Positions 1 to 64,000 of a stretch of DNA of 64,000 nt are shown here, in pieces. The position numbers and the translations under genes were made by a program. Each line of letters begins with the position of its first letter. Positions within the stretch are counted from its first letter, which is position 1. This stretch comes from Cyanidioschyzon merolae. Its lineage: Eukaryota. Below the pieces are notes generated by a model that did not search any database, was not told the DNA's origin, and saw nothing but the letters and a program-made list of their open reading frames with translations. The DNA lies in the NCBI GenBank assembly GCA_000091205.1, contig AP006499.2. The stretch is one strand, 5' to 3'.

Positions 1-935
1 TTTCCCTGGCACATATGTCGGCGACGCTTGCTTGCTCTGTGTGTGGCGGAGCACAGTTCCCGATAGAATCCAAGCAGCGTTGCCACCCTCGGAGGGATAC
101 ATTTCAACAGGTCGCTTTGGGCGGATCCTTTTTCCCAGCGGGTTCTTTGGAGCTGCCGCTCTCGATGCAGCTTCGTGCTGCTGAGCTAAATAAATATTTT
201 CGGATGCCTGATCCCTAATCCAAGTGAGCATGAGCGCGTGCGGCGTCATCGAGCGCATCACTTTGCAGCGCTGGTTACACAATGGTGAGGATCCCGCTCT
301 TCGCGTTCCAAATGGGTAACCACAGGGTCTTGGTTTGACCCGGACGACGTCCTTCTCTGTGCCAGTCGAGCATTGCATCAAATCACTGTGACTGGCGCCG
401 CCACCGCCACCAGAGACTCAACCTCGTTGATCCCCCTGTAAATCCCAATTCGTTCTGCACCAGGATCCGATACGCTCCGAGGTACTTGGTTGGTGCAATG
501 GGTCTCTAGTGGAAACATCGCAGGCGCATCTGAGAAAACTGTTCAGTGCCTGATACCCGGGATGGTGCCCCGCGTAACCCAGCAACAAGTGATGGATGCA
601 CACACGTGCGTTACACGGCTATCATTGGCCATACTTGGCTTAGGCGAGCGACCATCAGCGCCCATCTGCCACAGGATCATTTGGTTCGTCAGGCATTTTC
701 ATTCATGGTTCAAGTTTTCTCGCGAACCGCTTACATCGAACGGTTTCTAACAAGGCGTCCGTTCGGCAACGTCTAGAGAAAAAATCCGGGCCCATCCGAT
801 GCCCAGCATACCAAACGTGTGCAAACAGGTGCGCTGCTGCAGAAATACACACAACGGATGCGTTCGCTTCCGAACTTGCTTCCCGCAGGCTGCACGTCAA
901 CGCTGTATGATTGATCGAGTTACCAGAGCAACGCT

Positions 936-1868
936 CTAGGCTGCTTCCGCAATGTGTTCTTCGTCACGGGCTGGCGTCGCTAGCTCGGCTCGTGCATCTG
1001 CATTCGTCAGCGAGTTGGACGGTCCCGCGGGAGTGCGCATCTTCCCCGTGACACAAGCGGTTTCCTTGGCCTCAATATTGGCTACTCGTTCAAGATGCAG
1101 CGCCGAATCTCGCGCCAAACTTCTCGAGGTGGGTGCGGACTGCTCGGGTGAGGCGTTTCTTTCACGCGATGGATGCCTCATTTCCTGTGCAGGGCCTGAT
1201 AGTCGCGTATCGGGCGTTAACTCGCGCTCATCTTGTGCTGCAAGTCGATTCGTCACGAGCGGTTGCTGCAATACACGATTCATTGTGAACGCTGCTAACT
1301 CCTGCTCTTGATAGAGCTCCAACAGGGCGCGCTGGGCGTTGGCTTCGACGTCTGGGGTGACCTCACCCTGCAACGCCTGTTCGATGCTCCTCGCGTGCTC
1401 GGCTGCTTCTTGTGTCTCCAGCAGCAAGTCCTCTACACTATGCAAATCGATATGCTCGTTAAGCCTCTTCACAAGCGCCGTGCTTTTCTGGATCTGCAAT
1501 AGTGTCTGTTGCTCCAACTCTGCCGTTTCGATAAGAAGCAGCATCTCTTCGAGACGACTGAGGCACGTTTCCGCGTTTAGAACTGCTCGCTCTTGTACTT
1601 TCATTCGACGTAGCACCAACAGTGCTCGTTCACGGCGGCCTGTAGCGATCAGCGTTCGTGCAACGTCAAGCTCCCGAGCTGCGGCCTCTTCGTAGCGGTT
1701 ACGCAGTTTCGTGACGCGATCACGGGTAGCCTTGATAGCCAGAATCACCTCGTCTCGCTCAGTGATCTCTACCTGGTTCTCTGGGCGCCGGACGTCTTTA
1801 CGTCTGGCTCGTTTCCTGGGTATGACAGCATCAGCAACCGCTCTGTCGCTGACAATGCAGTTTCCCAT
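936..1868 (-). CDS. CHMP6: ESCRT-III subunit, Snf7 family (CHMP6/Vps20-like); start taken at internal Met with MGN N-terminus
   Basis: ORF 936..2027 (-). From MGNCIVSDRA... (myristoylation-type MG start) the sequence ITERDEVILAIKATRDRVTKLRNRYEEAAARELDVARTLIATGRRERALLVLRRMKVQERAVL...VEDLLLETQEAAEHARSIEQAL follows the CHMP6/Vps20 Snf7-domain pattern (coiled-coil charged heptads, acidic C-terminus). The upstream 53 codons of the ORF are treated as non-coding read-through. Confidence 0.65.
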   Translation of the reverse strand: MGNCIVSDRAVADAVIPRKRARRKDVRRPENQVEITERDEVILAIKATRDRVTKLRNRYEEAAARELDVARTLIATGRRERALLVLRRMKVQERAVLNAETCLSRLEEMLLLIETAELEQQTLLQIQKSTALVKRLNEHIDLHSVEDLLLETQEAAEHARSIEQALQGEVTPDVEANAQRALLELYQEQELAAFTMNRVLQQPLVTNRLAAQDERELTPDTRLSGPAQEMRHPSRERNASPEQSAPTSRSLARDSALHLERVANIEAKETACVTGKMRTPAGPSNSLTNADARAELATPARDEEHIAEAA

Positions 1869-2651
1869 GGAAAGCTCAACAGCGACAGCGTAATCAATAG
1901 CACCATCGCCATCGTCATCCGAAATCTGCCGTTCTTGTGCTGGCGGTACGCGCTGCCGCGTTCGGGTTCCCGCGGCTCTGACGGCAAGCGTTCCCTCCGG
2001 TCGTGTTGCTTGCATAGGTTCGAGCACCCGTCAAACGTATGCGTACAGTTCGGGAACTGAAACGAATGTTCGTGCTTCAACTTCATCAGACGTTGCGCTG
2101 CTTCCTGGATGGGCTTGTCCCGAAATTTCTCGTCGTTTTTGAGTTCCCACGTGCTGATGCGCAGCGATGCATTCTCGGAGGCTGAGCAGGTCAATGGACC
2201 AGTTCTTCAGGAGCATGGGCGTCACACGCGGGGACTGATGAAACGGGAACTCTTTATCGCATGGAGGGTCCTCTGGTTTCTAATACGCCGGGCGTCGCGA
2301 CAGCATTGGCAGAAGCGTTGCGAATCCTGCGGACTCGAAAGTCTGAATGAGGCCGTGCGAGCGCTGATCTGTGCTGGCTCCTGTCATACAGCGGCAAAGC
2401 GTCGAAGGCGCAACGCTGAAATGACGACCAGGTATCGTCCAACTAGGTGCGAGTTCGTTAGCATTGCTGCTCCACTTCAATTGTCGAATCTATAAATCTA
2501 AAGAAAAGCTCGAAAAACATCGTAAGGAAAGAACAGGATGAGCACCGATGTGTTCCATGATCATGTGGTACGACTTGTATACCTGATTAGAGACGACTGT
2601 CCGACATGCGATCCAGCAGCGTCTGTTTTTGGGCGCCGCGCAGACGCCGCT

Positions 2652-2891
2652 GACGAGCAAGCGCTCCAGGCGCTAACGAGTAATCCGTCATTTCGTGCGC
2701 GTTCATGCCTCAAACCAGCGTTACCGATCTTCAGTCCCAGTGTACATTTGCTTTTGCAAACTCGCAGTTACGACGAGCAAGCGCTCCAGGCGCTAACGAG
2801 TAATCCGTCATTTCGTGCGCGTTCATGCCTCAAACCAGCGTTACCGATCTTCAGTCCCAGTGTACATTTGCTTTTGCAAACTCGCAGTTAC
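2652..2891. repeat. Perfect tandem duplication, 2 x 120 bp
   Basis: Unit gacgagcaagcgctccaggcgctaacgagtaatccgtcatttcgtgcgcg...ttttgcaaactcgcagttac occurs back-to-back at 2652-2771 and 2772-2891. It is visible as the duplicated peptide DEQALQALTSNPSFRARSCLKPALPIFSPSVHLLLQTRSY in ORF 2538..2972. Confidence 0.85.
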
Positions 2892-5566
2892 GACGAGCCT
2901 ACTGCGAAAGCGATGTGGCCTCTGGTTGCTCGCCCTGCATGGAAACGCACCTTCGATTTTCTCGCCATGTGACGTTCGATCAGCTCACCACACACCGTAT
3001 CGCGCATCCGACTACGCTCTATAGTCTTCTTCTGTACTGGTTTCAGCGCACGCCCGTACTCGTGGTTCGAGTACGTCGTACTGAATTCATGGATGGGAAT
3101 CGTGCAGCACCGAAACCTGCACGCGTTGGACGCGCTCGTCGAAATGGGCAGCGGCGCAGTATTTGCGAGTTTCAGCCTGTCCCGTGCCAAGGGCTGCTGC
3201 AAAATGACGCAAATTTTTGAGCTACTCCTTTTCCAGCTCGTTGAATAGCAAGGCGAATGTCCGCCTCGTGCCTCCCTACATCCGAAACATTACGAGGCTC
3301 TGGCGCGGTCGGATATACTCTTGCCAAAAGTCGTCGAAACGAACAATTTGGACGCTCATTTACTCACTGAATGCAGCGTACCATACCAATCGTTGCTTCT
3401 CGATACAGTGACGAGAGCGTCGAGATCGGTCCTGCCGTCGTCATGCCACTTGTTGATATGCTTCCTCACGACCACTGGGCCCGAACTTAGATAATATCGA
3501 GGCTCAGAAAAAAAGTCAGGCCGTGGTGCATCTTCAGTACCGCCCGTCGGTTGTTCCACAAAGGTTTGACCGAGGAATTCTGGGGGCATGTGAGCGCCTG
3601 GTAGCACCTCGCCCCGAACTCCGACAATCATCTCACTGACGTTGTACGTCAAGGCAAGTGGGGCCGAACAAGACCTTCCCGAAAAAGAAGCTGCAGAGTC
3701 CTTCATGGCTTCCCGCATCTCACAGTTTTGTAAGATTCTTCCCGTAGATGCGTTTTCGTACGGAGCTCTTGCCAATGATTTCACGCAGATCCTTTCACAC
3801 AGGCCGTTTTGCGTTCACGTACTTTCTCGTCCTCTTTCTGAGCGGATCTTTCTCTTCTTTCTTCTGTGGTTTCTTCACTGTCTCGTTTGCATGATGGAAG
3901 GGCACGGGTGCCGTCGCTTAGCTCTATGTCCGTTTCTCCCTTGGGTCCTAGACGCACTGGATGGATGTTGCGACGGATCTTGGCTTTCTCTATCTTTGTA
4001 TCCACTATACTTCGAGCATCTTTTCGCCAACAACCCCGATGCAAGCACGTCTGCGAACCGAAATGCGCCTTTCCATTCTCTTCTGCTATCGAGCACATAC
4101 GCAACGCCGTTGCTCACGGCTAGTGAGGCTAATGAACGGCTTTCCAGAGAAAAATTCGTCTACGAACGGTGTCACGGATGCGAATGAATCGTCTATGGAT
4201 GCGAAAGCTTACAAACGGCGTTTGACAGCATAGAAGCTGCTTCCGATTTGATACAACCAAGGAGAATAGGCTGCCACAAAGTGCAGATTAACGCCATCAC
4301 CGGCTGTGCGCTCTCTGGCCAGTTTTCGGGATGCAAAGCGACGTAGTCTACGAGCCGGACAGAAGACCACCGGAAGAAGAACCCGCAATGCGCTCCGATG
4401 AAGGAAGAGGCGTCAAACGATCCCGTCTGTTTGGGGATGATTCGGTGAGCAAACGACAGCATCGCCGCTCGGGCTGATGTCGCTTTCATTCCCGCTTGTC
4501 TTTTCTTTACGAAGAGCGGTGTGCCGCTACTCTAGGACCCCAACACAGGTCTACCATTTCTCCGGAATGAAGTCAGGTCGACTAAAACGAACATCCGTGC
4601 CACGTGTCGTCAGCGTTCGTGTTCCAGTACGAATTCGCTGGAGTGCGCTTCGTCAGCGTGCGATGCGCTCCCGAAGAAGCGCGCGTCGTTCTTCGCCTAT
4701 CTGCATCGCTTCACCACTGTTCGTTATCAAGGGTATGGAAACGTTGCATGCATGCTGTGGGTTTTTGGTAGTATTTCATAGAGAACGGATGCAGTGGCAT
4801 TGCCTGGCGAGGAAACTGTTGTATATATTGATTCTGATGAGTTCGAGTTCGATTGCTTGACGCTGAGCATATCGCCTAAGCGAACGTTCCTTCATCAACT
4901 TGCTGAAAGTTCAGTAGCTGATTCGTAAGAGGATGACCTGTTTCCGCAATCAAGCAGCAACAGCATAAAATCTTTCCACATTCTCACTCCATTCCGAAGG
5001 ATACAGTTATTTTGTTGCATACCTGCGAAGAAATAAACCAGGACAAAAAGTATATTCTGGTTGAGGTATTCTGGTACCACCGATTATGAGCGTAACGGTA
5101 GCGGCAGCGCGTCCGTGGGCATCGCCGCTGTCGCTCTTCGAACCGACGCCCTTTGTGGTTCGGCACTGCCGTTCTGTCTCCGTGCAGCGACCGCACCGGC
5201 GCTACAGGCGCTATTGCTGCCGGTTTCGGCAGGCTCGGCACACGATAGGGCGTATGAAACGACCAGAATATCCGAGATGAAGTATAGGTCATGTAACCTG
5301 AGAGTAGGAGGTTGATGGCTACCTCACCGCACACTGAAAGAAAAACACACACAAAGAAAATAAGAAACGAAAAATGCGCATAATCGGAGAACGCTGGCCT
5401 ATGGAAACGTTTTGTCCATGAAAAGAAAATGTGCCGCTGTCGCTGCGATCGGGTTGAAGGGCAGCGCGCCGGCGGCGGCGGCGGCAGCGCCAGCGACCCT
5501 AGACACTAGTCATAACCTCGCCGCTGCTGACATCATTCTATTGCCGCTGCGGCCTTTCAGAGCTTT

Positions 5567-7234
5567 TTGATGGGCAAGCTCTACCTTCTTTTCGAGGCAG
5601 CGTCGGGATATGCGATCTTTCGAGTGGTGGAGGCTGAAGACGTAGCATCTGGTACGACTGCGGTACAGTCCTCGTGGGGAGACTTCCACCGCTTTGCGAG
5701 CATCGTCAAGTTGCGAGCCTTCGAGCCGTACGTCTCAGCGGACCAGGCACTTGAGGACGTGAGTGCCGTGTCGGAAAATCGAGTGACGCCTTTCCTACTT
5801 GAGTTCGTTCGCGGTTATTTTGGCTCGAAAAGATGTCTTCTGGGAGTCTCGGAACCGCGGTTTGGCGCAGCGCTCCAGGAACAACTGGGAAAGAAGCACG
5901 TGAGAGTTGTTGCGGACGAACACATCCAGGAGCTTTTGCGAAACATCCGGCAGCACTTCGAGAAGTTTCTCAGTGCGGAGGTCTCGAGCGAGGAGCTCTC
6001 GAAAGCACAGCTCGGTCTGGCTCACGCGTTATCCCGTTCGCGCATCCAGTTCAATCCGCAGCGCAATGATCACGCCGTCGTCCAAGCGATTCATCTTATC
6101 GACCAGCTTGACAAGGATATCAATACTTTTGGGATGCGTGTCCGCGAGTGGTACTCCTGGCACTTCCCTGAACTTGCGAAGCTCGTGAGCGATATCGTTC
6201 TCTACTGCCGTTTGGTGTGTGCTCTGGGCATGCGCTCCGAAATGACGACGAAGCAGGAGGAGGACGTGAATAGCCTGCTCCATGGCGATGAGGAGCTCAC
6301 GCAGCGGATTCTTCGTGCAGCCCGCTCCTCAATGGGAACGGAAATCAGCCCTCTGGACATCATTCAGATCCGTTTGTTTGCGCAGAGAGTGATTCAAATG
6401 GCAACCTATCGGGACCATCTGCAGGGCTATCTTGGTCAGCGCTTATCGCTGATTGCACCGAGTTTGCGGGCGTTGCTCGGTGATCACGTCGCAGCGCGAC
6501 TCATTGCGCATGCTGGCTCTCTGGTGAACCTAGCAAAGTATCCTGCATCAACTGTGCAGATCCTTGGCGCAGAAAAGGCGCTTTTCCGGGCTCTAAAGCA
6601 AGCACGGGGAAAGCGGCTCGCGCGAACGCCCAAGTATGGGTTACTCTTCAATTCGACATTCATTGCCAAGGCAAAGCAACGAGCCAAAGGTCGCATTTCG
6701 CGTTACCTGGCGAATAAAGTGAGCTTGGCAAGCCGCATCGACTGCTTCCGCTCCGATAGAATCGGCGACACATTCGGTCGCAAGTTGCGAGAGCAGGTCG
6801 AGGAGCGGCTCCAGTTCTATGAAAAAGGCTTGCGACCTCGGCGCAATGCGGCCGTAATGACTGAGGCCATGAACGAGGCGCTTGCCACCAGCGCCATGGA
6901 TGACATGCGTGGAAGCGATATCGAGGAAACTCCGAGACCTGCAGCCGCTGGCCTACGCGCTGATCGGCTGGAAAATTCTTTGCTTGTTTTTGGCTCGGCA
7001 ACCAATGCGGATGCAGAAGGCGTACCGGAATCTGCGGCCCCGGAGACGCCAGCCCATGACGTCATGATGCGGAAACGAAGCCACGATGACACATCGTTCG
7101 TTGATGCGGGTGACGCCCATTTGACGACACTGGGAGCCCAGGATAGTTCTCGAGAAGCAATTCCTCGTGAAGCCCCGCGGAAGAAGAAGAAACAAGACAA
7201 ACATCGCGCCGAGGCGGTGCACGAAACCGTGTGA
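5567..7234 (+). CDS. NOP56: Box C/D snoRNP protein Nop56 (Nop5/Nop56/Nop58 family)
   Basis: 555-aa ORF with a NOP5 N-terminal domain ([14 protein letters not shown]), a Nop core domain (...[43 protein letters not shown] closely follows the Nop56 consensus [21 protein letters not shown]) and a lysine-rich KKKKQDKH C-terminal tail. Confidence 0.85.
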   Translation: [555 protein letters not shown]

Positions 7235-8820
7235 CCAAGCAGGCGCAAGGATACTATCTAAATGCTCTGGGCACCGTTTGCCACTCACTGGTTAGAATGA
7301 CGGTGCCGTATCCGTGCTACAGGTGCAGAAGATATCGGTAGAGGGAGAGCGAACGTTCTCTGAAACCAAGTTCGTCTCAGAGCGTTGAGCTCTGGTACAT
7401 CTGTATCAGCATGCTGCTTTTCCTTTTGTTTGTGTTTCTTGCAGGCATTCAATAAAAGGCATGCATCTTGTAGATCTGAGAAAGGTCGCGGAAAGATCAC
7501 GCTGTCATTGTCAGCAGCAGAAAATGGTCGCTCTCATACGAGGCAGTTATTCTGTGATCAGATGGTGGATGAACCACGCTTCTCGAAGAGCTGAACGTCG
7601 TGCACGCCAAAAAGAACTTGTGAAACTCTCTTCACACGATTTTCTCTTCCTTAATTCATTCCAATCCATCTGTACACTGAGAAACACGACCAAACAAGCC
7701 GCAGGCTGTGAGGATGATGCATCGTTGGTACCACCGGTGATGAAAAGGCACGGATGGAAAACGTGAACAGCACACCTCTTTGGAAGACACTGGCCCTATC
7801 AAAGCTACACGATCGATTTCTTTATGTGATGTGGATCCGTATTCACCAACGGGCGGATATCCGTCCTACTCTATGCAACCTTATTCAGGAGCATTACCAG
7901 ATTTGCGTAGGAGTCCTCCAGGAGGGCCAAATCGAGCTTCGTCGAGAAGCGACACGCGCGCGTTCCGACGACATCACCCGTGGCGGCAATGCTCTGATGC
8001 GGTTCCTTCCAAGTCGCCAGACTGACAAGATCGCTCGACACCGCATCCTCCGTTGAGGCGCTCGTCTCGGATTTGACGTTTCGCATGCTTCGGGCCTGAT
8101 CCCAGACGACATCTCTTTCCGTCACTAAAAAGCGGTCAACGAGCACGCAAAAGAGAAAAGCGTTGCGCTGCTCTTCCTCCGAATCCAGTCACTTTCGATG
8201 AACCCAGCCAAAGGCATGCCAGTCCTGTCTCCGAATCACCTCTGTTCTGGCCCTACAGACGCTATTCCGGATGATCAAGGCAGACTCGGCGACTGGTGGA
8301 ACATACGACATAGCCGTCATTACCGAAAACAAGTACGTGTGGAAGCTGGTGGTACCCTGGGGCACGCTGCAAAAATGATAGACGCGCTCCCCGATGTCGA
8401 TCACGTACCACGCTCTCCGGAACTCGCTTTTCACGCCACCGTTCTACGAATGTTGAGCGTGCATCAGATCATCGCTCCTCGCGTATCACACTGACCGGGA
8501 TTCCTGTTTCATGGCAAAGTTCCGTGGATTGCAAACAGCCACGGGATCAGCGGATCCGCCTCCGCGTTGCCGCTGCCGTTCCTGGACGAAAACGATGGTG
8601 CTGGTGCGCCGCCCAGCCACCCGGCTCTGTCTTGCCGATACGCAACACTTTCCAGCAGCGCTGTACATGTGTTGCCGCTGTTGTGCGCTTTCACCGATGA
8701 CTGTAGAGCACGCGGCGTCCGACTTGCTCGCATATAGCCTACGGTTTTGGAACTAGCGTATAACGCGTTTGTGCTCGTCTTGGCCACTCCATTGACCCGT
8801 TTACGACCCAGCGTCCAGGG

Positions 8821-9456
8821 TTGCCAGATATGGCGCTCGACTTGGCAGCCGACCCAGAGGCGTTTCGGCAACTCGAGTCTACCCACCAGATCGTCGTCGT
8901 TGTCTTCTACCGGGGACGCTGGTGTGCGGTTTGCTGCGCTTGGCTTTCGCGATTCCAGGATACGCAACCGGCACTGGAAACCTTTCTGGAACAACATGAC
9001 GCGTGTTTGGTTTTTGTCTCCGCCCAGGAAGCGTCCGAGATGCATCGCCTGGTTGACAACATACCCTGTCTCAAATGTGAACGTGTTTATTTGCTTGCAG
9101 ATGAGCGTACCGAGTTCACGCGCTGGTGGAACAAGCGCGGTTACGGTCAAGTCTTCATTTCACCGACCACAAAGCAATATGGGTATCGATATTCGCACGG
9201 ACTCTTGCAACCAGCCTTGTTCATTCTTCATCATGGCGAGTGTATGTACAAGTGGTGCAGCCTCCCGAATGTGCGGAATCTGGGCGGCGCCACTGGACGT
9301 CCGGATCCTCCGCTTGTCTTGGCAGCGGTGACCGAGCGCTTCGCCTCTGATGCAGCAGGGTCGCTTGCTGGCGGTGAAAGGACGATGCCAGCTACACGGG
9401 AACGTACATGGGTGTTTTTCCGCCGCATTGTTCGTAGGTTATTCGGGAAATTTTAA
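8821..9456 (+). CDS. Thioredoxin-fold (AhpC/TSA-redoxin-like) protein with FYRGRWCAVCC motif
   Basis: 211-aa ORF. VVVVFYRGRWCAVCCAW resembles the redoxin FYRG-WCP-C active-site region. It overlaps the junk-like minus-strand ORF 8509..9150, and I prefer the + ORF. Confidence 0.35.
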   Translation: MPDMALDLAADPEAFRQLESTHQIVVVVFYRGRWCAVCCAWLSRFQDTQPALETFLEQHDACLVFVSAQEASEMHRLVDNIPCLKCERVYLLADERTEFTRWWNKRGYGQVFISPTTKQYGYRYSHGLLQPALFILHHGECMYKWCSLPNVRNLGGATGRPDPPLVLAAVTERFASDAAGSLAGGERTMPATRERTWVFFRRIVRRLFGKF

Positions 9457-10387
9457 TATGCATATGGATCTACAGGTAGACAGCGTGCATGCTGGGCATC
9501 GCGGGAGCGCTCCACTGCGCTTCGATATGGCGATTCGATGGCGCTCGCTGGCAGCGGATTCCCCGCTCAGCCGTACCCATGATGACCCGCTCCTGGGTGA
9601 CGTCCATTGCAGCAATACCTGCCTCGCTGCGAGCATTCATGGTCATTGTGGTATGCCAAAGGTCCCTGGGTTGACCAAGCCCGCTTTGCGTCAGCGGGAA
9701 TGCACTGGAACGGGCGGTGCTTGGAAACGTTCGCGTCGGCGCTGGGGGCCAGGCGCTGCTAATCCGCAGCAATGCTACCTGCTGGAGGGACTAGTTCCAC
9801 TGATTCATTGGATATTGCGAGCAATAAAATATAGTGAGATCGCAAGGCGACCAGACCTTGGGACTCGGTGTTCGCGCTCATGCCTGAACGAGCAGATACT
9901 GCGGAGAAGCGACGCTTGATCCCGCCATCCGCGAGGCAACTAGCGCGGTAACGGAGTACCTCAGCCGGCCCTGGCGCATCAGCATGGACGCTCGGCCATC
10001 CGCATGGGACAACTGCTTTTCTGTGGCATGCCTTCCATGCCACTCGCCGTGTCAAGCGTCGTGCCACTGCTGCTGATTCTGATGCAAGCCGCATACGCTG
10101 GAGGCGGTCAGCAACTGCATCGAAGGTCGGCTTCGTACTCCTGCGGATCCCGGGCGACAGCCCATGCGGTGCACATGAACCCGCCACGAGGCAGTGTTTT
10201 CTACTCTGGCGAACGACGACTTGCTGCAAGGCAGCTGTGACAACAGGGAATTCGGATCCAGCGCTTATGATGAAAGCAGCCGCCGTACCGTGGCTAGTCT
10301 CGGTAGACAGAAATAGACCATCTGCGGGCACGCATTCTCCAGGCCAGCGCTGCCGCGTGGTGGTATTGTGTCGGAGAGCTGCCGGCC

Positions 10388-13300
10388 TCAGCGGGCAGTT
10401 ACAACCAGTGGACCGGGATACGCAAACGGCAGCTCGCTGGCTTCCCTGCGCCCGGTAGTCTCATTCAGCGAGTGATGCTGGATTTGACTCAGGCCCTGCC
10501 GGTTCCGAGTCACATAGATGTACGAGTCAGCGTACTCCCGAATATGAAGATAATCGAGGAAGCGCTCTTCATGGGTTATGAGTATAAGCTGAAAATTGCG
10601 TTGCTGTGCACGTTGTTGGATCAAGAGAGATAGCGATGCAGCGAGCGCTTTCACGTGGCTCTCGTCCAGGTTGGTCGTCGGCTCATCGAGCGCGAGGACC
10701 CCGCAGGCGTTCCCAAAGTTTTCCGCCAGCGCAAGGCGGATCAAGAGACATGCGAGCACTTTTTGTCCAGCCGAGCAGCGACCACGCATATCAAGCCAGG
10801 TATCACCCTGGCGCATCACTACCCTGTAGTGATAGGTCCGACGACCCATTGGAAGCGAGTCCGCCACAAAGTCGGATCGTATCTCGATTTCCTCGATATC
10901 GGAGCCGAGGTAGGTGCTCTGCCAGAGCTCCCGCAGCACTCGATTGATGCTGCGCATCTTGAGATCGTGATAGCGCATGATGGCCAAGTCCAGCGCCCGA
11001 TGGTAATTGCGCAAATCCCTGCAGACCAGCTCGATCACGTCACACTGCAAACGAAGCGCTTGGAACTGTTGCTCCGCTTGTGCAAAAACGTCCGCATCGA
11101 GTTCCACGGTGAGTGCCCGCAACTGCTCTGCGAGTAAATCACGCTGACCACGCAAATGATGAACTTTTTCCCGGAGCGTATCGGCTTCCGCTTTTGCCGC
11201 CTCTAACGCGGACACGTGCGGATCGTGTTCATCGGTCATTGGCAGGGTGCTTGCTAGCTCCACGTCTTTCTGTTGCAATTCGACGAGCATTTCCTGCAAC
11301 TGGCGGTACCGAAGGTTGTCGCGCACTTGACGCAGATACGAATCGGCGTTCTGGCGTTGCCCGGCCCACTGAGCTACAACCTGCACTGCCTGCGCTTCTT
11401 CGGCGAGCGTCTGTATGATTTGCTCGCGGCAGGTCTCGAGCTGCTTGTGGGCAAGTTTGTGTGCGTCACCTTCGAATCGTCTCGACTCTTGGATGTAGAC
11501 TTGAAGTCGGTTTTCAAGACGGATAAGATCTGTATGGATTGCTCGGTGTCGCGAACGAACGGCTTCCAGACGCGCCAACAACGCTGCACTCGCCGGTGGC
11601 GCTGCCTGCAACAGAGCTTCCTCTACTTTTTGATCCAACGCGCAAAGGGAAGCCTGCTTTTCTGATCGCTGTTTGCGTTTTTCCGCCAGACATGCTTCCA
11701 GCTGGTCACGGTCATGCTGCTTGGCGCGCTCCGCAGTGAGTTCCTTCTCAGTGGTCTGGATTAGATCATGGAGCTCTTGAGCGCGTACAAGGAGCTCTTG
11801 GCGACGCCCAAGCAGCGTGTCGAGTTCCCCCCGCAACGAAGTCTCTTCTCTTGCCAAAGCGTCCCCCGCGGACGTCGGTTGATGCGGTGCTTCGCGGGTG
11901 TCGACTTCCAATGCTGCAACTACCGGCGACGAAGCTGCGATTCCGGATGCCGAGCTGGGCCCCGATGGTGCCATCTCCTGACGCAAATGAGCCAAACGTC
12001 GCGCATACCAGAGGAGCTCTCGGGCATCGGCCAGTTCATGTTCAGCGACTTGCTGATCCGTTCGTTCGCTCCGTCTCGCATCTTCTAAGCGCTGGATCTC
12101 GGATTCGGCGCTGCGAATGCGAGAGATGCTTCGCTGCTCCTGTAAAGTGATCGCAGCACGCTCCTCCAGCAAACGCCACTGATGCTCCGCCCTGTTCAAA
12201 GCATCCTGAACGTATTCCAAGGAGTCGGAGTCTGCCGCCTGGGTCAACGTATTTCGTACTCGAGCTAGGGCGGACTCGACATTGGCCGCCTCGGCCATAC
12301 CGCTGAAAGCGCGGTCGCATAGCGGACAGGTTTTCTGTTCGTGCACGCGCTTGCGCATTTCTTCGAGCCAATTCGCTTGTCCGTCACGTTCTAGGGCTGT
12401 GCTCTCCAGCTCGAGATGTCGACGTTTCAGCGCTGAAATTTGAGATTTGAGGCACTCTGCATCCACTGTGCCTGGTTGCACACTTGCGTCGATTTCTCGC
12501 AGGCGGCTGCGCATCGAGAGCAGCCGTTCGCTTTCTTTGTCGCAAATAGCGCGCCGCAAGCGCATCTCCAGTTCCGTGCCCATGATGCGATTGCGTACGG
12601 CTGATAGATTGCGTTCGGCGGAGGCGAGACGATCTTGCGCTTCGGAAACGGAGCAGGATGGTAGCCGCCTCTGCTCCAGTAATCGTTGAATGGATGCTTC
12701 CTCTTCCTCGCGAAACTTTTGGAATGCCGCGGCTATCGCGCTTGCATTCGTGTCACCACGAGTAGCCGTGTGCGTCACGTCATTTCGACGAGAGGCCAGG
12801 TTTTTCGTGCGTACTTCGAAAATTTGTTCAAGACGTTTCCGAATAGTAGACATTCGGTCCATGTCGGTCTGGTTCGAAAGCTCTTCGTCCACCTGCTGCT
12901 TTTCTGCCTGAAACTGGACTAAAAGCGCCGATTTCATCGCCACAATCTCGACATTCATCGGGAGCGACTGCAAGCGTGCAGCGGTTTCCGCGCATGCTTC
13001 CTCCAGAGTGGCGATTTCGTTCCGAATCTGCTGCGCCTGACGCTGATCGGATTCCAGTTCGAGCTTCAATTTTTGTTCACGCTGGAGTGCATCCTCCCAG
13101 AGGCGCTTGAAGTGCTCCATTTCCCGTTCGCAGTCATTGCGAGAACGCTCCAGGATATGGATTAGATCCTTGGCACTCCGCTCAATGGCTCCTTCTCCTA
13201 TGTCCGTGCCATCAATCGAATGGCTTTTCCGGATTTCCCGCAGCAATTCAGCACATGATGCACGCTGCCGCTCTATGGCTGCCTGTTGGCAGCTGTAAGC

Positions 13301-14356
13301 AGCGCATTCCTCTTGGAGACGCTGCTCGCGATCCCGCAGAAGCTGTAACTGCTTTTGCAACTGCAAGCTCTCCTCGGATGCTTTTCTGTACTCAGCATCA
13401 ACTTGACTGTACTCAGCAGTGATGCGAGTAAGCAGTCGCTCCAGATCTTGGGTTGTTTCCGTGAGTTCTTTGCCGAGTTCGCGCCATAAACGATCACGTT
13501 CCTCAGTCCGGATTCGGATTTCGTCACGCAGCGCCTGCAACTGCCGGCGCCGTTCGACCTCCTTTGCACGCGCTTCCTCAAGCTCTGTGACCGCTCGTAT
13601 TTTCTCACTCAGTTCCGTTTCGAGGGTCCCCAGCGAATTCGACCATTCGAGGCATTGGGCTTGCATGCTTCGACAGTTTCGTTGCTTTTGCTTCAGGTTT
13701 TCGAGGCGATCCCGCCAACGCTCTAGTTCCGAATGCAGAATCTTGAGTTCGGCGAGCTTCTGCTGCGCACACTTCTGAATCGCGATGAGGGCTTTTGCGT
13801 AACCGCGTGCCTCGAAAATATCGTCGAATTTTTCCTTGACTTTCTTCGGATCTTGCAACGGCCATAGGGACTCTTCTTGATGAACGAAAATCACGTTCTC
13901 TAGAACCGCCTGGCGCACACCAAGAAACGCTGGAGCCATCGCATTAATGTCATTGCATCGGTTTGAGGTTTTGATGTGCTGTCCGTCCTTGTCCCGAATG
14001 CTGAGGCTTGTCTCCACGGTGCTGAAACTCTGTTTCCCAGCAGTTGTGAGCCGAAGCTGGAGCTGGCGGTTCACGGTAATCTGTCGACCAAGCGCGTCTT
14101 CAAATAGCAGGCGAATTTTGGCCTTCGTTTCCTTGCTTTCACGCAAACGTGGATCGTGCACAAAAGCGGCGCCTTTGTCGACGAGCGGCGGCAACTCGCC
14201 AGTCGTTGCCAAGCGCAGGCACTCCACTATGGTAGTCTTTCCGGTGCCGTTCGCCCCCAGTATGACGGTTATCGGCGCCTGGAAGCGTAGGCGTTGCTCT
14301 TCATCCGGACCGAAACTCCGTACGCCTGAGAAGCCTAGTTTGATCAGACGTGACAT
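10388..14356 (-). CDS. RAD50: DNA double-strand break repair protein Rad50
   Basis: About 1322 aa. N-terminal Walker A ([20 protein letters not shown]...[29 protein letters not shown], cf. human MSRIEKMSILGVRSF...GPNGAGKTTIIECLKY), long coiled coils, a zinc-hook CPLCDR (...[12 protein letters not shown]...), and C-terminal signature/Walker B/D-loop ([42 protein letters not shown]...ILITHEERF). The ORF track starts at a GTG at 14362, and the first ATG is at 14356. Confidence 0.92.
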   Translation of the reverse strand: [1322 protein letters not shown]

Positions 14357-14440
14357 AAACACACGAACAGGCGACCTTTCTCGCGCCTAAACGACAAACG
14401 TTGCTGCGGTCGACAGCATCGTAGTGGCGGCGAACGCGCC

Positions 14441-16704
14441 CTATCCAAGACGTCTCCAACTGATGTGCAGACGCGTCCCAGTCTTTTCGGACCGGCCACC
14501 TACTAATGCATTCGACTTCTTCTCGTATATATCCATCTTGACAGATTGTCCCACAAAATGCTCTCGTGTCAATTCGGGAGGTCTCGTCTCCAGCACCGCA
14601 CATCTTATGTTGATTGCGGCATTAAAACGTCGGTTCACGAACTCCATATGTTTCTTGCCGTTGCTTTTAGAACTCACTCATGCACGTGGCCCTTCAACTT
14701 TCATCCTCCTTTCCATTTGCTCTTCCGTCAGCGCTCCGTACTTTTCTATATCTTCAGGGCTCAGCTGACACTTTTCCATCTCGACTCTCTGAAGTGTGCA
14801 CCCCGTTCATGGTGTGTATACGATGTTCGAAACTCATCTATCGGTATCGTAACGATACGCCTGGCGCATTCCTTGTACGTTTTTGTCGACGGAGCTGGCG
14901 TAGTCCCTTTTTTGGACGCCCTGCTGCATATGCTTCTACTAGCCTTTGACTCTCGTCCTCCGTGAAAGCGCTCAACTGATTGAAAAAGTTGGCGAATGCA
15001 CGCTGCTTCCTACAGTACATGTTCATACGCTGCCGAGCCGGCCGGGGCGTGGTACACTCTCCTCACAGCACATCCCAATGAGCAACGCGAACTTGTATGA
15101 ATTTCAGAAAAGCCTCAAAGTTCGCGCCGCGGCTCGTCACCTCGCTCAAAGCTTCCAGGTGCTCTTTCACTCCTGCATGCCATGTCTCACTTTTCTTCCT
15201 CGCATTCATGATTCCCGATTCTCGATAGAATCCCGCTCTCGAGAATCTCAAAAGACGCACGTCTTTCTGGCGCAAGTTACCGTCGATGCTCTCTTCCATA
15301 CGCTTCGGTGCTGCGATGGTTCTGATTATCGTGTGTTCCCATGGTCCGAGCCAGTGACAAAATCGTTACCCTGAACTTTCTGCGTCACTGGATCCGCCTT
15401 TTTGTTTTCTTCATGCTTCGTCATGGGCGATATCGAAGACGTAACTGGACGTTTCGCCTTCAAGCGCCGATAGTGTACGCACATGGCTACTCCATCGGTT
15501 TCGATTATCCCAGTGAATACCTTTTGCTTGCTTACTTTGAGTCGTTTGAAATCGAAGGTATTCTTCCAGTAGGTCTCCCGGTTTTCACCGGGGAACTCCG
15601 TGTTGCTTTCATCGAACTCCGGACGGATCTCCTTCGTGATGCTGTAGAGGACTCTGGAGTCGATGGTCACAAAATTTGACTCGATGTTGCACAACGGAAC
15701 GCAATTGAAGCGCTTCCCCATTAGGAAAGCCTTACGTCTCTCCCACTCTTCATTGTTTTTCCTTACTCAGCTTCATCTCCGCGTTGCGTTCTAGTTCTCG
15801 GTTCAAAAACATGAAATATCGCAAGACGAGGCGATTGTATCTTTCCTTATCTTTTTTTCAACTCTGATATCTTTTCCGCTGGACTCGCCAGCCCCAGTAC
15901 CGCACGGTGCTCTTGTATAACCGCACGGATTACGGAAGCTTCATTTGTGCCCTCGTTTGACGCCTTCTTGTCGACGAATTCGACCTCATCTTCATGCTTG
16001 GGATCCTTCGTGATGCCATTGATAATCGCCCACATTCCTTTGCGAGAGATGCCAGGGTACAGCGCAAACACGGCGCGTATCATGAAATGTTCGAGGTTCA
16101 CTGTGAAATGGTTCTTCAGGTTCGTGATGTACTTCATCGCTCCGTAGGTGTAAATATCCGCTTCACCCTTGTATCGAGTACCGTTGAAGCGGTATTCGGC
16201 GTAATTTTCGTGAACGCCATGCACTCGCTCATTTCTCCTCGACGGTTCCCCTGTACCAAGCATCAGGTGACGAATAAAGGTCTTGTCGAAAAACTCGTAC
16301 GGAACCTCGTCTGTTTCCATGTGCGTCACGTCGCGATACATCTCCTTTACGAAATGCAGCAGTCCTGACGATGCCTTTACAATACTCATGGGGTACGAGT
16401 CGACACGGTTTCTGATGGCGTCTCGCAACTTTTGCCTGCAGAGATCCTTGATATGCCCAAAAAGACAGGCTTTCACCACCATCTCGTCGTTGTGTCGTCT
16501 TTCGTGCGGGTTCTGACTTCGGGCTTCCCTGTTTTGCTTCTTCGTCTTGTCTTGTTCCTCTTTGCTCCGCCATGTTTTTCGTTGTCTCCGGCAGCCAGTG
16601 ACATTTAGCCTCCAGGTCCTCAACTTGCTTTTCCATAACTTTCTTGTATTTATTTTGGAAAGGAACGCACGTAGAACGCTTCTGCTACAAACGGCGAAAA
16701 TCAC
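14441..16704 (-). pseudogene. Degenerate Fanzor/TnpB-like nuclease ORF (copy 1), multiple frameshifts plus in-frame TGA
   Basis: Minus-strand ORF pieces 15847..16704, 15326..15721, 15063..15299, 14838..15026 and 14441..14677 concatenate into one protein homologous to copy 3. Motifs: [10 protein letters not shown] (RuvC-I-like GxDxGxT), YKECARRIVTIPIDEFRTSYTHHE (cf. TnpB V-x-V-NPAYTSQTC preceding the zinc finger), and ...KHMEFVNRRFNAAINIRCAV (TnpB RuvC-III ADxNAAxNIlrrG, but the catalytic Asp is Arg in this copy). There are two frameshifts around 15722-15846 and an in-frame TGA before the RuvC-III segment. Confidence 0.6.
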
Positions 16705-16913
16705 TTGAATGAGCTTACTTGAGGGTTGGAAAACAATTCAGCTGAAAAACTATACTTTGCTATTACTTGAACGCAAATACAACTTTTACGGTAGAACAAC
16801 ACGCAAATATTCAGGATCGCGTTTCCCTTCAACGGCGAGATACTCCTCCTGTCTCATGCCTGCCAGATATCCCAGGTGTGCGTATCGACCACGCTATATA
16901 GAACAAATAACAG

Positions 16914-17568
16914 AGACTAACGATGAACTAGCAACGATATAAATATTTATTCCCCCTAGATGAAACGTTAAAAACGGTAAAGGCTTCCCGTACTGTCGAA
17001 AGTTTACCTTACAGGCGGAGGGTCCCGCGAGCCGGGCGACTCTGCTGGGCTGGTGCCCGGTGTGCCTCTAAAGTGGCAGGTGCTGTGGCGAGACCTGAGC
17101 AACTCGTCCGAAACGCAGTTCAAGCTGGAATAAGGGGCATTTGGCCTGCGTTTCAGCGTCGCCCCGGTCGCAGTGGACTCCCAGCATATCGCTTCGCGCT
17201 GCCGCAGACAGTATGTCTGTCCGCGTAGCTTGCAGGCTCCCCGAATAATTATGTATTCCGACCTCGTGTCGAGTGCACCACGCCTCGAGTCAACGCCCGC
17301 AGCGGAACAGCAAAGCCGTACAGTCTCCGGGATATATCTGCTCTGGCGGTTTTGGCGCCACCGCGGGGGCCGCAAGGCAGGCACTCAGCACACGATAGCG
17401 TGTACAAAACGACCCGTATACTCGGGAGGAAGTAAAAGCAATGGAACTTGAGGGCAGGTGCTTCATGATGGACGCCTTTTCGATTACCACTATCCATCCC
17501 GCAATCTGGGATCCATGGTCGATGGAGACGAATTTTGTCATCGGAAAAAATCGATCGCCATCCCATCG
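16914..17568. repeat. Repeat A (655 bp), the 5' non-coding module of the Fanzor-like element; near-identical direct repeat of 18844-19497
   Basis: About 99% identical to 18844-19497, with only a handful of substitutions and one 1-nt indel by eye. A roughly 80% diverged homologue lies at about 55925-56550 inside copy 3. Confidence 0.9.
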
Positions 17569-17781
17569 GCCTGATGGCGCTCCTGATGGCAATGCGCGCC
17601 TGTATACAACAGGGGCGCGAAACTGTCTCGGTTCCCATACGGGTCGTGTTTCACGTTAACGCTGCTCGACTCCTGTGTGTTTGTGTGTGCCCGACGTGAT
17701 AGTGGCCAAGCGGGAAGGCTCGCCCTTCTTTCCATTGAACCGTTATGCGTGGAATCCTCACCTGTAAAACTACCTGTTGTG

Positions 17782-18384
17782 ATGCAGAGACCTTTGGTTG
17801 CGCTGAAGATCGTTCTCGTGGGCAATAGTGCAGTGGGCAAGTCATCTCTCTTGCTACGATTTGCGGAAGGCACGTTTGCGGAACTGCCAGCCACAGTAGG
17901 CGTAGACTTTCGAGTGATCTCACTGGAAAACGTCCAGGGCTATCGTGTCAAACTCACCTGCTGGGACACCGCGGGACAGGAAAAGTTTCGCACCCTGACG
18001 TCATCTTATTATCGCGGTGCACACGGTGTTATTATGGTGTACGGTATAGATGATCCAGAGTCGCTGAAGCATCTTGAGACAGCTTGGCTAGAAGAAGCGA
18101 GACGGTATGTGAATAACCCAAACGCTGTTTATATGATAGTGGGCAACAAATCGGACCTGCCGACTGCTGTGGTGCCCAGGGCAGACGGGCGGCGACTCGC
18201 TGAGCGTGTTGGCGCACTCTTTCTCGAGACAAGTGCAAAGTCAGGTTCTGGAGTATCGGAGTGCTTTGTAGAGCTTGTTGCACGTATATTGGAGGCACAA
18301 CCCCATGTAACAGGTGATGGCGAGCAAGCAGGAGTTCAACTGGAAGCCGGTCCGTATCATGAAACAGCCTCATGTCTTTGTTGA
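17782..18384 (+). CDS. Rab-family small GTPase, Rab18-like
   Basis: LKIVLVGNSAVGKSSLLLRFAEGTF...VGVDF...WDTAGQEKFRTLTSSYYRGAHGVIMVYGIDD...VGNKSDL...ETSAKSGSGVSECFVELVARILE and a C-terminal CLC prenylation motif. This matches the Rab18 pattern GVGKSSLLLRF / [27 protein letters not shown] closely. The ORF track begins at 17677, and I take the Met at MQRPLVALKIV as the start. Confidence 0.8.
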   Translation: MQRPLVALKIVLVGNSAVGKSSLLLRFAEGTFAELPATVGVDFRVISLENVQGYRVKLTCWDTAGQEKFRTLTSSYYRGAHGVIMVYGIDDPESLKHLETAWLEEARRYVNNPNAVYMIVGNKSDLPTAVVPRADGRRLAERVGALFLETSAKSGSGVSECFVELVARILEAQPHVTGDGEQAGVQLEAGPYHETASCLC

Positions 18385-18843
18385 TCATCGCCGAGCTGAG
18401 CATCGCGCTGTGCACACTAGACATGATTCGGAAGCGATGGACCTGGATTTCGAGCCGAGTGGGGAGGCTCTGCAGCTGAATAGCACCAAGCTTGTAAAAT
18501 TCTCCTAACAACATACATATTTGCAGACATTAGGTAGTGCACAATTTGATGACCCGCACAACAGCGAGTTTGCGGTATGTCTCGAAAATCCAGTGGGCAT
18601 GTGCAGAGATACACATATGAGGTACAAGGCAAATTCCACAAGAATCCGACGATGCGTCTCAAGTGTACGGATTGTTTGTCCACGTCATCGGTGCATAAAG
18701 AAGCCGCTACACGGCACCGTGACGCAAAGACAGGTATCACACCGACGCTTTCAGAAAAGTACACACTTTGCGTAGCGCATTGCTGCGCGTCTTTCCAAGG
18801 TCCAGCGAAACCGAATCGAGCCTAGATCGAGGTGCACAGCAGG

Positions 18844-19497
18844 AGACTAACGATTAACTAGCAACGATACAAATATTTATTCCCCCTAGATTAAACGTTA
18901 AAAACGGTAAAGGCTTCCCGTACTGTCGAAAGTTTACCTTATAGGCGGAGGGTCCCGCGAGCCGGGCGACTCTGCTGGGCTGGTGCCCGGTGTGCCTCTA
19001 AAGTGGCAGGTGCTGTGGCGAGACCTGAGCAACTCGTCCGAAACGCAATTCAAGCTGGAATAAGGGGCATTTGGCCTGCGTCTCAGCGTCGCCCCGGTCG
19101 CAGTGGACTCCCAGCATATCGCTTCGCGCTGCCGCAGACAGTATGTCTGTCCGCGTAGCTTGCAGGCTCCCCGAATGATTATGTATTCCGACCTCGTGTC
19201 GAGTGCACCACGCCTCGAGTCAACGCCCGCAGCGGAACAGCAAAGCCGTACAGTCTCCGGGATATATCTGCTCTGGCGGTTTTGGCGCCACCGCGGGGGC
19301 CGCAAGGCAGGCACTCAGCACACGATAGCGTGTACAAAACGACCAGTATACTCGGGAGGAAGTAAAAGCAATGGAACTTGAGGGCAGGTGCTTCATGATG
19401 GACGCCTTTTCGATTACCACTATCCATCCCGCAATCTGGGATCCATGGTCGATGGAGACGAATTTTGTCATCGGAAAAATCGATCGCCATCCCATCG
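18844..19497. repeat. Repeat A' (solo copy of the element's 5' module), direct repeat of 16914-17568
   Basis: Near-identical to repeat A. It is not accompanied by the Fanzor-like ORF and lies between the Rab18-like and p23 genes. Confidence 0.9.
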
Positions 19498-19622
19498 ACG
19501 CGCTTCCAATGCCTTCGCGGAGCCGACGGCGTCCGCGTGTCCCGCAGCATCCGTATCTTGTTGCGTCTACTTAGGTGCGCAACACAGGTAACAGAGTATT
19601 CGTCTGAGATCAGGTACGTGAA

Positions 19623-20333
19623 ATGGTGCTTACTCCAGATTTTTGTTGGGCGCAACGCAAAGACAAGGTATTCGTCACCGTGAAGGTTCCAAACGTGCAG
19701 AAAGACACTGCTGTCCTGAAGGTCACCCCCGAAGGACAGGTGTACTTTAAGGGAACCGGCGGTGAGATTGGGCACGAACGGGAGTATGAGCTCGACATTC
19801 GGTTGCTTCACGGAATCAAGGCGGAGGAAGCACAGCACGGCATCCAAGCGAGGCAAGTGTACTTTGTGTTGCCTAAAGCGGAGGCCGGTGAATGGTGGCC
19901 ACGACTCCTTCACGATCCGGGCCGAAATGTACACCTGTCCGTGGACTGGAACCTCTGGGTCGACGAGGACGAGGATGATCAGTTTGATTTCGGTAGTCAC
20001 TTTGGATCGCGTGATATGGCCGACCTGGACTTTGGAATGGGTGACGACGACGACCTTGGTGACGACGAGGACGACGACGACGACGACGAAGGCGTTGATG
20101 GCGAGGGCGGCCTCGGCGACACGGAAGAAAAGGAGGACGCCCAGGAAGCCGCGGCGGACGTGACGCCGACGTTGTCTGAGAACCACATGCACCGCGATCA
20201 GGAGGCAGATGAGAATGACGTTGTTAAGAGCGAGCCAGGTACCGTGACTGAGGCTGCCAAGGATCTGGGTAAAAATGCCGAGTCCGTACAGGCAGCGTCA
20301 ACCGAGGGGCCTGCGTCAGTGTTTTCCTCTTGA
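19623..20333 (+). CDS. HSP90 co-chaperone p23/Sba1-like (CS domain) with poly-acidic C-terminal tail
   Basis: PDFCWAQRKDKVFVTVKV...WPRLL...LSVDWNLWVDEDEDD parallels human p23 (WYDRRDYVF...WPRLTKE...LSVDFNNWKDWEDD), followed by D/E-rich low complexity (GAC/GAG repeats at about 20040-20100). Confidence 0.75.
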   Translation: MVLTPDFCWAQRKDKVFVTVKVPNVQKDTAVLKVTPEGQVYFKGTGGEIGHEREYELDIRLLHGIKAEEAQHGIQARQVYFVLPKAEAGEWWPRLLHDPGRNVHLSVDWNLWVDEDEDDQFDFGSHFGSRDMADLDFGMGDDDDLGDDEDDDDDDEGVDGEGGLGDTEEKEDAQEAAADVTPTLSENHMHRDQEADENDVVKSEPGTVTEAAKDLGKNAESVQAASTEGPASVFSS

Positions 20334-21818
20334 GCTGGACACGAGGCTTGATAGGTTGCGTACAACTGCCAGCGATTATTTTCAGTAAAAGATTCACAAA
20401 AATCGTGCACAAGATGTTTACCATCGTTTAACCATAGTTTTTCTCCAGTAATAGCATTCTAGGCCTGAGCATACCGCGCCGTGCGGCGGCAGCATGGTCG
20501 ATTGCGTGCCTGGGCCCTGAGCGACTGAAAATCCATCGTGTTCCGAGCGCTGTGCTCGCAAACCTCGTTCACAGTTGTTCCATGAGGTCTGCATACCCGC
20601 CAGAAGCTGTGATCTGCAGCAAGTGGCGAGCTTGTCTAGAACAGCGCGCGGCAGGTCGCCGAGAGTTGTGTTGTGTCATGACTTGTGCGGCATTTTCGGG
20701 TATTACATACGAGCTGCCCGAGCATACCACCAGATGATCCGTTTCTTGAACAGGGCAGTGAGGAATCCCAAAGTTGCCTGCACCGATGCGGGTGCGTCAG
20801 CAGACACGCGCGCATAGATTCATGGCGCACGACACATCGCCGCCGTCGTTATCACGCGCGCGCCTTCCGCACACCTTTCTCGGATCCATGGACGAATGTC
20901 TCAAACAATGGCTCACGCATTCTGTCCACTCATGTATCCGAAGCGCACACCGTGCACTCGGATTCCGGTTAAAGCGATGCAGTTCAACTGGGGCCGGCTC
21001 CGCACGCGACTCAGGGAATGCACCTGAACTGCGACCAACACGCTTTCAGTCCGTGCGTTCGTTCGAAGCTCTGTACGCGCATTGGCTGATCATGGAACCC
21101 GATTTTGTCTAAGTTCAGGTTTCCGGGTGTGTTGCTCGGAGAGGACGTGCGTGCCCAAGTCGTGCATTACCCTGGTGTAGCAAATACAATGCGTTTTGCG
21201 CATTTCTGTGATATGCGACCAAGACACTGCTGCTTCGGAGTGTATGATCCTCTCAGCAACTGAAGTTGACACCCCAGGAGCACCGGCATGAATCACCCTG
21301 TCTCCGTGCAGCGTCCGCAGCGATGCTGCGGGCACCCCGGTGACCGCTCACGAGAGGCACGACACCCCGAGGATCGTATGAATGTTTCACGATCCCCCAA
21401 GTCTCGATAGGACGTGTTCGTCGTCTGTGGAGGATCTTGTGCGGAGTAGTGATTACGTCCCTGAATGCCGATACCAGCTGACAGCCTGACCATCCATCGG
21501 TAGCTTCATAGAACCGCAGCCCCCGCCCCCGCCACCGGCACCATCGAAAGCGAAACATGCGCTGAAATACAGCGCAGCGGATGGATCCTGTACATACTAG
21601 GTTAAAGACATCCACAAGATGATCCACGGACCCCTGTGTCATGGCGTGCATGCGCATCGCCCGCGGCATCGCGAGGCGCACGCCGCCTCGAATCCAACGG
21701 GAGGCAACGGTGCGTGCGCTGCTGCTGATGCGTGCTGCGGATCCTCTGACGCGGGTACGCCTGTTGCGCTTTCGACGTGTAGGCACCTTGCGAGCGGTGA
21801 TCGAAGCGCTAGATTCTA

Positions 21819-23267
21819 ATGCATTGTGCACGCTTTGTATTAGCGTTAGGTCGGCGTGACTTGCGTAGGGCAGAGAAGAGTTGGCCGAGTGATGTATGGA
21901 AAAGGGCGGTGCGAGCGCTGAGCACCTCAAGCGCCACATCGCTTCAAGAGGCCGTGCGCTCAAAGATTGAGCCGATGCGAGCTCAAGTCCACGAGGTTCG
22001 GGAACGATTCGGTGAAGAAGTTCTTGACGCGTGCACCGTTAATCAGGCCTACGGTGGGATGCGCTCTCTGAAGGCCATGGTCTACGAGACGTCACTCCTT
22101 GATCCGCAGGAAGGCATTCGTTTTCGGGGGTTTTCGATCCCCGAGTGTCAACGGTTGTTGCCAAGAGCAAAGCCCTCGGGCGAGCAACCACTTCCCGAAG
22201 GGCTTCTGTGGCTCCTCCTGACAGGTGAAATTCCGACGGAGTCGCAGGTCGAGAGCGTTTGCCAGGATTTGAAGCGGCGGGCAGCCGTTCCCCCGGAAGT
22301 GTTGCGCTTGTTAGACGAACTACCCCACGAGCGCATGCATCCCATGACGCAGTTCTCGGTAGCTGTTAGTCTTCTGCAGCATGAGTCAAAGATGGCAGAG
22401 GCGTATGCGCAAGGCGCTCCCAAGTCGACCTTCTGGGAATACTGCTTGGAAGACGCATTGACGCTTATCGCTCGGTTACCAGCAGTGGCTGCGAGAATCT
22501 ACCGTAATACGTTTCACGGCGGAAAGCATGTGCCAGCGGAAAAAATTGAAAAAGTCGATGACATGGGCATGCGTTTGGCGAGGTCACTAGGCTTTGAATT
22601 GAACGAATTTGATGAGTTGATGCGGTTGTACCTGGTGCTTCACGCGGATCACGAAGGTGGAAACGTGTCGGCGCATGCCGTGCGCCTGGTCGGTTCGGCG
22701 CTAAGTGACCCGTACTTGTCATTTGCAGCTGGTCTGAACGGTTTGGCGGGACCATTGCACGGCCTGGCAAATCAGGAAGTTTTGCGTTGGCTGCTACAAA
22801 TGAAAGAAAAGCTCGGCAATCGTCCGATGACGACGGAGAATCTGAGGGAACTCTGTTGGGAGACCCTGCGAGAAGGCCACGTCATTCCGGGGTTCGGTCA
22901 CGCGGTCCTGCGGCGAACCGACCCGCGCTACACAGCGCAGCGTGAATTCGCACTCAAGCATTTACCGCACGACGAGATGTTCCAGCTTGTTTCCAAGTTA
23001 TACGAAGTCGTTCCGCGGGTGCTGGAGGAGCAGGGCAAAGTGAAAAACCCGTGGCCCAATGTCGATCAGCATTCAGGAATTCTGCTTCGCTATTATGGAT
23101 TGGTCGAAAGCAACTTTTATACGGTGCTCTTCGGCGTGAGTCGGGCACTGGGAACGCTCTCCTCGCTCGTGTGGGACCGTGCTCTTGGTCTGCCCATTGA
23201 ACGCCCCAAATCAGTCACGACGCAATGGATACGAGAACACTTCGAGAAGCGTTCGGTTTCTGCATAG
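21819..23267 (+). CDS. Citrate synthase (mitochondrial type)
   Basis: 482 aa; [52 protein letters not shown] matches the eukaryotic citrate synthase signature region (HEGGNVSAH...[12 protein letters not shown]). The N-terminus is presequence-like. Confidence 0.92.
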
Positions 23268-23690
23268 ACTAGCCACCTCTGGCGCTGGCGCGCGCAAACG
23301 CCGGCACCGCGAACACAACCGAGAACGGCCTGCATCTGTCTGTCGCAGGCGCACAACTCGAAAAGGTCCGTACGAGTCATATGCCGAACACACAAGCCTG
23401 AGCCGCATCGATTCCAACGAAGGTTACTTGTGGTAAAAGCAATGACACGAGAATTTCGTACGCGCATTGGCTCACAGCGCGCTTCATCCTCTCCGTCACC
23501 ATTGCGTCGTGCACACACCGCGTGCTGGTTTGGATTGCACGTATGCTTCATGCTTGCAGGAAAGATGCAGCATCCACGCGCTCCTTGGATGCCGCATGGC
23601 GGAGTGCCTGGAATCTCATGCGACCTAGGCGGCCGTACTGGGTGCTCTTGCGGGGTTGCCTCACGAACCGGCAACTGCCGGAAGCGTTTG

Positions 23691-24482
23691 CTACGCCTGT
23701 TGCTCTTCGACGACAGCAGCACTTGGCCGCCGGCGCTCGGAAAACTTGCGATGAACAACTCGTGCGCGCTCTTCGAAAGCGCGGACCATTTTCCTAGCCA
23801 CCTCATTGAAGAACAAGTCCACGGCAGCCTGATATACTGGAGAGCGGAACCGAAAGTCTACATAAAAATCAACCCAAGACTCGTTGGGATTCTTCCCGGG
23901 TCGAAAGCGCCATTCATTAACCAGATGTTCGAAAAGCTGGCTCGTCGTGGCGGTTGCTCGCACTGCTCGGTCCGGCTCGAGACGCACCAGCGAAATGTAC
24001 TTCTCGTGGAAAAGCTGGAAGCCTACCTTGAGCTCCGCTTCTAGCAAACGTTCCCCGTATCGCTGAATAACTCGGGAGCTGGTGCACCACGGCACGAACT
24101 CGTGGTACCGTTCAACGTCTGCAACGACGCTGTAGAGCTCGTGTGCGCTAAACGGAACGAGTTTGCTCTCGCTGAACGAGCGTGAAAGTGCTGTCTGAGT
24201 GCTCCGGTCTCGCGGTGCTTCCGAAACAGTAGCACTGCGTAGTTTCCCAAAGAAGTCACGTTTGCTGCCGAGCACAGAAAAAGGTAGCCCATCGGGCTCG
24301 AGTCTGGAAAAGATCGTGACGTAAGCCGTACGCAACGGTGTCGGTGTCCGGCCAGGAAACGCTGCGCTCCGCCTAGTGCTCAGGTTTCGAGAATCTATCC
24401 CCGAGCCTCGTTGCCAATGCGCACCAGTGCTTCCAATGAATCGGTGAATACGATGCATCCGCATTGTTTTGCTTAGAAGCAT
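23691..24482 (-). CDS. COQ10: COQ10-like START/SRPBCC (polyketide cyclase) domain protein, mitochondrial
   Basis: FSESKLVPFSAHELYSVVADVERYHEFVPWCTSSRVI...AELKVGF...SQLFEHLVNEWRF...AAVDLFFNEVARKMVRAFEERA has COQ10/SRPBCC topology. The start is taken at MLLSKTMRM, and the ORF track extends further to 24581. Confidence 0.65.
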   Translation of the reverse strand: MLLSKTMRMHRIHRFIGSTGAHWQRGSGIDSRNLSTRRSAAFPGRTPTPLRTAYVTIFSRLEPDGLPFSVLGSKRDFFGKLRSATVSEAPRDRSTQTALSRSFSESKLVPFSAHELYSVVADVERYHEFVPWCTSSRVIQRYGERLLEAELKVGFQLFHEKYISLVRLEPDRAVRATATTSQLFEHLVNEWRFRPGKNPNESWVDFYVDFRFRSPVYQAAVDLFFNEVARKMVRAFEERARVVHRKFSERRRPSAAVVEEQQA

Positions 24483-27400
24483 CTTGGCGGGCTGAAGAAC
24501 CCGCCCGCCAAAAACGCTCTCCAGACGCAGCAGTTGGAAGGCGCCATGACCCGTAAGCGCTTGCGCGTTCGCCTGCGGCATACTGCGGAGCCACAGTGCA
24601 CCAAGGAAAGTGTGGTTTTTGCAGGGGCTTTGCCAACGGGAGGCGAATTTTTCTACTGCCGGTCAAGGGTGCAGAAGAAGCACTCGGGAGATCCTGAAAG
24701 CATTCATCGAGGCTATAGCATAAAGAAAGTTGGACGAAGGAGGTGAAGTGTCTTTGTGCCCTCTGCAGCGTGACTTGTCGATGAGCAGCGGTCGACGCGT
24801 ACCGGCACGCTCGCTAGAGCGCTCTTGCAGAGCGACGTGAAAAACTTGCATTCATGAAGAAAACACCACGGGAACGTAGCGCTTAGGAATATATGCCTAA
24901 ATGCAGTTTTTGGTGCTCGTTCGTCCAGCTGTGACGGAACGCCGATGGAGTCGTAGAAAACGGGATTCGCCTGTCATAGACGTGTACCCAAGCTAGACTG
25001 AACTGGCAATGGGTCGTCTAACGCGCCTGTCAATACTGCAGTTTGGGTCTTTTTTCTACTGCCTTCAACACAATCCTCTGTGCGCTTTTTCTGTGGCTGA
25101 TCCGTGTTCCTCTATCCTATCTTGGGCTCTAAATACGCGGGTCTTTAGCTTTCCCCCAGCCCCAGTGGAAGCAGTCGTACGACGTTGAGGGAGCGTTCAA
25201 GCGCCGATTTCGGAGCTCCCAGCTCTTGTCCATGCATTTGATGCACAGGGCGAAGTTGCGGCCTATGATTCGCTTGCCATTTTCTACTTCACTGCATACA
25301 CCCTGACTGTGCACACCGCAGCAGTGACACTACTTTGGGCAGGTGTTCGCAAACTTGCACCAAATCCCTCGCCTCAAGCCCAACTCTGTGGTGCGTAAAC
25401 GCTCGCTTCACCTCTTTCTACATGCCCCTGACGAGTACGGAAGGCGCAACGCATTGCCTTCCTCCGTTTCCGCTCTCGGTGCCGGACCCTATTATCACGG
25501 GCTTCTTCTGGGCGATACCCGCGGCGAGTTCAGTGTCCACTGCATGTGCAAGCGCATGCTGTTCCATCCTACACGAGGATTTGTGGAACGGGATGTCGAT
25601 CTTGATGAATCGAGAACCGGTGACGAATTCCAGGCGGGGAAGCAGTCGAGAAATTTGGATCCGTCAATACGCATTTTTTTGCCAAGCGGTGACGCAATCT
25701 CTGCACCGGAAGCGATCGCTGCGATGACGTGAGTCCGAGTCCAGACCCTTTTCTGGACAAGCGGAAGGAACCGGAGCCTCCAACAGCATAGCTCTCGAGA
25801 AGTATCATGCTACTGTGGTATGTCGTTCGTCGCTAAACACAAAGATAGGAGGATTTGTTTTTTGTACGGATCCGATTACGAATTGAAGATAAATTTTATT
25901 TTCAGGACAATGTTACGAACAAGTCTTCAAAAGACGACGACGACGACGCCTTTTCTCTTCGTACATCGGGTGGTGCGAATTGCTGTGCCCACGAATCCCT
26001 ACGAAACATCAAGATCGAAGAAATGACGCAGACGTGATTTGATCATTCTACTCGTAAAGAACGGAGAGGAATGGATGCTTGGACGTGTGCATTGGATAAT
26101 GGTATCCGGCGTTTACGAATGCCTGGTCGAGGCCCGTACAAATCATCCTGAGTCCTGTGCCGAAACGAATTCCATCGGCTGGGCGTCGAAGAAGCCACTC
26201 CGAAAACACGACCGACATTCGTGTAACGACAGCCGGCTCCGTACGCCGTTATTCCCGCACATCGAATACTGGGGCTGCAAATCCAAAAAACAACTTTGGA
26301 AAACCTGGATAGACGGGAACAGTGTGAGCGGTTCAGTGCCCCAGTTCAATTATCACGCGGACGAGGACTGCTTCGTACCACCAATAGAAAACGCAGTATT
26401 GGGATGGAGCACTAGTATCCAGGTGTGCACCTATCATGATAGAAGCGTTTCCAGTCGGCACCATCGAGGATCCCTCACTTGCCTCACCTACCGATTATCC
26501 TGGAAAAAACGGCCTGCAAATGATGAATGTATCACGAGCACTGCATTCCAGGGTGGCATTTGTCTTGCAAACAAAACGAAATGTGCGCTTTATTTCCCCC
26601 ACATGTAACCCAGAAACACCTAAATGCCTCGACTGGATCGGTCGCGCTGGTGGCAGTGCACAAAGCGTCCAAGTGTGTCGTGCGGTCGCGAGTGCCACTG
26701 CGGAGTGACGGCCTCTGCATGTGCTGGAGTCACGATATGCATACAACCATGCCATGAAGTATGTGCCGATGTCAACGCACACTCTGTAAGGTCGAAATGC
26801 TCTTCGCACGAAGAAACAGGCGACAGCCTCTCCGGTGTCATATCCGGTAGAACGTGGCTGTCACGATGGATACCAGCGGCCGACTTTGATACACTCTTGC
26901 TGGGACTCTGGTGCGCGTGCTCACGGAACTCATGCGAGGGCAGCGGAATTTACAGCTGCATGTAAAGGATTGCGGGTTCTGATGCCGGGGGCTGTTGTCC
27001 CGATTCACTCTGTCAAACGCTTACCACGGAATGAACTGGTTCGATGTATGGTGCATTGAGTCTGCGCCATCCCTTGCATGTCCACGGGCATGGTTTGTCG
27101 TGAACGTATATCGCGTGAGCCCATAACCGTGGCGGGTATCGAGTCTCGCTCGTGTCTGAGTACAGCTGAAAAAATTCTTATCAGAAGGTTTGGAGAATGC
27201 CTGATAGGGAAATAAGACTCGCGTCTGCACATCAGGCGAATAAGCTGATTCGGTCTTCCTGTTGATACCGCAGTCAGCTAGCTGTCAAGGCACACAAAAA
27301 GATTCACGATATGCTCGTCTAGCGAAACGGTTTCACACGCATACCAGGCGAACTAGCTGGCTCGTTCTAGCTATCGAAGCTGCAGCGAACGAATCAGCGA

Positions 27401-28068
27401 TTCCCCGTAAGAAGGCTCATGGTATGCCAAGGTCGGTAAGAGGCCATACATTCGCCAACCAGGAGAGCCAGCTTGTTCGTTATTCCCGGCGACGCTGCAG
27501 CCGACTTGAAGCCCCTGGGCACCGTGTGCTTCGTGCTTGCACCAACGGCTCGAAGTTCATCGATCACGCTTTCTACACGCTCTAACGTCGACAGCGCTTC
27601 TCAAGAAACCGATAACTCGTTTTCCGTACATGCAGCTATCGGATAGACAGGAGAACAAGTGCACTGAGATTCGTGTTCCTTCCAATACACCCGGTCGCTT
27701 GCCATCGAACCATGGAGTGCCACTGCGTCCTCGCGAGACGCACCCGCATGGATTCATCCACTACCATCCAATGTCAAATCCAGCATTATTCCAAAAGCAC
27801 TGTTGACTGACTCAAGACCATCTTATCGTATGCGCTCTGAAACACGCGCCTCTGTCAAAAGCCATAGAACGCAGTATGCGCTTTCTTATAGTCTGTGACA
27901 GCTCGCCGGTGGACGATACCCGGGGCGGCAGTCGCGGGCCTTGAGCCGGCCTCGAAACCCCCCCACCGACACACGGCGTAAAGTCGTTGCGCTCGGGTTT
28001 GGTCGGTAGCCGCGAAAGTGTTCAGTAGCGTTCGGTAGCGCTACTTTGTAAAGCGGTGAACGGCACAG

Positions 28069-30123
28069 GTGTCCCGGTCAAGCTCGACGCTCATGGACGC
28101 GGAGACTTCACGGCAAGCAGAAACGCTTCGGGCGCTCGAGCGAGCGCTCGTTCGGACCGAGCACGATAAGGTCCTGGCGCTGAGTAGCCAGCTTCTCGAA
28201 GGACCGGTTACGCAACCAAGCTCCTCTGATCGGTCCGAGGAAGCTGCGCTGCTGAGAGCTCGCCTCTTCCAGGTACGCGGCACAGCGCGGGCGAACCTCG
28301 GGCAGACGGAGGCTGCTGTCGCCGACCTGGAGCAGGTTCCGGAGGTTTTTCGCGACGAGTCACTGCGGTTCCTGCTGGCGTACCTTTACTACCAGATACG
28401 CAACCTAAGTGCCGCGAAACAGCACATACCCCAGGAAACTGCTGAGGGTGCCGAGTTTCCGAGCACATCGCGGCGAAGCTGGGACCTGCTACGTGCCCAA
28501 GTGGCGTACGTGGAAGGAAAACTCGACCAGGCCGCCAATACGTGGCTGCGGCTTTTATCGTCTAGCGTTGATCACGCAGAAACTGGAGCACTATGGACGA
28601 ACTGGTTTGCTGCCCAGAGTAGCAAGTCTGCGCCTGTTGACTTGAGCGGGGATGCATCCCAGGGTCTCGGAGTTCTTCGGGACGCCCAGTTATACGAGGG
28701 CCTCTTTAACGTCGCCTTGTGGTGCTCGCTTCGTGGAGATGCCGACACCGCAACAGACTTGCTTGAGGATGCCCGGCGTGTTGCTGTTTCTGAGCTAGGA
28801 ACCGAGCAGCACGTGGATGTCGCCCGTATCGACGTGCAGCGTGGATGCCTCCTGCAGCACCAGGGGCAAGAGCTCGCTGCACAGGCAGTGTATGCGCAAC
28901 TTGCCACGTGGCAGGCTCCGCGAGCGATCGTGCCTGTCGATGGAACAACAGACTGGGTACGCGCCTTCAACCTTAGCGTTATCGAAGGGTGCCTGGACGC
29001 GTTGCTCGATAGCGAGCCCAGCACATGGACGGTAACCGATGCGCAACGTCAAATTCTGTACTGGGATCGGGCACTCGTGGCCATTCAGCGGAAGCAGCCG
29101 CGTATAGCGCTGGATGCTGCTGAAGCTGCATTCATGCATCGTAATGATGCTGCGATGCTCAAAGCATGTGCATTGGATTCGCTCGGGCGACACGAGGATG
29201 CCGAGCAGCTACTACTCGCGCATCATCTGGTGATGCCCGCTGCGCAGCTGCGCTACCAACGAGGGGATCTCACCGGAGCGCTGGCCCTACTCGAGCAACT
29301 ACCGATACTGGATTCGCCGACAAACTCAGGCACTGTCCTAGGTCGGAATCAGCCTGCAAACGTGCTTTTTCGGGTTTCCGTGTACCGGCGACAAGGGCAG
29401 CTCCAGCGAGCGCTCGAGGCGCTGCAAGAAATCGACCATAGGAAGCTCAGTACCCGCCGACTTTATGTGGAGATTTTGCTCGAAAACAAACAGTACAACG
29501 ACGCTTTGGACTACCTGGCAAAAGATGCAATCTCTGATTGCGTGCTTGAGAGCTACCGCCTTATCGCCCTTAGCTATATCGATCCACTTGCCGCCGAGCA
29601 GGTCTTGCCGAAGCACATCGAAGAGCGTATCGCGAGAGAGGCATCCATTCGGAGCCATCAGGGTGGATGGCGCGCGCCCACGTCGGAATCCACGTTCGGA
29701 ACGCTGCGAAGCAACCAGCAGGGACCATATGACACCGAACCTGCAGCAGCACGAGCAGCATCCGCTCGACCCAGCGACGCTGGAAACGCCGAAACGGTTG
29801 CATCTAGGCGCCGGCGAGGGCATCGTAAGAGTCGAAACCCGCTACCACAATCTTTTCGAGCAGATGCCCCGCCGCCGGATCCATCGCGCTGGCTGCCCCG
29901 TCACCAGCGTCCGGGCTCTCGGCGGAAAGCACGGCGTCAAGCGGGAGCGCCGGGCTCAGCCACAACAGACAGGGCAACCCAGGGGAAGATAGAGACCGCA
30001 ACAGAACTCGACGCACAAATTCGAGCAGCGTCGGCCGCTGCCAAAGTGCTCCCCATGAAAGGCGCTGCCACCAAGTTGGCTGGAAAGAGGCGTGTGCGGC
30101 CATCGCGCGCCGGCCGCTCCTAG
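28069..30123 (+). CDS. SRP72: Signal recognition particle 72 kDa subunit (SRP72)-like TPR protein
   Basis: 684 aa with TPR-like repeats over the N-terminal two thirds and a basic C-terminal tail containing PPDPSRWLPRHQR, matching the conserved SRP72 RNA-binding motif PDPERWLP. Confidence 0.6.
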   Translation: MSRSSSTLMDAETSRQAETLRALERALVRTEHDKVLALSSQLLEGPVTQPSSSDRSEEAALLRARLFQVRGTARANLGQTEAAVADLEQVPEVFRDESLRFLLAYLYYQIRNLSAAKQHIPQETAEGAEFPSTSRRSWDLLRAQVAYVEGKLDQAANTWLRLLSSSVDHAETGALWTNWFAAQSSKSAPVDLSGDASQGLGVLRDAQLYEGLFNVALWCSLRGDADTATDLLEDARRVAVSELGTEQHVDVARIDVQRGCLLQHQGQELAAQAVYAQLATWQAPRAIVPVDGTTDWVRAFNLSVIEGCLDALLDSEPSTWTVTDAQRQILYWDRALVAIQRKQPRIALDAAEAAFMHRNDAAMLKACALDSLGRHEDAEQLLLAHHLVMPAAQLRYQRGDLTGALALLEQLPILDSPTNSGTVLGRNQPANVLFRVSVYRRQGQLQRALEALQEIDHRKLSTRRLYVEILLENKQYNDALDYLAKDAISDCVLESYRLIALSYIDPLAAEQVLPKHIEERIAREASIRSHQGGWRAPTSESTFGTLRSNQQGPYDTEPAAARAASARPSDAGNAETVASRRRRGHRKSRNPLPQSFRADAPPPDPSRWLPRHQRPGSRRKARRQAGAPGSATTDRATQGKIETATELDAQIRAASAAAKVLPMKGAATKLAGKRRVRPSRAGRS

Positions 30124-31378
30124 TTGAGGCCACGAGCACCTTGAAAGACAAGCTCACGACTAGACACTAGCGGCGACTTGCAACCCAAATGAATCGCTCC
30201 GCGAGATGCGTATGCGCGTCCGTGTAGATGCACGGATGCGTGCGCGCAAGGCGTACACGTGTACATAGACCTGCACGCGTCTAGATGCGAGTGTGCATTG
30301 GCGCGGGAGCAACGCCGTGCTTGTTCTGGTAACTTTCAACCGATACCTGTCGTCGCTAAATTTCCAGTTGCATACGCTGAAATCTTGATCTCATCGGGAA
30401 TACACGAAGCACCCCTGAACAAGCTGCTAGAAAAGTGGTAGGTTCCTGTTTCTCACAGAGGCCGGTTCGGATGCTGCCAATCTATCCCGGATTTTTATCT
30501 GGCGTTGCGTGCGGAACGCATGGAGTACCGCTCGCACTGTTGATCGTCATGACAGCCGACCAGCGATCTCAGCGGCCTCAGAACCACGTCCAGCAGCAAC
30601 AGGTGCAAAAAAAGCTGCAGCGTCGATCAGAATGCTGGTCAGGGATACAGCAACGCGAGGGCGCCTGCTGCTGCTGCTGCTGCACGCAACCGTGCTGCAT
30701 ACCTCATGCAGAGAGCGAAAACGACGACAGCGCAGCGGGTTCTTAACGTTTCTCGTGCGCGAGGCGTATAACAAAAGCCGCAACAGTCCGAGGCGCTTTT
30801 CAGTTACAGTGTGTGCTCGGCATGGGTGCTCCATATCGCTCCGAAGAAGCGAACATGGGCAAGTCCTCTATCCTGCACTGCACGCGACACGAACATGGAG
30901 ATGAGTTTCCCGCAACAATCACCATGCTTAGTGGAATACGTTACCCGAGATTGGGCTTTTCGCCTACTGGAGCTGATGCCGTCGACAACGCAACCCCAGT
31001 TTGACGACATCGCTCGAGACGGCACTCGTTGCGCGCTGTTCAATAGTTGCACTTCATGTCTTCCTCGTTTCCGCAGGCGAAACGCTAGGCGATACAGATG
31101 CACACTGGTCGAATGCCTTCCAGCGACAGTTTTTGCAAGTGATATCCTGTATTCCGCACATGCATTCCTAGCAGTTGCACCCGTTTCGAACATCTCATAG
31201 GAACGTTTTAGGCAGCTATCGCGATCACCCTCCGTGAATCATCACGGTTCCATGTGGAATTCGAATGGTTGATCCACCGCTGAAAGCATGCCGCCGCGGT
31301 GAATTCTGTGGCTGACGCTCTGAGCATCGTTCGACGACAGACGAAAATTCGCTGGCCGCATCACTGCAGCTCAGGTTA

Positions 31379-33019
31379 TCATTGACTTCGTTCACGTTTC
31401 GATTCACGACTCAAGGGCTCCGGCCGATTCTCCGGAGGGTTTCGCTTCGCTCCCGGCCGAGCAAGGCTATTGTACCCCCCTGGGGACAATTCAGATGCAC
31501 GAAGAGGTGCGGATGCTGGCGTCCTGGCTGCGGAATCTGGACGTCTAAGGTTGGTATAGGTTACGGCGCTGCGCATGGCCGCCGCCGTCGTCGCCGCCGG
31601 CGCCGAACCCCGCACGCCATAGGCAATATTGGCTACCGGTGCCGCTGGGACGCCTCCTTGTGCCATCCGGAGGGGACCATGGGACGGCACTGGACCCTGC
31701 CGCGCCTGCATAGCCAGTGCTGCTCCTGCGTTGGGCGCGATTCCTCCGACACCCTGGGCATGCCGCTCCAGTTGGCGTCGTTTGCGAGCCTGATACTCAT
31801 GTACAGAGTCATATCGAGGGAGCTCCTCCGGTCGGCACGGCAGTGGCTCCGTCGTGAACCACGGATGCTGGAGCGCCTCAGCGGCTGTGGGTCGCCTTTC
31901 TGGACAAATTGTCAAGAGTTTTTCGGCGAAATCCAGGGCGATGGAACTCAAGCCCTTGCTTCCGAAAACCGTCCGAAAGACGTTCGGGTAATGCTTGGCC
32001 TCGGGTACAGCGTTGAAAATGGTGCTCGCATACGGCAAAGAGCGGTATCCAGGCCACTGGTCCTCTGTCGGTGTTCCCAGGAGCGAAAAGATCAAGTTTG
32101 CTTGACTAACTTCATCTTTGCCTGGGAAGACCGGGCGCCCGGTCAACATTTCCAGAATGAGGCAGCCAGCGGACCAGATATCCACAGCGAAACCGTAGCA
32201 GTTTTCCCCGAGCAGCAGTTCCGGTGCTCGATACCACAACGTGACCACCCGGTTGGTGTAGCGACGCCCGGTTTCCCCGAGGAAGCGAGCGAGTCCAAAG
32301 TCAGCGATCTTCACTTTGCCGTCGCGACTAATCAGTATGTTGCTTCCCTTGATATCCCGGTGCATAACGCCCCGCGCATGGCAATATGCAAGACCACGGA
32401 GGAGTTGCTGCGCATAGCATTTGACCTGTGCTTCCGAGAAGTGAATCTCTGGCGTGTCCATTAAACCCGTGAGGTCGTAGTCCATATATTCAAACACCAT
32501 GAAGATATCGCCTTTGCGGTTGGTCTGGGTACCGCCTTGGCCTCTAGATGTTACCATCTCAATTAAGTTCACAATGTTCTCGTGCCGCAGCTCCCGCAGA
32601 ACTTTGATCTCCCGGCATGCTGTCAGCGGGAATCCTTCCCGTTCATTGGCCATACGGAGGCGTTTAAGGGCTACCTCTTGTCCTGTCTCTCGGTTCCGGG
32701 CGTGGTAGACTTCACCGTAGGTGCCTTCACCAACCTGTTCTAGTTTCTCGTACACCGTATCATCGCGAATCTTCCAGGGTGCTTCTTTTCGTCGTTGAAT
32801 ATTCAGCGGCTTCGCGGTAAAAGTCTGTTCGGCATTTCCTAGAGAGCTGAGCGCTGGCGATGTAGATGGAAGCCGGGGTTTCACTGTCCACGGAGCCGAT
32901 CCAAGAGACGTCCCTTCGGTCGTCTTGGACTCTGCAGAGGTTTTTTGGGCAGTCCCATTCTCCGGTGCGTGCATGGCTGCTATGAAGCCGTCCCCGATAC
33001 GTAGAAAAGAGCTACTCAA
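31379..33019 (-). CDS. Cyclin-dependent kinase, CDK9/CDK12-like (PLTACRE helix-C variant)
   Basis: GEGTYGEVY...ALKRLRMANEREGFPLTACREIKVLREL (cf. PITALRE/PITAIRE), HRDIKGSNILI, DFGLAR, WYRAPELLLG, DIWSAGCIL, with a long low-complexity C-terminal extension. Confidence 0.85.
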   Translation of the reverse strand: MSSSFLRIGDGFIAAMHAPENGTAQKTSAESKTTEGTSLGSAPWTVKPRLPSTSPALSSLGNAEQTFTAKPLNIQRRKEAPWKIRDDTVYEKLEQVGEGTYGEVYHARNRETGQEVALKRLRMANEREGFPLTACREIKVLRELRHENIVNLIEMVTSRGQGGTQTNRKGDIFMVFEYMDYDLTGLMDTPEIHFSEAQVKCYAQQLLRGLAYCHARGVMHRDIKGSNILISRDGKVKIADFGLARFLGETGRRYTNRVVTLWYRAPELLLGENCYGFAVDIWSAGCLILEMLTGRPVFPGKDEVSQANLIFSLLGTPTEDQWPGYRSLPYASTIFNAVPEAKHYPNVFRTVFGSKGLSSIALDFAEKLLTICPERRPTAAEALQHPWFTTEPLPCRPEELPRYDSVHEYQARKRRQLERHAQGVGGIAPNAGAALAMQARQGPVPSHGPLRMAQGGVPAAPVANIAYGVRGSAPAATTAAAMRSAVTYTNLRRPDSAARTPASAPLRASELSPGGYNSLARPGAKRNPPENRPEPLSRESKRERSQ

Positions 33020-33425
33020 CGTAACCGCTGTCCTGTCCGTCTTTCAACAACTGTGAAGAGAACCTCGATAGAACGCGCCCCAGCAGCGCGGACGCAACCC
33101 CTTACAGCGCTGTCTGCAGCGTGGAGGTCACCAAACCGTGAAAGCGTCCGTTACAACCTCGTTGGTTGCTATGCTTAAGAAAAACTGGAGCGTCCTTTTT
33201 CTCGAGTCGTTTTGTATCCGGCGCCGTTTCGTTTCGACTCGCTCCAACACGTACACGAAGAATCAGTCGTTGGAGGAAACGTAGCGTTTTTGACCGTTCT
33301 TCGCGATCGATTGGACGCGTCCGCGTATCGCCGAGAAAAGACCAGCAGGCTAGCCGTCAAAAACGTTACCCAAACACAGTACGCTCTTTAAAGCCGGTTA
33401 TCCCAGCGTTCAGCAGGGTCGAGCG

Positions 33426-33453
33426 CTCACTCACTCACTCACTCACTCACTCA
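33426..33453. repeat. (CTCA)7 microsatellite
   Basis: ctcactcactcactcactcactcactca read directly. Confidence 0.9.
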
Positions 33454-33886
33454 CGCTATCAGGCGCTGCACCGAGACTCGACCAAGCTCGACCGCGTACT
33501 TTCACCAAGGTACTGTCGAAACGTAGCGAGCTTGAGATTTCAACGTGACGGAAACACTTGACTTTGTATGCGTTTGCCAAAGTGTGCGTCCGTGTGCCTG
33601 CTGCGCGGAACCCACACGCTCAAGCTGATTCCCGAACTGCGGAAACGTGTTGAACGCAGTTCAAACCTTCCTTCGTTACCGTTTATACCTCAAGCTCGGT
33701 GACTTTCGTGCAAGTTAATTAGAGAACCCCACCAGAACCTCAGCTTGAAGTACTGAAAGATAACCAATCGAAAAACAACGCCGAAGACCCAGACGTCCTA
33801 TAACAAGTAACCAACGAACCAACAGAATAGTAAGCTCGGTATTTTCGAGGATTCAGAGACCGCCAGTTCCATCGGCGAGCACAGCT

Positions 33887-36271
33887 TTGTGTCAAAGCTG
33901 CGTTCGGGCGGCGGTGCAAGAAGCTCGGGTCCCGAAGCACTTTGTCCGGCGTTTAGCTCCGACTCTGCGGATGCCGGTGGCGAAAAGGCGACGAGGCGGG
34001 AAAACTGCTGCAGTTGAGCCGGACACTCGCGACACACGCTCGGATGCAGTCGCAGACCGGAAACGCACTGCCGCTGAGGTACCTGCGTCGAAGCTTCCAG
34101 GAAAGATCACGGACTTTGGAAGCGTTCCTCTGTCGAGACCTCTCGCCCCACCACTGCTCTTCGAGCTAGCTGAAGAGCGTGCGGACGATCTTTGCCGACT
34201 TGTGCTGGTCTCCCACGAGGGACGCCCGGTGTCCAGCGTCGACGCCCTATCGGAGTCGGAGTGGCGGGGGTTTGCGACTCAGGCAGTGCTGGCTCGCGAA
34301 GCTTGCTTCGCTGCTATACAGGGCGTACACCAGGGTGAGGCTCGTTCAGAGGACACGATTAAAGGAAACCAACGCGCAGCAGCACGCGATGTCAGTGAAA
34401 CTGCGAGCGACGCTGAGGCGGAACCATCTCCAGAAACTGCTATCCAGACGTCCGTATCTATTGCGGTGAGCGAAATGGATGAAATGATCACTCTATTAGA
34501 TGCTGTAATTGGTGGGTTTCTGCAGACCTGCGCTGCAGAAAGGTCAGGCTCTACTCGAGTCGAAGGCGGGGCCTCTCCGGCAGCACCACCACCTATCCTG
34601 CGCCCGGTTCCTCGAGACCGCTTGACAAGCCTCAAAACGCCGGAGACATTGCATCTGCATTCCAAAGACATGGATACAGAACGAGATACAGCGATAGTAA
34701 GCGTACAACGAGGATCGAGCGATTCCATGGGCTGGGCTCCACTCTGGATGCGTCGTGTTCAAACACTACAGTCGATTGCGGCGTTTTTGCGCCATCAGCA
34801 TGAGGTACTGGTTGGGCAAGGGACCAAGAATCGTCGCTTTCGTGAAGATCTTGCAATGCTCTGTTACGGAGACACGACAAGTTGCTCTGTGAATCGTTTG
34901 CGCCCGGTTCTGCTCGATACCCGTCTCTTGAGCGATACGAGAACAACAACAACAACAGCAGCAGCAGCAATGAGTCCGAAAGCTGGTACGCAGCGAATAC
35001 GGATCGAAGCGCACCTCCATGATGACTGCTGGATACCGCTCTGGCCCTGCGAGCGACACGAGTCTGCACTCCATGGCCATATCTCCGTACACGCATCGGA
35101 TATCGCTTCCCGTCTGGACTGCACCTGCCCGGTGCTGTTGCAGTGTTTCCGTGGACCAGAATCCTCGACCTGGTATCCAGATCAAGAGCCATTACTGCCC
35201 TTACAAAACCCAGATCCGATGTCGTTCCGTTCCGTGCCTTCTGCGATGAATGCAAACTCGGAATTCGTCGGTGTGGCTGCAGTTCGCCGTCTTCTGTTCA
35301 GGGTACGCTATCAGCAGACAATGCGACGACTGTATGAGCGACTCATCCACCAGGCGCATGACTGGCTTCGGATGTCCTTGCAGAGGCGATACCCTGGATC
35401 GCCGTTCGCCCGATACGATGGCGTCTGCGATCTTCGCGACGTTGACGAACGAGGCTTCACTTTCTACGATGCGCTCTCAGAGCAGGCGCTGCTGCGCGTT
35501 GCACTTGAACAGAAAACTCCTGGGGTGCTCAGAAGCGAAACGCATAGCGCTTCGGTGCCGCCGCTCCTGCAAGTTGTTGATGATATCGTCGGGCAACACG
35601 GTGCTGATTTTCCTGTGTTATGGCAACTCCTGGGCAATGCGTTGCGCATCTGTCATGGAACACTAGCTGTGTACACCGCAAGTCAGACATTGGGGCTGCT
35701 CGTTGCGAGCCGTCGCGACGGGTCACTGCATCCTCACGATGCAGCTGCTTCACGTGCCGACGTTGCGCACTTTACATTGGAGGTACGCTGGCCACAAACC
35801 GCTGGTGATGCAGCCAGTGTATGTCGGCTTCACTTCGGGAGCGATGCAGTTTCTGGGTGGGCATCAACGGATGCCGCCTCCCATCCAGAAAAGCTCTCGG
35901 ATCCTTCCCAGTTCATTGCGTTCTTGATTCGCAGTGTAGAATCGACACTGCTACGTCGAGCGATCGATGCATGGCATCGCGCGCTGCGTACACAGGCCCT
36001 GGAGTACGAGGTAGCGCTCCTTGCGAGCGGCGTCGCTCGAGTGAAGGTATGGCCTTCGGGTGCTGCGGCCTCAAGCGATGTCGTGGAACCACAGCGGATC
36101 ACGATGCATGTGGAGGCGCTGCAGAGCCCGTCAGCCTTGCCCAAATGGACGGGGCATGTTCAATTCAGACTTTGTTTGAACAGTGAGGAATGCTTTGTCG
36201 GCGATGCTGGTGCGCTCTGGACCTATTTGGACGAGTCGCTCAATATCCAGCGCCTGTTGCCGAACCTGTGA
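33887..36271 (+). CDS. Hypothetical protein (794-aa ORF; likely start at the internal Met MPVAKRRRGG near 33971)
   Basis: A long uninterrupted ORF in a compact locus with a basic N-terminus. I recognise no domain. Confidence 0.45.
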   Translation: MCQSCVRAAVQEARVPKHFVRRLAPTLRMPVAKRRRGGKTAAVEPDTRDTRSDAVADRKRTAAEVPASKLPGKITDFGSVPLSRPLAPPLLFELAEERADDLCRLVLVSHEGRPVSSVDALSESEWRGFATQAVLAREACFAAIQGVHQGEARSEDTIKGNQRAAARDVSETASDAEAEPSPETAIQTSVSIAVSEMDEMITLLDAVIGGFLQTCAAERSGSTRVEGGASPAAPPPILRPVPRDRLTSLKTPETLHLHSKDMDTERDTAIVSVQRGSSDSMGWAPLWMRRVQTLQSIAAFLRHQHEVLVGQGTKNRRFREDLAMLCYGDTTSCSVNRLRPVLLDTRLLSDTRTTTTTAAAAMSPKAGTQRIRIEAHLHDDCWIPLWPCERHESALHGHISVHASDIASRLDCTCPVLLQCFRGPESSTWYPDQEPLLPLQNPDPMSFRSVPSAMNANSEFVGVAAVRRLLFRVRYQQTMRRLYERLIHQAHDWLRMSLQRRYPGSPFARYDGVCDLRDVDERGFTFYDALSEQALLRVALEQKTPGVLRSETHSASVPPLLQVVDDIVGQHGADFPVLWQLLGNALRICHGTLAVYTASQTLGLLVASRRDGSLHPHDAAASRADVAHFTLEVRWPQTAGDAASVCRLHFGSDAVSGWASTDAASHPEKLSDPSQFIAFLIRSVESTLLRRAIDAWHRALRTQALEYEVALLASGVARVKVWPSGAAASSDVVEPQRITMHVEALQSPSALPKWTGHVQFRLCLNSEECFVGDAGALWTYLDESLNIQRLLPNL

Positions 36272-37410
36272 ATGCTCGTGCGATCGTCTCCGCGGTGGTT
36301 CGGCAGATCGTGCAGGACACTTCGCCATTGGACACTGGGCGGAGAGCGTTTACGATCGGCAGCAGAGCTTCTTCGAAAAGCGCAAAGCAACTGAAGTTTT
36401 TTTTCATCGAGCACTGGACATGTCCAGGAGCTTGATTCGCAAACGCGGACCTTCTCGGGATGCAGTACCGACACACAGGGACTGCCACCAGTCCCGAGTA
36501 CGAATTGCACAGGCGTCACAGGCTACAGCTTGTCGAGACGCGTCTGGCGGACGCATGTCTCATCTGTTGGTGCTTCATAGGCATCTTCCTAGGCAATGGT
36601 GCTGTTGTCTCGCAACATTGTTCGTCCCGAGCGAATGACGTGCTCGGTTTCCGCATGGATGCAGTGTCGCTTTTCTCAATTCGGAGTATCGGTATACAGC
36701 GTACAACGCATCTTTCGTGCAGTCAAGAGTGACTTGCGAATCTAGAGCGTCGCTTAAGCTAGAAAAACACCAACTGCCGATGCAATACGCTTTTCTATAT
36801 GTATGCGACCTAGGTCTCATCGATGAATAGAATGAGTATGTCGATCATTTTCTCGATAGCGCACAGCACCAATTTTGGTATGAAACATTCAGACTGTCAC
36901 GCACTTCCAAGTCATCAGGGGATATGTTCTACCCGCTTCCTCATACGCACACACACACACACATACGGCAGGTGCCGCACAGGTCTACACGCTCAAACCT
37001 GTGTGCTTCTGCCCTTCAAGCCAAAGCCTCAGAAAGCACCGCGGTCCCGGAAAAGCACCCCGGACGAAACGTTAGAGATAATAAAGTGAGGATAAAATTA
37101 TAGAAAGCAATACAGCAAGGTTTCTTCCATAAGACAGGAATCGCTGCCCCAACCAAACGCTCCGCAACGCACCAACACGCCTCAGTATCAAGCCGATAAC
37201 AGCAGTTCTCGCGTGAGCGCTTTTCCGTGCCGCTGGTACCGAGATAGCGTGCAGGCGCTGCGAGACGTATCCCCGACCACGCAGACGATTCCGGTATCTG
37301 GTGCCGTTGACCCCAAAACACCCCAAAGGACTGATTTCGACTTGATTGTTGCCACAGTTGAATCATTGAATACGTTTCATTTTGCAAGCGCTGTTTCCTA
37401 GACGCTTCGT

Positions 37411-38214
37411 TTGGCAAGTAACGTAGGCCTCGTTATGGCAATGGGTACCACGGCGTCGACTCCAGCAACACTGGAAACTGACAAGAAACAGCTCTTGGAA
37501 AGGTTTGCTGAAGAGGAAGCAGCTTTCTCTGAAATACGCTTAGCGCAGCAAACTCTTGAACGCTGTCAGCTTCTGCTAGAGCAAGCAAAAGCGTTCTACG
37601 AGCGGGCGCTCAAGAGTACACAGCGCGATGCCCAGTCGGACACCGCTTTGGCCTCGACGTTCGACTCGGGCACTGTGGAAGTGCAGCCGCACAGTTTGCT
37701 TATTCGGGCACGCTTGCAACTATACAGATCTCAATTTAACTACGGCTGGGCACTTGTACAACAGCCGCAACCGACTGGACGAGAGCTGGTGCGAGAAGGC
37801 ATCCAACTGTTGCAGCGTCTCGCCAGTGAACTGGAGCGGGATGAGCACGCGAACGACGAGAATCTCGCCTCTGAATGCTATTACTTCGCTGCTTACGGCC
37901 TGTATCGCCTCGGTGAATGGTCCGAGGCTCGCAATATGCTGCGAATACTGGTGAGTCGGCGCGACGGCTCGAGTCAGCAGCGTCGTCAAGCGAGTGCTTT
38001 CCTGGCCATTGTCGATGATCGTATTCGGCGTGATGGATGGATTGGACTCGGCGTTGCCACAGCGCTATTCGGTGTCGCCGGTGCGGCTGTTGTCGGGGGC
38101 ATCCTCGCAATGCAGAAATTAGGCAACCGAGACGCGTCTGCGACGGATGCTACAAAGGCGCGACGAGGCTCTGCGGTCGCGTCCCGTCGCGAAGCTTCGC
38201 AAGGTCCGTCGTGA
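37411..38214 (+). CDS. FIS1: Mitochondrial fission protein Fis1-like (TPR-like fold with C-terminal tail anchor)
   Basis: ECYYFAAYGLYRLGEWSEARNMLRILVSRRDGSSQQRRQASAFLAIVDDRIRRDGWIGLGVATALFGVAGAAVVGGILA parallels Fis1 YLFYLAVGNYRLKEYEKALKYVRGLL...NNQAKELERLIDKAMKKDGLVGMAIVGGMALGVAG, including the C-terminal TM segment plus basic end. Confidence 0.6.
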   Translation: MASNVGLVMAMGTTASTPATLETDKKQLLERFAEEEAAFSEIRLAQQTLERCQLLLEQAKAFYERALKSTQRDAQSDTALASTFDSGTVEVQPHSLLIRARLQLYRSQFNYGWALVQQPQPTGRELVREGIQLLQRLASELERDEHANDENLASECYYFAAYGLYRLGEWSEARNMLRILVSRRDGSSQQRRQASAFLAIVDDRIRRDGWIGLGVATALFGVAGAAVVGGILAMQKLGNRDASATDATKARRGSAVASRREASQGPS

Positions 38215-41053
38215 AGCGGCTACGACGAAGCACAAGTTTTCTAGTTTTCGGAAGTAAGCACGTGGATATGGCGCTCCGAGTCTCTGGTGGTGATGTTCGT
38301 TTCAAACGAAAAATGCGGATGAAGATGGATGAAAAAGTGCATGCGCATGCACCGGTCTCTCGGTCGAGAGATCCGGCACCTGCCGCAGCTGCTCTGCCGG
38401 AGAAGCGCACGGCAGTGGTGGTGCTGGCGTCTCTGAAGCGAAACCAAATCAGCAGACGTGAACGGTATGTTGGGCATTGCGTGTCCTACCCAAAGCATGT
38501 GCAACACGTTGCTTGCAACGGAGACGCTACTGGGCCAGTTTTCTTACAGAAACGCTTCGCCGTCGAGCAATGGCCAGCGAATGTAACATTTTCCCTGAAT
38601 CGTTGCGGTTCGTTGAAAATTGCTTGGAAAATCGGTGATGACGGCTGCGGTGCACACGGAACTCCACACAGAAGCACCTGTTCATGTCGTGCCCCTTGGG
38701 GGATATAGCGTGCTCTGGGTCGGCTGAAGACCGGATTTCTACGGCCTGGTTGCTTCTCATCGGGGCTTTCGTCGGCGCACAAGGAACACAGTGGACGAGA
38801 CTTTTGGTACCAGCGTCGTTCACTTCGCTGAACCCTCGGGTCTCGATGCCCTCGCGCAGCGGCGGTACTGATTGACGACATCCATGAGACTGCAGCACGG
38901 ACACGAGGGTGCAATGTATCTCATATGAATACTCATCGGAACCGGTCTTGCATACCAATCTGATACTCATTTCAGAGTAAAAAATGAAATGGACACACTC
39001 ACATAAGTAGAGCGAACACGCTAAATTTTGGGCCTGTTACCACTTTCTGGAACACCAGTTTTGCGGGCTTTCTCTGTGACTGCTTCGTTTTTCGTCGCCC
39101 CAGTCTGAGGCGTTAAATATGCCAGTCTCTAGTGTTGCTCTAGCTTCGATACAAGCAGTCGAAAGATATTGATGACGGCATTCTAGTCCCGATTTGGCAG
39201 TTTCCGGCAGATGTCGAGGCATTTCATGCACAGGTGGAAATAGCGATCTACGCTCCGCTGGCTGTTGTCATCTCCCCAGCATGCAGCTTCAATGCGTCCT
39301 TGGAAGCGTCGACGCTAGGATGTGGTCAGGCATACCCACATGTCCATCGAACCTTCTCGTTTTCCGAGGTTCGGCCCTGTGGCTCGTGAAGGTCCATGTC
39401 ATCGCTCGGCGCTTGCCCTTGGCGGGTACGCAGAGCTCCCCTCGATGCAGTGCTTTGTTTCCGCGTTCCATGCCGTTCCCTGCGACCGTGGACTTTTGGA
39501 AGATCCCCCTGGCGAGTGCTCTGTTCGGCACATGCGGAAGCGCACGCTGTTGCATTCTACAGCGTTTCTTTTTTAAAGCGATTTTGTCGAAGATGAATCT
39601 AGTAGCGGGAGGAAGATCCTGGCCGGATTCGCAGTCGAGAAATCTCGATCTACCTACGTACCTGTCGTGCGAAGCGGTGACACACGCTTCACTGGGAGCG
39701 ATCGCCACGATAACTGAATTCCGAGGCCAACCTCCTTTTTCCATGCAAACAGAAGAGACGGGCGCCCCTTCGGACATATCTTGTGTGGACTACCATGTTA
39801 CTACCGTCGAATACCATGTCGTCGATGGCGAAAAACAGAGAATGTTTTTCTGCTGAACGGGATCGATTTTCTGACGGTGCGAATTTCAATGTGCTTTGGA
39901 TATGAGTTGGTCAACAGGTCCTCAATGGGCGAGGTCGAGCTCTGGACTTCGTCAATCCTGCAGTCCGAACGGATGTACCCAAGAAATCGGGTTGGAGCAA
40001 CATGATCGAAGACTTGAAGAATACGTGATTCTAGCATGCTAGGCGCAGGACAGAAACAAGAGCGGAGGCCTGTACGTGTGCACTGGATATTGGTGTTGGT
40101 GAATTTACGAATCCTTCTTCGAGAGCGTCTAAAATCATCTTGATTCCCGACACAACACGAATTCCACCTGCGATACATCGAATGATCCGCTCTTGAAAAA
40201 CGAGCTAGAATCCGAAACCTACACGTGAATCCGCACGCCGTTATTGCTGCACTTTTAATGTCGAGGCTGTACATCTAAAAGAATGTCCTGAAAGATCTCC
40301 AGGCGGGGACAGATCGCGTCGTTCAGACTTCGATTTGAATCTGACACGAGCGCACATTTGCTAGATATTGGTGTCAGAGATGGATCGTGGATATGTTTCA
40401 GGGCTCTGGGAGATTTTAACCCCAATGTACTCGATGAAAGGCTCTATTCTTTCTTTCAGGCCATGTACAGATGGTGTCTGGAATTCGGCATCGCAGCGAT
40501 TCGAAGTTCCGGTTCACGATAGGGCACGCTCAACAACTAGCGTCCGACGTTGCTAAGGTGAAGACGCCAAAATTACCATGCAAACTTCATGTCGGTGATG
40601 CGCGGAATTCGGGAGCGTTCGCCACGTTGGTTTATTTTGAGCGCAAAACAAAACTTGTGGCAAACACTATACATCTGTGCGTTGAGCCTGTCGACGGCGC
40701 TCTGTTCCGGGAGTCGGGCGTAATGTCAGCACTGGGCTGCAGTGCATCCGGATCCCTTGGTGAACAAAAAGGCATTGTCGGCGAATAGAGGTGAGAGGTG
40801 AAAATTGGCTGGTTCATGTCTTGCGCTTTGAAAATCAGGGCCCGATTCAAGTTCTCTACCACACACGTTCGATGTACATGCTTGCATCCTGATCACAATC
40901 AAATGACCTCTTAATCTATATCCAGTGGAAATTCACGTCTGCATCACAGCGAAAACCCCCCGAGTTTCCGCAGCGTCGCCCCTGCATTCGCCAAATAATA
41001 TTTTCAACGTCCAGTTCGCCAGGAGCGTTCCTCCTCTAACACGCGTGAGATAC

Positions 41054-41698
41054 TTAAGCCCCAGGGATACCGCTTTCAAAGTCCGCTTCTCCAGGAGGTT
41101 TCCGGATTGCAGCGTGGGCTATCGCGATCGTTGCGACAACGAACAAGAGCGTACTGAACGTCGCACCCGCGCCTGTTAACCACAGAATAACCAAAGAGAA
41201 GACCAAAACAACGACACTTTTCCCGCGACTATCTAAAACCACGCGGTCGCCGAGTGCTGTGATCGGTTCGGGGTTCAGCGCAAACAGGTACGTGTAGAGA
41301 GCGAAAATGGCCAGCGCACCCAGAATGCTCAGCGGTGACACGAGCACCATAAGCACAACAAGCACAGCGAAGATCGTGGCATAGTTGTACGCGTAATATG
41401 CAAGGTTCTGCGACACTCGTTCACGAAGCTCACTCAGCTCGGGCTTATTCATAGCGGCTGTGTTAAAGAACTCATTCCAGGGTCGAGAACGCGTCCACAG
41501 GTCGCCGATGCGCGCTCGAAAGTCCTCGCCTGTCGGTAAGCGCCGCAGAAGACTCCCGAGGACGCCCGGCGCCTCCATAACTGCCGTCGAAGACACCGAA
41601 CTTGCGGCACCTCCATTCGGACTCACTTGTATCGCCATGGAAAACGTAGCGAAAGGAGAACACAACTGAAGTCTGAATGGCAACGAAGTGGTAGACAC
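41054..41698 (-). CDS. PRA1 (prenylated Rab acceptor / Yip3) family membrane protein
   Basis: SRPWNEFF motif (PRA1 RPWxEF), then YYAYNYATIFAVLVVLMVLVSPLSILGALAIFALYTYLF and a second hydrophobic hairpin. Topology and length (214 aa) fit PRA1. Confidence 0.7.
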   Translation of the reverse strand: MSTTSLPFRLQLCSPFATFSMAIQVSPNGGAASSVSSTAVMEAPGVLGSLLRRLPTGEDFRARIGDLWTRSRPWNEFFNTAAMNKPELSELRERVSQNLAYYAYNYATIFAVLVVLMVLVSPLSILGALAIFALYTYLFALNPEPITALGDRVVLDSRGKSVVVLVFSLVILWLTGAGATFSTLLFVVATIAIAHAAIRKPPGEADFESGIPGA

Positions 41699-41858
41699 GC
41701 AGGTGCCTCGCGTAACGAGTGCTGTCCAGGGGTTGCGTTGGCGCCGGTGTGCTCATGTCCATGAAGCGATTTGCTGGACGGTGTGCATGATTGTACTGTT
41801 ATGTACTGTAATACAAAGTTTGTACGGAATGCCGGCTTTACGCGCACTGGGGCTGCCT

Positions 41859-42126
41859 CGCGTGCCCTGATCGTGGCCCTTGGCATGCAGAAACTGTACA
41901 GAAACGGATTTTGCTGCCCAGACATGTCGCGTGCCCTGATCGTGGCCCTTGGCATGCAGAAACTGTACAGAAATTCCTTTTCCTGCCCAGACATGTCGCG
42001 TGCCCTGATCGTGGCCCTTGGCATGCAGAAACTGTACAGAAACGGATTTTCCTGCTCAGACATGTCGCATGCCCTCATCGTGGCCCTTGGCATGCAGAAA
42101 CTGTACAGAAATGCCTTTGCCTACCC
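41859..42126. repeat. Minisatellite: 69-bp unit x about 4 (units start 41861, 41930, 41999, 42068)
   Basis: cg[c/g]tgccctgatcgtggcccttggcatgcagaaactgtacagaaa[cggattttgctg/ttccttttcctg]cccagacatgt repeated head-to-tail, about 90% unit identity. It lies between PRA1 (-) and the DGAT1-like gene (+). Confidence 0.9.
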
Positions 42127-42300
42127 TAGCAAGAAGGCGTGCTGCATGTGCTGCAGGCCGACCGTTTTGCGCAGCCGATCGCAGGCTGCCGGCAGCGAAG
42201 CGCCACGCACCAGTATACACGCTGTACCGGGATGCGTGCTTGTGTGCGCTGCCAGGCACCAGCTCACGTGCACGAGCAGCACAAGCACTACCGACCCCTT

Positions 42301-43950
42301 ATGACGACAGAGTCTCCAGCGTCTGCTCCTGAAAATGAAGTGATCCAGGGCTCAAACGGTGTGCAGGATGATGCAGCAGCGGTTGAAGTGACTCGCCCTT
42401 CAATATACCCGCAGTCGCACCGTCCGCAACCGCGGGACGTGCCGCTGTCCTTCATCGACGAGCGCAACTTGTTGAGTGAGTTGAAAACATCACGTCTAGA
42501 GGGGTTTTATAACTTGAGTTTTCTCTTACTCGGTTTCGCGCTTTTCTACATGACAGTGCGCTCTATTGTCGAAAAGGGACTGCTCGTGGACTTTGGTGGC
42601 ATCTTGTTTCGTTGCCCAGCGTTCTTGTCCGATGTCTGGTTCGTTCTTCGATTCTCCGCAGCACTTTGGGTGTATTCTCTGCTTTTCTTCCTCTTAGTTT
42701 GGCTGGCTATGGCCCAGAAGCAATACAGTCGCCGTCGCTGGTTACAGCGGCTGCGCATCGCGCTTGCAGTCTGCGGCTACATCGCAGTCCAGGCGGTGTT
42801 ATACTGTGGAAGCACTTGGGTGCTCTGGCAACGACCAACGACACCAGCGCTCGGAGGATTCCTGACTCTTTGGGTTATTACGATATCGCTGAAAGGTCAC
42901 AGTTATTTCATCACAAATTGGTACCTGGCCGAGGAAGCGGAACGAGCTTGGCGAGAACGGGCGCGTCGCAAAAAGGAGACACCCGTCGATGCGCATGAGG
43001 AGCCCCCGCACTCTGATGTAGCGCTTGGTGACGCTACATCTGGTACCACGAAGACCTCGCCAACGGAATCAGATCGTCAGTCGTCGTCTGACATGCCTGA
43101 TTCAAGGGCGGGAACGCAGAGCCGGCCCCTGAAGCGGGACTCCTCGGTATCGAGCGATCTCTCCAGCACGATGAGTGTCGGGTTTTCGCGTGCAGTCCGC
43201 CAGAATCGATTGCGTGGCTTTCCGGCGAATGTGAATTTGGGAAACTTTGCATACTTCATGGTCGCGCCCACGCTGGTCTACGAGACGGAGTATCCTCGCA
43301 CGGAGCGTGTCCGCTACCGCTACGTTGCAACGATGGTAGGCGTCATACTGCTCTGTATCGCGACTCAAGTAGCGATCATGCAGCAGTTTATGCTCCCAGT
43401 TTTACAGGGACAATCGGCTGGTTATTCTCTGGTTTATCATGCAGCAAAACTTGCGATTCCGTCCATTATTGTATGGCTGTTGGGTTTTCTGTGGTTCTTT
43501 CACTGCGCGCTCTCGGCATGGGCAGAGCTGCTTCGCTTCGCGGATCGTCAATTCTATCAGGATTGGTGGAACGCCACGACTCTAGAGTCATTCTGGAACA
43601 AATGGAATATGCTTGTGCATGAATGGGCTTTGCGTCATGTGTTCATTGAACTTCAGTACAGAAGCAAGCGAGTGAGCAAGGCAGCCGCCGGCTTTGCAAC
43701 ATTCCTCGTGAGCGCTGTGCTCCACGAATACCTGTTCGCTGTCGCGTTCAAGACGATCAGCGTTGGTATGTTTCTGGGAATGATGATTCAGGTTCCGGGC
43801 ATCTGGCTTACGCGACACTCGTATTTCCAGGGACGGCGTCGCGGCAATCTGCTCATGTGGCTAATGCTCTTTCTGGGGCATCCGCTGGGCGAGTTGCTGT
43901 ACTTTCGGGCGTATTTTCGGAACCATCATAACTTCTTCTGTCATGACTGA
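42301..43950 (+). CDS. MBOAT-family acyl-CoA:diacylglycerol/sterol O-acyltransferase (DGAT1/ACAT-like)
   Basis: Multi-pass membrane protein with FYQDWWNATTLESFWNKWNMLVHEWALRHVF (the DGAT1/ACAT FYxDWWN signature) and the conserved His region (SAVLHEY). The start is taken at ATG 42301 (MTTESPAS...), because the upstream ORF extension overlaps the minisatellite. Confidence 0.8.
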   Translation: MTTESPASAPENEVIQGSNGVQDDAAAVEVTRPSIYPQSHRPQPRDVPLSFIDERNLLSELKTSRLEGFYNLSFLLLGFALFYMTVRSIVEKGLLVDFGGILFRCPAFLSDVWFVLRFSAALWVYSLLFFLLVWLAMAQKQYSRRRWLQRLRIALAVCGYIAVQAVLYCGSTWVLWQRPTTPALGGFLTLWVITISLKGHSYFITNWYLAEEAERAWRERARRKKETPVDAHEEPPHSDVALGDATSGTTKTSPTESDRQSSSDMPDSRAGTQSRPLKRDSSVSSDLSSTMSVGFSRAVRQNRLRGFPANVNLGNFAYFMVAPTLVYETEYPRTERVRYRYVATMVGVILLCIATQVAIMQQFMLPVLQGQSAGYSLVYHAAKLAIPSIIVWLLGFLWFFHCALSAWAELLRFADRQFYQDWWNATTLESFWNKWNMLVHEWALRHVFIELQYRSKRVSKAAAGFATFLVSAVLHEYLFAVAFKTISVGMFLGMMIQVPGIWLTRHSYFQGRRRGNLLMWLMLFLGHPLGELLYFRAYFRNHHNFFCHD

Positions 43951-44625
43951 ATCGCAGATGCTGAGACAATGGCCCGCCTCCGCTGCGGCACCCCGATTTC
44001 ATCATGAGTTGGGCCAAGTTGCGCGCGATTCTCGCAAGCGTACACCGCATACAGCGCGTCTCTCATCGAGAGCATGCGCCCAGGTACCGTGCTGCACAGC
44101 GTCAACCGTCTCAAGCGACAAGCGCATGGCACCGAGGGCGCACGGCATCGTTATGCGTCGCAGTGTAGCGAGGCGCAGTTCGCTTGTTTCGCACTTGGAT
44201 GCGTCGTGGTCACCAAGTGTGCGCAGTTATCAGATGGCTCCATGAGAAACCGCCGCGGCGCACCGCGGATGCATGAATGCAGCACATGTATCGATGCAAG
44301 GTGCTTTCACCAAGTTTCTATTATTCGTGACCGCATATCACCATGCTGGGATCATTGCGATCCTGGTCGCTGACTTGGATATGTCGCAGGCTTGCAGCGT
44401 GTGTAATTGTGCGTCTGCGGCCGCTCCGAATTCTCCCAGTGACCTCACAACAGACCCATATCGTATGATGTGCTGTAGTGCAGTATTGCGCTGTATCTTT
44501 ACGGAGTAACGGACGTGTTGGACCGTGCTCTGTGAACGTGCGCGCTGCGTCCAGCGTAATCATGGCAATCACAAGGTTCTGTTTCAAGCATTTCAGGAGC
44601 GCGACCGCTGGTGTCGTGTTCGCGC

Positions 44626-45645
44626 TTAGCCCGGCGAGCGCTGCGATGCACCTGATGCGGTACCCGCTCGCTGCTGCTGCTGCTGCTGCTGCGCAGATGA
44701 GGCCCGGGCTGCAGCCTCAGGATCGGGCACAATCTGACCCTTGACGAGCCGGAAGAACTCCACCTCTGAGCCACCTGCGGCTGGAAAATGCTCCCAAGGA
44801 GTCTGAAAATCAAACGTTCGAAACTCTTGCGTGATCTCCAGCGGCTCGTATACGACGCGCTTCTCAACTTCATCATATCGAACTTCTTCGTACCCCGATA
44901 ATGGAAAATCTTTGCGTAACGCATGGTAGCTTGTTCCGTAATCGCTAAGAATGCGACGCAAATCCGGGTGATTCATGAAAAACACGCCAAACATATCGTA
45001 GACTTCTCGTTCGAACCAGTCAGCGCCTTTGAAGACGGAGGTTGCAGACTCGAGCGGGGTCAATTCATTGACGTGCGTCTGCACGCGGATTCGGGTATTG
45101 TAAACGAGAGACTGTAAATTGTAGACAACACGAAAGCGATCGGGCCGATCTGGAAAGTCGACACCACAACAGTCGATAAAGTGGCGGAAGCGACAAGTCG
45201 CGTGATCGCGTAAGAAACGCAACACCGGCACAGTGGCCGTTGGCGGCACTTCGAGGACCAGCTCACCCCCCGAGTTCACGTCATGGCCGTGGTGAATGTA
45301 TACAGCTGATATGAACTTGGGAAGCATCTCTACGATTGAGGCTGCAAAACGTTTCTGGGACTCCAACCGCAGAGGTTCGCTGTGTTCGGGACCTGCGCGG
45401 TATACCGGGTCAGCTGAGCGCTCCCTGTTCAACTCATCTGAAGTAGTGCTTCGTTGCCGAAAGCCCAGCGTGCCGTGGCGTACGGGCAGTACCGTACTCC
45501 TGGTTAGCGTATGCAACCAAAAGCGCCCAACCATTCCGCGGTGCGTTAAGAGCGCGCGCCACAGCTGTACCATTTTCGAAGCAAACGCCACACACCGTGC
45601 AGTCTTCTCTGTCCTGCTCACAAACAAGTTGGTTGGTCGAAACAA
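44626..45645 (-). CDS. NDUFS3: NADH:ubiquinone oxidoreductase 30 kDa subunit (NDUFS3/Nad9), nuclear-encoded with presequence
   Basis: ELVLEVPPTATVPVLRFLRDHATCRFRHFIDCCGVDFPDRPDRFRVVYNLQSL...ESATSVFKGADWFEREVYDMFGVFFMNHPDLRRILSDYG...HALRKDFPLSGYEEVRYDEVEKRVVYEPLE is the complex I 30-kDa subunit signature. The true start is possibly the Met at 45573. There is a low-complexity Q/A-rich C-terminal tail. Confidence 0.85.
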   Translation of the reverse strand: MFRPTNLFVSRTEKTARCVAFASKMVQLWRALLTHRGMVGRFWLHTLTRSTVLPVRHGTLGFRQRSTTSDELNRERSADPVYRAGPEHSEPLRLESQKRFAASIVEMLPKFISAVYIHHGHDVNSGGELVLEVPPTATVPVLRFLRDHATCRFRHFIDCCGVDFPDRPDRFRVVYNLQSLVYNTRIRVQTHVNELTPLESATSVFKGADWFEREVYDMFGVFFMNHPDLRRILSDYGTSYHALRKDFPLSGYEEVRYDEVEKRVVYEPLEITQEFRTFDFQTPWEHFPAAGGSEVEFFRLVKGQIVPDPEAAARASSAQQQQQQQRAGTASGASQRSPG

Positions 45646-47675
45646 ACCGCCAGTACGTTAAGTTTGGTATCGACGGTGGCGACCCAGAACAACGCACCTG
45701 CAGGAGAATTCGTGAAGCGTTGCGCGCTTGAACGCAATGTCGATTCGTGGTATGGGATCGTTGATACGAGGCAGGCGGTGAACAAATAGTTAGATAGATA
45801 ATTAGTTAGTTAGAGCGTCATGAGTGCTTGTATCGCTGGATGGTACCACAGCCATGATCGAGCTGATGCTCGTGAAGCGATCTATGTTGCTTCTTCGGCA
45901 GAAGGTGTATATCGACGGGGGTTCTAAGTTGCACGCTGGACATCAGCGATCGGGGAAAAACGTCCATCGTTCCACCAACCTTGAAATTCCAATCATCATT
46001 ACGCTCACCAGCGATAACGGTCATTTTGTACGTTCAGTCGTGCGTCGGGCCTAGTGTGAGCGACCGCAAATGGCCCCTCTAGCACCTGTGTGGAAGGAGC
46101 ACGGAGATAGAATCCATATCCCAGGCAGGTAATGGTGTCGGCTCGAGGCCCGGTTCATCGGACGCGGGTTTGGGAGTGATCGTCGACGGGTGCTCCGGCA
46201 GTCTCCGGGAAGCGACTAGGTGCGTTTCAGCAGACCCCAGCGGTACATGCAACGCCGTCGCAAGCTTCTGCAGAAAGTCTGGCAGCTGAAGAATGCCGCG
46301 TTGATCAGGTCACGACGTTTTTCGTAGGATACTGGACGTGAACAAGCGGAACGTGGATTTGTCCGGTAAGGAGCAAAGGTCACTTCCCTGGCTACAAGCA
46401 GCATGCACGGATGGGTTAGCGTTCTCGTTCAATACATTGGTGCTACGCTTGCAAACGAAACGCTAGCATTTTCCGCTCCTCACATGCTGCATACATGGAG
46501 CACACGGCAAACGAGCACGAACGAAACGCCAGCATCACCATAGCACTCCGCTCGTGTGGCACTCTCTAGGATGCACATTGATCTCGCATCATAGCAAGGG
46601 TGCCGCTTGGGATCCCTGGTTCATCTCATCGATTGCTCACCATGAACGAAACATGGATCTCGGGGAGTCGGTCGTAGACAAGTATTCGCAATGCCGGGAG
46701 CCCGCCGGCCATGCAGATGCAGTACCCCGTACGTCTGGGATGATCACGAGATCCGTTTTCATGTGGGCGTCTGTCATGCTTCATTGCGGGTATCTCGTGC
46801 CTCTTTACCATGCGGCAGTGAGGCATCCGGTGTACTACCCGCTCATACCGGAGCGCGACCTATCGAAACGTACCGAGAACAAGAGCCAAGGTTACTGATA
46901 GCATGACGCAGCGCGTCACCATCTGTGTCAACGACGACAGGTGACCCCTGCTTCACACTCGTGCAGCTGTTGCCATCGATTTTGGTACCATACATTCGAT
47001 GGGTACCGCGGTTGCTTGAACACATCGCGAAGGATACATGAAGCGTTGACACCATGCAGTCGGAACACTTCCTCGACACTGGCGGCGTGGTCGTTCTCCA
47101 AACCGGAATCGATCCACTTGGGATGATGGTGTCGGCGAGTCGCCGCTGCCGGAGGTGCTGCAGCAATTTTGGCGCTTCTGGTATCCCAAAAGCGACACGT
47201 CCTAGACGGCATTGTGTTGCTCTGGTGGAGGCACCGTCGTCAAAAAGCGCATCCTGCCTGGTTCCGTGCATTTCAGGTCGCTCGGCGTTGCAGTCGAGTC
47301 GAGAGAATGCCCAGAACTGTGGCGACTTTCCCATGTACCGGATGCGTATTCGTGTACACGACCATGAACCTGGTGCGACTGAAACACCACGCTCATTCCG
47401 TATGGACTATGAGACTCAAGACAGACCCGAATGATACACATGGCACTGAGGTCTACGATTTCATCCGCATGGACATGTGAAGCATGTGCGAGATCAAGCA
47501 ATCGTTTTTTTCCAGGGACGCTGTAGCACCGCTGGATCAAGGTCGATCCCCAACTAGGCGTGCGAACGCTATCGAGCATGCTCCACAAGGTTCATCGAAA
47601 ACAACCTCTGCACCATGAATACAAGTAGAACATGCAGATCCTACACTTGCGGCTGAACGGAAACGCTGAACGCCC

Positions 47676-48455
47676 ATGGACGATGCACCAAAATACTCGT
47701 CAACGATTGGTTGCTTGTTGTTGTTGTTCCTGCTGCTGCTTCTGCTCCTTTATTCACGTGGACGTTGCGAGACCGGCGTTTGGAAGACGCGTCCTCTCCG
47801 AGCGATGGAAACCTATGGTGCTTGCGTCGTCGGCCTTGCACCAGAATGTTTGCAGCCGCTGCCCAACATGAGTGGCAAGTTTATGGGGGCACTCTCGGTA
47901 CCGACGCTCGGGACTGAAAACTCCAACGCGACGCCATGTGCGAAACCCGTTGTGCTCGCAGTGTGGAGGGCGGCTCCGCAGCCGCTCGTGCACGTACCAA
48001 ACTGTTGCAGAGCTGACGTGTTTCTCTCGTTTGACCAGGGCGCTTCCTGGGTTGCAGCCGCAAGCCTGGACCCCGGGCAGAACTCTTGTCTGGTGGTGAT
48101 TCCGGCAGCGTTTCTGGAACAGACTTGGCGTAGCTCTAAAGTTCCAGGCCACGCTATTCTTCAAGTTGGTATTAGTGTAGAAGATGCCAGTGTTGTTCCA
48201 CGACCTGCTCAGGCCACCGGACTCACCCAGGTGGGTTTCGGGGAACATCCGCTTGCCGCCACCGCAGCCGGTACCGGTGTCGTGCCGCCGGGTTTACCGC
48301 AGGCGCTGGCGCGCGACCTCTACCAGTTTCTGCATAGCTTTGATACGACGTTACCAGAGCGTTGTTCTCCTCTGCTTGATCGATGGCTGAAGCGTGTCGA
48401 GCGTCGCTTCGAAGCCGATCCCTGCTGGTGGCGACGCGTGGGGCAAAACACCTGA
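47676..48455 (+). CDS. Hypothetical secreted protein (N-terminal poly-Leu signal-peptide-like segment)
   Basis: 259-aa ORF with LLLFLLLLLLLYSRGRCETG near the N-terminus. I recognise no domain. Confidence 0.35.
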   Translation: MDDAPKYSSTIGCLLLLFLLLLLLLYSRGRCETGVWKTRPLRAMETYGACVVGLAPECLQPLPNMSGKFMGALSVPTLGTENSNATPCAKPVVLAVWRAAPQPLVHVPNCCRADVFLSFDQGASWVAAASLDPGQNSCLVVIPAAFLEQTWRSSKVPGHAILQVGISVEDASVVPRPAQATGLTQVGFGEHPLAATAAGTGVVPPGLPQALARDLYQFLHSFDTTLPERCSPLLDRWLKRVERRFEADPCWWRRVGQNT

Positions 48456-50379
48456 GTCGGCATGGTGTTCACGTGGATACGCAGATGCTAGAGCATGGTG
48501 TGCACTGCGGGAACAGGTCATACTTGGAGGTGTCGACGCTTGCAATGCTAGGATCGTTGGTCGTCGCTGTCAATGAGCGATATCCGCGGGACTGCTTGGC
48601 TGGGCGATGTCACCAAGCTTTGATGAAAGTTTTTCCTCGAAGCGAAAATTTTTTATATAAATACACCGGATAAAACCCAAGTGGATCGTGTCTACAACGC
48701 TGCTGCTGGCGCAGACGAGGCAATGCTCTGGCATCAGAGGCCTTAGTATATGACAAGCAGCGGGAAGTAGCGCGGGTTTTCATGGGTACGCTTCACGCCG
48801 GTGGTATCACGAACGATCATCCCCGGCGTCTGTGGGAAGAGATGGATATGGCTGGGCGGCAGAGATGAGCTGCGCGTATCATGATACCCATGGCAGCGTA
48901 AAATGGAATGCCTCACGAGACCAAGTAGACCGTTCAGGTTCAAGTTTGGCGCTCGATCCGATTTCTTCTACAGAACCGTATCTGCCGGCTTTTTGAGTAA
49001 CTGCTTGTTTTTTCTCGTTAAATGCCGACTGCACCCACACACACACCGGGCTCTTCTTTCGCTCCAGTTTCGGGGCGAAAAGTCGAAGGATGTGGATCGG
49101 AGCGTTCAAGTCCCGATTTAGCTACTTTTGGCCGTTGTTTACGCAAATCACACGCAGGTAGAAGCAGCTATCTCCGCTTCGCTTATCATTTCCATCTCGT
49201 TTGTCGACAGTCTCGACGCACTCCGCGCAGCGGTGACATGTAGCTGTTGGCATTGGGTCCTATACGTCTACGAGACCTGCTGCTACGTGCACTGCGCCGT
49301 CGCACCTGAACGTTTACTTGATCGAACGGTACATTCTCGTGATGAGTACAGAAGGTTAACCTCTGTGCCTTGCTCCGTTTTCGCGACAGGTGTCGTCAAC
49401 GACGACCACGGGCATCCAGCGGGCTATCCGTTCGGCGCGTACGCTGTCCGCAGCAGGTGCAAGCGCTCACCGTTCCATTCCATAGAGGACTTGAGGAGCG
49501 CGATGCTTTCCAGGATAAAGCAAGTACCTGAAGCAGAATCCAGGCTGAGGAACAAGTCGAGCATTTCGATTTGTCTACGCTCTCTTCCTGCAAAGCAGTG
49601 ATACGTTCGCCGCAAAAAGCGATCGCTGCGCTGACTCAACCCCGAGTTTAAGGTCCATTTCTATGCCAGTAGTAGAGACGACAGCCTCTAGGCGCATATA
49701 CAATGCGAGGTATCATGCTGCTGATGCATTGCATTTCTCTGATGCCTCTCAAGTGAGGGGGATGTTCGTTTCGAACGGAATCGATTGGTTGAAGTAAGAC
49801 GTTTGGTGAATGTTCCGGATGGTCTGGTGGATCATTCGTCAAGGAACGAAACGTCCGGTACGTTTCTTCGTCCGTGGAGCCGTGCGAAGGGCTTCGCCAA
49901 CGATTTCGCTTGAAACACGAAGATCGGGAGCTTGGAAGCCGCGTGCTTTCCGCATACTGTACATAAGGAAAGGAGAAGAGAGCAGGCCTTTGCGTTGGAA
50001 TTCGGTGGTGGTACCACTTATCTTACGTACCGTATTACGAGAGCCCCGCGAATAACGTTGAAGACGGTTGGATAACGAATCCAGTGGCAAAGCGTCGACG
50101 CAGCTACTTCGAAACCTGATTAAGAAACCTACACTACGATTGCATTCCAAAGCACTTATAGTCTCTCATCTCAAATTCGTTTTACCCCCCAGGTGCATGT
50201 CATCAAATTCATTTTCGTGGTTTATAGCAAATATGTTCGAAGTGCTCTCATTTGGAAGAAATAGAAAATCCATGGAAAGGGGCGGACCTGGAAGTCAAGG
50301 ATCCTGCAGGCTCGATGTCGCCGGGTTCAACAGCTTTTGGAAAAAAATCCTCTTCTTGGCAACCATAGAGCGAAGAAGA

Positions 50380-50770
50380 ACAAGTGACGGAGAAGAACAA
50401 GAAGGGAGATAGGTGAGAAAATGTATTCGTCCGAAGTGACGATGACGAGACTTTAGTGTCACAGAAGACGCGAGTTCTAGGAATCCTCCTATCGCTGAGT
50501 TCAACCAACGGCAGGAAACGCATTGAGTTCGTGAACCGAGACTTTAATACCGCCATCAATATCAGACGATGTGTGGCGTTGGAGACGAGTCCCGAAGAAC
50601 CAAGGCAATGCAACTTCATGATGCAGCCTCTGACGCTCGTCGTACGACTGGATACACCGAGGCCGATAGCAGGCGGCCGGGGGAAAAAGACTGCGAAGCG
50701 TTTGCGGAACAGTATGTATACACTTACCGTTCAGGATCTTAGGGCGTTGTCCGTTTTCACTCATCACATA
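50380..50770 (+). mobile_element. Truncated 3' fragment of the Fanzor/TnpB-like element (copy 2), plus-strand orientation
   Basis: Plus-strand frame reads RVLGILLSLSSTNGRKRIEFVNRDFNTAINIRRCVALETSPEE, homologous to copy 3 RVKFRGLLAMESATSCNKKWMEFVNRDFNAAINIRRRAVMERR. Downstream, the conserved tail aggcggccgggggaaaaagactgcgaagcgtttgcgg matches the rc of the copy 1/3 tails (gtaggtggccggtccgaaaagactgggacgcgtctgcac). Confidence 0.5.
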
Positions 50771-52513
50771 TTGCAGAGCGTGGTATTTCAAGCCTGCACA
50801 GCGATCAACATTTCGGCTAAAAATCGAAAGGCAAACATCGCGCGAGCTCCATGGTCCCCCAGTTTCGTCTCGTACGAGTGTAGACACGTCCTCTGGACTT
50901 GATGCAGAAGCAGCCGATATCGATAAGCGACACCTGTACAGCACTTGGAGCCTCACGTGTTCTGGTTGAAGCTGATCGTGCACATGTCCACGCATCTTGC
51001 TAGAGAAGGCATCATCGAATAGATTTTCACCGCATCCATACACCTGCTCAGATGATGCAGGTTCTCCATGAGCGTGCATCTGTGCTGCGCAGACACATCG
51101 CGTCTCGAAAAGAAACACAGGCGCTGCAATCAAGTGCGGATCTGAGGATTGCTGGACAACACGAATCGATGCAGGACCTCGGAGCCATTAGCTCGCAGTT
51201 CAGATTCGGGACCCAGCGACGGCTTGTACCGACATCGATTACCGAAAGATATGTGCATGGCGATAGCTAGACTCGGAAATGCAGGAGGAATCGGTATGTG
51301 ACGTTCTGGAGAACGACCTGAAGCGGAATCGAATCATACCAATGTCTGAAGAGACTCTTGTCGAACGGCGGTCCAGTATGACGTGTCACGGGTATGCAAG
51401 ATCATCACGTGATTGGTTTCTTGTGCAGATCCATTGAAAATATCGCATGGAGATGAAGAGCGAGCGTAAAGAGGCAGCCATGCATCAGTCGAGCGCAGGC
51501 CACGAGCGCTACCCTGGAAGGCCGGGTCGCCGACGCAGCACCACAAGCTGCACTCCACGCCTGGCAGCCATTCTATGCCAGTTGGTGCAACATCGCCAGC
51601 ATCCTGGCTCATGGGCAAAGTCTCGGTTGCATAGTGATGTCCAGGCGAGCCGGATTCGCTGATCGCCTCCAGCTGGCAGTACCAGACGCCGATGCGACGT
51701 GTAGCGCCCTGCATGGAAATGCCCAATCCATAGACATTTTGCGAGTCTCCAAATCGCACCGGGAAACATGTCCGCCGTTTAGGGTTCTGTATTTTTCATG
51801 GGGCGTGCCCAGTGTGTCGAACCTGAGCCCCCTGGACGTGTGATTCCTAACTGCGACCAGTAACGCATTCGCGGTTCGAATAGAGAGCTTTTGGGTTTTC
51901 ACAGAGCCCGGGCATGTGTCACACAGCCGGAAATGTGGTATGCATCCACTTTGCGACGTTCCAGGATCCAGAACATGCCATTGGCGCTTGCTGCGATGCA
52001 TTGCTCTGTAGCGCCACCGCGATCACTGTCCAGGGACAGCGCCGCTTTTCGGTGCTCCAATGGAGGCGTCGGCTCGAGGTAAATTCCTCTGTATTGGAAG
52101 CAAGCAGCGTAGATTCTGTGAAATGCCTCCATCGTGACGCTACGGCCGTTCAAGTGCGCTCCGCTCCTGACGCGAATCCCTATTCGGTATGCATCCGTGG
52201 ATTCCCAGTTGCGAATCGCGTCAGCTGCGGTTCCACTGCATCACACCTCTCAAAAAGTGATCGGGGTTTACGAATGGGCGTTTTTGGCCAGCGATAACAA
52301 GCTGTTGAGATTCATACGAATGCATCCCGTTCTTCAGTCCTGGGGCTCATAGTGAACATTCAGCGAGTGCCCGGTGCCAGGTACGGAAGCCAAGGACGGT
52401 CGAGTCGGCAACCAAACGCGCTGCTTTGAAGGATCCACTCGCCGAATGAATCGTCATCAAATCGCATTCCAGTTTTGATGTCGTTGCCGTCTGAGTCGAC
52501 GCTTTACGACCGA

Positions 52514-53371
52514 TCAAGCGAAGGCATATGCCTGGAAACGAAGTTTCTCAGCGAGGTACCGATTCGCCGCAAGAATACCTCTACCGTCGAGAATGAACTG
52601 CGCTCCGTTTGGCAAGAGACAAACACCACCAGCTTCCTCGACAAGCACTTGACCAGCGGCGAGATCCCAGGTATACGGACCCCATTCCGTGACCACATCG
52701 AAACGTCCACAAGCGACGAAGGCCATATTCAGGGCGGCACTGCCGGTGCTTCGAACCGCTTGGGTGCCGTTCTCGAGGATAGATCGCACCATTTCCAGCA
52801 TCATGGCGACTTTGGAGGCGGAGCGATCACTACCGTATTCGGTAGCAATACATGCATCGGGGAGTTCGCTCACACCGCTACAGAAGATCGGCTTGCCGTT
52901 CAGAAACGCCCCTCGACTGCGGCGGGCAACGAACATCTCCTCCATGATGGGGTTGTACACAACGCCCAGTCGAGCTTGACCTTCGGTGATCAACGCAATA
53001 GAGACAGCACATAGCGGAATATGGTGTACGAAGTTGGCCGTGCCGTCGATCGGGTCGATTGCCCAGGTCGGCGGGTCCAAGTCTTTGACCTGGAGGCTTT
53101 CAGGGCGCCCGTCGAAACCCTCTTCCCCGAGCACTCTGTGGCCCGTACCGTACCGCTCCAGGATGCGCCTTCGGCAGAGCTCCTCGACAGCTCGGTCAGT
53201 TTCTGTTACCGGATCCGTACGTTTCTTAACGTCGTATGCCGTGTGGTACCCGCCCACTGGAGCAGTTCGGAACGGCCAGTCTTTGAAGAAAGCCTGGCGA
53301 ATGAGCTCGCCGCACTCACGAGCCAGTGCTTCTGCGAAAACAAGTGCCTGATCCAGCTCCGACTCGAGCAT
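52514..53371 (-). CDS. Inositol monophosphatase family protein (IMPase / 3'(2'),5'-bisphosphate nucleotidase fold)
   Basis: VTETDRAVEELCRRRILERYGTGHRVLGEEG...WAIDPIDGTANFVHHIPLCAVSIALI...WDLAAGQVLVEEAGG carries the IMPase metal-binding motifs (DPIDGT, WD-AAG). The start is taken at MLESELDQ, and the ORF track's upstream extension to 53539 runs into the transposon tail. Confidence 0.85.
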   Translation of the reverse strand: MLESELDQALVFAEALARECGELIRQAFFKDWPFRTAPVGGYHTAYDVKKRTDPVTETDRAVEELCRRRILERYGTGHRVLGEEGFDGRPESLQVKDLDPPTWAIDPIDGTANFVHHIPLCAVSIALITEGQARLGVVYNPIMEEMFVARRSRGAFLNGKPIFCSGVSELPDACIATEYGSDRSASKVAMMLEMVRSILENGTQAVRSTGSAALNMAFVACGRFDVVTEWGPYTWDLAAGQVLVEEAGGVCLLPNGAQFILDGRGILAANRYLAEKLRFQAYAFA

Positions 53372-53467
53372 ACCTCGAGCCTTCAATCCTATGCAGGTAT
53401 ACGCTGCGTTGCCTGCGTAATGTCGTAGTAACCGTGAAGCTTGTCGTGGAAAAGTGCAGCACCGACA

Positions 53468-56400
53468 GCGAACGCCTTTCAAAAGAAAAACGCTGCCGCC
53501 GGCAGCGTACAGCCGTGGCGAAAAACCCGCCCTCGACAAGACGTCTCCAGCTGACGTGCAGACGCCTCCCAGACTTTTTTGGACCGGCCACCTACTACTG
53601 GTTTCAACTTCTTCTCATATAATTCCACCTTGTGAAGTTCCCCATAAAATTCTCTCTCGTCAAGTACGCAAGTCTTCTTTCCATCACCGCCCTTCTCCTG
53701 ATATTGATAGCGGCATTAAAGTCGCGATTCACAAACTCCATCCATTTCTTGTTGCAGCTGGTAGCACTTTCCATTGCAAGTAGTCCTCGAAATTTAACCC
53801 TCCTTTCCATTTGCTCATCTGTCAGCGCTCCGTACTTTTATATATCTTCAGGACTCCGCTGGCACTTTTCCATTTCGACCCTCTGAAGTGTACACCCCAG
53901 TTCATGGTGTGTATGGGACGTTCGAAACTCATCTACAGGTATTGTAACAAAACGCCTTGCGCACTCCTTGTATGTTCTTGCCGTTGGAGCTGGTGTAGTC
54001 CCTTTTTGGGTCTTCCAGCGCCCTGCTCCGTACGCTACTAGGAGCCTCTGACTTTCATCCTCCTTCAAGGCACTCAACTGATTGAAAAAATTCGCGAATG
54101 CACGCTGCTTCCCACAATACAAACTCATTCGCAAACGAGCCCACCGGGGCTTGCTGTACTCCTCCCACAGCGCATCCCAATGGGCGATGCGAACTTCCAT
54201 GAATGTCCGAAAAGCGTTAAAGTCTGCTCGTCGGCTCGTCACCTCGCACAAAGATTCCAGGTGATCCTTCATTCCTGCATTCCATGTCTCGATTTTCTTC
54301 CTCGCATTCATTATACCAGATTCTCGATAGTATCTTGCTCTCGAGAACCTCAAAAGACGCTTGCCTTTCCGACGTAAGTGTCCGTCAGTACCATCTTCCG
54401 CGCGCTTGGGTACTGTGATGTTTATTATATTCGTGTTTGCGGGGTCCGCGCCACCGACAAAATCGTTGTTCTCATGCACTTCTTGCGTCGCAGGATCCGC
54501 CTCTTTGTTTTCTTCAAGCGCCGATAGTGTACGCATATGGATACGCCATTGGTTTCGATTATCCCAGTGAATACCTTTTGCTTGCTTACTTTGAGACGTT
54601 TGAAATCGAAGGTACTCTTCCAGTACGTCTCCCGATTTTCACCGATGAACTCTGTCTTCCTTACATTGAACTCCGGACAGATCTCCTTCATGATGCCGTA
54701 GAGGACTCTGGAGTCGATAGTCACAAAATTCGACTTGATGTGGCACAATGGAACTTCGTTGAAGTGCTTCTCCAGAACCGCAGCCTTCCGTTTCGCCCAC
54801 TTTTCATTTTTTTCCACACTCAGTTTGATCTCCGCTTTGCGTTCGACTTCTCGGTTCAAAAACATGACATAGTGCAGGATGAGGCGATAGCGTCTTTCTT
54901 CATCTTTTTTCATATCTAGTACCTCTTCTGCTCGATTCGCCAGCCCCAGTGCCGCACGATGCTCATGCATAACCGCACGGATCACAGAAGCCTCATTCTT
55001 TCTCCTGCGCGATGTCTTCTTGTTTACAAATTCGGTCTCCTGTTCGTTTTTACTAACGTTCGTGACGCCATCGATGATGGTCCATATCCCTTTGCGAGAC
55101 AGGTCCGGGCGGAGTGCGAACACGGCGCGTATCATGAAACGTTCGAGGTTCATCGTGAAATGATTCTTCATGTTCGTGAGGTACCTCATGGCCCCGTGGG
55201 TGTGCATATCCGCGTCACCCTTGTATCGAGTACCGTTGATGCTACAGAAGATATATTTTTCGTGGAGGGCGTGCACTAGCTCATTTTCACTCCGCATATC
55301 CCATGTGCCAAGCATCAGGTGACGAATAAAGGTCTTGTCAAAAAAACTCGTCCGGAACCTCGACTGTTTCTGTTCCCGTCACGTCACGATACATCCCCTT
55401 CACCAAATGCATTAGTCCCAAAGAAGCCTCACGAACACTCGTGGAGTACGAGTCGACACGATTTCTGATGGCCTCTCGGAAATCTTCCTTGTACGGATCC
55501 TTGATATGTTTAAGAAGACAGGCTTTCACCACTATCTCGTCGTTGTGTCGTCTTTTGTGCAGCTTCTGACGTCGGGTCTCCCCGTTTCGCTCCTACGTCT
55601 TCTCCTGTTCCCCTGAGCTCGGCTCTGATTTTCGTTTTTTCCCAGCAGCCGGCGGCACTGGGCCTCCAAGATCCTTTACTTACATCTCCAAAATTTTTTT
55701 GAAAGAGCACGCTCTTTGAACGATTCTGCGATAAAGCGCGAAAAAACACTTGAGTAAACTAAACTGAGGGTTCAAAAACGATTCAATTGAGAAACTATGC
55801 CACGACTTCAACACAAATACATCTTGTACGGTAGAGCAAGAAGACAATGAGTAGAATCGCGTTTCCCTTCAACGGCGAGAAACCAATACTGTCTCATGCC
55901 TGCCAGGATGGAGGTGCACGTATCGACCGCGCTATATAGAACAATGAAGAGAGACTAACCACTAACTGGCAACGATATGAGAAGTTCGTTCCCCCTCTAT
56001 GATAAACGTTACAAGTGGAAGGCTTTCCATGTTGTCGAAGGTTTACGTTCTAGGTGGAAGGTCCCTCGAGCTGGACGAATCTGCCGAGCTTGCGCTCCGT
56101 GCGACTCTGAAATGGCGGCCACTGTAGTGAAATCTGTGCAACTCATCCGCAGCGCAGTTTACTCTAGGACTCGGAGCGAGTAGAATGCATCTGGGCGACG
56201 CCAATGTTGCAGTTCTCTCCTAGCGTGCCGCTTCGCGCTGCCGCAGGCAGTAGGTCTACCGGTCCAGTTTGCAAGCTCCCGGAATAATGATAAACCCTGA
56301 CCCTGTGGCGGGTCGACGACGACTGGAGCGGACGCCGTCAGTGGTATGGCACAGCTCGTCTTTCTTCGTGTTGTAAAAGCACAAGTAGTATAGGCGGTCT

Positions 56401-56560
56401 TGCGGGTGGAGCTATGCAGGCACTCGGTGCACGATAGAACAAACGAAACGACCAGTTTCTCCCAGAGAACGTATACATCATGGATCCTAAAGGTAGCACA
56501 TATCGTGAAGGAAGCTTCCCTGAATGCCAGTATCCATGGTCAACGTAAACATTCTTTCAA
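53468..56560 (-). mobile_element. TnpB/Fanzor-like element, copy 3 (3' tail + degenerate ORF + diverged repeat-A-like 5' module)
   Basis: Colinear homology with 14373-17568 over the entire length, including the non-coding 5' module (55700-56550 vs 16700-17560) and the 3' tail. It fills the IMPase(-)/CBS-domain(+) intergenic region. Confidence 0.6.
53604..55749 (-). pseudogene. Degenerate Fanzor/TnpB-like nuclease ORF (copy 3); RuvC-III Asp retained, one nonsense codon and at least 2 frameshifts
   Basis: Pieces 55338..55532, 54425..55315, 53838..54536 and 53604..53810 (-). Motifs: [18 protein letters not shown] (RuvC-I-like), YKECARRFVTIPVDEFRTSHTHHELGCTLQRVEMEKC (TS-motif plus degenerate Zn-finger), and MEFVNRDFNAAINIRRRA (RuvC-III D-x-NAAxNI-RR). 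There is a TAA after ...SPEDI where copy 1 has GAA (EKYGALT...). Confidence 0.6.
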
Positions 56561-56710
56561 TCCAACAGAAAAGTACATCGGGATACCTGTGTCCGCTGAG
56601 CGAGACGTCGTCCGCCCAGGGCGCTGCCCCCGCGGGAGATCCGTCGAGTGCACCAGATAGGCCGCTCTGGCGTGCGTTCGGTGACCTTAGCTTTTTAAGC
56701 GCAATATTCG

Positions 56711-58213
56711 TTGAAACTTATAATGTGGGCCAGCGTTCTTCGGTTCTTACCAAAGCATAAGGGAAACTTAGGTCGTTGTATGTCCGTGAGAGCCAGCGTC
56801 TTGCGTTCTGAGCATACGGCTCCGTTTTGGGAAGCACCATTGAGCAGGGCGTTGCCGCTGTACCAGGAGGGTTTCCTGCCCCGAACGGCTTCTGTGAGCC
56901 AAGCCGAGCCGACGCGCACCGAAACTGCACCCGTGCGCTTTCAGATGGCGCCAAGTGGAGCGGGGGACTCGTTGGTTTTTTTGCATGAAACATCGTCGGT
57001 ACGTGGTGCTCTCGAAGAGATGGTGCACCGGAATACCGCCTTTGTTCTCGTTGTGGGCGACCCCTTTAACCGGTCATCGCCAAAGGCGGACGTTCCTGCG
57101 TCAACTTCGGATATTGTGCGCATCTCCAGCGAAGCTGAGGGTGATGATCAGCGCGTTGATACCGAGCATGCTGCCGTGATCGGGTTGTTCACAGAGCGCG
57201 ACCTCTTGCGCTGCCTGGCGGACGCCGTCGCGGAGCAGCGCACCGGCGAAGCTGCAGCGCTCTCATTCCGTCTGCGGAAGGCGATGAGTCCGCTTTACGA
57301 TCGGTTTGGGACGCTAAAAGTGTCATCAAATACCATATATGATGCTGTTATGGTCATGCGGGAACGGAACATTCAAACCATACCCATCATTCGCGAGGAG
57401 GAGCACGAAGAGGACTACATCTTGCCGGGGGGTCATCCAGCAGCGGGCGAGAGCGCTTCCAGCAGCTACACCCTGGCATTGCCACCTCGATCGTTTTGTG
57501 GCGTTCTGACAGCACGCGATGTGGCTCGCTTCTTCCTCGCCCAAGATGCTAGCGTCCAAGATGCAGTCTGTAGCCTGGAGACGTCGACTGACGCTGGCGT
57601 CAGAGCATCGCGATCGACACGTCCGATGCTTCTGCGTCATCTCTTGTCTTGGCGCCTGCGTCGACTCTTTGAAGGCGCTCGACCTTTAAGTGATACTTTC
57701 CTCGAAGAAGACATCGTCGTGTACGAATCCGAGCATTACAGGGTGGTTTCAGTCCCTCGCTCGGCATCAGTGCGGGACGCGATCGCGGTCATGGCACAGC
57801 ACGATGTTCGTACGCTTCTGATTAGTGAGGACGCTAGTTCCGGCTTCGATGCAGCCGGACCCTATCCCAGTATTTACGGTGTCATTACGTTGCGAGATCT
57901 CATGAGGCAGGTCTTCTATCCACGAAGAAATCCGCTGGCGCTCAGCATGCAGACTCTCTTTCGTGAGCGCTGGACAGCGGCAGGGGTATCGAGGCCGCAA
58001 CTCGCAGCCGAGGAGCGCAAGTACGGAATCTCACCTGATGATGAAGTGGCGCATGCGCTGCGCTTGGTCGGTGGTATGAACGAGCGGCACATCCCAGTGT
58101 ACGTCTACAATGACGCTGATCAGACGAGCAACTGCGTCGCGATGGTGAGCGTCAAGGAGATGCTGTCGGGTGTCCATGCGGCAGAGCAGCGGCGGCGCGG
58201 GCAACGGTACTAA
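56711..58213 (+). CDS. CBS-domain-containing protein
   Basis: 500-aa ORF with several CBS-like segments (VIGLFTERDLLRCLADAV, CGVLTARDVARFFL, YGVITLRDLMRQVF, VAMVSVKEMLSGV). The N-terminal half is low-complexity. Confidence 0.5.
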   Translation: MKLIMWASVLRFLPKHKGNLGRCMSVRASVLRSEHTAPFWEAPLSRALPLYQEGFLPRTASVSQAEPTRTETAPVRFQMAPSGAGDSLVFLHETSSVRGALEEMVHRNTAFVLVVGDPFNRSSPKADVPASTSDIVRISSEAEGDDQRVDTEHAAVIGLFTERDLLRCLADAVAEQRTGEAAALSFRLRKAMSPLYDRFGTLKVSSNTIYDAVMVMRERNIQTIPIIREEEHEEDYILPGGHPAAGESASSSYTLALPPRSFCGVLTARDVARFFLAQDASVQDAVCSLETSTDAGVRASRSTRPMLLRHLLSWRLRRLFEGARPLSDTFLEEDIVVYESEHYRVVSVPRSASVRDAIAVMAQHDVRTLLISEDASSGFDAAGPYPSIYGVITLRDLMRQVFYPRRNPLALSMQTLFRERWTAAGVSRPQLAAEERKYGISPDDEVAHALRLVGGMNERHIPVYVYNDADQTSNCVAMVSVKEMLSGVHAAEQRRRGQRY

Positions 58214-58470
58214 TGCGGTGACTAGGCGCTGCTGGTTGCCTGGTAGGTAGGGTGCCAAGCAACGCTGTCCTGGGGATTGTAGGCGAAAAGATGATCATCG
58301 TGCTCGATTTGCGCACCAGGAGCAACTTGCGTTGACCGATGATACCTGTAGACTACTCCAGACGAATGCTCGCGAAAGCATATATGCATTGATCACGCGA
58401 GCTGTTTAGAGTATAAGCGCTGGTGAAAAGGCACGCGCATACGCTTAACATGAACCTGTTCTATAACAGG

Positions 58471-58603
58471 CAAAACTGATGCTATGTGCTCCACATCGCC
58501 GCTTTGACCTGCGCAAGTTGTACCGTATTCGCAAATAGCGCTCAAAACTGATGCTTTGTGCTCCACATCGCCGCTTTGACCTGCGCAAGTTCTAGCGTAT
58601 TCG
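58471..58603. repeat. Duplicated 60-nt motif (2 copies separated by 11 nt)
   Basis: caaaactgatgct[a/t]tgtgctccacatcgccgctttgacctgcgcaagtt[gtac/ctag]cgtattcg at 58471-58531 and 58543-58603, about 260 bp downstream of the CBS-domain gene stop. Confidence 0.75.
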
Positions 58604-59390
58604 TGACATTTGTCAACACCATTGCCGCAGCCGCCTTCTCAAGGAGCGTATCCGGCATGCAACATGGACCTGTTCGAATGAGCAAGCGATACCCGCGTTT
58701 CACGACGTAAGCCGTCGCCTAGAGCACGTTTACCTAAACCATATAGTGTTGCTGATGCACGTGTCGTGCACGAGGCGCGCTGACACCGATCCCATGTACC
58801 TGGAGGATATATGGTTGCCCGAGTGCTTTCACAGGAAGCACAGGGCCCGCCAGCATATGTACACGCGGGAGCCTGCCAATGCCAAGCTCATCATCGGTGC
58901 TCATTTCGCTGCTGAACGCACCGTCACTGGCACCCTCCGTTGACTTGACAGCTCTGCGCGTTTCTCGACGAAAGCTATCGAGCGTGCATCTGAAGTAAGA
59001 CTCTGAGAAGGGCGTTTCTCTGCCTCCCATTATACACCTATGCCCGCGTATATGGCTCGGTTACGACACGTACAAACGCCGATACGCTGCGACTCGACTG
59101 CAAGAAGCAGCGCAACAGTGCCTGGAAGAGGTAACCCGCCACAAGTCGCCCGTTCATAGCGCAGCCAATGCGCGATACGGGTAAACGCGCATGCTCAAAA
59201 CGACAGCTTCTCTTTGTAGATACCAGCGATACGCGTATTGCTTAGTTGGCATGCACCGGACTCAGTTTAGAGCGCGCTCGTGAGCTTGCCACTCGGTCGA
59301 CGAGCACACGGTTGCAGTAGTTCGGCAGCTGCAAGCGTACGCGCACGTGCGCTACTAGAGCTGGAGCCCGACGCACACGCTGGAAACGCT

Positions 59391-59418
59391 TCGTCGTCGT
59401 CGTCGTCGTCGTCGTCGT
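59391..59418. repeat. (TCG)9 microsatellite
   Basis: tcgtcgtcgtcgtcgtcgtcgtcgtcgt read directly. Other short trinucleotide runs lie at about 30676 (CTG)5, 34941 (AAC)5(AGC)5, 44663 (GCT)7, 47707 (TTG)4(CTG)3, and (AC)8 at about 36948. Confidence 0.9.
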
Positions 59419-59540
59419 TTCGCCAGCTTCCATGCAACTCCGCGAGGTCGCGGCAAGCGATCAAGTCGCAAGGTGTGATCACGCGAAACTCGCCGAAGAA
59501 GGATATCCCTGACTAGCTAGCTAGCTAGCTGGCTGGGCGT

Positions 59541-62500
59541 TTACGCTCCAGGTGGATCCCCGATATGATGTGAGCGTTGTGGCGCCTCTGATGCAACGGA
59601 CATGCCGATCCCTGCTTTCGGGTTCGTTGTCGCTGCCGTTGAGTTCGTTGGGTAAGCACGGTCTCCGCTATCGCCAAATACGTCCGTGGGTTGCTGTGAC
59701 CCCGAACCCGAGACAAGCGGCACTCGTTCTGCGCGCGTCGTTGCAGGCATTGCCAGAACAGTGAGATGCTGGAGCTGTTGGCGCACCAGGGCCATTTCCT
59801 GCCGCAGTGCTTCAATATCGCGACGCAAAGTCCCTTGTTCCTGGCGGAGGGATGAGAGCTCTCCTCGCAAATGTTCCACAGGTTCATTGCCTGGCTTGAT
59901 CGGTCCATTGCCGGATGGTACTGCACCCATGGCTGGATGCGGCAACAAAGCGGGGCTATAACCAGAGGTACCTGCAGGCGGTCCGACACTGATGCCGCTG
60001 GCTGCCGCAGCGCCGCTTTCCATGCCGCTCGCTTGACTGTGCTCAACACGTGGTGAAACGTAGGAATGGAGCGGTCCGGTTCCGGAGCCACTATCATGTA
60101 TACTGGAAACACCGTGCGGAATACCAGGGTACAGAGCGGCACTGGATGCCGGCCCTGCTCCTATGGAGATATCCGCGGCTGAGGCAGCGAACTGCAGGTT
60201 TCCGGCCAGCAGGGCCGAAAGTGTGCGTTGCAGGCCTCGTGCGTGGTGCAGCAATGCCAGCAGGTCCTCCTCGGAGACATTCGCTAGTGGCAGATTTGTG
60301 GTGGCGCGTTGCGCTCGACCTGGAACAGTACCTGCTGCGGAGGCATCTGTGGATGGATCCTTCGGAGACGTCGACGACGATGCAGTGATGCGAGTATGCG
60401 GCTGCCAAGCGTTACAAGTGGCAGTACCCGGAACGCTGCCATATCCCCGTTGATTTGGATGATTGTTGTTCATCGACGGTTGCGTCGCCCAGCGCGACGG
60501 CGGCGGTGGCGGTGACTTGGGTTTCGGTGCACGCGGAGGAGAACGCGTCGCACTCTGTGGCTGCTGGAATACACCGTCCAAAGCAGCTAGCGAAACGTAC
60601 AGAGGATTATGCGGAGAAACATCCCCAGTCGACGCGCTAGATCCTGGTGGTTGCGCTGTCGTTGCGGCTGCTCCACTGGAAAGAGCGGCTCTGGCAGAAG
60701 CAGAAGTTGGCATCGCCTGATGCAGTGGAATATCGATAACCTCAAAACGCCCGTGACTCGAGCGTCGAGACGCCTCGCCCAGTGCAGAGCCACCAGATGG
60801 TACATGTGGGGTCGAGCTTCGGTTCGGATGCGACGTGCTGGCTTCATGGACTGCTGCAGATGATGATGCCGCAGCTGCAGCCGCAGTTACTGCCGCCTCA
60901 GAAGGTCGTGCATTCCCTGACTCAACGGAATGCAACAGTCGCCTCGTTGATTGCCCCTGAGCGTTCCCCGGGTATATGCCATCCCCCAGAGAAGTGATCG
61001 TGGTGGATCCTTCATCGGTCGTCATCGATGTGCCAGTTCGCATGCCCAGTTCAGGTGGCGCGGTATTCCGACTCCCAACAGATTGGTTATAGAACCGGGG
61101 ACGTACGCTGCTGGTGCTGCTGCTATCACTAGCACATGGGTCTGCGGAGACCGCTCCCGGCCTTGGACTCGCGCGTGCTCGCACGTCCTCCGTGAGCATC
61201 TCACGCGTGATAATGTCTTCATGGACAAGGCACGCTGTACTAGGCGAGGTGTGTGGGCGGGACGGCTCCGTATCCACCAGGAGGAAACGCCCAGCTCGTC
61301 GAGACGACCCTGTCTCCACTTTGACAAGATTTTCTGCTGCAGGAGCGGTTTCCTGAGAAAGCGCTGACTCCGTCTCTGCTGATGCGCGCGACGTACGCAC
61401 CGGCGCCGGTTCCACGACCGAGGATCCTAGTGACTGTATATGTTCGTTTTCTGAAACAACAGCGGCAAGATCCGTTACAGGCTGCAGCCTATCTGGGGCT
61501 GGTACTGCGATGCTTTCCGGAATCCGCTGCAGATCACGTTCACGTTTTGCCTCAATTAACTCAGGGCTGTCTGCAAAGTTCCAACCACTGATACCCATCA
61601 CATTTCGGGGATGCTCCGGCGAGCGTCGTCCAGTCTGCGATGCCTGCGATTCCATCGTGCTCGATGAGGCGCTGCTGGCAGGCTGTTGCGACCAGGGCTC
61701 CTGCCCGGGATGCTTCGCCCCAGCGCCCGCTGACGCCACGTGACCCCGTTGCAGGGAGATACGCTCCTTCTCGGAGAGTGGATTCAACTCCAGCGGCGGC
61801 ATTCGGGAGAGCATGTTGGCAGCCCAGCCATTTTCCAATGGAAGCTCCGTCTGCATAAATGGATGTTTCAAGAGCTCACTCGCAGAAGGCCTCTTGTGTG
61901 GATCCTTGTGCAGGCAGAGTTCGACGAAAGCCCGAAACTCGCTGCTAAACCGCTCCGGATGCTCCAGTGTCGGTGGCGGACCCTGTAAGGTTAACTGAAG
62001 CACTTTCATCGGTGCGAAGCGCTCATAGGGCGCACATCCCTGGGCTAATTCGATAGCTGTGATGCCGAACGACCAAATATCTGCCTTGTAGTCGTAACCA
62101 GAGACCTGCTCCATTACTTCCGGCGCCATCCAGCACGGCGTTCCGACAAAAGTCTGCCGCAAGCGACGCGAGATGCCGCTCTCCAGCATGAGCCCCAGAT
62201 ACGTATAGTCTGTGAGCAGGATTCGGGCATCTGGTGTCAGTAAAATGTTATCTGCTTTGATATTGCGGTGGATCTGACGATTCCGGTGAAAGTATTCGAG
62301 GCCCCGCAGCGTACCGTGCAGTATGTACCGAATCACGGCCTCGTCAGGGAAGCCTTCGGGATACAAGTGGCGCAAAATCCGCCCGACAGGAGTCCCTGCG
62401 ACAAAAGGCATCACAATCCAGAGGTTATGCCCCACGGAAAAGGATGTTCGATAGGGCACAACGTTTTCGTGGGAGCTTAAAGACATGACGCGAATCTCCT

Positions 62501-62708
62501 TGATTAGATCATCGAGGGAGAGCGGCAAGCCTTCCAAGTTGATTACTTTGATCGCTACAGCTTCATTGCCGGCCGCAGGACAGATCGCCCGGTACACTGC
62601 TGAGTTTTCCCCGTGACCCAGCTCTTCGAGGAACTCGTACCCGTCAGGCGTCACCGGGTAGCGGCGCGGCGAAGCGGCAGTCACCACATCAACTCCTTTA
62701 TCCGCCAT
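59541..62708 (-). CDS. STE20-family (OSR1/SPAK/STRAD-like) protein kinase domain protein, predicted pseudokinase, with about 750-aa low-complexity C-terminal region
   Basis: Start at MADKGVDVV (ATG 62708; the ORF track extends to 62855). YEFLEELGHGENSAVYRA...AVAIKVINLE...HRNIKADNILL...LLTDYTYLG...FVGTPCWMAPEV...DIWSFGITAIELAQGCAPY follows the STE20/OSR1 order. However, HRD is HRN, DFG is DYT and the glycine loop is GHGENS. Confidence 0.75.
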   Translation of the reverse strand: MADKGVDVVTAASPRRYPVTPDGYEFLEELGHGENSAVYRAICPAAGNEAVAIKVINLEGLPLSLDDLIKEIRVMSLSSHENVVPYRTSFSVGHNLWIVMPFVAGTPVGRILRHLYPEGFPDEAVIRYILHGTLRGLEYFHRNRQIHRNIKADNILLTPDARILLTDYTYLGLMLESGISRRLRQTFVGTPCWMAPEVMEQVSGYDYKADIWSFGITAIELAQGCAPYERFAPMKVLQLTLQGPPPTLEHPERFSSEFRAFVELCLHKDPHKRPSASELLKHPFMQTELPLENGWAANMLSRMPPLELNPLSEKERISLQRGHVASAGAGAKHPGQEPWSQQPASSASSSTMESQASQTGRRSPEHPRNVMGISGWNFADSPELIEAKRERDLQRIPESIAVPAPDRLQPVTDLAAVVSENEHIQSLGSSVVEPAPVRTSRASAETESALSQETAPAAENLVKVETGSSRRAGRFLLVDTEPSRPHTSPSTACLVHEDIITREMLTEDVRARASPRPGAVSADPCASDSSSTSSVRPRFYNQSVGSRNTAPPELGMRTGTSMTTDEGSTTITSLGDGIYPGNAQGQSTRRLLHSVESGNARPSEAAVTAAAAAASSSAAVHEASTSHPNRSSTPHVPSGGSALGEASRRSSHGRFEVIDIPLHQAMPTSASARAALSSGAAATTAQPPGSSASTGDVSPHNPLYVSLAALDGVFQQPQSATRSPPRAPKPKSPPPPPSRWATQPSMNNNHPNQRGYGSVPGTATCNAWQPHTRITASSSTSPKDPSTDASAAGTVPGRAQRATTNLPLANVSEEDLLALLHHARGLQRTLSALLAGNLQFAASAADISIGAGPASSAALYPGIPHGVSSIHDSGSGTGPLHSYVSPRVEHSQASGMESGAAAASGISVGPPAGTSGYSPALLPHPAMGAVPSGNGPIKPGNEPVEHLRGELSSLRQEQGTLRRDIEALRQEMALVRQQLQHLTVLAMPATTRAERVPLVSGSGSQQPTDVFGDSGDRAYPTNSTAATTNPKAGIGMSVASEAPQRSHHIGDPPGA

Positions 62709-64000
62709 GGTTGCACCTCTGAATCTCAACGATACAAACGAAGGGCGTACAAGAACAGGTGTCAGCGCAGCGGTTTGCTCTAGCGCCTCCAAGCAGCAGC
62801 AGCACGTATGCGGTAACCGCTTCAACCAGCCAGCCAGCAACAAACAAACAAACACTCACGTGCGTTTACCGAAAAACGGTTTGGAGAATGGACGCATACG
62901 GTGCGCGCCGAGCGCTCTCTGTGTCAACAGCGGCAGTATACAGAAACACAGGAGAGCGTCAACCGGCGTTCAGCTTCAATGAACGATATCGCAGTACAGT
63001 GCCAGTGATGTGTCCGATAACATGGTGCTGGCTTGTGCATAGGGTCTCCACTTGACGTCTCCGCTCCTAAGCAGGTCTCGCGCAAAACGCACCGCCTAAC
63101 GTCGTCGAATGCTCTACATGGAGCGTCTGTGGAACAGCGATTCGTGGTGAGCGAAGAAGTGTCCATAGAAATCTGCATTTTGTCTGATAACGGTGCATGC
63201 AGTCTGGTCGTATGTGTGTTGATATAGGCTCCAATGCGTGCCTGAGGTCGTACGGGTAAATACGCGCTGGAAGCTGCGGACGGAATCCAGGTAGCGCTAT
63301 GACAATCGAAGGATCCGCTAGCGAGTGGTCGACGCTGACGGCTCGACGTAGTCGAATCACTGTGCAAGGGCACGGGGCGAGCCCAGGTCGAACTCGCTGA
63401 GACCCAACCAGCTGCGGATGAAAGAGGTGCTCCAAGGAACGCAGCATCAAGGTCAGCGATATGGCAGAAGCGGGAACGCACGCACACACAGTGTGGAACG
63501 AGTGCAGTGCACGATGGATCTGGTATTGCTGTCATCGCTTTTGGTACATGAGTATCACCTGTCGACCGAATGAAGTCCGTAGCGACAGCAAGTGGCGCCT
63601 GGGCGCGGGGAAGGTTGGGCGTTTTCCCGGAAGCGTCGCGAGTCCGCACGAAAGACCCGCTGGTCGACAGTGCACCGACGATAACTGCGTCGACTCGTCA
63701 TGCATGACATGAAGAGAACGACAGCCTCGGTGGTGTCCGTACAACTAGACTACTGCAGAGCGGTGATTTTTGCGGCACGCTAGTCGTACTCGTACGAGAA
63801 TAAAATGGTATGGGCCCAAGCCGAGCGTACACGTTCAAGTATCGGTCTCTTCCGAAGGTCATCAGCAGAAGCCGTTGCGAGCTTTTTCCTGTGACCGCTT
63901 CCTTGCGCTCTGTTCAAATCGCCGGCTATCAATAGGTCTGGAGCTCCAGTCCCTCTGGATCCCTTACCAGCTGTCGAAGCATGTTGATGGAAGCGTTCAA

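Follow-up and report, generated by a model that had tools for sequence, protein, structure and literature searches.

A pseudogenised CMe-1A element carrying a Fanzor1 gene in Cyanidioschyzon merolae

A 64,000-nucleotide stretch of Cyanidioschyzon merolae contig AP006499.2 (the window) contains several copies of a Fanzor-like sequence, and the third of these (copy 3) raises the question of what kind of element it represents and whether it was inactivated independently of its full-length neighbor, copy 1. Fanzor1 proteins are eukaryotic homologues of TnpB that contain a RuvC nuclease domain and are RNA guided. An earlier note, made from the sequence alone, had described copy 3 as a dead Fanzor-like copy extending from 53468 to 56560. 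The analyses described here identified the segment from 53473 to 56563 as a pseudogenised copy of CMe-1A, so that the extent proposed in the note was nearly exact. The DNA was assigned to C. merolae strain 10D by exact matches between three neighboring proteins and entries for that strain.

Reference sequences for the CMe-1A consensus DNA and for its protein, CMe-1, were taken from the supplementary files of PMC3627910 (Bao & Jurka 2013, Mobile DNA 4:12). These authors described ~150 copies, each ~80% identical to the consensus, with no terminal inverted repeats (TIRs), an unassigned class and a 5′ segment of 635 bp corresponding to TE-N2_CMe; the consensus has a single-exon gene for a protein of 734 amino acids, and an intact Fanzor1 is still encoded by some copies. 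The suggestion in the earlier note that an intact master copy may exist elsewhere agrees with this last statement. The element of ~3.2 kb is thus composed of a 5′ TE-N2_CMe module, the Fanzor1 gene and a structured 3′ terminus. Copy 3, which lies on the minus strand as do all of its features, is a full-length degenerate version spanning consensus positions 1 to 3169, with a 5′ boundary that is uncertain by ~20 nt. Identity to the published 3,169-bp consensus was 82.0% with gaps and 84.2% without gaps (blastn and global alignment). In the blastn alignment, consensus positions 45 to 3169 matched 56537 to 53473 of the window at 82.0%, the first ~45 nt being fuzzy. Copy 3 shares with the consensus the species, a colinear full-length arrangement, the TE-N2_CMe module, the single-exon 734-codon open reading frame (ORF) and the absence of TIRs, and its divergence is typical of the family. 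Copy 3 is dead whereas some copies are intact according to the paper, but there was otherwise no categorical difference. Copy 3 is, therefore, of an already known kind, one of the ~150 copies described in 2013, and the locus is not new.

The assignment to Fanzor made in the earlier note was upheld both by these matches and by a search of 177,635 PDB sequences with a profile of the family (A2, an alignment of 36 sequences). Three matches were obtained, all to Fanzor1 entries and with E values of 8e-21 to 8e-9, namely, 9cf0 of Parasitella parasitica (8e-21), 8gkh of Spizellomyces punctatus (SpuFz1; 1e-11) and 9cer of Guillardia theta (GtFz1; 8e-9). A phmmer search of the PDB with the single consensus protein found no relevant relative; hence, the family profile was needed for detection of this match. 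CMe-1 is a distant relative of the solved nucleases, found by profile only, with a homologous WED/REC-RuvC region and the D...E...RD motifs in the same order, and all of these proteins are eukaryotic and transposon borne. An AlphaFold2 model had a mean pLDDT of 31.7 (shallow alignment with 15 close homologues), too low for an independent confirmation of the fold.

Invariant columns of A2, comprising a D, an E and the RD...N..A..N motif, were mapped onto the copies. All three catalytic positions (D431, E603 and D672 of CMe-1) are invariant in A2 and are encoded by copy 3: the RuvC-I Asp codon is at 54444 to 54446 (GGADPANTN), the RuvC-II Glu codon at 53928 to 53930 (VDEFRTS) and the RuvC-III Asp codon at 53721 to 53723 (NRDFNAAINI). 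Copy 3 also matches the Fanzor1 context D...[DE]xxT[ST]...RDxNAAxNI. In copy 1, the last motif is NRRFNAAINI, with Arg at 14629 to 14627, so that the D-E-D triad is broken there, as had been proposed. Retention of this Asp in copies 2 and 3 was also correctly noted, but the motif of copy 2 is NRDFNTAINI and not NRDFNAAINI. Two residues that are otherwise invariant in the family are replaced in copy 3, D381N and G433A, the latter being the Gly located two residues past the RuvC-I Asp. A C4 zinc finger between RuvC-II and RuvC-III is part of the Fanzor1 motif defined in 2013 (PMC3627910). The corresponding region of the consensus and of copy 3, TSYTHHELGCTLQRVEMEKCQ, has two Cys and three His residues and no CxxC pairs; the CxxC...CxxC finger that is canonical in TnpB and Fanzor, and whose cysteines are seen in the Parasitella alignment, is missing from the CMe-1 family consensus too.

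A codon-by-codon comparison of the pseudogene (53532 to 55691; consensus ORF 906 to 3110, 734 codons) with the consensus detected nine lesions, of which two remove the start and the stop codon, three are premature in-frame stops and four are frameshifting indels. From the 5′ end, these are ATG to TTG at 55691, TAA at 55682, TAG at 55595, a +1 insertion at ~55347, a 49-bp deletion at 54517, TAA at 53840 to 53838, a −1 deletion at ~53650, a +1 insertion at ~53580 and a change of the terminal TAG to GAG at 53534. Six-frame HMM matches lay at 55344 to 55586, 54479 to 55348, 53865 to 54521 and 53634 to 53804, and 77% of the aligned codons were identical to CMe-1 despite the broken frame. Copy 1 (14384 to 17543, minus strand) is also a full-length degenerate CMe-1A, with 84.9% identity to the consensus, and its ORF is interrupted by three in-frame stops and shifted by seven indels. 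Every lesion named in the earlier note was real: the TAA of copy 3 following CQRSPEDI, where copy 1 has GAA; the TGA of copy 1 within VEGPRA*VSSKS (14680), which is read through in copy 3; the frameshifts of copy 3 at ~55315/55338 and ~54536, which are the +1 insertion at ~55347 and the 49-bp deletion; and those of copy 1 at ~15722 to 15846, which are +1 insertions at 15858 and 15755. The lesions were, however, undercounted in both copies. When called against the consensus, the lesions of copies 1 and 3 had no ORF-disabling change in common.

The two copies had been reported as colinear over ~3.1 kb at ~80% identity, a fair estimate, as alignments anchored on the published consensus gave 77.0% over 3,056 ungapped columns, with a value of 79.9% for the ORF. 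A blastn alignment of 53515 to 56456 with 14424 to 17417 gave 75.5% over 3,017 columns. Similarity was limited to the element, with unrelated flanks. Together with the nonoverlapping lesion sets, this termination of homology at the element boundaries agreed with the proposal of independent decay, and copy 3 was inserted independently of copy 1. No orthologous insertion of either copy was found among 80 metagenome loci when the flanks were used as queries.

Three other accounts of copy 3 were weighed against these results. We give almost no credence to the element being something other than a Fanzor carrier, i.e., a bacterial TnpB, a viral gene or a contaminant. Apart from the empty single-sequence search, this account could draw on the Pfam analysis, in which neither the ORF pieces nor the stitched protein had a match above threshold and the only sub-threshold match was to a Cas12f1-like TNB domain. 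The profile search, however, matched eukaryotic Fanzor1 structures only, the element is embedded among intron-less nuclear genes of C. merolae, the N terminus has a KKRK motif resembling a nuclear-localisation signal, and one named relative is from a green alga, Tetrabaena socialis. It is scarcely more credible that the gene is intact and that the stops and frameshifts are due to assembly or sequencing errors, introns or programmed frameshifting. While the catalytic triad is still encoded, nothing else was found in favor of an intact gene. Nine separate lesions, including the 49-bp deletion and the loss of both the start and stop codons, the replacement of D381 and G433, the single-exon structure of the consensus gene and the same scattered decay in metagenome relatives all argue against it. 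The 10D genome, moreover, is a finished, Sanger-sequenced genome in which introns number only about 27. That copy 3 originated from a segmental duplication that included copy 1, and not from an independent mobile-element insertion, is very improbable. These copies share a chromosome arm and an orientation and are separated by 39 kb, and a nearby 656-bp pair (16913 to 17568 and 18843 to 19497) is a recent local duplication or conversion. Nevertheless, similarity starts and stops at the element ends, neither flanks nor lesions are shared, the ORF distance between copies 1 and 3 (20%) is no smaller than that to copies from other genomes (17 to 20%), and >360 copies were found in other contexts.

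Interpretation of copy 3 as a dead member of a mobile family was refined by an analysis of selection. The dN/dS relative to the consensus was ~0.40, declining along the protein from ~0.9 (first 140 codons) to 0.22 to 0.34 (RuvC half), and in the RuvC half of 59 distinct copies conservation was far lower at third codon positions than at the first two. These patterns indicated that each copy acquired a large share of its ~15% divergence while the protein was under purifying selection; hence, post-mortem decay does not account for all of it. The reading of these sequences as dead copies in the earlier note was, therefore, supported, with the modification that much of the divergence predates death. 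Long-lasting purifying selection on the family (dN/dS of ~0.4) preceded the death of single copies, copy 3 among them. Over 361 related loci were detected in hot-spring metagenomes and nearly all were degraded; a further search found ~1,500 relatives.

The 5′ module of copy 3 (55944 to 56563; consensus 1 to 635) is TE-N2_CMe, a separate repeat that in strain 10D is joined to the Fanzor core; 55951 to 56456 aligned with consensus 1 to 635 and with a solo TE-N2 at 18843 to 19347. In many metagenome copies this module is missing or inverted and the element starts at consensus ~648, and 5′ modules differ between subfamilies. A noncoding leader (55692 to 55943), for which 46 5′ junctions were aligned, separates TE-N2 from the ORF, and a hairpin in this leader, GCGCGGTCGATACGTGC (~55917 to 55933; consensus ~648 to 664), marks the start of the core common to all subfamilies. 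None of 18 inverted-repeat pairs connected the termini of copy 3, no target-site duplication (TSD) was evident in the flanks and the element had no ORF other than Fanzor1 and encodes no transposase (HUH Rep or Y1). Upstream modules of metagenome copies, judged by eye, had no transposase and contained only unrelated repeats and a reverse-transcriptase fragment. The absence of TIRs and of an evident TSD, the hairpin at or near each end and the location of the nuclease gene before a structured 3′ terminus are features shared with IS200/IS605 elements encoding TnpB and omega-RNA and with Helitron2-type Fanzor carriers of Chlamydomonas. In contrast to both of these, no HUH transposase or helicase was found in or beside CMe-1A, and its 5′ modules vary between subfamilies. 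By analogy, CMe-1A may have been moved by a transposase supplied in trans or by recombination. Membership of the Replitrons was set aside, Replitron Rep proteins having been reported as absent from red algae.

At the other end of the element, the structured 3′ terminus (53473 to 53603; consensus 3040 to 3169) overlaps the last ~22 codons and finishes with a terminal hairpin (53473 to 53492) that is kept in two sequence variants. Folding of the 3′ 130 nt gave a stable structure, with z scores of −3.5 and −4.6 for the consensus and −2.05 for copy 3, and this region of ~130 nt is a putative omega-RNA scaffold or end structure of the transposon. RNAalifold detected almost no consensus structure in the 3′ 150 nt, covariation was marginal (26 of 500 shuffles reached the score observed for a hand-built structure) and no Rfam match was present in the window. 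Among the 59 distinct copies, synonymous sites were not more conserved over the putative omega-RNA than elsewhere and the 3′ 130 nt was no better conserved than synonymous sites. In Fanzor systems, the omega-RNA derives from the transposon end (PMC10432273). Extrapolating from the established behavior of Fanzor and TnpB, intact CMe-1 would have acted with a bound omega-RNA made from the element's 3′ end, the guide being read from the flanking DNA, and would have cut matching DNA, so helping the element to persist or spread. Taken jointly, a dead CMe-1A copy, this putative omega-RNA mechanism when intact and a family long under selection are very probably the best explanation of the locus.

Copy 3 is located in a divergent promoter region of ~260 bp between an inositol monophosphatase (IMPase) gene and a CBS-domain gene and ends 102 bp from the IMPase ATG; for copy 1, the distance to the RAD50 ATG is 28 bp. 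Most copies were found in promoter-side intergenic DNA beside host gene starts. A residual function of copy 3 RNA, or of copy 3 DNA as a promoter, may exist. Co-option of the dead element, with the 3′ end acting as the promoter or 5′ untranslated region of the IMPase gene and the 5′ side possibly serving the CBS-domain gene, would mean that the DNA was retained for a host function, which is compatible with a dead Fanzor1 gene. We consider this unlikely. The proximity of both copies to start codons is suggestive, as are the outward transcription across the 3′ end expected of Fanzor elements and the start of a real, co-oriented host gene at a median of 70 bp past the 3′ end in 29 of 37 distinct metagenome insertions. 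This proportion (78%), however, is in line with the 75% expected if insertions are promoter-side but follow no rule of orientation, and an orientation rule in which the 3′ end faces a gene start was accordingly rejected. Furthermore, with intergenic regions as short as those of this genome, short distances between element and ATG are to be expected, and the lack of conservation of the 3′ end beyond that of synonymous sites also argues against co-option.

As a single locus, copy 3, a dead CMe-1A copy, has little weight, being one of ~150 decayed members of a family known since 2013. Some interest attaches to the family itself, whose description predates the recognition of Fanzors as RNA-guided nucleases, and the new leads are a protein long under selection, a structured 3′ terminus with a conserved hairpin and the preferential location of copies beside host gene starts. 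A broader model, which we regard as possible but doubtful, is that CMe-1 elements are hairpin-ended, TIR-less Fanzor1 elements with an omega-RNA scaffold of ~130 nt at the 3′ end and an exchangeable 5′ module (TE-N2 in direct or inverted orientation or other repeats), and that copies settle preferentially in promoter-side intergenic DNA, a few tens of bases before host start codons, where outward transcription may drive or feed host genes. If this model were correct, C. merolae would be a native host in which the contribution of Fanzor to its element could be tested, and a tractable one due to its efficient homologous recombination and tiny genome.

Other related repeats were present in the window. 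Copy 2 (50157 to 50705, plus strand) is an old, internally deleted remnant of CMe-1A in which consensus positions 786 to 948 are joined to 2840 to 3084, with 67 to 70% identity. The solo TE-N2_CMe (18843 to 19497, or 18843 to 19473 by blastn; minus strand) matches the 5′ module of copy 1 at 16913 to 17568 with 98.6% identity. A very old Fanzor1-like relic with ~28% amino acid identity to copy 3 was detected by tblastn and HMM searches at 3002 to 3721 (minus strand), and a TE-N2-like fragment (5135 to 5308, minus strand; consensus 84 to 257, 76.7% identity by blastn against the CMe-1A consensus) lies ~1.4 kb from this relic.

Copy 3, the decayed element at 53473-56563 (-), was colinear with copy 1 (14384-17543 (-)), as the earlier note had described: when 53000-57000 was compared with the window by blastn, the only long match paired 53515-56456 with 14424-17417 (75.5% in 3017 columns). 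Both belong to CMe-1A, a Fanzor1-carrying repeat that is reported to have some 150 copies in C. merolae, all with roughly 80% identity to an ~3-kb consensus, and to be without TIRs, its TSD being recorded as undetermined and its class as unknown (Bao & Jurka 2013, PMC3627910). The consensus of 3169 bp specifies a protein of 734 aa, CMe-1, from a single exon (PMC3627910 supplement), and its 5′ 635 bp are 95% identical to a separate repeat, TE-N2_CMe, with about 70 copies (PMC3627910). Alignment to this consensus gave identities of 82.0% for copy 3 (56537-53473, consensus 45-3169) and 84.9% for copy 1 (17543-14421, consensus 1-3130). Copy 3 is a dead and unexceptional copy of a family known in the literature and Repbase since 2013; the locus itself is of low interest, and the family-level leads are modest. 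Copy 2, on the strand opposite to copies 1 and 3, was a CMe-1A remnant in which an internal deletion has joined consensus 786-948 (50157-50324 (+)) to consensus 2840-3084 (50464-50705 (+)), with 67-70% identity in the two pieces.

Translation of the minus strand of copy 3 recovered the pieces previously described, 55532-55338 and, after a frame change, 55315 to about 54540, followed by a second frame change, 54536-53841 and 53810-53604. Aligned to the consensus, the reading frame of copy 3 has lost its start codon (ATG to TTG, 55691) and its stop codon (TAG to GAG, 53534), is interrupted by TAA at codon 4 (55682), TAG at codon 33 (55595) and the previously noted TAA at codon 633 (53840-53838), and carries +1 insertions at ~55347 and ~53580, a -1 deletion at ~53650 and a 49-bp deletion at 54517. 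Copy 1 carried seven frameshifting indels (16617, 16588, 15858, 15755, 15336, 14919 and 14805) and three in-frame stops (16607, 15065 and 14680), and the TGA claimed within ...VEGPRA*VSSKS... was seen in its translation. No ORF lesion was common to copies 1 and 3, in agreement with the claim that their lesions differ. At family-invariant positions, copy 3 retained D431, E603 and D672 (the RuvC-I Asp, RuvC-II Glu and RuvC-III Asp) and was changed at D381N and G433A, while copy 1 exhibited D672R, W532P and G570A. The RuvC-III motif was, as claimed, NRRFNAAINI in copy 1 and NRDFNAAINI in copy 3; copy 2, to which the latter motif had also been ascribed, reads NRDFNTAINI (50471-50599, plus strand). 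Apart from this motif, all specific statements in the earlier note were correct; the observation is confirmed and its interpretation, independent decay within a formerly active family, is supported. No terminal inverted repeat linking the two ends of copy 3 was found, and the sequences flanking copy 1 bore no relation to those flanking copy 3.

A Pfam search produced no significant match, and the consensus CMe-1 protein as a single query found no relative in the PDB. A word-indexed search detected 46 close relatives, every one from hot-spring metagenomes, and an exhaustive profile search detected 1478 relatives at E <= 1e-3, one of the ten looked up being a hypothetical protein from Tetrabaena socialis, a green alga. 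Invariant residues in an alignment of 36 diverse family members were the DPG Asp, the DEFRT Glu and, within NRDxNAAxNI, R-D-N-A-N. A profile built from this alignment had exactly three PDB matches at E <= 1, all of them Fanzor1 proteins, from Parasitella (9cf0, E = 8e-21), Spizellomyces (8gkh, E = 1e-11) and Guillardia (9cer, E = 8e-9). These matches, together with the invariant motif columns, support assignment of the CMe-1 family to Fanzor1 at the sequence level. The family has none of the canonical zinc-finger CxxC pairs. A structure prediction gave a pLDDT of 31.7, too low to be of use.

Eighty related metagenome loci were retrieved out of >361 confirmed matches. ORFs were broken in almost all of them, the longest ATG-initiated frames having 722 and 747 codons. 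The phylogeny of the copies was star-like, each ORF, other genomes included, differing by about 13% from the published consensus and by 17-20% from that of any other copy. The dN/dS ratio was 0.41 for copy 1 and 0.40 for copy 3 relative to the consensus and 0.45 between the two copies, dropping along the protein from 0.7-0.9 at codons 1-140 to 0.22-0.34 at codons 420-734. Among 59 distinct copies, mean pairwise identities at codon positions 1/2/3 were 0.88/0.92/0.76 in the RuvC half and 0.82/0.81/0.79 at the N-terminus. This pattern fits the remark of the 2013 paper on long-lasting coding capacity (PMC3627910). The copies have not diverged neutrally, which also means that they descend from several lineages diverging under selection, rather than all having decayed after one burst. 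The best-preserved relative (P0030, locus L002 3261-5516) has an open frame of 752 codons (722 if counted from the first ATG), and several metagenome contigs encode all 752 residues; it contains four units of the 25-residue repeat described below, ends 36 residues early and may be a still-functional copy in an environmental Cyanidioschyzon.

The variable 5′ modules, the tandem unit within the ORF and the structured 3′ end of these elements constitute an anatomy not described before. Many metagenome copies start at consensus ~648 (window ~55917-55933), at a short GC hairpin (GCGCTCGGTGAGCGC in metagenome copies and GCGCGGTCGATACGCGC in strain 10D) that is the start of the core common to all subfamilies. 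Depending on the subfamily, this hairpin is preceded by TE-N2 in direct orientation, by inverted TE-N2 or by other repeats of up to 1.7 kb, so that TE-N2 is one 5′ module among several. Rolling-circle-type elements show this pattern of a fixed 3′ end and a variable 5′ end. The tandem unit, of 75-80 bp, encodes 25 residues (..ATQKVQDNDLVVDAxKHEExKEA..) immediately before the RuvC-I Asp (consensus 2117-2196; about 54446-54517 in copy 3) and is present 1 to 5 times, depending on the element. In copy 3, the 49-bp deletion (consensus 2080-2128) begins some 40 nt before the unit and removes its first ~12 nt.

The elements terminate in CGCCACTACTGTACACCGNTGGCG followed by a hairpin closing on the last base, whose sequence is either CGTCGTTCGACTTTCGAACGGCG or CGTTTTTCTTTTGAAAGGCG; past the hairpin there is a GT-rich decamer, which is loosely conserved. 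When the last 130 nt were folded, the z scores were -3.5 for the 10D consensus and -4.6 for the metagenome majority consensus, both with the same closed multi-helix predicted structure, and -2.05 for copy 3 and -1.6 for copy 1. RNAalifold detected almost no consensus structure in the 3′ end. A hand-built structure was 81.6% paired, with weak covariation support (score 0.149 versus 0.138 ± 0.007 in shuffles, of which 26/500 reached the observed value). Conservation of the 3′ region was no better than that of synonymous sites, and Rfam contained no match for it. Because Fanzor systems transcribe their omega-RNAs from the end of the transposon, where these may overlap with the stop codon (PMC10432273), the structured 3′ region is the obvious candidate omega-RNA.

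Three neighboring proteins encoded in the window, Nop56, inositol monophosphatase (IMPase) and citrate synthase, matched C. merolae strain 10D entries exactly, which places the window in the nuclear genome of this red alga. The 3′ end of copy 3 lies 102 bp before the IMPase ATG (interval 53371-53473), and some 160 bp separate its start from a CBS-domain gene on the opposite strand. The 3′ end of copy 1 lies 28 bp before the RAD50 ATG (interval 14356-14384), and its start is 110-215 bp away from a gene for a Ras-family GTPase. Of the 37 distinct metagenome insertions for which a neighbor could be called, 29 had a co-oriented long ORF that started 4-437 bp (median, 70) past the element 3′ end. 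These ORFs were mutually unrelated, ordinary host genes (e.g., KTI12, ATP synthase beta, phosphoglucomutase and peroxiredoxin), and where the 5′ end of a copy was defined, its upstream neighbor was usually a divergent gene start. An orientation rule for insertion would be favored by the departure of this proportion (78%) from 50% (p = 0.00075), but was rejected, as a promoter-side preference without such a rule would be expected to yield 75%. The element-to-ATG distances are short because the intergenic regions themselves are very short. What can soundly be concluded is that CMe-1 elements prefer, or survive in, promoter-side, especially divergent, intergenic regions.

Other repeats were present in the window. 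A solo TE-N2 (19473-18843) matched consensus 1-628 at 80.6%. Over 18843-19497 it was 98.6% identical to the TE-N2 module of copy 1 (16913-17568), 1.9 kb away, each being ~19% diverged from the consensus; this identity extends 25 bp past the 5′ end of the published consensus, an extension absent from the metagenome loci, and resembles the outcome of gene conversion or local duplication in the recent past. A family HMM applied to the six-frame translation of the window detected a much older Fanzor1-like relic at 3002-3721 (-), situated between a Snf7-domain gene and Nop56, with internal deletions and about 28% amino-acid identity to copy 3; upstream lies a TE-N2-like fragment (5308-5135 (-)) matching consensus 84-257 at 76.7%. 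Another dispersed, apparently non-coding repeat family, with ~67% identity between copies, occupied 25419-26288, 39493-40280 and 49330-49635 and was also present in several metagenome loci. The window further contained a perfect 120-bp duplication at 2652-2898, an ~69-bp tandem array of at least three units at 41858-42126 and a 72-bp duplication in or near a coding region at 58471-58603.
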